From the sequence record SRR31156797_3944: 35,320 bases of DNA; one strand, given 5' to 3'. The notes under the pieces were generated by a model. It made no database searches. It saw nothing but the letters and a program-made list of their open reading frames with translations, and was not told the DNA's origin. Of the stretch, positions 1-35,320 are shown piece after piece. The first letter of the stretch is position 1, and each line of letters opens with the position of its first letter. The translations under genes were made by a program, and so were the position numbers.

Positions 1-1
1 T

Positions 2-709
2 AAAGGGGATACGCTCAAGGGGCTTGCCACGATTGGAAACGGAGAGGATCCCTTAAGCAAAAAAATTGATGAGGCAATTGCGACGGGCCTTAGTAAAGGC
101 GTCGAACTTGCTTATGAAAACTATCCTGAAGAGACAAGGCAGACTTTGGAACTGCTTGGTGAATTGAACGGCGCAGTCGATGCCACAGTCACATGGGTTG
201 ATGACAAGACTGGAAATACCATTAGCCGTTCTTGGAATTTGTTGGATGATGATACAAAGGGCTTGCTTAAGCTGGGCGGCAAGGCGTTAGGAGTTACAGT
301 TTCGATTTCCAGCGGCGGAGTTGGAACGCTTGCTCATTTGAAGAAGGTGCAAACCGTTGCCAAAGCGGTTGACAAGGTTGTTCCTGATAGCGTTAAGAAT
401 TCTAAAGCCGTAAAGGCACTGGCTAACAATAGTGACAATACAGTCGATACCGGAACCCAGTGGAGCCGCGTTCCCAAAAGTCTTCAAGACCAAATGGCGC
501 TTGAAGCTGCGAAGAGAGGAGCAGGGAAGAAACTGCCCATAAAACTTGAAGATCCTCGGTACAAAGGAATGGATAAAATGGAGTACAAAGTTAAGTCAAA
601 AAATGGGAGGGACTCCGTTGTTCACTATGTGCGAGACCCGAAAACAGGTAAAACATACGACTTCAAATTCAAAAAGCATAGTCATGATAACCCTAAACCA
701 CTAAAATAA
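2..709 (+). CDS. C-terminal part of a polymorphic toxin (CdiA/hemagglutinin/Rhs-like), truncated by the window edge
   Basis: Frame +2 is open from base 2 (KGDTLKGLATIGNGEDPLS...), so the TTG at 146 is not the true start. A Gly/Ala/Lys-rich linker precedes a small basic domain (DPRYKGMDKM...VHYVRDPKTGKTYDFKFK) resembling toxin tips. A small acidic ORF follows. Confidence 0.7.
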   Translation, partial: KGDTLKGLATIGNGEDPLSKKIDEAIATGLSKGVELAYENYPEETRQTLELLGELNGAVDATVTWVDDKTGNTISRSWNLLDDDTKGLLKLGGKALGVTVSISSGGVGTLAHLKKVQTVAKAVDKVVPDSVKNSKAVKALANNSDNTVDTGTQWSRVPKSLQDQMALEAAKRGAGKKLPIKLEDPRYKGMDKMEYKVKSKNGRDSVVHYVRDPKTGKTYDFKFKKHSHDNPKPLK

Positions 710-720
710 GGACAGGTTTT

Positions 721-1143
721 ATGTTGTTAAAGTGTATTGGGAATAAGCGCGAGCATCTTGTTAGTGAGCGTGCAAGAATCGCATGGGATGAAGACTACAA
801 TATTGACGAAACAAATTTTGAGATTGGCAATAAATATATTGCATACGGAGTGGTTTTCAGAAAAGGAGAAGACTTACCTCTTTATTTGGTTTGTGATAGT
901 GAGGATGATGAATACCCAGTTTCAGAGTTTGCAGAGCATTTCGAAATCATTAATCATGAAATTCCAGAAGGTTGGCTTTTTACTACGTCAACAAGCAACT
1001 GGGAAGGGTCCGTAATTATGCCGGAGAGAATGGTAACTGAGTACCTTTTCATGGAAAAACTGTATGATGGTGACCCTGATGCTGTGCAGTATTTTCTGAA
1101 ACAAAAGAAGATGATGAAGGAAAGGTATAAAGATCAATTGTGA
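721..1143 (+). CDS. Putative cognate immunity protein
   Basis: 140-aa acidic ORF 11 bp downstream of the toxin stop, with an AGGA RBS. Typical toxin-immunity arrangement. Confidence 0.6.
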   Translation: MLLKCIGNKREHLVSERARIAWDEDYNIDETNFEIGNKYIAYGVVFRKGEDLPLYLVCDSEDDEYPVSEFAEHFEIINHEIPEGWLFTTSTSNWEGSVIMPERMVTEYLFMEKLYDGDPDAVQYFLKQKKMMKERYKDQL

Positions 1144-1163
1144 ATTAGAGAATTATGAGGAAT

Positions 1164-1175
1164 GGGGTCAGGTCT
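1164..1175 (+). repeat. GGGGTCAGGTCT motif, putative RAYT-element end / REP-like sequence
   Basis: Motif lies ~35 bp upstream of the RAYT remnant and resembles ends recalled next to RAYT-type transposase genes. Single copy seen. Confidence 0.4.
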
Positions 1176-1209
1176 TTTGTTTTAGCATTTGCAGTGCTAC
1201 GTATCATAA

Positions 1210-1320
1210 ATGGCAAGACCAATCAGACTCCAATTCCCTGGGGCACTTTATCATGTGATTGGGCGGGGTAACGTTCGTCAATCCATAGTTGCGGACGATC
1301 AAGGTCGGAAACTCGCATAA
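1210..1320 (+). pseudogene. N-terminal remnant of a RAYT / IS200-like Y1 (HUH) transposase
   Basis: Translates to MARPIRLQFPGALYHVIGRGNVRQSIVADDQGRKLA*, matching the conserved RAYT N-terminus (MARPxRxxxPGAxYHVxxRGN). Stops after 36 aa, before the HUH motif. Not in the ORF track. Confidence 0.8.
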
Positions 1321-1412
1321 CGCTCTGGCCCTAAAACGGGGAGACCTCCAGGGTAACCAGTCCACTAGAAGTCCTTGTTTGATCTTTCTATAGATAGAAG
1401 GCCACTTGCCAT

Positions 1413-2351
1413 TTAGGTTGTCAAATGGCGATGAAAAATTCCAACTAAAATTTGTCCTTCATCTGAGGCTTTCGGGCAGAAGTGAATACGGTCTCTATCT
1501 GGCTTTATTTTACAGTGCCACCAAAACACTACCTCTTGTTCATTGATTTTGATGGTGCGCGCTTTTTTTGCCTTTGAATTTTGTTTAGTCTTCCCATTTT
1601 CATCTGTTACGGTAATCCCATGTGCCCCGAATTCATTGGTAGCTCTCTGCCAGTCCCCTTCAAAAATAGTATTCCCATAATCAGAGAGTACGCCAAGATG
1701 AGTCGCGATGTCGCCAACGAGCTCTGTGTATTTCTTACTCATATCCTTTATTCCAGACAGGCACCCTTCGACAAAGTCTATAGATGGAAATGCTAGAGAA
1801 ATACGACTATTTAGCTCTTGATGAGTTTTTGTCTTATTTACAATAATCCACCTGAAAAACAATTTGTGTTGTTCTAACGCGTCGATGAACCATAATGGGA
1901 TAGTCTCGCCGTTATTTTTAACATCCATTTGGCCAGACCTTCGCCCTCCCGCGAGGACTAAGCAACTAACAGCATCTGTTTGGTTGTCTATCGTGTACCG
2001 ATGAGCCCACGCGATGGAGGGGGCTTCTTCTGTAGCAGTGTCATTGATTATGACATCAAATGACGCAGGCCAATCGAGTTCCAACTCTTGCCATTTGGGC
2101 ATGGGACCAAAAAGTGCTGTGACCCTTTCTTTTACCTCATGAGGTATTTTGATGGGTGAAGTGTCTGAATATAAATCGTAAAAAGACAGATCAGCCCAGA
2201 CGGGAATATTAAATAAATCTTCAGAGTAACAGGCCTCGCAACCAGCCTCTATGGCCTCATCTAGGTTGTCGAGCAGGCTTTCCAACGATTCTAAACAGCC
2301 TTCTGCACCAATCTTTTTGAAGTCCCAACTGGTTTCATCAACAATAAACAC
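1413..2351 (-). CDS. Putative defence effector/nuclease (Menshen NsnC-like position)
   Basis: 312 aa, GTG start 4 bp after the ATPase stop. C-terminus WHCKIKPDRDRIHF...ILVGIFHRHL resembles RelE-like nuclease tails in DUF3696 operons. Confidence 0.55.
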   Translation of the reverse strand: MFIVDETSWDFKKIGAEGCLESLESLLDNLDEAIEAGCEACYSEDLFNIPVWADLSFYDLYSDTSPIKIPHEVKERVTALFGPMPKWQELELDWPASFDVIINDTATEEAPSIAWAHRYTIDNQTDAVSCLVLAGGRRSGQMDVKNNGETIPLWFIDALEQHKLFFRWIIVNKTKTHQELNSRISLAFPSIDFVEGCLSGIKDMSKKYTELVGDIATHLGVLSDYGNTIFEGDWQRATNEFGAHGITVTDENGKTKQNSKAKKARTIKINEQEVVFWWHCKIKPDRDRIHFCPKASDEGQILVGIFHRHLTT

Positions 2352-2355
2352 TCTG

Positions 2356-3510
2356 CTACCTCGAACGCGGGCGTCTAACTCTTGTCAAAGCCCTTATGTC
2401 AAGTTGGTACTGATCAAAAAAACCTGGAGGCCAATGACTTATGCTTCCTGTTTCAGAGAACTTAAGCATCGCAGGCGGGGTGCCTCCCGTGTCAAAGAAA
2501 TGGACACAGGCTTGATCTGCTCGTAGGACTTTTTGTTCTCCAATTGCTAGACGAACTCCGTTGAGGAGATGGTCGGAATGAGTCTCTATGAAAATTTGAA
2601 CTCCTGCTGCTGCCATTTTGGCCAAAAAATACCCCATCCTTGATTGGCCCTTGGGGTGCAAGTGTGCCTCAGGGCTATCAATTATTAACAATTGCCCTTG
2701 TTTGGCGAGAAGGCCGGCTATAATGATGGGGAAAGAATACGTTAGTCCGTAGCCAATGTTTGATGGTCGTCGCCAATCACCAGTGTCGCCCAGCCGGAGT
2801 TCTAATCTATACAAATTGGTTTTTTCTACAGCTTGCACATTTCCTTGAGCACCAGGGAATAGTTCGCTTGCCCATGCATTAAACTGCCTTCGAAGAGTCT
2901 TGGCTTTGTCATTGGGGTTGCAACGGGCATCATCAACATCATCGTCAAGATGTTTGTGGAACCACCACGGAGCAAATTCACCATTGACACCAACATCAGC
3001 AAATATTGGATGTGCGCCCTCTGGGGCAGGAAATACATCAGCAGTACCCATTCGCGTGGCACTAAGATAAATTACCTCTTGCAGACTCTGGTAGAGCTTG
3101 CCAAGCCTGCCATCAGATTCAAGAACTTTTGTGCCTGTATTTGTTGAGTGGGGGCTCTCTTTGAGCTTGTCTTTGGGGGCGTCTAAGATTTGCAGTGATA
3201 TGCCGTGAGTCCGGTCGTTTGCTCGCAGTTTCCATACAAATTCAGCATCCTGACTTTCAAGAGTGAACTTAATATGACCACTTCCTGAATTGAGAATCTC
3301 TCCTGGGGTACCTAACCGAACGAGTGGTCCATTTAGTGGGAGAACGGCATATCTCTTTTCTATTTTAAGGCCTTGCGCCAATAGTAACAAGCTTTGAAGG
3401 GTTGTTGACTTCCCGGCAGCATTCAGCCCCGTCAAAAGTGTTAGCGGCGCTAACGGAAGCGAAAGAGAATTAAAGCATTTAAAATTTTTAATTTTGAGAT
3501 TGGTAAGCAT
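2356..3510 (-). CDS. ABC/AAA_21-type ATPase with C-terminal DUF3696 (Menshen NsnB-like)
   Basis: IKNFKCF start, Walker A GLNAAGKST, signature-like IGYGL, Walker B/D-loop LLIIDSPEAHLHP, H-loop ETHSDH, and a DUF3696-type WPPGFFDQ motif. Confidence 0.85.
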   Translation of the reverse strand: MLTNLKIKNFKCFNSLSLPLAPLTLLTGLNAAGKSTTLQSLLLLAQGLKIEKRYAVLPLNGPLVRLGTPGEILNSGSGHIKFTLESQDAEFVWKLRANDRTHGISLQILDAPKDKLKESPHSTNTGTKVLESDGRLGKLYQSLQEVIYLSATRMGTADVFPAPEGAHPIFADVGVNGEFAPWWFHKHLDDDVDDARCNPNDKAKTLRRQFNAWASELFPGAQGNVQAVEKTNLYRLELRLGDTGDWRRPSNIGYGLTYSFPIIIAGLLAKQGQLLIIDSPEAHLHPKGQSRMGYFLAKMAAAGVQIFIETHSDHLLNGVRLAIGEQKVLRADQACVHFFDTGGTPPAMLKFSETGSISHWPPGFFDQYQLDIRALTRVRRPRSR

Positions 3511-3513
3511 GCC

Positions 3514-5172
3514 TTAAATAACCTCAGCTAGAGCTTCTTCCATTAGCCCGAAACGTGTTTTTACTTGCAGCAATCCGTTCGTGCCGGAACTTATTGCTCG
3601 GAAGAATGCGTCGTCACGCAACAAGTTGGTCATCATTTTCCGCAGTTCATGACTGTGTTCCTTTAATGTGTCTTCGTCGTAACGCGCGAGTAGCACTGAG
3701 CAGACATCAAAAAGAGCTATGTTAATAACTGTCCGGTCTGCCCAACGAGTATGAGATACATGTTCAAGTGATTTGCGAAAAGCATGCTTTTTAAAGAGCT
3801 TGTGATTGATTCTCATGGAGTGCTTGAAAAGTTCAAAGAGTTCGACTAGTTCCTCTTCGCTATAAGAGTTCATTTCATCTAGCGTCTTAGCCAAAAAGTC
3901 ATCCATGTCCGCTTTGTATTGATCAACACCTAGAATTGAAAAGGCACAAAATCGGTTGATAACCTCTCGGTCACGCATCTTTTTTGTGTCAATACTCCCG
4001 CCTGTTGCTTCCAAAAAACTCTTGTGCTTTGAAGCGTCACGAATCCATATTGTGGCTGGGCCATTAAAAAGGCAGTTACGCATTTGCTGTCGCGCAAGAG
4101 GTTCGCCACTATTAACACGGTCAAAAATATCTAATTTTGCTCTATTGGGTGCTTTTGCATCGAGGATATAGAGTGTTAGTTGAGTGTCTTCAAGTCTCTC
4201 TTGTAGTGTGACTGATAAATTCTTAAAACTTTTACCGATATATGCTTCGTCAGAATTATTGCTATTCGCCTTGATACCTGGGATTGAGATGGAGAATTTA
4301 TTATTAAGATATCTTTTAAAGGTGTTAAGACGCTGTAACCCATCAACAACAATTATGCGACCATCATCTGCTTCTGCTACGTAAAAAACTGGAAGGGGTA
4401 TGCGCATCAAGCAAGATTCAATAAGTCGTGATTGTTGAGTACGTTTCCAAATAAAGTCCCTTTGAAAATCTGGAGTAAGAATAATTCTATCATTATTAAT
4501 TCGTTTTACGACTTCATTGACTGTACGCTGTTCTTTCCGCACGAAGACAGAGTCTAGCGGGTAGCCTGACCAGCCGGTTGATACTGTGCCCGCATTGCTT
4601 TCATCATAGCCATCAATGTCAACAGAGGGTGGCAAGAAGTCCAGCAGATGTGAAAGCTCTGCACAGCGGTTTTCCACCTCAGCCATAAAGCTAGAGTGGA
4701 CATCATATAAAGCGCAAAATAGGGCGGATATACTTTGGGTGTTCTCTTGGTGTTTAATTAGTTGAACTGTCTGGTTACTGTAAGAATCTAGTCCTATAAC
4801 AGGTATTTTTGAACACCAAAAATAATTTTCAGGTGATTTTGCCAATAGGTCCTTCTTGTCAACCGAGGCAGGCAAAACAATTTTAATATCAATGGTAAGA
4901 TGAGATGTGTCAGAGTACTTTTGTCCTCCCTGTTTTCGGGTGAGTACTCCTAAAGCACGAATTCCTTTTTTCCATGCCGTAGGTTGCCCTTTGCTATTGT
5001 CTGAGCCTAGACACAAAATGCAGTAGCAGCCGGTGGTTACAGAAGACGGAACCTGAGTACAAGATACAGTTATTTGAAGAGCTTTTTCAGGGGCTGTGTG
5101 CAGTGAGTCTATTTTTTTTATTTCAGACACACTGTCTTTCCCCAGTCTTATTATTGCAAATTTGTCCTGCAT
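3514..5172 (-). CDS. DUF262 (ParB/Srx-like, GmrS-type) protein with extra N-terminal domain (Menshen NsnA-like)
   Basis: DUF262 motifs PDFQRDFIW, LIESCLMRIPLP, VVDGLQRL and IFDRVNSG. Start moved to ATG 5172 (GGAGAG RBS, no overlap with the MTase). Confidence 0.85.
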   Translation of the reverse strand: MQDKFAIIRLGKDSVSEIKKIDSLHTAPEKALQITVSCTQVPSSVTTGCYCILCLGSDNSKGQPTAWKKGIRALGVLTRKQGGQKYSDTSHLTIDIKIVLPASVDKKDLLAKSPENYFWCSKIPVIGLDSYSNQTVQLIKHQENTQSISALFCALYDVHSSFMAEVENRCAELSHLLDFLPPSVDIDGYDESNAGTVSTGWSGYPLDSVFVRKEQRTVNEVVKRINNDRIILTPDFQRDFIWKRTQQSRLIESCLMRIPLPVFYVAEADDGRIIVVDGLQRLNTFKRYLNNKFSISIPGIKANSNNSDEAYIGKSFKNLSVTLQERLEDTQLTLYILDAKAPNRAKLDIFDRVNSGEPLARQQMRNCLFNGPATIWIRDASKHKSFLEATGGSIDTKKMRDREVINRFCAFSILGVDQYKADMDDFLAKTLDEMNSYSEEELVELFELFKHSMRINHKLFKKHAFRKSLEHVSHTRWADRTVINIALFDVCSVLLARYDEDTLKEHSHELRKMMTNLLRDDAFFRAISSGTNGLLQVKTRFGLMEEALAEVI

Positions 5173-5186
5173 AATCTCTCCAAATT

Positions 5187-6569
5187 TTACATACATGCAA
5201 CGTTGCTGCACACATCCAGCGAGCTCGATTCGCTGGCTTTAGTGACTCTGGATAATTTTATTAATGCTTTTTCGAGAGGTTTAAAAAGAGTTCTTCCTTG
5301 GCTGTTGACTCTACGCAATATGCCTGTTGCAGCATTGGGGCTTAAAAAGTATTTTTCATCAACTTTCTTCGTCTCTATTATGCGTAGCAGCCTTTTTTCA
5401 ACAGGGGTATTGGGGGCTGGTGAGACTTTATTGGAAAAATACCAATCGTCATATGCTAACCCTCCGCTTGACCACTGGAATTTCGAAGAGTCTTTTTCTG
5501 GCTTAAGCTCTAAACTACTCAACTGCATCGGCGAGGCTTTTCTAAAATCATCAAATGAGCTTGTTAAGATATTGAGTTCCTGGGGGGGCTCTTGGTCAAG
5601 AGCGTCAATGATATCATGCTCCCCAGAAAGGCCTGCTACTATTCTGGCAGCAAACCACCCAACAACAGGAACACAAACTGCGTTTCCAATTGCGTGATAC
5701 CGGAGAGTGTCAATGTCATCGTCGGACGATGGATAGTCCGTTTCAGGTAGCGACCATCCCACAGGGAATCCTTGTAAGCCTTCACATTCAGTTGGGGTTA
5801 AACGTCTTACTGAATCTGTGTAGGCGACATATGTCCTACTCCAGTCGGTTCCTGTATGTCTTCCAGAAGTCGCGGCGAGGCAGTACCCAACAAGGGGAAC
5901 ATGCGCACCCGTGTTTTTGCACTTTGTTGGTGTAATAAAACCTTTTCTTGCATTTTTTACGATCCCACCACCTTCTGCTTCATAAAGACTGTGAAGAGCT
6001 AAGTCTGGGCGCCCCTTCCAAGCACAAATAAAGATCCGTGGCCTTGACTGAGGTGCGCCAAAATAGCGAGCATTCACAACTCTCCAAGCTACACCATATC
6101 CGATGTCGGTAAATGATTTGATGATTGTTTTGAAGTCGTTGCCTTCATGCGAGCTTAAAAGACCTGTAACATTCTCGAGTAGCACAACTTGAGGGAGTTT
6201 TTGCTCGACTAACTCAAGGAAAGGGAAGAAAAGTCCAGAATTTTTACCTTTTAGGCCGTCACGTCCGAGCCATCCACGTGCCACTGAAACATCTTGGCAG
6301 GGAAATCCTCCACACCAGACCTCTGCTTCGGGCAAGTCCTCAACCTTTATATTATTTATGTCGGAACTTAGCGGTAATTGCGGCCAATGTCTTTTCAACA
6401 CGCTTTGGCAGTATTTGTTGATTTCACAGTGAAAACTTGGTGAAATTCCACTACGCTCAAAGGCCAAATCAAACCCACCAATCCCAGCAAAGAAAGAATT
6501 AAATTTGAATTGGCCTGATCCTTTGCCTGCTAACTTGAGTCTTCGCAGCTTATTTCCACGGGATTTCAT
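5187..6569 (-). CDS. DNA (cytosine-5) methyltransferase with C-terminal extension
   Basis: Motifs I FAGIGG, IV GGFPCQDVS, VI ENV, VIII PQSRPRIF, IX RRLTPTECEGLQGFP and X IGNAV. Confidence 0.93.
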   Translation of the reverse strand: MKSRGNKLRRLKLAGKGSGQFKFNSFFAGIGGFDLAFERSGISPSFHCEINKYCQSVLKRHWPQLPLSSDINNIKVEDLPEAEVWCGGFPCQDVSVARGWLGRDGLKGKNSGLFFPFLELVEQKLPQVVLLENVTGLLSSHEGNDFKTIIKSFTDIGYGVAWRVVNARYFGAPQSRPRIFICAWKGRPDLALHSLYEAEGGGIVKNARKGFITPTKCKNTGAHVPLVGYCLAATSGRHTGTDWSRTYVAYTDSVRRLTPTECEGLQGFPVGWSLPETDYPSSDDDIDTLRYHAIGNAVCVPVVGWFAARIVAGLSGEHDIIDALDQEPPQELNILTSSFDDFRKASPMQLSSLELKPEKDSSKFQWSSGGLAYDDWYFSNKVSPAPNTPVEKRLLRIIETKKVDEKYFLSPNAATGILRRVNSQGRTLFKPLEKALIKLSRVTKASESSSLDVCSNVACM

Positions 6570-6822
6570 CTGTCAATTTTGCCTTTCGGTTACTGTATGT
6601 GTTCTGTGTGATGGGGACGAGAATAGTTTTCCCATCCTAGCCGTGTCAGCCGAAAACTTTACCTTATCTTTCAATGTTTCGCCATCATCTTTTTTTGCGT
6701 TTTTATGTTAATATCCCAATATTTTGGAGTTGTTTCGAAGGCTGTGAAGGGTGAAGCGGCTCATTCGTTCATTGGTATACTGAAAGGACTTTCATAGCAT
6801 AGGGCTAGGACGAGTGGCCTCC

Positions 6823-6841
6823 AAGGGGAGGTCTCCCCCTT
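6823..6841. repeat. Short GC-rich imperfect palindrome at the tnsE stop
   Basis: AAGGGGAG-GT-CTCCCCCTT. Its core 6827-6838 is the exact reverse complement of 1338-1349. Confidence 0.5.
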
Positions 6842-8444
6842 AAAGAGTGGTCAATAGATTGTAAGCTCTGTCCGCCCATCCTGCTATAGTCTCAGTGTCA
6901 AGCAAGCCCCTTTTGATAGAAGGGGTGCGTGGATGTGAAACACCTTTGAAATGTCCATTTCCACAAAGCTCAGCTAGCAGACATTTGGGCCAGCACAATG
7001 AAGAACGGATCAGAGCTTTTTCTACTTCAATCAGGCCTGTTTCCCAGTTTGCCGAATCTCCTACCGCAAGAATCTGTGTCGATAGAGCCTTGGCTCCGTC
7101 GGATGTGTCGACTTCAAGAAGGTGGATGCGTTTATCCTCAACCGCTAAGCAAATAACCGCCATCCCCCTTGGGGTTTCATCAGTAGAGAGGATGTATTTT
7201 TTGCATCGCTTGAGTCTGGGGAGTTTTCTGATTTCCATATCAAGCAAGTCGCACCCGTACGATTGAATCAGGACATCTATCATTTGTAGGAAGCAGCTGA
7301 ATTTGTTCTTGAGAAGTTGGCTGTCGTCACTGATGTCATTCGTGATGCTCCAAGTGGCTTGTCGCATGCCTTGATTGGTGACAGATTCCTCTGTGCTCAC
7401 GAATAGATCTTGCTGCTCTTCTTCATTTGTTGCATTAGCGCCATGAACTCTTTTTTCTCGGGTGGCGATAATGGATGTAACAACTGCACGATCAAATTCG
7501 ATATCCACCTTTGGGGCTTCAATAACAAAAGGCTGCGTAGACTCCCTGGCGGTCGCTCCATTATGGAGTGTGAGACTCCCAACAGATCCTATCTCGTGAA
7601 CTTTACCTCCAGCTCTGCCGTCATTAATAATCTGAGCATAGTCAGGATGAAAGTAGTCAACCCTTGCAGGTAGGTCAGGAGAGAGCCCCATTATTCTGTC
7701 TATCTCATAGACGAATAACGTGTTGCTATGAGGATCGTAATTGCCATGAAGATCAAATTGCACCTTTCCAAGTGGTGGTGGGTCAAATTGGAAATTCCAA
7801 TGTCGCAAATGGCCTTCATTTTCGCCGTTAATGATTTGATTCCAATGAATGCTCTGAAACGAACTCCGGGCATCTTTGTCCAACAATATCCAGCTTAAGT
7901 GTTTTCTGCTTGCATGATCACAAAGGAGTGACAAAGGGAAGCCCGCAGTAGGCATAACCCTTACGATTGCAGCATTGTCCCAATGTGCATACTCGATCTC
8001 AAATTCTGTTTCTAAACAGTCAGATTCAAGGGCTGTGCGTGAAAGGTAGCTATTATGAAAGAAAAGCGCTCGGGCCAACTCAAACTGTGGGATGTAGATC
8101 ACAGTCGAGTCTTTCGTCATGAAAGCAAAGCAATACTGGTCCGCATCTCTTCGACCACTGAAGCCTTCAATAGGGCATGTCCCAATCCGTTTTACATACC
8201 ATTCATAATGCGCAGATGTGGAGACTATTCTTCTGCGGTTTGCCCTTTGCTGCCCATGGGGCGCATTGATCACTCGCCCTCGGACAACAGCCGGCGCATT
8301 GGACATTGTGAATGAATGCAGGGGTTGGTTGGGATGACAATGTACGTTTACACTCCATTCTGCCCCGTTGGCGGGTCTAAACAACTGACCAATCTCTTGA
8401 ATTGTAGTGTTTTTATCGAATTCAGCAAAATTATATGAGTCCAT
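6840..8444 (-). CDS. tnsE: Tn7-like transposition protein TnsE
   Basis: 534 aa, directly after tnsD. Motifs IYIPQFELARALFFHNSYL and LLEVDTSDG...LST are characteristic of TnsE. Confidence 0.88.
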   Translation of the reverse strand: MDSYNFAEFDKNTTIQEIGQLFRPANGAEWSVNVHCHPNQPLHSFTMSNAPAVVRGRVINAPHGQQRANRRRIVSTSAHYEWYVKRIGTCPIEGFSGRRDADQYCFAFMTKDSTVIYIPQFELARALFFHNSYLSRTALESDCLETEFEIEYAHWDNAAIVRVMPTAGFPLSLLCDHASRKHLSWILLDKDARSSFQSIHWNQIINGENEGHLRHWNFQFDPPPLGKVQFDLHGNYDPHSNTLFVYEIDRIMGLSPDLPARVDYFHPDYAQIINDGRAGGKVHEIGSVGSLTLHNGATARESTQPFVIEAPKVDIEFDRAVVTSIIATREKRVHGANATNEEEQQDLFVSTEESVTNQGMRQATWSITNDISDDSQLLKNKFSCFLQMIDVLIQSYGCDLLDMEIRKLPRLKRCKKYILSTDETPRGMAVICLAVEDKRIHLLEVDTSDGAKALSTQILAVGDSANWETGLIEVEKALIRSSLCWPKCLLAELCGNGHFKGVSHPRTPSIKRGLLDTETIAGWADRAYNLLTTL

Positions 8445-8446
8445 GA

Positions 8447-9952
8447 TCAGTATCCGATGCTTTGCAAAAAATATCGTGTTTGTTCTTTCATTCGGCTTTC
8501 ACTCAATCCTGTAAGTCGAAGCAACTGTGAGTATGTTAGTTTTTCTTCAACAGAATCGTGGTGCTGTATCGTAACAACGATCCTCCGAATTTGGTATTCC
8601 GCAACGCCTTCGCAATTTCTTTCTAAAAAGTGTGACGACAAAGGCAGTTTGTCCATCTTCTTGCCATATGAGATACACTCTGCCTTTTGGCAATACCAAG
8701 TCTTGGAGCGTCGAGGGGCTTCCAGCCTATCAAGATGCTCATTCCTCACTTGTTTAAGCCGTCTTAGAATTTCCAAGTCTCTGAAGTGCCAGTCAACTCT
8801 TTTAGACTCTGACCGTGTTGACTTACGATATTTCGCATTCGTTTGCAGCAACCACTCATGATCATGTCTGTAAAGCCAGGTGTAAATATGGTCGCCACCC
8901 AGTAAGCGACCTTGCCTAGTGCCAAGATCTTTAAGAATCGATAGCCATTCAGCACGCTTTTGGATGAGCTTCTCTTTGGGCATATCCATTTGCGGTAATT
9001 CGCGCGGTAGAGGCTTGGATATAACCGTTTGGCTTGCTTTGGATAGGATGTCGGCAAAAGTCCATTCTGGCCCCATAAGGGCCTCCAGGATCACGATATG
9101 CTCTAAATAGTTGAACGTCTTCCTGTGCTTTCTAACGATCATTCGCAGCCAGGAGGATTGAGTGTCGTCTAGGACGATGCCATGCCGTGCCAATTGTCCT
9201 TCACGCCAACAGAATAGAACTCTTTCTTTAAGGTGATCATATTTGATTTTGCCTCCACGCATGAGACCCAATTCATGGGCAAGGGATCTATAGAATACTC
9301 CCCACTGTTCTGGAGAAGGAGAAAGGCGGGGCGGAAGATTGAGAAGCTCGAAAATCCTATGTTCAATGCGCTTGTCCATCTGATCGGGAGCATTGTGTGG
9401 AATATTGGCGACAGTTGCCGGAGACAAAGCGACAAAATCGTGTCGGCGATAGTTGCGCAGTCTGTGCTGAACCTTAACCAATCCAGCATGTTTAAGGCAG
9501 AATTCACTTCCCGCGGCTTGCCACAGGCGCTCCCAATAGTATTCACCATAACGGTCAAGCTGCTCTGCTAAACAGGTTAGACATACCCTGAAATGTCTTC
9601 TCGACTTAATTCGAGAAGTGGCAATTCCTAATGAAAGGTGAGCAGCACCCTTCGACGGCCCTTTCATCAGCCTAAGGCAGCGCAGTCTTCTAGATTCAGG
9701 AACGAAGGGGGCATAGAGGGGCAGCAACGTGTGATTGTACGCCAGTTGTTCAGGCGTTAGGCCCAGTGATTTAGGATAATGGCTAGATAATACTTTCAGG
9801 TGAGATGGAAGATCGACTGTGGCAATGACCATGCGATTGCCGAAGGCCTCATCGAGCAGACGTTTTGGGCTGATAATGCCGAAATGGACTCCGGCCCGCG
9901 CTACAGTGCTGTACAAAAGTTCTTCAGGGTATGGCACGGGGAAATTCAGCAT
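8447..9952 (-). CDS. tnsD: Tn7 target-site selector TnsD (TniQ family)
   Basis: N-terminal FPVPYPEELLYSTVAR, HTLLPLYAPF, Zn-binding CLTC...YW.RLWQ...CLKH, and C-terminal YTWLYRHDHEWL and RVDW. 501 aa. Confidence 0.93.
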   Translation of the reverse strand: MLNFPVPYPEELLYSTVARAGVHFGIISPKRLLDEAFGNRMVIATVDLPSHLKVLSSHYPKSLGLTPEQLAYNHTLLPLYAPFVPESRRLRCLRLMKGPSKGAAHLSLGIATSRIKSRRHFRVCLTCLAEQLDRYGEYYWERLWQAAGSEFCLKHAGLVKVQHRLRNYRRHDFVALSPATVANIPHNAPDQMDKRIEHRIFELLNLPPRLSPSPEQWGVFYRSLAHELGLMRGGKIKYDHLKERVLFCWREGQLARHGIVLDDTQSSWLRMIVRKHRKTFNYLEHIVILEALMGPEWTFADILSKASQTVISKPLPRELPQMDMPKEKLIQKRAEWLSILKDLGTRQGRLLGGDHIYTWLYRHDHEWLLQTNAKYRKSTRSESKRVDWHFRDLEILRRLKQVRNEHLDRLEAPRRSKTWYCQKAECISYGKKMDKLPLSSHFLERNCEGVAEYQIRRIVVTIQHHDSVEEKLTYSQLLRLTGLSESRMKEQTRYFLQSIGY

Positions 9953-9955
9953 AGC

Positions 9956-11614
9956 CTATCCCGTGTTGAGCCAGTCCTTCATGTCAAAGATCATGGAAGA
10001 TTGCTTCAGATGTCCGTACATGTGGGTATCCGTCTGAGAGAACATAAAACGAAGATCCTTGGATTCCAAAGTATGCCATCTATTTCGAGGAACTGACTTA
10101 GTTTTGGGCTTCGTTTTCTCTTTAGGAAGGTTATTGGATTCATTCCACTCCAGCACCATTGCAACCATATCTTTCATTGTGAGGTCTGGGTGTTCTTGAG
10201 TTACCTGCTTAACCAGTGGCGTAATAGCTGATTTTTCGCATTCCATCGCCAATAGTAGGTCATAAAGCCGTCTTGCTTTAGGATTCCCTTCAAAATCGAT
10301 TAATGTCTTATCGGTTGCTTCTTTGGCCCTAATTGAGGCTGTAAGCTGAAGCACCTTCTTGTCAATCTCAGGAACAATCAGATCCGAGAACACGGCTATA
10401 CGGTCAGGATCTTCAGAGCGCAGTGCCGTCAGCATAGGGTGGACTGGTCGAAGTTCATCCTCGTACACTTTTTCTAAAAGTCCAGGTGTAATTCTTTCCA
10501 CTCCAGCGGCAATGGCACGTAATTGGCCCAAGACAAACAGCTTTACCACTATATCGATGACGCCTTGAGACAAGTTATACCAACATGCTCGCACTTCTTC
10601 GCTCAGGCACTCATCTCGCTGTTGCAACCATTGATAGGTCCAAAGCTTGTCTGTAAACGCAATCCATTCCGTTTTACGGACCTTGCCTGTTTTGTGATCG
10701 ACTACTGGGGCAGGGGCTTTCATGGGCTCCCACAAAAGCGAACCAAAGCCTGCACCTCGTCGCCCCGAACGCAAATCCCTTTCAAAAATTGGTCTAGCCT
10801 TTGGCGTTCCTACAAAGATCACCGGCAGACCAATGACATTTACCAGCGTAACAAAAAAATTAAGCATCTTATCGACGCCGCCCGAGCGCTTACGGCTTAA
10901 ATGCTGTATTTCGTCTATGATGAGGACACCAATGGCATGAGCATTGGCCACCTGGCTCATCATAGCCAAAAGCGTGTCTATTCCATGACGTTTGCGGGTG
11001 TACTTGGTTTCATAATTGGTATGGAGCACCCTATCGAGTGCCCGGAAGAACTGAATGCAAAGATTCTTGAGCGAGCCGTCATGCGGACAATCCACCTTGA
11101 GATAGGTCAATTGGGTGAAGTTGTACTTCTCATGGAAAATGACTTGAGGATACGTCGATAAAATTCGATTCAGGGTTGTGCTTTTCCCGCTTCCAGAGCA
11201 TCCGATAAGTGAGAGGCTAGACGCAGTCGATTTTGCTTGATGAAAGCGACAAACTTTCAGGTCTCCCGTCATGACCCGTTCGTAACCATTCTGCATGTGC
11301 GTGTTCAAAGAGCCATCTTCCAAGTTTCGACCGACGTATCCGCGACGTATCATGATGGATATCTTCTCTTCGAGTTGTAGATGGGCTGCAAGAGGCTGAA
11401 AGAAGTCATCTAATAAAGAAGCAATGATGTGTGCTCGTGTCCGTCCATCCGCGTAGATGTCTCGTGGCTCGAACTGGATGTCGCCAATGAGTCCTCTCTT
11501 GACCTGTTTAAGGGTCATTGATGGGGGCAAAGCCTCAATGAACGGATTCCCTCTGTATTGAGGGATCTCGGCCTCCCGGTAGAAGGCCTTGATCATATTG
11601 GGAGGGAGCGTCAT
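9956..11614 (-). CDS. tnsC: Tn7 AAA+ regulator TnsC
   Basis: YRGNPFIEALP, Walker A GCSGSGKST, KVDCPHDGSLK, Walker B LIIDEIQHL. 552 aa. Confidence 0.95.
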   Translation of the reverse strand: MTLPPNMIKAFYREAEIPQYRGNPFIEALPPSMTLKQVKRGLIGDIQFEPRDIYADGRTRAHIIASLLDDFFQPLAAHLQLEEKISIMIRRGYVGRNLEDGSLNTHMQNGYERVMTGDLKVCRFHQAKSTASSLSLIGCSGSGKSTTLNRILSTYPQVIFHEKYNFTQLTYLKVDCPHDGSLKNLCIQFFRALDRVLHTNYETKYTRKRHGIDTLLAMMSQVANAHAIGVLIIDEIQHLSRKRSGGVDKMLNFFVTLVNVIGLPVIFVGTPKARPIFERDLRSGRRGAGFGSLLWEPMKAPAPVVDHKTGKVRKTEWIAFTDKLWTYQWLQQRDECLSEEVRACWYNLSQGVIDIVVKLFVLGQLRAIAAGVERITPGLLEKVYEDELRPVHPMLTALRSEDPDRIAVFSDLIVPEIDKKVLQLTASIRAKEATDKTLIDFEGNPKARRLYDLLLAMECEKSAITPLVKQVTQEHPDLTMKDMVAMVLEWNESNNLPKEKTKPKTKSVPRNRWHTLESKDLRFMFSQTDTHMYGHLKQSSMIFDMKDWLNTG

Positions 11615-13702
11615 CTATGCATCCTCATCGTCAAAAAGGTCGTCAATGTGGTCAGGGAATTCATACGTATCATTCCATTTTTCATTAAAGGGGACCGTCT
11701 TTGCAACGGCGTTCGTAGCCCCTTCTCTCTTGGTTTTGGGCAAGGTCTTACGCTCTTCTCTTTTCTCGCGTTCCCTGTTGTCACGAATATCTCGAATCCT
11801 TTGTGTGTTGGACGCACTGTTTTTCGCCGGAGTTTTTTCCTCGGCGTCTGCAATGATTTCTGCAACACGGTTTTCGTGTAATCGTTTTTGGGCATCCTGT
11901 CGTAATTTGCTTTTTGCGACAGCCTTCTTTTGATCCTTTTTAATCTTCCACACGTCCCAAAATGAAGCTCCGGCAAACTCTCTTGAGCGAGGCGTCAAAC
12001 GGCATGACCAATATTCAGATAGATCGCTTGAGGGAAACAGGTAGACAACGTCCGCATTGGCAGGATCATATGCAGCCTCAAATCCTGTAGGCCTTCGGAC
12101 TTCGCTAGAACGATGATGCCAGCCCTCAGCAATTACTTCTGAGGATGTGTAGTATACGCCAAATACCGAGACACCGAGAGGAGAAATCGTGGCCCGAGTT
12201 CTTGGCAACAAACTGATTCGAATAGCGTCTTCGTGAGCTGCGCGTAAGCGACCCGTTCTGTGTTGAGTACCCCAATTCCAAATTGACAAAGGAGTCATCT
12301 CCAAATTCGACGGCATATCCGGTTCTCTGTCGTATTTCTCAAGCACGCTGTACTGATTGTGCATCAGTACTGATGAAAGAATAATTCCTTTGAAATCCCG
12401 TATGGAAAGTTTGGCGTCCAATCTGTAATCCCTGCCACCATGTTTTTTTACCATGGTCTCACCTACAACGCCGGGAGCAAATGGTTTAAAGTCAGCTTGG
12501 ATTGTCCTGAAATTGCGTTCAACAATGCCTTTCGCATCTCCTCGATAGGGAGGCGTGTTTTCAATTCGTACAGAAAAACTGCTTTCAAGGGTTTCGATCT
12601 GGTGCCCCAGCAACTCTCCTCTATCAGCCAAAATAGCATCAGGTAGCCCAATTGTAGGCCACTCCGCCTCAGAGATATCGTAATCAAACTCGTTGCAGTA
12701 ATCGACCTTGCTTGCCATGGCCATGGTCAAGGCCTGGATGGCTGCCGGGTAAGATGGATTTTCAAAGCCCACATAGAATCCGGCCACCATACGGCTGAAG
12801 ACATCCATGACGAAATAGACCACAGGCCGACCAACTATATTCCGCCTTTCACTGTCAGACACCAAGTAAATATCTGCAATGGTGGCGTCTATTTCGTAGC
12901 GAGCACCAGGACCAAGCGTCGCTGCTGTAGCGGTCGATGTAAGAGGCCGAGTGTCCTTGTTGAACTCAATCTTACTCTTTCGCTTTTCCAGCGTCTCAGA
13001 AAGTTTGTACTCGCGCTGGTAGAAATACCTCATCTGCCGAAGCGTAGGCATTTCAGCTTCTTCAACATCAGGGAAATACTGTTCGTAAATGTCTTTGAAT
13101 CTACGATGGGCATATGGGAAACTGCATCCCTTGTCCTTCAACAGATATCTGTCGATGGCTATCCGGAACAGACGTTCTGTTTGCTCATCGACAATTGCCC
13201 CAATGCCAGGCGTGAACTCACGAGGCCTTCCAAGCTTTTTCCCGTTCGCTGCTCGCTTTTTCCCCTTTCCTCCGGAGTTCTTATAGTCAGGAAGAAGGGC
13301 GTTGGGCGTTTGCCCTCTTTGCCAGTAGCGCCTCAGCTGCTTGTACAAATGCGGTTTAGACACCTTCCCACTCGAAACGACTTCATTGATCCGAGCGGTT
13401 AACGCCTTGCGATCAAAGTAATCCAGCTCATCAAGAGTCTCCTGGACAAACGCGTAATTGGTATCCCGTTTTACTTGTGCCGTGCTTCCCGGCTCAGGCC
13501 TTTCCATAGCGAGCTCAACATGGGGATCTTCAACCCGGAAAAGAGATTCATCTTCGATAGATTTAGCTAATTCATCGATTAATACGAGCGCAGGGTATGC
13601 ATTAGGATTTTCCAAATCAATCCAAACCAACTGCTCTCCGAGCAGCGAGAGGACCCGAAACAACTGCCCTTCATATTTCAATACTTCATTGATTCTGAAC
13701 AT
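11615..13702 (-). CDS. tnsB: Tn7 DDE transposase TnsB
   Basis: LRRYWQRGQTPNALLPDY, DDE motifs YEIDATIAD / LADRGE / KGIVERNF. 695 aa. Confidence 0.95.
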   Translation of the reverse strand: MFRINEVLKYEGQLFRVLSLLGEQLVWIDLENPNAYPALVLIDELAKSIEDESLFRVEDPHVELAMERPEPGSTAQVKRDTNYAFVQETLDELDYFDRKALTARINEVVSSGKVSKPHLYKQLRRYWQRGQTPNALLPDYKNSGGKGKKRAANGKKLGRPREFTPGIGAIVDEQTERLFRIAIDRYLLKDKGCSFPYAHRRFKDIYEQYFPDVEEAEMPTLRQMRYFYQREYKLSETLEKRKSKIEFNKDTRPLTSTATAATLGPGARYEIDATIADIYLVSDSERRNIVGRPVVYFVMDVFSRMVAGFYVGFENPSYPAAIQALTMAMASKVDYCNEFDYDISEAEWPTIGLPDAILADRGELLGHQIETLESSFSVRIENTPPYRGDAKGIVERNFRTIQADFKPFAPGVVGETMVKKHGGRDYRLDAKLSIRDFKGIILSSVLMHNQYSVLEKYDREPDMPSNLEMTPLSIWNWGTQHRTGRLRAAHEDAIRISLLPRTRATISPLGVSVFGVYYTSSEVIAEGWHHRSSEVRRPTGFEAAYDPANADVVYLFPSSDLSEYWSCRLTPRSREFAGASFWDVWKIKKDQKKAVAKSKLRQDAQKRLHENRVAEIIADAEEKTPAKNSASNTQRIRDIRDNREREKREERKTLPKTKREGATNAVAKTVPFNEKWNDTYEFPDHIDDLFDDEDA

Positions 13703-14510
13703 GAAGCATCTCCTCTATGACCACGGCTTCAGCGACAACCAAATCCAAAGGGGCAAGTTTGCGAAAGGCAATATTGATATCGAACAAGAATATACGCCGG
13801 GCTAACAATTGTCTGATTTCCCGTAAGGTTTCTCCATGTTCAAGCTCGTAAGCCACATCCAGAGACTTGGCGAGGTTGATTAATGTTGACTCTTTGCTTT
13901 CAGCAAAATGGTGACTGTAGAATTCCATTCGATGGCTTAAATCAGCATCAACGATTTCGTCCCGCTGAGCGGGGTAGAGCCACTTAATATTCTCAAGCGC
14001 GACAGAAGGGATTTCTCTTTCAGTCACGAGGTACCATGGAACGCCTTTCTGCTCCCAATATCTGCGCTCCAATTCCAACTTCTCTATCACGCGAGGCTTC
14101 TCAAGCTCGCTGGAATACTTTGCCTGTAGCGCAAAACGCATTTTGGCAGGGTGAGATGTATCAACAAGAAAGTCCGAGGTCATATACTGAAGGACGCCAG
14201 ACGATGAAGGATGAGCAATACCGCTTTGCTCAGCTATCTCGATGGTGAGTTCTCTATGAAGCGGAAATTGTTCTCGGATGTCGGTGACATCCTGCTGCCA
14301 CTCCAAAAGTAGAAATACGGCAAGCTCCAGATCGGAAAAGAGGTGGTGCGTTCGGCGTACATTGTGCCCGAAGACTCGATGGGAACGTCCCTGTGAGGGG
14401 ACATCCCATACGGTCAGCCAAGGTTTATAGTTTTCTTGGCGGCCAGCACCACGCCCCTCATTACGCCAGTGCTCAAACTTCTCGTCGGATGGAGAATATC
14501 GTTTGGACAT
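13686..14510 (-). CDS. tnsA: Tn7 endonuclease TnsA
   Basis: EGRGAG...YKPWL, HHLFSDLE, DIREQFPL, MTSDFLVD, EKLELERRYW. Start set at ATG 14510 (AGGAG RBS). Overlaps the tnsB start. Confidence 0.95.
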   Translation of the reverse strand: MSKRYSPSDEKFEHWRNEGRGAGRQENYKPWLTVWDVPSQGRSHRVFGHNVRRTHHLFSDLELAVFLLLEWQQDVTDIREQFPLHRELTIEIAEQSGIAHPSSSGVLQYMTSDFLVDTSHPAKMRFALQAKYSSELEKPRVIEKLELERRYWEQKGVPWYLVTEREIPSVALENIKWLYPAQRDEIVDADLSHRMEFYSHHFAESKESTLINLAKSLDVAYELEHGETLREIRQLLARRIFLFDINIAFRKLAPLDLVVAEAVVIEEMLHVQNQ

Positions 14511-14686
14511 AAAAGCCGCTCCTAATTTTAAATTGGATGTTAACCAAAGAGAGGCTTGGGGCACAAATAGTAATCTTGCCTAAGGCTTAAAAAAATGAAT
14601 TTTTGGGGTTGAACCATCTTGTCAATTTGCGATATCAAACACTCTATTCACGCAAAAAGCGTGTGAAGATAAGCGGGGGGTAGAAC

Positions 14687-15436
14687 GTGAACAAGAACAA
14701 CCAAAAATCTGATGCTGTCGTAATCGTTGTGAAAGGATTTCTCTCAAACACTAAAGAGCAATCTGGATTTGAGGACTTTTCCAGTGTGTTAGACAGATAT
14801 GACCGTGTAGAGATGGTCGGTTATGATTGGAATACAGGTACGAAGATTGGAATATTTGTCAGAGCAATATTCTCCAGCGTTGTATCTCATCTGTTCAGAA
14901 GGTTGGTATTAGAAGAGCAAGGCAGCGGGGTCAGGCGAGAGCTAGCCCACTTTGCCTTAAACTCTGTAACCATTTCTTACAGAGTTTGGAGAAATGCAAT
15001 GCGCAACTCGCTAATCGCTGCACCTGATTTGCGCCGTTTTATTATAGAGAACCAGCAGACGTATAAAAGGGTGATTATTATTGCGCATAGCTTAGGGTGT
15101 CGTCTGTTGCTCAATGCATTGAAAGAGAGATTAAGTCAGAAGGTTGAGAAAATCTTTTTGGTGGCAGGGGCTGTTGAAGAAAGTAATGATCTGCAATGCC
15201 TTGCAAGGTCAGCCTGCAGTGTGGAGAATCGATTTTCTACGAATGATAATGTGTTAAGGCGATTGTATAAAATTGCTGAATTGAGTGCTCTTGGAAGCCC
15301 AATTGGGGTGGCGGCAGTGGTCTGTGGAGGGATAAATAATATCGATTGCACATCTCTTAAGTGCGGCCATGATTTAGCACCGCACATTGAACCAATCGTT
15401 CAGCGCACATTTCCAAAACGTTTGCTTAGCTCTTAA
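14687..15436 (+). CDS. Alpha/beta-hydrolase fold protein (DUF726/DUF900-like)
   Basis: Nucleophile elbow IIAHSLG, FSTNDNVL (acid) and CGH (His). GTG start with a G-rich RBS. Confidence 0.7.
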   Translation: MNKNNQKSDAVVIVVKGFLSNTKEQSGFEDFSSVLDRYDRVEMVGYDWNTGTKIGIFVRAIFSSVVSHLFRRLVLEEQGSGVRRELAHFALNSVTISYRVWRNAMRNSLIAAPDLRRFIIENQQTYKRVIIIAHSLGCRLLLNALKERLSQKVEKIFLVAGAVEESNDLQCLARSACSVENRFSTNDNVLRRLYKIAELSALGSPIGVAAVVCGGINNIDCTSLKCGHDLAPHIEPIVQRTFPKRLLSS

Positions 15437-15437
15437 C

Positions 15438-15488
15438 AAAAACCGTTTCTGGTACGTGTGGCGAATTCCAACTCCAGAAACGGTTTTT
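15438..15488. terminator. Probable bidirectional terminator inside the Tn7 right end
   Basis: Perfect 15-bp inverted repeat AAAAACCGTTTCTGG (15438-15452) / CCAGAAACGGTTTTT (15474-15488) with a 21-nt loop, between the convergent hydrolase and glmS. Confidence 0.7.
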
Positions 15489-15490
15489 TA

Positions 15491-15535
15491 TTAACAACTT
15501 TATTGTTATGTTAACAACTATATTGTCATGCTACA
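15491..15535 (-). repeat. Tn7 right end: terminal 8 bp and two tandem TnsB-binding sites
   Basis: Minus strand reads TGTAGCAT-GACAATATAGTTGTTAACAT-AACAATAAAGTTGTTAA. On the plus strand, 15491-15510 and 15511-15530 are 18/20 identical direct repeats. Architecture matches Tn7R (TGT-N5-GACAATAAAGT). Confidence 0.88.
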
Positions 15536-15600
15536 ACAGGTGCTATCCTTGAGGTCTGCTGATACCAACCGTGACAGTTTTGGCCTGATGACGGATGGTG
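15536..15600 (-). other. attTn7: predicted 5-bp target duplication ACAGG (15536-15540) and TnsD recognition region in the glmS 3' end
   Basis: The element terminus lies 31 bp after the last Val codon of AKTVTV, the same spacing recalled for E. coli attTn7 relative to AKSVTV. Confidence 0.75.
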
Positions 15601-18368
15601 TCGATTGGGCGGGTCATTTCTTCGATGGCCTTGTTCAGCACGGTCAGGATGTCTGCCAGTCGTGCTTCTGACACGAGGATGTCGGCGGATTGGTTGACGA
15701 GCCAGAGCATGTAGTTGGCGAGTCCTGCGGTTACACGGGCTGGCAGGGCCGAATCCGTGGCGCCGGATGCTATACGGTCAATGCATTTGTTAAGCTGGAC
15801 GAGCAGAGTTTTGCGGTCCCATTTGCTTGGATCTGCGATCATTTCGCCGAGCACAACCCGTGCTTTACGGAATGGTTCGGCGTGGGCATCGATTGCTTTG
15901 GCCGCCATGACGCCCCACCAGTGTCCGGCCACGGTTTCCAGCACGAAGTCCAGACCTCCACCGACACGCGGGACTTTGATAGTGGCTTCGGCAATACCGT
16001 CAAATCGGGTCTCATCTTCGGCACAGAACACAATGGGTGACCCGTTGTGTGCTTTGAATATGGTGGTTTCCTTGACTGTGTCCATGGCAACCATTTCCGG
16101 CAGGTCGGAAGCCATGACCAGAGTCAGTGGTTCGGTGGACAGGTCGATGTGTTTTTTATCTTCGGTTACATCGCAGGGGATGGATTTGTAGCACAGTTCA
16201 GAGAGCTTGATACGTACTTCCTGAGCCGCCACGCAGTTTGCGCCGTTACCGACCAGCGCCCAATATCGGTGGACCGGGGCGAATTTCTTCGCCACTTCGC
16301 CGATGGCGTCCTTATTGGCGAGTACCTGATCAATTTTTTCTGGCAGGATTTCGAGCGCTTCGATTTCAGTAAGGATCGCTTTGGAATCCATGGATTCAAG
16401 TACGTCTGCCAACCACAGGGAGAGCAGCTTGCCAGCCGCAATCTGTGAGTAGAACGCTTTGGTAGAGGCCACGGCCATTTCCACGTCACGTCCATTTGAA
16501 GTGTAGATATAAGAGTCCGATTTCTGGACCAGAGGTGAGTTGCGTCGATTGACAATGCAGTTGACCCACGCGCCCTGATCACGACAGAGATCAACAACCC
16601 GGTTGGTATCCGTAGTCGTTCCACTTTGGGAGACGGGAATCAGGAATACGTCATCCATGCGGTCTTTACCCATGAAGCCGATTAATTCCGAGCCGGTATA
16701 GGATTCTACGGACAGCCCGGTTCCGGCCAAAGTGCGGCGAAGGAGTTGGGCCACGGCCATGGCCGCCACAGCAGCTGTCCCCTGTCCAACACAGATGATG
16801 CGTTTGATGGGAGTTGTTGTGTCCTTGAATCGTTTGACCAAGTCTGGACCGTTGCCGAAACCTTCGGGCAGGAATTCGATGGCATTGCCCTTGCGCAGAT
16901 ATTTGCCGTGCAAGGTGTTGCGGACGGAGTCCGAAGCTTCGTGGATTTCTTTTTCGATATAGTGGGTATATTCTCCACGAAAGATATCTCTGGAGAAAAT
17001 TTCGATTTTTTCTTCGGCCAACTCAACGGCATCACCGGAGTCGAGGTAGCGGGCAACAGGGGCGCTGCCTGCCGGATCGGAATCACGAAGAATGACGGAG
17101 ACACCGCCTTGCTGGTGGACAGCGATGGGATAGGAGCTTCGTGCCCGGGCGGCCATTCCGTAAGCTTCTGATGCGACCAGCCATCCGTCCTGAGTGTTGC
17201 CGACGTAAAATGACTGACCGGACCCTTTCTGGGCCAGGAATTGGGAGTCGAAGTCGCTCAGGTTTTGCATGACCACGGCAAGCGATCCTTCGCATTGTTT
17301 GAGTACGCTGCGGAATCGGGTCTCGGCATCGCCATCCTCTGCCGCACCGAGATGGAAAAGAACAGGCAAAATCTTAGCGTCCGTGGAGATAACAGGCGGA
17401 ATAAAAGCGCCTTTGCTGGTCACGGTTTCTTCAACCAGAGTCCGGTAGTTGTCCACATCGCCGTTGAGTACGAACATGGTCTTTTCAAGGCCGGTGGAAA
17501 CGTCGCCTTCAACGAGGCCGTCAACAGGGTGACAGTTGGGAACAGAAATGATGCCGTTGGAAGCCCATCGAGTATGGGCAATAATATTCAGGGTTTCCAG
17601 CCCTTCGGCCATACTCCAAAGCAGATCGTCGCAGGTGATGAAATTGCGGAGGGCTGCGCCATTGTCGCCGAGTTGACCAACGAGTTGAGCCACCTTGTAG
17701 AGAAAACGGCATGCCGTGCGCCCGTCCGGGAGCGTGCGGACCAACACCTGACGGGTGTCTGCATTGTTAATGGAACATCTTTTGTTGAGCTCGTCTTTTT
17801 GCGTGGTGTTCAGCGCCTGCTCAGGGTTTACCCCTTTGGGCAGAATGAAGGCTACAGCCACACCTGCTGAATCGCGGCCACGTACTTCGAGCTTGTCGAT
17901 GGACTGCAATACCTGTTCGGTTCCCCAAGCCAGAAAGTGGCGGTCGCGGGCTTCGGTATTTTCAGCCAGATTTTTTGGCATGATTGCCAGTGTGTCCTGC
18001 ATGTTGCCAAGAACTTCTCGATCGATCTGCCAAAGGTAGTCGTCCAGAGTTTCATGCAGTCCTTCAAGGGCGTCAGTGCGTGGTCCTTGTTCCAGTTTGA
18101 CTGCTGCGGCGTTGCGCATGTTTCGTATGATGTCTCGGATGGAACTTAAGCTGGCGTGAACCTGTTGGTTCCCCACCAGCTGTATGTGCAGGCCAAAGGC
18201 CATGAGGTCGTAAAAATGATCGGCCAGCACGCCCAGTGGGGCTGCTGCCTGCATAAGGTCAGTACTTGTGTTCGCTTCAGCGAAAGCCGTTTCAAGTTCG
18301 GTGAGCCAGCCGGTGTCCGGCGTGTTGAGCCATTGTCTGTTGCTGAGGAAACTGGCGATACCACACAT
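15543..18368 (-). CDS. glmS: Atypical long glutamine--fructose-6-phosphate aminotransferase (GATase-II + two SIS domains)
   Basis: N-terminal MCGI, LEVRGRDSAG, AHTRWASNG, HYIEKEIHE, VSQSGTT.DT, VASTKAF, IKLSEL and C-terminal AKTVTV. 941 aa. AGGAG RBS. Confidence 0.85.
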   Translation of the reverse strand: MCGIASFLSNRQWLNTPDTGWLTELETAFAEANTSTDLMQAAAPLGVLADHFYDLMAFGLHIQLVGNQQVHASLSSIRDIIRNMRNAAAVKLEQGPRTDALEGLHETLDDYLWQIDREVLGNMQDTLAIMPKNLAENTEARDRHFLAWGTEQVLQSIDKLEVRGRDSAGVAVAFILPKGVNPEQALNTTQKDELNKRCSINNADTRQVLVRTLPDGRTACRFLYKVAQLVGQLGDNGAALRNFITCDDLLWSMAEGLETLNIIAHTRWASNGIISVPNCHPVDGLVEGDVSTGLEKTMFVLNGDVDNYRTLVEETVTSKGAFIPPVISTDAKILPVLFHLGAAEDGDAETRFRSVLKQCEGSLAVVMQNLSDFDSQFLAQKGSGQSFYVGNTQDGWLVASEAYGMAARARSSYPIAVHQQGGVSVILRDSDPAGSAPVARYLDSGDAVELAEEKIEIFSRDIFRGEYTHYIEKEIHEASDSVRNTLHGKYLRKGNAIEFLPEGFGNGPDLVKRFKDTTTPIKRIICVGQGTAAVAAMAVAQLLRRTLAGTGLSVESYTGSELIGFMGKDRMDDVFLIPVSQSGTTTDTNRVVDLCRDQGAWVNCIVNRRNSPLVQKSDSYIYTSNGRDVEMAVASTKAFYSQIAAGKLLSLWLADVLESMDSKAILTEIEALEILPEKIDQVLANKDAIGEVAKKFAPVHRYWALVGNGANCVAAQEVRIKLSELCYKSIPCDVTEDKKHIDLSTEPLTLVMASDLPEMVAMDTVKETTIFKAHNGSPIVFCAEDETRFDGIAEATIKVPRVGGGLDFVLETVAGHWWGVMAAKAIDAHAEPFRKARVVLGEMIADPSKWDRKTLLVQLNKCIDRIASGATDSALPARVTAGLANYMLWLVNQSADILVSEARLADILTVLNKAIEEMTRPIDTIRHQAKTVTVGISRPQG

Positions 18369-18959
18369 GGCGGTCTATTCTCCTGATGGATGGTTGTCGT
18401 CGTGAGGCGCTTTTCCGTGCCAGACCTTTGCATAAGGTTGGTAAAACCGGGTGCGCGGTAGTTGAATTACTGCACATGACAGGCCTTGGCAAGTTTGGAG
18501 AATCATCTGTTGTTGGAGTTTTGCACTGGTGGCTAAAAGAGTGCTTATTGTTTAAATTATAACAATCTTTTCAATGCGCTGATATGCTGCTATTTTTTAC
18601 GTCTCTTTTAGTGCTTTTTTGATATTAACAGTACGAATCATGTTTGATTATATGATTAAAAAAGAGAATATGGGGCGTGCAGTTTTTCCTTTTGGGGGGC
18701 GAAAAGCCCTTTGCGTGGACGGAGAATCGAATTTCGAAGGATCGTTTTTATACAGTCTGAATAATATTGAGTTATCAATTTGAAAAGATTGACGAAGTTG
18801 TCGAGCGATTTATCCTCATTTGCTTAACTTATGAGTATGAATAAAATCACGCGAGCCTATTATTACAATTGCGAGAGTAGCCGTTTTTATGGCATGTAAA
18901 TGGTGTTACACATTTTTTATGGGCGGGATTTTTCCCAACGGATTTGTAAGGAGTGAATA

Positions 18960-19340
18960 ATGGCCAAGAAAATCCTCATTGTCGATGACGAGGTCCACAT
19001 CAAAATGCTGCTTGAGCAAACTCTCGAAGAACTTGAAGATGAGTTTGAGGTTGAGTTGTTTACGGCCTCTGATGGTGAAGAGGGTCTTGAATTTATTCAA
19101 AAAAAGAATCCTGACTTAGTATTTTTAGATATTATGATGCCTAAGATGAATGGGTATGAAGTTTGTAGTGTCGTCAAAGAAGATAGCAGTCTTCAAGGCG
19201 TCAAAATTATTTTGCTTACGGCCAAGGGCCAAGAAGTCGACCGTAAGCAGGGCATGGAGCTTGGCGCTCTGATGTACATGACCAAGCCTTTTGATCCCGA
19301 TGAGATTCTTAGAGTGTCCAAGGAAGCTCTGGAGCTGTAG
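18960..19340 (+). CDS. Single-domain response regulator (REC)
   Basis: KILIVDDE, FLDIMMP, LLTA, KPF motifs. AAGGAG RBS. Confidence 0.92.
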   Translation: MAKKILIVDDEVHIKMLLEQTLEELEDEFEVELFTASDGEEGLEFIQKKNPDLVFLDIMMPKMNGYEVCSVVKEDSSLQGVKIILLTAKGQEVDRKQGMELGALMYMTKPFDPDEILRVSKEALEL

Positions 19341-19367
19341 TCGGTTTAATCCGTACTCTATCATTTC

Positions 19368-21107
19368 ATGACACCACTCAAAAAATATATACGCCCTGGA
19401 GTGCTGCGGAATATACTCCGCAGAGCCCATGAGTTGGCCGGAGGAGAAAGCCCTCTGGCTATTACTTATGAGGGTGAAGTGGTCATTGTGGAAGGGACGG
19501 ATTCCTATGATGGCTTTAGTGAGGCTCTCCCCAACGTTCTTTCCGTGCCTATTCAGTTTGATATTATTCATGGTGGAAGTGTCGTCATACAAATCAATGA
19601 TGGCTGTTCTCCGGAAGAGGCTGAGCGGCTTCTCGACTTCATAGGATACTCCATTCAGGAGCTTATCGACATGGAGCAGGCCAGACGCTCTATTGCAGAG
19701 GAAGCTCTGTCTAAATATCGAGAATTGGCTCTGCTGCATCGTTCGGTTCCGAATATTAATACTTCTTTGGTCATGCGCGATGTTGTTCGCGCCCTTATCG
19801 ATGAGTGTCGGCGTGAAAATTACCCAGGCGAACTGGGAATGATCTTTCTTTTGGAGCCCGGCTCCAAGCAGTATCGGTTGGCTGTGCAGTATGGTTTTCC
19901 TTTCGGGTCCAACCTACAGCCCATGGCTGATAGTGATCTTTTCATTGAAGTGGCCGAATCTGGGCGCGGTGAAATTGTCAACGATCTAGATAAGGATGCT
20001 CGATGGTCTGGGGAATTACCCGGCCTTGGGGCTATGATTATTATTCCGATTGCTTCGCCCAACCGGTGTGAAGGTCTGCTTATTCTTGCATCAGAAAACA
20101 AGGGGCTATTTGAAGCTTCTCACAGCCGAAGTTTGTCAACATTGGCTTCTGTCGCCGGAATTTCAGTGAGTAACTCCTTCAATTTCGAAGGTGTGCAGAA
20201 GTTAATGAACGCCATCTTGCAGGCGTTGGCAGAAGCAATTGACTCCCGAGATCCTTTTACCGCTGGACATTCCGAACGTGTGGCACACTTGGCGGTGGCT
20301 TTTGCTCAGGTTTTGAATGAAAAAGGGGATTGCGCCGAGGAATCTTTCTCGGATGAAGATCTCAAGGAAATTTATTACGCAGGTATTTTGCATGATGTCG
20401 GCAAAATTGGCATCAAGGAAGACGTGCTTACAAAACGCACTCGATTGACTCCTCGGCATATGGATGTTGTCAAAGCCCGTTTTCAACTTCTTGGTCAATT
20501 CAGCGATTTTGATTGGTCGTCAGCGTATGAGACAGTCAGTTCTGTGAACAAGGCAATGACTCCAGAAGAGGATGATTTGAAGTTTGTTAAGGAGTTGGGT
20601 GACAAAGTCTTTCACGAAGGCGGAGCGCGTCTGTCATATCTATACGATGATGAATTGGAACATCTCCTTTTGAAATATGGCAATTTGACTTCAGAGGAAC
20701 GCAAAGAAATTCAGCGTCATCCAGCTGAGAGCGAACGAATCCTTCAGCATATTCCCATGCACGGCAATTATAACAACATGCTGGCCATTATTCGGCAGCA
20801 TCATGAACGCCTTGATGGTTCAGGGTATCCAGATGGCTTGAAGGCGGATGAAATTATTATCCAGAGTCGTATGATGGCGATTGTGGATATTTATGACGCA
20901 GTGACTCAAGAACGTCACTACAAGCCTGCGTATACACGCAGCGAAGCCGTGAAGATTTTGAAAAAGGATGCGGAAGCGGGAAGGTTGGATAACGATTTGA
21001 CTACCTGTTTCCTGGAAAATCTTGAACGGATCGAGGCTTTGTCTGAGCGGGTCAAGATCACTCGTGTTAGCCATCTTTCGGAAATCGGAAATTTCTCTAC
21101 GCTTTAG
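19368..21107 (+). CDS. GAF + HD-GYP cyclic-dinucleotide phosphodiesterase
   Basis: GAF-like middle region, AIDSRDPFTAGHSERV, LHDVGKIG, HHERLDGSGYPDGL, AIVDIYDA. Confidence 0.9.
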   Translation: MTPLKKYIRPGVLRNILRRAHELAGGESPLAITYEGEVVIVEGTDSYDGFSEALPNVLSVPIQFDIIHGGSVVIQINDGCSPEEAERLLDFIGYSIQELIDMEQARRSIAEEALSKYRELALLHRSVPNINTSLVMRDVVRALIDECRRENYPGELGMIFLLEPGSKQYRLAVQYGFPFGSNLQPMADSDLFIEVAESGRGEIVNDLDKDARWSGELPGLGAMIIIPIASPNRCEGLLILASENKGLFEASHSRSLSTLASVAGISVSNSFNFEGVQKLMNAILQALAEAIDSRDPFTAGHSERVAHLAVAFAQVLNEKGDCAEESFSDEDLKEIYYAGILHDVGKIGIKEDVLTKRTRLTPRHMDVVKARFQLLGQFSDFDWSSAYETVSSVNKAMTPEEDDLKFVKELGDKVFHEGGARLSYLYDDELEHLLLKYGNLTSEERKEIQRHPAESERILQHIPMHGNYNNMLAIIRQHHERLDGSGYPDGLKADEIIIQSRMMAIVDIYDAVTQERHYKPAYTRSEAVKILKKDAEAGRLDNDLTTCFLENLERIEALSERVKITRVSHLSEIGNFSTL

Positions 21108-21144
21108 CTAATTCCCGGCAATTTTACAGAGGTGACTCTAGCAA

Positions 21145-22737
21145 TCAGCCGCACATCTGTTGTTCGATGTGTGCAAAGGGAAGCTGTCCTCCTGCGAACA
21201 GGGCCGTACAGAATGGGCCAATTTTCAGTCGTGATTTTTTTCTGAGCCGGGTTATTTCGTAGAGACCCAGAATCGGCATGGCTCTGCGTGCTGGTGTTAA
21301 GCGGATGTTGCGAACGTGGTTTAATCCTTCGTCCTGTGAAAATCCGGCTTCGTCCAGAATGGACAGGCATCGATTCTGGTCCATCGAGCCTACGGCCAGC
21401 CCAGCGTCGATCATTGCCAGTGCTGCGCGACTCAGACCTCGCTTATGGTGAGTGAGACGGTCGAGTGGCGTTTCAAGATACCCCAGTTCATCCATGAGAT
21501 TTTCGGCGAAGGCGAGCCATCCCGCCATGAAGAGCGGGTTGGTTATCTGTGCCATCGGAGAATCCCCCAAGGCGCGCCTTTGAGAATTTAGCAAATGACG
21601 ACCGGGATAGGTTTGCATGGCCGTCATGAAAGGAAATTCTTTGCGTGCGCGGGCTAAACGAACCGGGTCATCACGAAATCCCCTGCCTGTGAAGAGATGG
21701 GCACTGACATAACAGTGTGAAGGGTCGTTATCCCATGCGCCGAGGGCCGGGGCGAGATGAATGGGGCGCAGAGAAGACGCCATATGCAACGGTTGGGGAT
21801 CAATGCGTAATCCCGTGTCGGCAAAGACTTTTGCCAATGGAGATTCCTGCATGAATGCGCGGAGGCGATGGATTTCACGGACAACAAGATCCACTGCCTC
21901 AAGATTGTCTGTGGGCGGCCCTTGGTATTCGTCGTACAGTTCTCGCCAGTTCTTACCGTTGCCGATTTCCGATTCAAACCAGTGCAGAGATTCCAAACGT
22001 TTATTGTATTCTTCTTCTGCGATAGAAAATATTTCGTCAGGACTTCGTTTTGAACCAAGGACGTTTTCCGTCATGATGGAAAATGATGGCCCGAGATCAT
22101 CTGGAATTTCCGGTCTGGACGTGACGAATCGGTCGAAATCCTTGAGGCTGGAGAGGGCTTCGTTGAGAAATTTTGGTGCCTTGCCTGTCTGACCAAGTTC
22201 GCTGGTGCCTAAATCGGTCAGATACCGTGCGCAGTCTCGAATCATGGTTTGAGAGTCTCCACGGCTGGATGCACTTATAGCTTCGATGTTGATGGGCGCC
22301 TGTGCCAACAGATTGGGGATATCCCTCAGCCGTTTAATAAACCTTTTTTGTCGGGTGCGTTCATTTTTGGCAGGCATGGTTACTGCCTGCTCAAGCCCCG
22401 TGAAGGCTATTTGTAAATAGAGTTCTGGGGCTTTTTCCCATGTACGGATGCTGTCCAACTCCGTGATGACACCACTTGCACTCAAGGCAAAGGCCTGCGC
22501 TTGTGCGGCTGAATCGGGCGTATCCGCTTTGGATGCTGCGGTGAGGAAATCGTTTTTGAATCGCTTGAGTGCGGCGCTGTGTTTTGAGATGCTCTTGCGA
22601 GACAAGTCGTCCAGTCGGTCGAGCCACTTTGCGGACTCTGTTGCAGGCGGCAGCAGGGAGAAAGTTCCTGATGCACACATTACAGGGAAGTGTTTAGCCA
22701 AATATGCGAAATATTTTTTTGCGAGTTTGATTTTCAT
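21145..22737 (-). CDS. DUF885-family-like protein
   Basis: Long helical ORF with YPGRH, FMAGWLAFAE and C-terminal LG..EI..LR...G.LP patterns reminiscent of DUF885. Start could alternatively be 22755. Confidence 0.6.
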   Translation of the reverse strand: MKIKLAKKYFAYLAKHFPVMCASGTFSLLPPATESAKWLDRLDDLSRKSISKHSAALKRFKNDFLTAASKADTPDSAAQAQAFALSASGVITELDSIRTWEKAPELYLQIAFTGLEQAVTMPAKNERTRQKRFIKRLRDIPNLLAQAPINIEAISASSRGDSQTMIRDCARYLTDLGTSELGQTGKAPKFLNEALSSLKDFDRFVTSRPEIPDDLGPSFSIMTENVLGSKRSPDEIFSIAEEEYNKRLESLHWFESEIGNGKNWRELYDEYQGPPTDNLEAVDLVVREIHRLRAFMQESPLAKVFADTGLRIDPQPLHMASSLRPIHLAPALGAWDNDPSHCYVSAHLFTGRGFRDDPVRLARARKEFPFMTAMQTYPGRHLLNSQRRALGDSPMAQITNPLFMAGWLAFAENLMDELGYLETPLDRLTHHKRGLSRAALAMIDAGLAVGSMDQNRCLSILDEAGFSQDEGLNHVRNIRLTPARRAMPILGLYEITRLRKKSRLKIGPFCTALFAGGQLPFAHIEQQMCG

Positions 22738-22767
22738 GAATGTGCGCTCATGCACGGTATGGTTCTG

Positions 22768-23724
22768 TTAACCTTCAACGTCCGTTTTGAGCAGGTTGTA
22801 TACTCTGGGAGCGAGTTCTCCCAGTTCAGCCTTGGAAACCTGATCGTCGGCACCGACGGCGATACCTTTGTGGTGCAAAGTTTCCGTAATGATGGAAGAG
22901 CACAAGACAACAGGCAGATCTTTAAGAAGAGTATCATCTTTGATGGCTCGTGTCAGGCTGTGGCCGTCCATGGCGGGCATTTCAATATCCGAGATCACGG
23001 CGTTTACATAGTTTGTCAGCGGTTGTCTCTCATTTTCTGCTTTGGCTTTGATTGATTGGAGATACCGCCATGCAAGGTCACCGTTTTCTTCGGTGTGCAC
23101 TTTGAATCCTGATTCGGAAAGGATTTTGGCAATCATCTTTCGGGCCATACTGGAGTCGTCGACCAACAGAACTCGTTGTTCCTCGCTGGAGATTTGTTCT
23201 TTGACGGCCTCGGCAACTTCGTTGACCGGGGTGGCGCCGGGGTTTAACTCCATGCATATTTTTTCCATGTCCAAAATGAAAATGATGCGGTCAGTGAATT
23301 TGACGACACCAGTGATGGAGTTCGCGGTTAGCGAGGAAACATAGTTGGTGGGAGCTTCGACTTCTTTCCAGTTGATCCTGTGAATACGGGTCACACCGGA
23401 AACGAGGAAAGCACTTTTTGTGCGGTTGAATTCCGTGACAATGACCTTGGGAGCCTCGGATGGAACGCGATTTTTGCCGAGCCAGTTTGCTAAATCGATG
23501 AGTGGAATGATTTCATTACGCAGATTGAAGGCCCCCATCACGGATTCGTGAGCCACGTCGGGCATTTCCGTTAATTCGGGCATCTGAATGATTTCCAGAA
23601 CCTTGGCAACGTTAATTCCGTAGAAGCCGCGATAGGTGCTGTTCGGCCGCTCGTCATCGAGAAAGAACTCAACAATTTCAAGTTCATTGGTGCCTGATTC
23701 AAGCAGGATATTGGTCTCACTCAT
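22768..23724 (-). CDS. cheV: Chemotaxis protein CheV (CheW + REC)
   Basis: ILLESGTNELEIVEF, YGINVAKVLEII, LLVDDS, ISDIEMPAMDG. Start set at ATG 23724 (GGAG RBS). Confidence 0.92.
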   Translation of the reverse strand: MSETNILLESGTNELEIVEFFLDDERPNSTYRGFYGINVAKVLEIIQMPELTEMPDVAHESVMGAFNLRNEIIPLIDLANWLGKNRVPSEAPKVIVTEFNRTKSAFLVSGVTRIHRINWKEVEAPTNYVSSLTANSITGVVKFTDRIIFILDMEKICMELNPGATPVNEVAEAVKEQISSEEQRVLLVDDSSMARKMIAKILSESGFKVHTEENGDLAWRYLQSIKAKAENERQPLTNYVNAVISDIEMPAMDGHSLTRAIKDDTLLKDLPVVLCSSIITETLHHKGIAVGADDQVSKAELGELAPRVYNLLKTDVEG

Positions 23725-23833
23725 GCGAGGTATCTCCAGAGTCTCCAAGGTTTGGCAAATTCGAACCCTTTACATATACTAAGGGGTTCGCTGGATGCAA
23801 GCCCGGCAAAGGGTCAAACCCAAAAAAGACAGA

Positions 23834-25186
23834 CTATTCTTCAATGCCGTATTTTTTGATTTTGTAGTGGATTGCCCTGCGGCTTATGCCCAGCCTGTCG
23901 GCAGCATTTTTTTTGACTCCCCCAGTTGCTTTCAAGGCGCGGACAATAGTTTCCCGTTCATTGTCTTCAAGCGACAGACTTGATCCCTGAAGGACCGGAG
24001 AATCAACTGGAGGTTCTTCGATTTGTAAATCTTGACTCGTAATGGTGTCGTCGCCACAGAAGACGAGTGCTGCTTCGATGGTGTTCTTCAGTTCGCGTAC
24101 ATTACCCGGCCATGCGTGGCCGATTATTCTGTCCATGGCTTCCTTTTCAATGGACAATAAGGGGCGATCCTGAGCGGAACACAACTCGTCGAGGAACCCT
24201 GTGACAAGGAGCGGAATATCTTCCTTACGTTCACGAAGTGGCGGGATAGTCAGGGTGACAACTTTCAGTCGGTAGTATAAGTCCTCGCGAAAATCTCCGT
24301 TTGCCACCATTCGAGGGAGGTCGGCATTGGTGGCGGCTATGACTCGACAGGAAATCTTTCGTTCGGTGTTGTCGCCAACTCTGCGTATTGTGCCTTCCTG
24401 AAGAAAGCGGAGAAGGCGAGTTTGCATGTCAGGGGAAATATTACCTATTTCATCCAGAAACAGGGTGCCTTCATCGGCCTCTTCAATGAGTCCTTTTTTG
24501 TCCTTCATGGCATGGGTAAATGACCCTTTGACGTGACCGAAAAGTTCACTTTCAAGCAGTGTTGGCTGGGTGGAACCGCAGTCCACCACCACGAAGGGCC
24601 CTTTGGCACGAGGGCTGGCGTCGTGGAGTATTCGTGCTGCTTTTTCCTTGCCCGTGCCGGATTCGCCAAAGAGGAGGACCGTGGCCGTGGATCGGGCGAC
24701 CCGTTCGAGCAACTCCAGAAAACGGGCCATTGTCGGGGCTGTGCCGCCCAGTAATCCCTCATGAGAGAAGTGTGTGGTTGAAGGCTTCCGTATTTGAGCT
24801 GGAGGGGTGCCGGTTTCCAGTTTTGATCTGATAAGTCGTACCAGTTCTTTGCCGTCGAACGGTTTGGTCAGGTAGTCTGCTGCCCCGGCCTGTATGGCAT
24901 CTACGGCCCCCGTAATGGTCCCATGGGCAGTGAGCATGATGATGGGGATATGCGGCCAGTTTTCAAGGACCTCCTTGAGCAGGCCATGTCCTCCCATACC
25001 CGGCATTTTGACATCGGAAACGATCAGGTCCACCGGCTCATTTGCCAGCATTTCAAGGGCAGTTTCAGCTCTGTCTGCGAGTAACGGTGTCAAGCCGGAA
25101 GAAAGCAGGCGCGCTTCCAGTACTTGCAGGATGTTTTCGTCGTCATCCACCACGAGAATGGTCGGTATGTTGATAGTCGTGTTCAT
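23834..25186 (-). CDS. NtrC-family (REC-AAA+-Fis HTH) response regulator
   Basis: LVVDDD, GESGTGKE, ESELFGHVKGSFTHA, LFLDEIG, FREDLYYRL, WPGNVREL, and a C-terminal HTH. Confidence 0.93.
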   Translation of the reverse strand: MNTTINIPTILVVDDDENILQVLEARLLSSGLTPLLADRAETALEMLANEPVDLIVSDVKMPGMGGHGLLKEVLENWPHIPIIMLTAHGTITGAVDAIQAGAADYLTKPFDGKELVRLIRSKLETGTPPAQIRKPSTTHFSHEGLLGGTAPTMARFLELLERVARSTATVLLFGESGTGKEKAARILHDASPRAKGPFVVVDCGSTQPTLLESELFGHVKGSFTHAMKDKKGLIEEADEGTLFLDEIGNISPDMQTRLLRFLQEGTIRRVGDNTERKISCRVIAATNADLPRMVANGDFREDLYYRLKVVTLTIPPLRERKEDIPLLVTGFLDELCSAQDRPLLSIEKEAMDRIIGHAWPGNVRELKNTIEAALVFCGDDTITSQDLQIEEPPVDSPVLQGSSLSLEDNERETIVRALKATGGVKKNAADRLGISRRAIHYKIKKYGIEE

Positions 25187-25199
25187 GATGTGTCCTTGT

Positions 25200-26612
25200 T
25201 CATGCCTTGGCGGGCAGGGAAAAACAGAATGTCGAGCCGTGTCCGGGGTTGCTGGTCAGCCAGATGCGGCCTTCGTGAGCCAGAATAATGCGTTTGGATA
25301 TAGCCAGTCCGAGCCCCGCTCCATCCACGCTGTCGCGGACTTCGGGCTCTCGGTAATATTTTTGAAAAACTCGGTCCTGTTCTTCTTCCGGGATACCAGG
25401 GCCAGTGTCTTGTACGCAGAAGATGACTTCGTCGGGTGCGGTTGAACTGGTAACGGTCACCGTGCCGCTTCGCGGGGTGAATTTGATGGCGTTACCCACC
25501 AGATTCATGAGGACCTGTCTAATGTGTTCCGAGTCGGCCATAAATGTTGTGGGCGTGGTTTTTGAAATAAGCGTGATGCCGTTGGCCTCGGCGGCGAGAG
25601 TTAGCCGTTCGACGGTGGAGGAGACAAGCCATTCTCCATCGGTTTCCTGTTTGTGAAGATCGAGTGTTTCGGATTCCATGCGGGAGACCGAAAGCAGTCT
25701 GGTCAGGAGTTCGGAAAGGCGTGTGGATTCTTTTTCCGCGATACGGAGGAATTTTTTTTGTTTTTCGTTAACCTCACCAAAAGCACCGGATTCAACAAGA
25801 TCAACGGCTTCACGAACCGACGTCATGGGCGTCCTGATCTCGTGGGAGAGCATGGCAATGAAATCTGACCGCATCTGTTCTTCGCGTCGCAGTCGTGCAG
25901 CCATGGCGTTGAATGCCAGTGCCAGTTCTCCCAGTTCATCGCCGGAAAGAATTCGTACATCTCGGGGAGTGGCCCCGGTTCCAAGGTCTCGGATGCCTCG
26001 TCGTACTTCGGTCAGCGAACGATTCAGGAACCAAGCCAGGATCAAGCCGCCTCCCACGCCGAGAGCGAGACACGCCAGTAATCCGTATAAGCCGATGTCG
26101 GCAGCCCTTTGTCCTGCATCGTGAAGCATGGTCAATCGGGTTTCCATGTCCGCCACATTGTCGAACAGGCTTTGTTCTAGAATATCAGTCCATTCGCGGA
26201 CGGTAACGTTGGGAGCTAGATTGTCATCTGTGGTTTCCCCGGGGTCGAGTGTTATTTCGTACTCTTTGGTCAACTCTTCCCATTCTTCTGTGTAGGTCGG
26301 ATGCTTTTTTAGCGTTTCGTCTAAAATTTCACCAAAGCGGGTCAGGTCTTCCACGATAAATCCCACAGCGGCCTCATCTCCACCCAGTAGACGGTAGCGT
26401 CGGATGTTGTCCTGCACGCTATACAAGCGTTCCAACATGCGTTGGATGGCAGAGTCCAAATCGTGATTTTCAGCTACAATCTGACTTGACACTTCCGCGT
26501 CTTGTCGGACTTGCCAGAACAGGAAGGCTGTGGTGGTGAAAAAGATGATAATTAACGCACTCGCCCAGATGAGGAGCTTGGCGGCAATGGAAAGATGGCG
26601 AACCTTAGGCAT
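25200..26612 (-). CDS. Membrane sensor histidine kinase (HAMP-HisKA-HATPase)
   Basis: Two TM segments, HAMP DELGELALAFNAM, H-box SHEIRTP, N-box NLVGNAIKF, DTGPGI, GAGLGL. Confidence 0.93.
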   Translation of the reverse strand: MPKVRHLSIAAKLLIWASALIIIFFTTTAFLFWQVRQDAEVSSQIVAENHDLDSAIQRMLERLYSVQDNIRRYRLLGGDEAAVGFIVEDLTRFGEILDETLKKHPTYTEEWEELTKEYEITLDPGETTDDNLAPNVTVREWTDILEQSLFDNVADMETRLTMLHDAGQRAADIGLYGLLACLALGVGGGLILAWFLNRSLTEVRRGIRDLGTGATPRDVRILSGDELGELALAFNAMAARLRREEQMRSDFIAMLSHEIRTPMTSVREAVDLVESGAFGEVNEKQKKFLRIAEKESTRLSELLTRLLSVSRMESETLDLHKQETDGEWLVSSTVERLTLAAEANGITLISKTTPTTFMADSEHIRQVLMNLVGNAIKFTPRSGTVTVTSSTAPDEVIFCVQDTGPGIPEEEQDRVFQKYYREPEVRDSVDGAGLGLAISKRIILAHEGRIWLTSNPGHGSTFCFSLPAKA

Positions 26613-26680
26613 GACTTACTCTTTAGAGTATTCGCGGTGACAGGGCAATAAACCTTTAACTCTCTATGGCTTTTTGAGCT

Positions 26681-26715
26681 AAAAAAAAGGCCATCTTTTG
26701 TTGTAATGATGGCCT
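26681..26715 (-). terminator. Probable intrinsic terminator after the acylphosphatase-like gene
   Basis: AGGCCATC (26688-26695) / GATGGCCT (26708-26715) stem followed on the minus strand by a T run. Confidence 0.55.
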
Positions 26716-26755
26716 GAGTTTTTTTTGACGGCAATCCGTCAAGATGGTTAATGAA

Positions 26756-27028
26756 TTAACCTCGGGTCTCAAAGGTCTTGTATTCCTTGTCGTAATCAAG
26801 AGCGGAACAGGACACGTTGTTTTTGCCGACGGCCGGTGATTCGGTCATAAGCCGTTCCCGGAACAATGCATAGGTTTCTGCATCTCCTTGAACCAGAATT
26901 TCTGCTTTTTTGTCCGCTATGCTGCGAACCCAGCCGGTTAGTTTCAACTGTTCTGCTGCCTTGCGAACCCAAGACTGGAAAGGCCCTCCAGCCACTTCCC
27001 CTTCAACGATACATTTGTAACTTTTCAT
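26756..27028 (-). CDS. Acylphosphatase-like protein with degenerate active site
   Basis: 90 aa, pattern VEGEVAGGPFQ...A..LKLTGWVRS...EILVQG matches the acylphosphatase fold. GGAGG RBS. Confidence 0.75.
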   Translation of the reverse strand: MKSYKCIVEGEVAGGPFQSWVRKAAEQLKLTGWVRSIADKKAEILVQGDAETYALFRERLMTESPAVGKNNVSCSALDYDKEYKTFETRG

Positions 27029-27199
27029 GGCGAACCTCCGAATAGGGATTTATTTATACTCAGAGCGTACGTGATTTTATGTTTTATGAAAAGAGGGAGG
27101 CAGAGAATTTGTCGAGGTCTGGGGTTGTCATTTGTTGAGTACAACGATACTGTCACTCCCTGCTCTGACCGCTTCTCAATCGTGAAGCAGAGGATTCCC

Positions 27200-27790
27200 A
27201 TGTGTAAAATTAGTATTATTGCCGCCCTGTGTGCGTTCTTTTTGTGCGTGTCACCCGCAGCGGCCTCTTTGCCTCATTATAATTCCGACATCGGCTACAC
27301 CATTTGGCTGCCGAAGCACTGGACCGTGGCCTCGAACAGTGATTTGGAAATTGCTGAAGGGGCGTGCAAGCCGCTGCCTGTACAGGGATTGATGTCTAAC
27401 TGGGAGGCCGGTTATATCAACTCTGAAAGTGGTCGTGAATGCCGACTTTTGGTGGAGGCAAAGCCTGGCCGGAAAATGCGTCCGGCAGATATTTCCAACT
27501 TTAACAATTTTTTAGTCCGGTCATTGAAGCAATCCCCTTTGTATGAAGTGAAGAATCCGGGATGTGTGACCCTGAAGACTGCTACGTACTTCGAAGACAA
27601 GAAAGTGTTGAGGCTTGTGACGGAGATGGGCCGCGGCGAACACGCCATGGTCGGATTGACGTACATAGTCTACACCCGCAAGGGCATGTTGACGTTTGTC
27701 GGGTATCTTGATCCGGCTGACGATCAGACGCAGAAAGCCATTGATAAGGCCATGCTTTCTCTCTATCTGGATGATGGTATCCGTTATTAA
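27200..27790 (+). CDS. Hypothetical exported protein
   Basis: ATG 27200 with AGAGGA RBS. Signal-peptide-like MCKISIIAALCAFFLCVSPAAA. Confidence 0.7.
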   Translation: MCKISIIAALCAFFLCVSPAAASLPHYNSDIGYTIWLPKHWTVASNSDLEIAEGACKPLPVQGLMSNWEAGYINSESGRECRLLVEAKPGRKMRPADISNFNNFLVRSLKQSPLYEVKNPGCVTLKTATYFEDKKVLRLVTEMGRGEHAMVGLTYIVYTRKGMLTFVGYLDPADDQTQKAIDKAMLSLYLDDGIRY

Positions 27791-27957
27791 GCGTTGTTGA
27801 CACTATTTGGGTAGGGTGGATATCTTTTGATCATGGGCAACCATGGTTCGCACTGTGCATTATTTGTAGGCACGGCGCGTTTGTTTTATATTTAGGTGAA
27901 TAATGGTGAGTGTTTGCCATAGGCACACTCCTTGCTCAAGAGTCACTGGAGGCTCGA

Positions 27958-28176
27958 GTGAAGAAAATTATATTGGGAACAGTCCTCTCTCTTATGATGT
28001 TTTCACCATCTCTGGCAGTGGATGGCCACTCTCAGACGGATTCTTGGCTCGTGGCCTCCAATCAGCCACAGCGTCCAGCCCCGGAGCCGCCCCGGAAGAT
28101 CATCATCAAGGGGAAGGGTGGTAAAGTAACCGGCGTGGAACAGGGGACAGGTAAGAAACCCAAAGAAAAGAAATAA
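27958..28176 (+). CDS. Small hypothetical exported protein
   Basis: GTG 27958 with GGAGG RBS. Signal-like MKKIILGTVLSLMMFSPSLA, Pro/Lys-rich tail, followed by a terminator. Confidence 0.6.
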   Translation: MKKIILGTVLSLMMFSPSLAVDGHSQTDSWLVASNQPQRPAPEPPRKIIIKGKGGKVTGVEQGTGKKPKEKK

Positions 28177-28196
28177 TGTATCCTTGGATATATAAG

Positions 28197-28231
28197 AAAG
28201 CCCCCGCAACCATTTGGTCGCGGGGGCTTTT
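28197..28231. terminator. Bidirectional intrinsic terminator
   Basis: AAAGCCCCCGC / GCGGGGGCTTT perfect 11-bp stem between convergent genes. Confidence 0.8.
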
Positions 28232-28249
28232 ACGTGTTTTGTCTTGAAA

Positions 28250-28753
28250 CTACTGCGTGGTGTCGCAGGTCGGGAACTGCGGGTCTGTGCCGCTTTCCAG
28301 AAGTTTGGTACGGTATTCCGTTACTTCGTCCAGCTCATTCCATTCGCTGTACATTTCCATCCATTCTTCAAAATCCATGTACTTTTCGTCTAAGTGCTGC
28401 TCATGCATTTTGAGCCAGACATTGAAGATGTACATCTCCACTTTGAATGTGGCGTTATCGAACACCTGTGGAAGGACTGTGGCCTCGTACTTCTGGCCGT
28501 CCAGCCGGGAAGCCACGTAGGAACAGACATTTTCCTGGGATCGCTTGTAGTCGGTGACTGCATTGTTTACCATATCGGCAAAACGATGCAGTTCGGGGCG
28601 GTTCTCTTTGATCTTGGCCAACTCTTCGTCAGGCATCTCAATTCGGAGTTCTTCGCCTTTCTCCACCACGAAGTAGAACCTGAGCCATTGGTCGAATTGG
28701 AAAACCTCAAGGGCGTCCTTGACCGCATTTTTCACACTCACGCTTCGAATCAT
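28250..28753 (-). CDS. Hypothetical acidic protein
   Basis: 167-aa ORF with host-like codon usage, GAAGGA RBS, an upstream promoter-like sequence and a downstream terminator. Confidence 0.75.
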   Translation of the reverse strand: MIRSVSVKNAVKDALEVFQFDQWLRFYFVVEKGEELRIEMPDEELAKIKENRPELHRFADMVNNAVTDYKRSQENVCSYVASRLDGQKYEATVLPQVFDNATFKVEMYIFNVWLKMHEQHLDEKYMDFEEWMEMYSEWNELDEVTEYRTKLLESGTDPQFPTCDTTQ

Positions 28754-28791
28754 TACTATAATCCTTCATTGGGTTAATGTCTTGGATGGGG

Positions 28792-28820
28792 AATATGGAC
28801 ATCCTTGTGGGTCGAGTCAA
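28792..28820 (-). promoter_or_regulatory. Putative sigma70 promoter for 28250-28753
   Basis: Minus strand TTGACT-17 bp-CATATT. Confidence 0.45.
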
Positions 28821-28928
28821 GGGAAAATCGAGGTTGGTGGGGGTAGACAAAGCGTTGATGATTGGTATATGAAGTGCGGCTCGCAATAAAGAAAAGCCCT
28901 TATCGGCTGAAATATCAAGGAGACCACA

Positions 28929-29039
28929 ATGGCACGCCACAAGAAGCACGAACGTATGAAAGAATTGGATCGTAAACGTCAACGTCGTAAGAAAGCCCTC
29001 AAGGCAGCAGTTAAGGAAGCCAAGGCCGCTAAAGCCTAG
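28929..29039 (+). CDS. Small highly basic protein (36 aa)
   Basis: MARHKKHERMKELDRKRQRRKKALKAAVKEAKAAKA*, with a strong AAGGAG RBS 6 nt upstream and CGT/AAG-rich codons. Below the ORF-track cutoff. Confidence 0.75.
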   Translation: MARHKKHERMKELDRKRQRRKKALKAAVKEAKAAKA

Positions 29040-29057
29040 TTCGACTGTTTTTTTGAC

Positions 29058-29151
29058 GGTACCAACTGTCGTGTTGACACCGTGAAGTTCCATCGGCGAA
29101 GTCCTTTTTCGTTTGTGGTGCCTTTACGGGTGTCGACTCACGTCTGGCACC
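29058..29151 (+). other. Long imperfect RNA hairpin (candidate structured RNA)
   Basis: Nested pairings GGTACCA/TGGCACC, CGTG/CACG, TTGACACC/GGTGTCGA, GTGAAG/CTTTAC, CCAT/GTGG and GGCGAA/TTCGTT, several using G-U pairs. Confidence 0.45.
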
Positions 29152-29201
29152 CACCTGTAGAGACCTTTTATTTCATTCACAATTTTTCAAGAATTCGCAC
29201 C

Positions 29202-29516
29202 ATGCCTATTTACGAGTATCAATGTCAGTCTTGTCAGTCCGTTTTTGAGGAATGGCAATCAGGTTTCGAGGATAAGGAATTTCCATGTCCCGAGTGTGGG
29301 GGGGCGTCCAAGCGACTCATCTCTCACAGTTCTTTTCATTTGAAAGGGTCTGGCTGGTATGCCGATGGATATGGTGCCACGAAGTCCGGGTGTAAGCCTG
29401 GTGAGGCGCAAAAGCCCTCAAGTGGCGGCGACAGTGAGTCTTCGACCAAGGCCGAATCGGCCCCGGCTTCGAAGTGTCCTGCTGCGGACACGTCTTCTGC
29501 AGGTTCCGCATCCTGA
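29202..29516 (+). CDS. FmdB-family zinc-ribbon protein
   Basis: MPIYEYQCQSC...CPECGG...LIS..SFHLKGSGWY followed by a low-complexity Ser/Ala tail. Confidence 0.9.
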   Translation: MPIYEYQCQSCQSVFEEWQSGFEDKEFPCPECGGASKRLISHSSFHLKGSGWYADGYGATKSGCKPGEAQKPSSGGDSESSTKAESAPASKCPAADTSSAGSAS

Positions 29517-29525
29517 TGTATGCAT

Positions 29526-29550
29526 AAGGCAGCTACGGCTGCCTTTTTTT
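29526..29550 (+). terminator. Intrinsic terminator
   Basis: AAGGCAGC-TACG-GCTGCCTT followed by a T run. Confidence 0.85.
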
Positions 29551-29637
29551 ATGGCTTTTCCGGCCTTGAAATTTGGTGCCGCATTGCCATAGTATGCTGA
29601 TGCACAATTACGCACATTCAACGAAGCGAGAAATATC

Positions 29638-30936
29638 ATGCTTGAACGGTATTCCCGACCCGGGATGAGAGAGTTATGGACCCTTGAAAACAAGTTCAGG
29701 GTATGGCTCGAAGTAGAGTTGGCCGTGACCAAGGGCTGGGCCGAACTCGGTCAGGTCCCTCAGGACGCCTGCGATGAAATTCATGAAAAGGCAGACTTTG
29801 ATCTGGATCGTATCCTTGAGATCGAAGAAACCACCAAGCATGACGTCATTGCCTTTTTGTCTGCCGTAGAAGAGAAAGTCGGTCCCAGTTCCCGGTATAT
29901 CCATCTGGGCTGTACCTCCTCTGATATAGTGGATACGGCGAATGGCGTGCTCCTGCTCAGGGCGGGAAAGATCCTCGCGGAAGGCGTGGACCGTATCCTG
30001 AAAGTTCTTGATGAACTTGCCCACAAACACAAAGGGTTGATCTGTATGGGGCGGACCCACGGTATTCATGCAGAGCCGACCACCTACGGACTTAAATTTA
30101 CCGGTTTCTATGCCGAATTCATGCGCCACAAGGAACGTTTCGATGCGGCTCGTGAAAATATTCGTGTCGGCAAGCTGTCCGGCGCTGTGGGGACGTTTGC
30201 TCATCTCAGCCCGGATCTGGAAGAACGTGCTTGCGCCATTCTCGGTCTCAAGGTTGATCCGCATTCTACGCAAATTGTTCAGCGTGACAGGTATGCACAG
30301 TTCTTCACCGCATTGGCCATGATGGCAGGTGGCATTGAACGTCTTGGTCTGGAACTCAGGCACTTGCAGCGTACTGAAGTCTCCGAAGTGGAGGAAGGGT
30401 TCTCCAAGGGCCAGAAAGGTTCTTCTGCCATGCCGCATAAAAAGAATCCCATTTCCGCAGAAAATTTGTGTGGTCTGGCGCGGCTTATTCGTTCCAATTC
30501 CATGGCAGCCATGGAAAATCAGGCTCTCTGGCACGAACGTGACATCTCTCACTCCTCAGTGGAACGCATGATCATGCCCGACACCACTGCTCTTATGGAT
30601 TACATGCTGCATCGTATGTCCGGTGTGTTGGAACGTCTTGTGGTTAAGGAAGAGAGTATTCAACGAAATCTTATGGGTTCGTTTGGCCTTTTCTATTCCC
30701 AGCGTATTCTTAATAAATTGATTGCTACCGGCCTGAAACGGCAGGAAGCCTATGAGATGGTTCAGAAGGTAGCCCTGCGTTGCTGGGAGAATCGTATCCA
30801 GTTTGAAGATGAAATCCGTGTGGATGCGGAAGTAAATAAGCATCTTGCGGCTAACGACCTTGACGAAGCCTTCGACCCTTCGTATTACAAACGATATGAG
30901 GATGTGGTCTTTGGCCGCGTCTTTGAGGGAAAATAG
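29638..30936 (+). CDS. purB: Adenylosuccinate lyase
   Basis: MLERYSR, HDVIAF, IHLGCTSSDI, GRTHGIHAEPTT, and the signature GSSAMPHKKNP. Confidence 0.97.
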   Translation: MLERYSRPGMRELWTLENKFRVWLEVELAVTKGWAELGQVPQDACDEIHEKADFDLDRILEIEETTKHDVIAFLSAVEEKVGPSSRYIHLGCTSSDIVDTANGVLLLRAGKILAEGVDRILKVLDELAHKHKGLICMGRTHGIHAEPTTYGLKFTGFYAEFMRHKERFDAARENIRVGKLSGAVGTFAHLSPDLEERACAILGLKVDPHSTQIVQRDRYAQFFTALAMMAGGIERLGLELRHLQRTEVSEVEEGFSKGQKGSSAMPHKKNPISAENLCGLARLIRSNSMAAMENQALWHERDISHSSVERMIMPDTTALMDYMLHRMSGVLERLVVKEESIQRNLMGSFGLFYSQRILNKLIATGLKRQEAYEMVQKVALRCWENRIQFEDEIRVDAEVNKHLAANDLDEAFDPSYYKRYEDVVFGRVFEGK

Positions 30937-30937
30937 T

Positions 30938-31495
30938 ATGAATGAATTGAAATCCAAGCTTGCCAAGTTGCTGTTGAAACTCTCTTACAAAGAGGGCGAT
31001 TTCACGCTGACTTCAGGCAAAAAAAGTGAATATTATTTTGACTGTAAGCAGACTGCTCTTCACGCCGAGGGCGGGTATCTCATCGGACGTTTGTTCTTTG
31101 AAATGCTTAAGGACTTTGATGTCCATGGTGTGGGAGGCATGACTCTCGGAGCCGATCCTCTGATTTCCAGCGTAACTGTGGTATCCCATCTGGAAGGGCG
31201 TCCTTTGCCAGGATTTATTATTCGCAAGAAGTCCAAGGGGCATGGTACCAATCAGTATCTCGAAGGGCTGGCTAACTTCAGCGAAGGCGACAAAGTGGTC
31301 TTGCTGGAAGATGTTTGTACTACAGGTGGTACGCTGGCAACAGCAGCAGAACGTGTTCGAGATGCCGGATTGGAAATTGTCGGTGTACTCGCTGTTTTGG
31401 ACAGAGAAGAGGGTGGACGGGAAAGACTTAAGGAGGCAGGGCTTGAATTGAGCGCTATCTTCACCCGTCAGGAGTTGTTGGCCGCAGGTAAATAA
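30938..31495 (+). CDS. pyrE: Orotate phosphoribosyltransferase
   Basis: GDFTLTSGKKSEYYFD, IRKKSKGHG, PRPP-binding LLEDVCTTGGT. Start at ATG 30938, 1 bp after purB. Confidence 0.95.
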   Translation: MNELKSKLAKLLLKLSYKEGDFTLTSGKKSEYYFDCKQTALHAEGGYLIGRLFFEMLKDFDVHGVGGMTLGADPLISSVTVVSHLEGRPLPGFIIRKKSKGHGTNQYLEGLANFSEGDKVVLLEDVCTTGGTLATAAERVRDAGLEIVGVLAVLDREEGGRERLKEAGLELSAIFTRQELLAAGK

Positions 31496-31516
31496 TTTGA
31501 CCCGTCGGGGAAGTGT

Positions 31517-32815
31517 ATGGTTCGGGGAAACCGTGGGGGGATTGGGTATACTTTCATGCGCGTAGCTGTTGTTGTTTTGACATTGGTCATGTCTGTAAGC
31601 ATGGCGTTTGCCGAAGGGTGGACGCCTACCCTTTCATCGCACTCGTTTAGCCCTGAGCGTATTATTGCCGTGGACAAGGCTTCGCAGGAATTGATCGTGC
31701 TGGAACATAAGAGTCCTTTGCATGAGGTTTTTCGCTTTCCCTGTACAACGGGACAGTCCTCCGGTGACAAGTCGGTGGAAGGAGATTTGCGTACCCCCGA
31801 AGGAGTGTATTTTGTCGGGCATCGCATCAATCGTAAGTTGGACTGGGACCTTTACGGCGACATCGCTTACTCCTTGAATTACCCAAACCCTATTGATCGT
31901 ATTCACGGTAAGACCGGTGGTGGCATCTGGTTGCATGGTCGGGGCAAGACTTTTGTCCCTCGTGACACCCTCGGTTGCGTGGCTCTCAAAGTCCCTGACA
32001 TGAAGAATGTGGCTCAGGAGTCAGATTATGGGACTCCTGTGGTCATCGCGAGTGATCTTGAATGGACGGCTGAACCGGGTGAAAATGACGTTACCGCACT
32101 TATTTTGGGGCGAGAACTTGATGCCTGGGCCAACGATTGGCAACGTCGGGATGAGGGCTTTTTTGATCATTACAACGCTGATCTCATGACCGCGAGTGAA
32201 GGAATAGATTTTTCCCGATTCGTCACGCATAAACAGGGTATTTTCTCTCGTCAGCCGTGGATTCAGGTTATGGTTGATAATGTTCGTGCCATTCCAGGTC
32301 CTGATTATTGGGTGACGTGGTTTGATCAATATTATCGTGCACCCGGCATGGCTTCGACCACCGGCAAGCGATTCTATTGGCAGAAGGACGATACCGGACA
32401 GTGGCGCATTGTTGGTCGAGAATATGTCCCGGCCTCAGAGAATCTGGAAGCCAAATACCTTGCTTCGAAAAACGGCGAAGTGCTGGAACTGGTGAAGGCC
32501 TGGCGTGCTGCCTGGTTGGCCACAGATCTTGATACTTACGTGGGATTTTATGCATCCCGAGCCGTGCAGGGTAGTCGAAAGGGTATCGTGTCCATTGCCG
32601 ACTACAAAAAGACGTTGTGGGCTACCAAAGCACCTGTTAAGGTTGAAATTGACGGTTTGACCGTGACTCAACATCCGAAAGGTCTTGAAGTTGCGTTCAA
32701 GCAGATGTTTGAGAGCGCGGACGGGTATAGCGACGTCGGACTGAAGACCATGGTTCTGACCCCGAACGGGAACACATGGAAAATTGACAGCGAGCAATGG
32801 AGACGGGGTAGATGA
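31517..32815 (+). CDS. YkuD-type L,D-transpeptidase/carboxypeptidase with NTF2-like C-terminal domains (Csd6/Pgp2-like)
   Basis: Signal peptide, GDK..EGDLRTPEGVY, LNYPNPID, catalytic IWLHG...TLGCVAL, and two W..AW...D...Y NTF2-like repeats. Start may be 31556. Confidence 0.85.
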   Translation: MVRGNRGGIGYTFMRVAVVVLTLVMSVSMAFAEGWTPTLSSHSFSPERIIAVDKASQELIVLEHKSPLHEVFRFPCTTGQSSGDKSVEGDLRTPEGVYFVGHRINRKLDWDLYGDIAYSLNYPNPIDRIHGKTGGGIWLHGRGKTFVPRDTLGCVALKVPDMKNVAQESDYGTPVVIASDLEWTAEPGENDVTALILGRELDAWANDWQRRDEGFFDHYNADLMTASEGIDFSRFVTHKQGIFSRQPWIQVMVDNVRAIPGPDYWVTWFDQYYRAPGMASTTGKRFYWQKDDTGQWRIVGREYVPASENLEAKYLASKNGEVLELVKAWRAAWLATDLDTYVGFYASRAVQGSRKGIVSIADYKKTLWATKAPVKVEIDGLTVTQHPKGLEVAFKQMFESADGYSDVGLKTMVLTPNGNTWKIDSEQWRRGR

Positions 32816-33519
32816 TCGATTCGAAATACAGCGTCCTTTTTATGCGCGATGATCGAGATGTGACTCGGTATCGCGTCAGCCCGTTTTGGCTCAGGATGTT
32901 TATCTTCAGTCAGATATTCTTGTTTCTTTTTGCGGCGGGCGGTATTTACATGGGCGTGCGTGGATTCAAGATTAACGCCGACCTTCATTCTGAAAAGAAA
33001 GAACTTGAACAACGTCTGGTGGATGCCGAGGTTCGTTTGGAACGACTCGGGAATATGGAAAAGATTCTTGAATCTTATGATCCCACCGAGCTGCAATCCC
33101 TGCTTTCCGCAGCCACCTCCCCCGAAGTGGAAGAGCCTGTGCAGCAGGTCGAGATTAATCTCAATGATATTTTTGTTCGCGCTGATACACAACAGGTTGG
33201 CGTGGAAAATCTTCAGGCAAAGCTTTCCAAGCGGAAGCTTTCTATTACTTTTGAATTGAACAACCTTCAGGCTTCCAAGCCCATGGCAGGACAGGCCGAT
33301 TTCATTTTCGTCAAGCGGGATGGAACGTCGGTAGCAGCCAAGACCAATAAAAATGATCTTGGATTCCAGATTCAACGATTCAAGCGTATTCAAACCACTT
33401 TCCTGCTCCCCGATGGTATGGACAAGGATGATTTGTTTGGTTTGCGTTTGGAAATCAAAGGGAAGGGTGGAGATGTCATCTTTGCCGAGACGTATCCTCT
33501 CTACCACATTCTCGCTTAG
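32812..33519 (+). CDS. Bitopic membrane protein with coiled coil
   Basis: Short N-terminal segment, one TM helix, a coiled coil (LHSEKKELEQRLVDAEVRLERL) and a beta-rich C-domain. ATGA overlap with the upstream gene. Confidence 0.75.
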   Translation: MIDSKYSVLFMRDDRDVTRYRVSPFWLRMFIFSQIFLFLFAAGGIYMGVRGFKINADLHSEKKELEQRLVDAEVRLERLGNMEKILESYDPTELQSLLSAATSPEVEEPVQQVEINLNDIFVRADTQQVGVENLQAKLSKRKLSITFELNNLQASKPMAGQADFIFVKRDGTSVAAKTNKNDLGFQIQRFKRIQTTFLLPDGMDKDDLFGLRLEIKGKGGDVIFAETYPLYHILA

Positions 33520-35233
33520 CCTGATTGTGATGCTTTTTGTGTCCCACGCCCAAGCCGGGTCGTGGGAGCACTCCTTTTTTGCGGGTACACAATATCCGTT
33601 GAAAGTGGTTTTTCTTCAGGGTGAAGAGGATGGCCCGACAATCATGGTGCAGGGTGGTATCCAGGGGGATGAGACCTCCGGTTTTGTCACTGCTCAATTA
33701 TTGACCCAGGCCAAAGTCACACGGGGTAATGTCATTATCCTGCCACGCGCCAATGTACCGTCCATTAATCTGCATAAACGGCAGATCAACGTGGATATGA
33801 ACCGGCGCTTTGATCAGAATTACAATCGATTTTATGAAGACAGGGTGGCACGCGTCATTCGGTTTCTCTTGGCGCAGAGTGATGCCTTTATTCATCTGCA
33901 TGAAGGAAGCGGATTTTATAATCCAACCTATGTGGACAACCTGCGCAACCCCAAGCGGTATGGACAATCCATTATTGTGGACACGCTTATCTTCGACAAG
34001 ATCGATTTGGCGCATACTGTGAATTCTGTACTAGACGAGCTGAATGGCAGCATTCGCACCCGCGATTACCAATTCAAACTTTTCAATACCAAGACATTTG
34101 ACAAGGGCACGGCGTATCCCGAAATGCGTAAATCCTTGACCTGTTATGCTTTGGCAGAACATGGCATCCCGGCAATGGCCGTGGAGGTCAGTAAATCCAT
34201 TCGCCAAATCGGTTGGAAGGTGCGGCAACAGTTGGCTGCAACGATTATGTTGTTGCGTCGTTTCGGTATAAGCGTCGTTCCTCCCGAATTTACTGATCAG
34301 GATGTGCGAGCTTATGCACGCAAGGGTGTCAGTGTCAGCGTTAATGGCCGTCCGCTTCGTTCTGGAGGGGTGATTAATCTCGTTCCCGGATCAACGCTGG
34401 CAGTGGAGCCGCTTGATAGTGGGCCGAGTGAGTTTGCCCCCGAACTGGCGTTGTTCGCCTCTGATCGTCCTGGTGTGAATCTGATTAACGCTCGACGTAT
34501 GGTTTTGGAACCATTTTCCGAGCTGGAGTTGCGCTCTGACGGAAAGCGCATTGCCAAGGCTCATATCAAATGGACCGGCAAGATGCCGCAGTCTCCGGGC
34601 GAAGATAAGCCTGTGTTTGTTTGCTGGCTCAACGGCAATCCTGTGTTTGTTCGTGACGGTGAAGTTCTGCATGCTGTGTTGGGTGACCAGCTTATTATGG
34701 AAGGTATGTGGGGGAGTGACCTCAAAGAGATCATCAATCTCAAGGGGTTCGTGGCTATCCCGTGGGCCAATAATGGACAGGATCTCGGATGGGAAATTAT
34801 CCTTGATCCTGATAACTTTATTGGTCGGTATGCTGTGAAATCTGGTAATTCCGATGTGACCCGGTTCAGAGTTGTTCGAGAAACTCCCGGTGCTCCCAAA
34901 GCGGGATTTTATGTGGATATTGCACCGCGTACAGTGCATGCACTCAAACTGTCCGATGAGCGTGGGCAGACATTGCTTGTCCCGTGGATGGCCGGTTTGA
35001 ATTATCGGTTACCTGAGGGGCGGTATGTGCTGGAAGCAGCATGGAGTAATGGTGCTAATGACAAGTTGATCACGACTACCAAGAATATGCCACTTGATAA
35101 GGGTGAAGCTTTTTCCGTGGAGATTGGCAAGCCGTTGCCGTTGACAGTACGACAGGCGACAACTTTTGGTGATCTTGGGACGATGACTTTTACTGCAGGG
35201 AGCTTTGCTGGGCTTTCTTCTGCAACGAACTAA
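33473..35233 (+). CDS. M14/M99-family peptidoglycan D,L-carboxypeptidase (Csd4/Pgp1-like)
   Basis: Signal peptide, GGIQGDE (Gln as Zn ligand as in Csd4), DMNRRF, IHLHEGSG, NPKRYGQSIIVD, AVEVSK. Confidence 0.85.
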   Translation: MSSLPRRILSTTFSLSLIVMLFVSHAQAGSWEHSFFAGTQYPLKVVFLQGEEDGPTIMVQGGIQGDETSGFVTAQLLTQAKVTRGNVIILPRANVPSINLHKRQINVDMNRRFDQNYNRFYEDRVARVIRFLLAQSDAFIHLHEGSGFYNPTYVDNLRNPKRYGQSIIVDTLIFDKIDLAHTVNSVLDELNGSIRTRDYQFKLFNTKTFDKGTAYPEMRKSLTCYALAEHGIPAMAVEVSKSIRQIGWKVRQQLAATIMLLRRFGISVVPPEFTDQDVRAYARKGVSVSVNGRPLRSGGVINLVPGSTLAVEPLDSGPSEFAPELALFASDRPGVNLINARRMVLEPFSELELRSDGKRIAKAHIKWTGKMPQSPGEDKPVFVCWLNGNPVFVRDGEVLHAVLGDQLIMEGMWGSDLKEIINLKGFVAIPWANNGQDLGWEIILDPDNFIGRYAVKSGNSDVTRFRVVRETPGAPKAGFYVDIAPRTVHALKLSDERGQTLLVPWMAGLNYRLPEGRYVLEAAWSNGANDKLITTTKNMPLDKGEAFSVEIGKPLPLTVRQATTFGDLGTMTFTAGSFAGLSSATN

Positions 35234-35258
35234 TTTTATTATTTATAATGTTTTTTTT

Positions 35259-35284
35259 AAATCCGCCTTTTGGCGGATTTTTTT
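35259..35284 (+). terminator. Intrinsic terminator
   Basis: AAATCCGCC-TTTT-GGCGGATTT followed by a T run, and flanked upstream by another T run. Confidence 0.85.
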
Positions 35285-35320
35285 GTTGTAGGCATTGCGT
35301 GCATCCGCAGTGAGAGTGCA

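What the first reader, a model, noticed from the sequence alone, without database searches (positions are those of the whole stretch)
1413..6569. Methyltransferase-coupled Menshen-like defence operon carried by Tn7
Seen: four tightly packed co-oriented genes (gaps of 14, 3 and 4 bp) encoding a C5-MTase, a DUF262 protein, a DUF3696 ABC-ATPase and a putative nuclease, directly behind tnsE. Known: DUF262 + DUF3696 ATPase + effector is the layout of the Menshen anti-phage system, which as I recall is not defined with an MTase, and no conventional REase is adjacent. Inference: this may be an undescribed RM-like variant. The MTase would mark self DNA and the tripartite module would respond to unmethylated sites, or guard the MTase against phage inhibitors.
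Basis: partly seen in the sequence, partly recalled or inferred. Interest (0 to 1): 0.8.

Follow-up and report, generated by a model that had tools for sequence, protein, structure and literature searches.

The report
Menshen defence operon with its own methylase
A Tn7-like transposon carries a known three-gene anti-phage system (Menshen) preceded by a cytosine methylase, and the sensor protein has an extra base-reader-like domain that elsewhere also travels with this methylase, which suggests the two work as a writer-reader pair.

Summary
On the minus strand, 6569..1413 holds four co-oriented genes with gaps of 14, 3 and 4 nt. They encode a C5 DNA methyltransferase with all catalytic motifs, then NsnA, NsnB and NsnC of Menshen (PADLOC E 1e-117, 1e-104, 1e-93). 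The operon lies 270 nt downstream of tnsE in a Tn7-like element.

NsnA carries an extra 185-residue N-terminal domain ("N-dom") with a divergent PUA/EVE-like fold, which makes this a "Type II Menshen" in the terms of Li et al. 2025.

N-dom and this methylase clade travel together:
- Both occur in 3 of 3 fetched loci that have N-dom.
- 21 of 62 N-dom-type NsnA hits share an exact contig length with a methylase hit, against 0 of 58 NsnA hits without N-dom.

The methylase is therefore a functional partner and forms a portable writer-reader module. The direction of sensing is unresolved. It could be unmethylated sites (R-M-like, my best guess) or m5C-derived products (danger signal).

Li et al. 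2025 already reported Menshen-methylase neighbourhoods and floated the R-M-like idea. I therefore rate this a new variant of a known kind, of moderate to high interest.

The parts
5187..6569 (-). C5 cytosine DNA methyltransferase, 460 aa, first gene of the operon. It has a conserved C-terminal extension of about 150 aa.
   Evidence: Pfam PF00145, E 6.8e-56. NCBIfam dcm TIGR00675, 193 bits against a cut-off of 100.65. PADLOC MTase_II, 9.1e-68. Motifs FAGIGG, PCQ, ENV, QSRPR and GNAV were read in the translation. The nearest solved structure is M.HhaI, E 6e-27.
3514..5172 (-). NsnA, 552 aa: N-dom (residues 1-185), a low-confidence linker (184-208), then the ParB/DUF262 core and a helical C-terminal part.
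   Evidence: PADLOC NsnA 1.8e-117, covering only residues 207-565 of the longer ORF. Pfam GmrSD_N. The DGLQR motif is present. The AF2 model has pLDDT 79. The core matches BrxU/GmrSD 7p9k by Foldseek.
4618..5172 (-). N-dom: the extra N-terminal domain of NsnA, with a divergent PUA/EVE-like beta-barrel followed by a three-helix extension.
   Evidence: AF2 pLDDT 89.8, pTM 0.88. Foldseek top hits are EVE 2eve (E 5e-4, TM 0.52), 2p5d, 2ar1, 2g2x, THYN1 with 5mC DNA (5j3e), VcaM4I, ASCH, YTH and TgMcrB-N. There is no Pfam hit and no sequence hit in the PDB. The family has 132 representatives among 1.84 billion proteins.
2356..3510 (-). NsnB, an ABC-type ATPase with a C-terminal DUF3696, 384 aa.
   Evidence: PADLOC NsnB 4.9e-104. 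Pfam AAA_15, AAA_21 and DUF3696. Walker A GLNAAGKST, Walker B LLIIDSPE and the H-loop HSDH are present.
1413..2351 (-). NsnC, the predicted effector, 312 aa, GTG start.
   Evidence: PADLOC NsnC PDLC03914, 8.8e-93 over the full length. No Pfam family. The Atlas gives only a weak lead to YoeB/Gp49-like (BECR RNase) clusters, scores 0.88 and 0.76.
6570..6839 (-). 270-nt spacer between tnsE and the MTase gene. This is the likely promoter region of the operon.
   Evidence: Sequence read. Three weak sigma-70-like matches (9 of 12) on the minus strand at 6748-6620. The total for the region is no higher than in shuffles, so the promoter is not shown.
6840..14564 (-). tnsA-B-C-D-E genes of the Tn7-like carrier: tnsE 8444..6840, tnsD 9952..8447, tnsC 11614..9956, tnsB-position ORF 13702..11615, tnsA 14564..13686.
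   Evidence: Pfam TnsE_C 8.4e-36, TnsD and TniQ, AAA_22 and Tn7_TnsC_Int. TnsA N- and C-terminal domains. The tnsB-position ORF has only NCBIfam IS481 at E 6e-4.
15491..15538 (.). Probable right end of the transposon, next to a glmS-like gene.
   Evidence: Two exact copies of TTAACAACTWTATTGT spaced 20 nt apart. The sequence ends ...CTACAACA, 5 bp before the stop of the GATase+SIS ORF 15543..18368. This is inferred from the pattern, not tested.

Best explanation
This is a Type II Menshen anti-phage operon (NsnA-NsnB-NsnC) that has captured a portable writer-reader module. The module is a C5 cytosine methyltransferase plus a PUA/EVE-like N-terminal domain (N-dom) fused to the sensor NsnA. The whole cassette rides as cargo of a Tn7-like transposon.

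Proposed working, in the manner of restriction-modification:
1. The methylase marks one fixed short motif on the host's DNA.
2. N-dom probes the same cytosines. It engages only unmethylated sites, as on incoming phage DNA.
3. This switches the ParB/DUF262 NTPase of NsnA.
4. The signal passes to the NsnB ABC-ATPase, which holds NsnC.
5. NsnC, probably an RNase-type effector, is released or activated and stops the infection.

Shown here:
- The identity of the genes.
- The extra domain and its fold class.
- The tight co-occurrence and co-divergence of N-dom with this methylase clade, across two unrelated effector chassis (Menshen and McrBC-like).

Inferred:
- That the methylase is active.
- That N-dom reads the methylase's target.
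- That it prefers the unmethylated state.
- The NsnA-to-NsnB-to-NsnC relay, which is taken from the predictions of Li et al. 2025.
For: Identity:
- PADLOC NsnA, NsnB and NsnC at E 1e-93 to 1e-117.
- All C5-MTase motifs are present.

Coupling of N-dom and the MTase clade:
- Among 80 genome loci holding NsnA relatives, N-dom occurs in 3 (L033, L058, L072). All 3 have a close homologue of this MTase: 492 and 551 bits in L033 and L072, and MTase fragments of 21-199 bits in the frameshifted L058. The other 77 loci have none from this clade, and only 4 have any C5 MTase within the flanks.
- L033 and L058 repeat the MTase-NsnA-NsnB-NsnC order inside integrase or relaxase-bearing elements, not Tn7.
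- Exact contig-length matches to the 120 listed MTase homologues: 21 of 62 N-dom-type NsnA hits, and 20 of the 25 closest hits on contigs of at least 5.4 kb. The figure for NsnA hits lacking N-dom is 0 of 58.
- N-dom is an N-terminal module of McrB-like NTPases in 70 of 88 representatives and of NsnA in 11 of 88.
- In L072 a single MTase heads an N-dom-McrB/McrC-like operon and faces an N-dom Menshen, with a Vsr gene beside it.
- The MTase and N-dom trees both sort by partner: 2 label changes against 14.9 and 21 in shuffles, 0 of 500 shuffles as low.
- The MTase target-recognition stretch CLAATSGRHTGTDWSRTY is almost wholly invariant (16 of its 18 positions invariant, 1 nearly so) in 44 sequences from both partner types.

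Direction (unmethylated sites):
- The tested precedent for 'MTases plus a McrB-like NTPase with an N-terminal reader' is LlaJI, which recognises the unmodified site (review PMC12707154, passage).
- An m5C-binding reader on a McrBC nuclease beside its own m5C writer would be self-destructive.
- Li et al. raise the same idea for Menshen with solitary methylases.
Against: - Every structural neighbour of N-dom with a known ligand binds a modified base (5mC, 5hmC or m6A). I know of no PUA-like domain that prefers an unmodified site (review passage).
- Li et al. read the PUA domains on NsnA as sensors of modified DNA.
- LlaJI uses a B3 fold, not a PUA-like fold.
- NsnC looks like an RNase or abortive-infection effector (weak lead). 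Such an effector needs an infection signal rather than self/non-self marking of DNA.
- The first 140 residues of N-dom-bearing representatives are not basic (median net charge 0 over 88). This gives no support for a DNA-groove reader.
- No methylation motif, binding assay or phenotype is available.
- Five of the 25 closest NsnA hits on adequate contigs had no matching MTase row. The enteric/Vibrio clade could be checked in one locus only (L033).
Confidence: 0.45

Rival explanations
1. Methylome-derived danger signal. The methylase writes m5C into the host chromosome so that the PUA-like N-dom can detect 5-methyl-dCMP or m5C-bearing fragments. These are released when a phage degrades host DNA. 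Binding then triggers NsnB and NsnC to abort the infection. In this model the MTase generates the signal and is not a self-mark.
For: - N-dom has a PUA/EVE-like fold whose known members bind modified bases.
- There is a direct precedent. The PUA-Cal-HAD preprint (10.64898/2026.01.15.699771; abstract, section 5 and passages) shows a PUA domain activated by Dam-derived m6-dAMP. It notes that its PUA family is also fused to McrB, HNH, HEPN and TIR, and is linked to N6A methylases without restriction enzymes.
- An RNase-type effector fits abortive infection.
- Carrying its own MTase would make the system work in any host after transfer, which fits the mobile cassette.
Against: - 70 of 88 N-dom representatives sit on McrB-like NTPases, and in the one such locus read (L072) this is paired with a PD-(D/E)XK McrC-like nuclease. 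There the N-terminal domain is expected to load the motor on DNA, and m5C reading next to an m5C writer would cut self DNA.
- Generic sensing of m5C nucleotides would not require one MTase clade with a near-invariant target-recognition region.
- It would also not explain why the N-dom type follows the MTase type in L072 (long branch, weak evidence).
- N-dom shows no sequence relation to the PUA-Cal family, and there is no Metallophos fusion among the 88.
Confidence: 0.25
2. Type I/III-like docking. N-dom does not read DNA. It binds the methylase, perhaps its conserved C-terminal extension. The MTase would then serve as the sequence-recognition subunit that recruits or licenses NsnA (or McrB) at unmodified sites.
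For: - Co-divergence of MTase and N-dom is what a protein-protein interface would give.
- The MTase clade has a conserved extension of about 150 aa beyond motif X, with many invariant residues.
- The first 140 residues of N-dom-bearing proteins are not basic.
Against: - No interaction evidence of any kind exists.
- The PUA-like fold is typically a nucleic-acid or base binder.
- Common descent and linkage alone also explain the co-divergence.
Confidence: 0.1
3. Type IV-like reading with an unrelated or merely protective methylase. N-dom senses a phage-specific modification such as 5hmC or a glycosylated base. The MTase either makes a different mark that N-dom ignores, as Bell et al. 2020 predict for EVE proteins found with MTases, or belongs to a decayed R-M system.
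For: - Li et al. interpret NsnA PUA domains as sensors of modified phage DNA.
- Bell et al. 2020 (passages) predict that MTases beside EVE proteins make marks the EVE domain does not recognise.
- The DUF262 relatives GmrSD and BrxU are modification-dependent (review passage).
Against: - This model gives no reason for the tight, clade-specific linkage of MTase and N-dom across two effector chassis and several mobile elements.
- No restriction enzyme partner is conserved next to the cassette. The flanks differ in the window, L033 and L058.
Confidence: 0.1

Closest known systems
Menshen (NsnA-NsnB-NsnC), first described by Millman et al. 2022 (recalled, not read here) and analysed by Li et al. 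2025, NAR (PMC12065111)
   Same: The gene order and the three proteins. They match the PADLOC NsnA, NsnB and NsnC models at E 1e-93 to 1e-117.
   Different: A C5 methylase is the first gene of the operon, and NsnA has an extra 185-residue N-terminal domain. Li et al. report that 77% of NsnA proteins have no such domain.
Type II Menshen with PUA-type sensor domains (PS-PUA1, PS-PUA2) and Menshen operons next to solitary methylases (Li et al. 2025, sections 17 and 21)
   Same: NsnA with an added PUA-like N-terminal sensor. Methylase neighbours without a nuclease are noted, and the idea that Menshen might target non-modified DNA is raised.
   Different: The main text treats the PUA domains and the methylase neighbourhoods separately. 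It reads the PUA domains as sensors of modified DNA. It does not state the link found here, one MTase clade with one N-domain family that is shared with McrB-like proteins.
LlaJI-type methylase-coupled McrBC-like R-M systems, and the methyltransferase-associated McrBC branches noted by Bell et al. 2024 (PMC11090510)
   Same: C5 methylase(s) together with an NTPase that carries an N-terminal reader domain, and restriction of unmodified DNA in LlaJI. The same N-dom and MTase clade sit on McrB/McrC-like genes in L072 and, by contig-length match, in 31 further cases.
   Different: The window has no McrB or McrC. Its effector chassis is Menshen. The LlaJI reader is a B3 fold and LlaJI has two MTases.
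PUA-Cal-HAD (bioRxiv 10.64898/2026.01.15.699771)
   Same: A PUA-like sensor on an abortive-type effector. That PUA family is linked to methylases without restriction enzymes and is also fused to McrB.
   Different: That system senses Dam-derived m6-dAMP and depletes dNTPs. Its methylases are N6-adenine enzymes. No sequence relation to N-dom was found, and none of the 88 N-dom proteins has a calcineurin-like domain.
GmrSD/BrxU Type IV enzymes and MADS
   Same: The NsnA core shares the DUF262 fold with BrxU. NsnB resembles the MAD3 ATPase at its N-terminus.
   Different: NsnA has no DUF1524/HNH domain. The MAD3 match is 46 bits against a cut-off of 420.

Membership tests
Menshen (NsnABC) | NsnA: ParB/DUF262 domain plus a C-terminal DNA-binding part | tested here: met
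   PADLOC NsnA 1.8e-117 over positions 33-383 of 385 in the model. Pfam GmrSD_N 1.6e-21. Foldseek to BrxU 7p9k.
Menshen (NsnABC) | NsnB: ABC ATPase with a C-terminal DUF3696 | tested here: met
   PADLOC NsnB 4.9e-104. Pfam AAA_15, AAA_21 and DUF3696. Walker A, Walker B and H-loop are present.
Menshen (NsnABC) | NsnC: inactive PIN-like N-terminal domain plus a C-terminal effector (nuclease) domain | tested here: inconclusive
   Full-length PADLOC NsnC match, 8.8e-93. The domains themselves were not modelled. There is no Pfam hit and only a weak Atlas lead to YoeB/Gp49-like clusters.
Menshen (NsnABC) | The three genes lie in the order A-B-C in one operon | tested here: met
   Co-oriented, with gaps of 3 and 4 nt.
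Menshen (NsnABC) | Protects against phage | not testable with these tools
   This needs plating assays.
Type II Menshen (Li et al. 2025) | NsnA has an additional folded N-terminal domain before the DUF262 core | tested here: met
   Residues 1-185 are not covered by the NsnA model. AF2 gives pLDDT 89.8. The domain is conserved in 46 full-length homologues.
PUA-like superfamily (EVE/ASCH/YTH) | Pseudo-barrel fold shared with solved members | tested here: met
   The top Foldseek hits with good probability are all EVE, ASCH, YTH or Lon-N. The best is 2eve, E 5e-4, probability 1.00, TM 0.52. The match is by fold only, with no sequence-level match.
PUA-like superfamily (EVE/ASCH/YTH) | Binds a flipped modified base in a conserved pocket | not testable with these tools
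   Model coordinates could not be compared residue by residue, and no ligand or DNA co-fold was available.
Classical restriction-modification system | Active DNA methyltransferase | tested here: inconclusive
   All catalytic motifs are present. Activity and target motif are unknown.
Classical restriction-modification system | A cognate endonuclease that cuts the unmethylated target | tested here: not met
   No restriction-enzyme family was found in the four genes or in the neighbouring ORFs. NsnA gives only a secondary REase_II match (3.3e-18) over its DUF262 region, far below its NsnA match. The flanks are not conserved between loci.
LlaJI-like / methylase-associated McrBC | McrB-like AAA+ NTPase and McrC-like nuclease | tested here: not met
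   Absent from the window. Present with the same N-dom and MTase clade in L072.
MADS | MAD3 ATPase and the other mad genes at family cut-offs | tested here: not met
   NCBIfam MAD3 46.2 bits against a cut-off of 420. PADLOC mad3 is far weaker than NsnB.
GmrSD-type Type IV enzyme | DUF262 fused or paired with a DUF1524 HNH nuclease | tested here: not met
   Only GmrSD_N was found in NsnA.
Tn7-like transposon | tnsA, tnsB, tnsC, tnsD and tnsE genes | tested here: met
   TnsA, TnsC, TnsD/TniQ and TnsE domains are found by Pfam. The ORF in the tnsB position has only a weak transposase hit.
Tn7-like transposon | Two ends with repeated TnsB sites, inserted downstream of glmS | tested here: inconclusive
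   A right-end-like repeat pair lies 5 bp from a glmS-like stop. No left end lies in the window.

The most novel reading that the evidence does not exclude
The methylase and the PUA-like domain form a portable 'write the mark, then sense its release' module. The transposon-borne MTase stamps m5C on whatever chromosome it lands in. NsnA's PUA-like domain detects 5-methyl-dCMP or m5C fragments set free when a phage shreds host DNA, and this fires the Menshen effector. It would be a cytosine counterpart of the m6-dAMP trigger of PUA-Cal-HAD. It would also be self-sufficient after horizontal transfer and re-used on both McrBC-like and Menshen effector chassis.
Probability: 0.25. Interest if true: 0.85.

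Novelty: new variant of a known kind. Interest (0 to 1): 0.6.

Why it matters
The trigger of Menshen is unknown. A clade in which the sensor has gained a defined reader domain that always travels with one methylase gives a concrete way to test it: delete the methylase, pre-methylate the phage, and assay the isolated 185-residue domain.

The same writer-reader pair sits on two unrelated effector machines, a McrBC-type nuclease motor and the Menshen ParB/ABC/effector relay. Methylation-based discrimination may therefore be a plug-in module that converts innate defence systems into R-M-like or methylome-sensing ones.

The finding also bears on the methylase-associated McrBC branches, which Bell et al. 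2024 flagged as surprising and left for later work.

Tried and rejected
- Complex prediction (MTase alignment A3 with N-dom alignment A2) was meant to test the docking model. After many queue-full answers the job was accepted but returned NOT FOLDED on a likeness rule. There is no verdict, and I did nothing further on that question.
- The listing of cluster members and the supplements of Li et al. were closed. I could not obtain accessions, check whether N-dom is PS-PUA1 or PS-PUA2, or see their neighbourhood tables.
- The 5.6-kb cassette has no match in E. coli genomes (megablast). N-dom has no tblastn match in plasmids or phages.
- N-dom has no Pfam hit even at E 10 and no PDB sequence hit with a profile. 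The Atlas gave only a weak EVE lead, rank 16, score 0.84.
- I first expected a B3 fold like LlaJI.R1 or EcoRII-N. This was rejected, because no B3 structure appears among the listed Foldseek matches and the confident ones are PUA-like.
- Net charge of the first 140 residues of N-dom-bearing proteins as a clue to DNA binding was uninformative (median 0).
- The left transposon end was not found in the window.
- The promoter and terminator scans of 1000-7000 gave no more hits than shuffles.
- MADS and GmrSD membership were rejected.
- A conserved fifth gene or REase was not found. The window's two downstream ORFs have no homologue in the 80 loci.
- Literature searches found no paper describing this MTase/N-dom module. 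The searches were Menshen/NsnA; Menshen, methyltransferase, DUF262; McrBC with methyltransferase-associated; and PUA, unmethylated, restriction, methyltransferase, ASCH. The library excludes many subscription journals, and the unseen supplements may hold it.

Full report
**1. What is in the sequence**

The finding's coordinates are exact, and all four genes lie on the minus strand.
- Gene 1 (6569..5187, 460 aa) is a C5 cytosine DNA methyltransferase.
  - Pfam PF00145, E 6.8e-56.
  - NCBIfam dcm, 193 bits against a cut-off of 100.65.
  - The translation shows motifs FAGIGG, PCQ, ENV, QSRPR and GNAV, followed by an extension of about 150 residues after motif X.
- Gene 2 starts at ATG 5172, behind a GGAGAG ribosome-binding site and 14 nt after the MTase stop. 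It gives a 552-residue protein.
- Gene 3 (3510..2356) starts 3 nt after the stop of gene 2.
- Gene 4 (GTG 2351..1413) starts 4 nt after the stop of gene 3.
- PADLOC names genes 2, 3 and 4 NsnA (1.8e-117), NsnB (4.9e-104) and NsnC (8.8e-93), the three proteins of Menshen.
- NsnB has intact Walker A, Walker B and H-loop motifs.
- NsnC has no Pfam family. There is only a weak Atlas lead to YoeB/Gp49-like RNase clusters. This fits the statement of Li et al. that most NsnC C-terminal domains are BECR RNases, but it is not shown here.

**2. The carrier**

- Upstream on the same strand lie tnsE, tnsD, tnsC, an ORF in the tnsB position, and tnsA.
- The operon begins 270 nt after the tnsE stop.
- Two exact copies of TTAACAACTWTATTGT at 15491-15526 end 5 bp from the stop of a GATase+SIS (glmS-like) ORF. 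This looks like the right end of a Tn7-like element at its usual kind of target.
- No inverted copy of that motif occurs in 1-1413. The left end lies beyond the window, so the cargo includes at least the operon and the two unknown ORFs at 2..709 and 721..1143.
- Defence systems as Tn7 cargo are, as I recall, well documented. That part is ordinary.

**3.

- The PADLOC NsnA model (385 positions) covers only the last 360 or so residues of gene 2.
- Residues 1-185 form an extra domain, called N-dom here. It is conserved in 46 full-length homologues from Desulfobacterota-like MAGs, Yersinia, Klebsiella, Serratia, Pantoea and Vibrio.
- In the terms of Li et al. 2025, this makes the system a Type II Menshen. 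They report that 23% of NsnA proteins have such added 'sensor' domains.
- AlphaFold2 models N-dom confidently: pLDDT 89.8 and pTM 0.88 for the domain alone, and 79 for the whole protein.
- Foldseek against the PDB returns PUA-like structures:
  - EVE proteins 2eve (E 5e-4, TM 0.52), 2p5d, 2ar1 and 2g2x;
  - THYN1 bound to 5mC DNA;
  - the EVE-HNH enzyme VcaM4I;
  - ASCH and YTH domains;
  - the N-terminal domain of T. gammatolerans McrB.
- The likeness is in fold only. TM is 0.4-0.5 and identity 7-13%. There is no Pfam hit and no PDB sequence hit.
- I had expected a B3 fold, as in LlaJI.R1, but none appeared.

**4. Is the methylase a partner or a neighbour?**

Several independent lines say it is a partner.

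(a) Genome loci.
- A scan of species-representative genomes for NsnA relatives kept 80 loci.
- N-dom occurs in three of them: L033 (Vibrio bivalvicida), L058 (a Desulfovibrionaceae MAG with frameshifted genes) and L072 (Paraburkholderia fungorum).
- All three carry a close homologue of this MTase. None of the other 77 does, and only four of those have any C5 MTase in the flanks.

(b) The cassette is mobile as a unit.
- L033 and L058 repeat the order MTase-NsnA-NsnB-NsnC.
- They sit beside a P4-type integrase and beside integrase, relaxase and primase-polymerase genes respectively, not in Tn7.

(c) Control for Menshen in general.
- I looked at the nearest upstream ORF in the 71 non-N-dom loci that had an ORF of at least 150 aa within 2.5 kb upstream.
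- It is a DNA MTase in 5 of them: two C5 enzymes, one HsdM, and two Eco57I/MmeI-like.
- Six loci had no such upstream ORF and were not counted, mostly for lack of flank. L058 and L072 were left out because they had been read by hand.

(d) Contig-length matching.
- The protein searches report the length of the longest contig that bears each hit.
- Of the 120 listed NsnA hits, 62 cover N-dom.
- None of the 58 hits that lack N-dom does. This serves as the chance control.
- Among the 25 closest N-dom NsnA hits on contigs of at least 5.4 kb, 20 match. P0008, P0015, P0021, P0026 and P0027 do not.
- The enteric/Vibrio clade gives no match. Its MTases would fall below the 120-row cut: L033's MTase scores 492 bits, against 537 bits for the last listed row. 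That clade therefore rests on L033 alone.

**5. N-dom is mainly a McrB module**

- An exhaustive search of 1.84 billion representative proteins finds 132 proteins with N-dom. In all but one of the full-length matches it lies at the N-terminus.
- Of the 88 that are at least 280 aa long and were scanned:
  - 55 carry AAA_5, and 15 more match the McrB-like core of the L072 protein, giving 70 McrB-like;
  - 11 carry DUF262 and are NsnA;
  - 7 stay unclassified.
- L072 has a striking arrangement. One MTase heads an operon with an N-dom-McrB-like protein (646 aa) and a DUF2357+PDDEXK_7 McrC-like protein. This operon converges on an N-dom Menshen (NsnA-NsnB-NsnC), and a Vsr gene lies just upstream of NsnA.
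All 31 carry N-dom.
- In all, 52 of the 120 listed MTase homologues are tied to an N-dom protein in this way. Of the remaining 68, 32 lie on contigs under 4 kb.
- The MTase tree and the N-dom tree both sort by partner type: 2 label changes against 14.9 and 21 in shuffles, with 0 of 500 shuffles as low.
- The N-dom of L072's NsnA falls among the McrB-type N-doms, like that locus's single MTase. This is on a long branch and is weak evidence.
- The MTase stretch CLAATSGRHTGTDWSRTY, between motifs VIII and IX, is almost wholly invariant (16 of its 18 positions invariant, 1 nearly so) in 44 sequences from both partner types. This suggests one shared target motif.

**6. How it most likely works**

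The coupling of a C5 MTase clade with N-dom, on two unrelated effector chassis, is the solid result. I give about 0.85 that they form a functional writer-reader pair. The direction of reading is not settled.

The R-M-like model is my best guess (0.45).
- N-dom engages the MTase's target only when it is unmethylated.
- NsnA's ParB/DUF262 NTPase then switches.
- The NsnB ATPase, predicted by Li et al. to hold NsnC as an NsnB4-NsnC2 complex, releases or activates NsnC.
- The ancestral home of N-dom is a McrBC-type nuclease motor with its own MTase.
- The tested example of that layout, LlaJI, recognises the unmodified site (review passage; LlaJI abstract in the search listing).
- An m5C reader on such a motor beside an m5C writer would attack self DNA.
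- Bell et al. 2024 note methylase-associated McrBC branches as widespread and leave them for later work.

The main rival is the danger-signal model (0.25).
- It follows the fold. All ligand-known relatives of N-dom bind modified bases.
- A 2026 preprint shows a PUA domain activated by Dam-derived m6-dAMP released from degraded host DNA. Its PUA family is also fused to McrB and linked to methylases without restriction enzymes.
- By analogy, this cassette would write m5C and sense its breakdown products.

Two further rivals each get about 0.1.
- In one, N-dom docks on the MTase, as in Type I/III systems.
- In the other, N-dom reads a phage modification, as in Type IV systems, and the MTase has a separate role (Bell et al. 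2020).

The docking model could not be tested because the complex job was not folded.

**7. Comparison with what is known, and novelty**

- The system is a member of Menshen and of its Type II subclass. The defining features were tested and met, except the NsnC domain make-up and the phenotype.
- It is not a classical R-M system, because no cognate endonuclease is present.
- It is not a LlaJI-like system, because the window has no McrB or McrC.
- It is not MADS (46 bits against a cut-off of 420).
- It is not a GmrSD enzyme, because it has no DUF1524 domain.
- Li et al. 2025 described PUA-type NsnA sensor domains and, separately, Menshen operons beside solitary methylases. They asked whether such methylases work with Menshen against non-modified genomes.
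- One point appeared in none of the main texts or passages I read, nor in searches. It is the specific, apparently obligate pairing of one C5-MTase clade with one PUA-like domain family, and its sharing between Menshen and McrBC-like systems.
- The supplements of Li et al. and the announced follow-up of Bell et al. could contain it, and I could not see them.
- I therefore rate this a new variant of a known kind, with interest 0.6. It gives a tractable route to Menshen's unknown trigger and points to a plug-in methylation module, but nothing has been demonstrated experimentally.

Noticed in passing
window 1338-1349 (+) and 6827-6838 (-): An exact 12-mer, GGGGAGACCTCC, occurs twice in the window in inverted orientation. 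One copy overlaps the tnsE stop codon and the other lies about 65 nt after the NsnC stop, so the pair brackets the four-gene cassette. The expected count is 0.13, and 2 of 100 shuffles gave at least 2. The motif is absent from the 80 loci. It could mark a cassette boundary, be two terminator hairpins, or be chance.
   Followed up: partly
window 2-709 (+) and 721-1143 (+): These two ORFs converge on the operon. The first is open at its 5' end, and the second is small and acidic. Neither matches anything in Pfam, PADLOC or NCBIfam, and neither has a homologue in the 80 loci. The pair reminds me of a polymorphic-toxin C-terminus with its immunity gene. That is my impression only and is untested.
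   Followed up: partly
window 14687-15436 (+): A 249-aa alpha/beta-hydrolase-like ORF (DUF726 / Ser_hydrolase) lies between tnsA and the putative right end. A hairpin with a T-run follows it at 15441-15490. This is an unusual position for a gene in a Tn7-like element.
   Followed up: no
window 15543-18368 (-): The glmS-like ORF next to the transposon end is 941 aa as listed. Its GATase_6 and SIS matches lie at residues 262-649. That is much longer than the roughly 600 aa I recall for GlmS. The start may be over-called, or the protein may be a different amidotransferase.
   Followed up: no
window 11615-13702 (-): The 695-aa ORF in the tnsB position has no Pfam family at E 0.001 and only a weak NCBIfam IS481-type transposase hit. 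It appears to be a divergent TnsB.
   Followed up: no
L072 9409-19148: One MTase serves two N-dom systems at once. A McrB/McrC-like operon directly follows it, and a convergent Type II Menshen faces it. A Vsr mismatch endonuclease gene lies beside NsnA, and integrase, YqaJ and DUF932 genes lie nearby.
   Followed up: yes
L009 8257-11098: A different C5 MTase (89 bits to the window's) ends 53 nt before an NsnA ORF of 521 aa that lacks N-dom. This may be another, independent pairing of a methylase with Menshen. L013 has a C5 MTase with an HTH domain about 1 kb upstream.
   Followed up: no
L058 8980-13780: The closest genomic copy of the cassette (NsnA 72% identical) has the MTase, NsnA and NsnB genes broken into several ORFs, while NsnC is whole. 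This could be long-read assembly error or a decaying copy.
   Followed up: no
window 5187-5640 (-), MTase residues about 310-460: The MTase clade has a conserved C-terminal extension beyond motif X, with many invariant residues (W366, G369, G370, Y407, and the stretch SPNAAxGILRRV) in 44 sequences. Its role is unknown. It is a candidate contact surface for a partner.
   Followed up: partly
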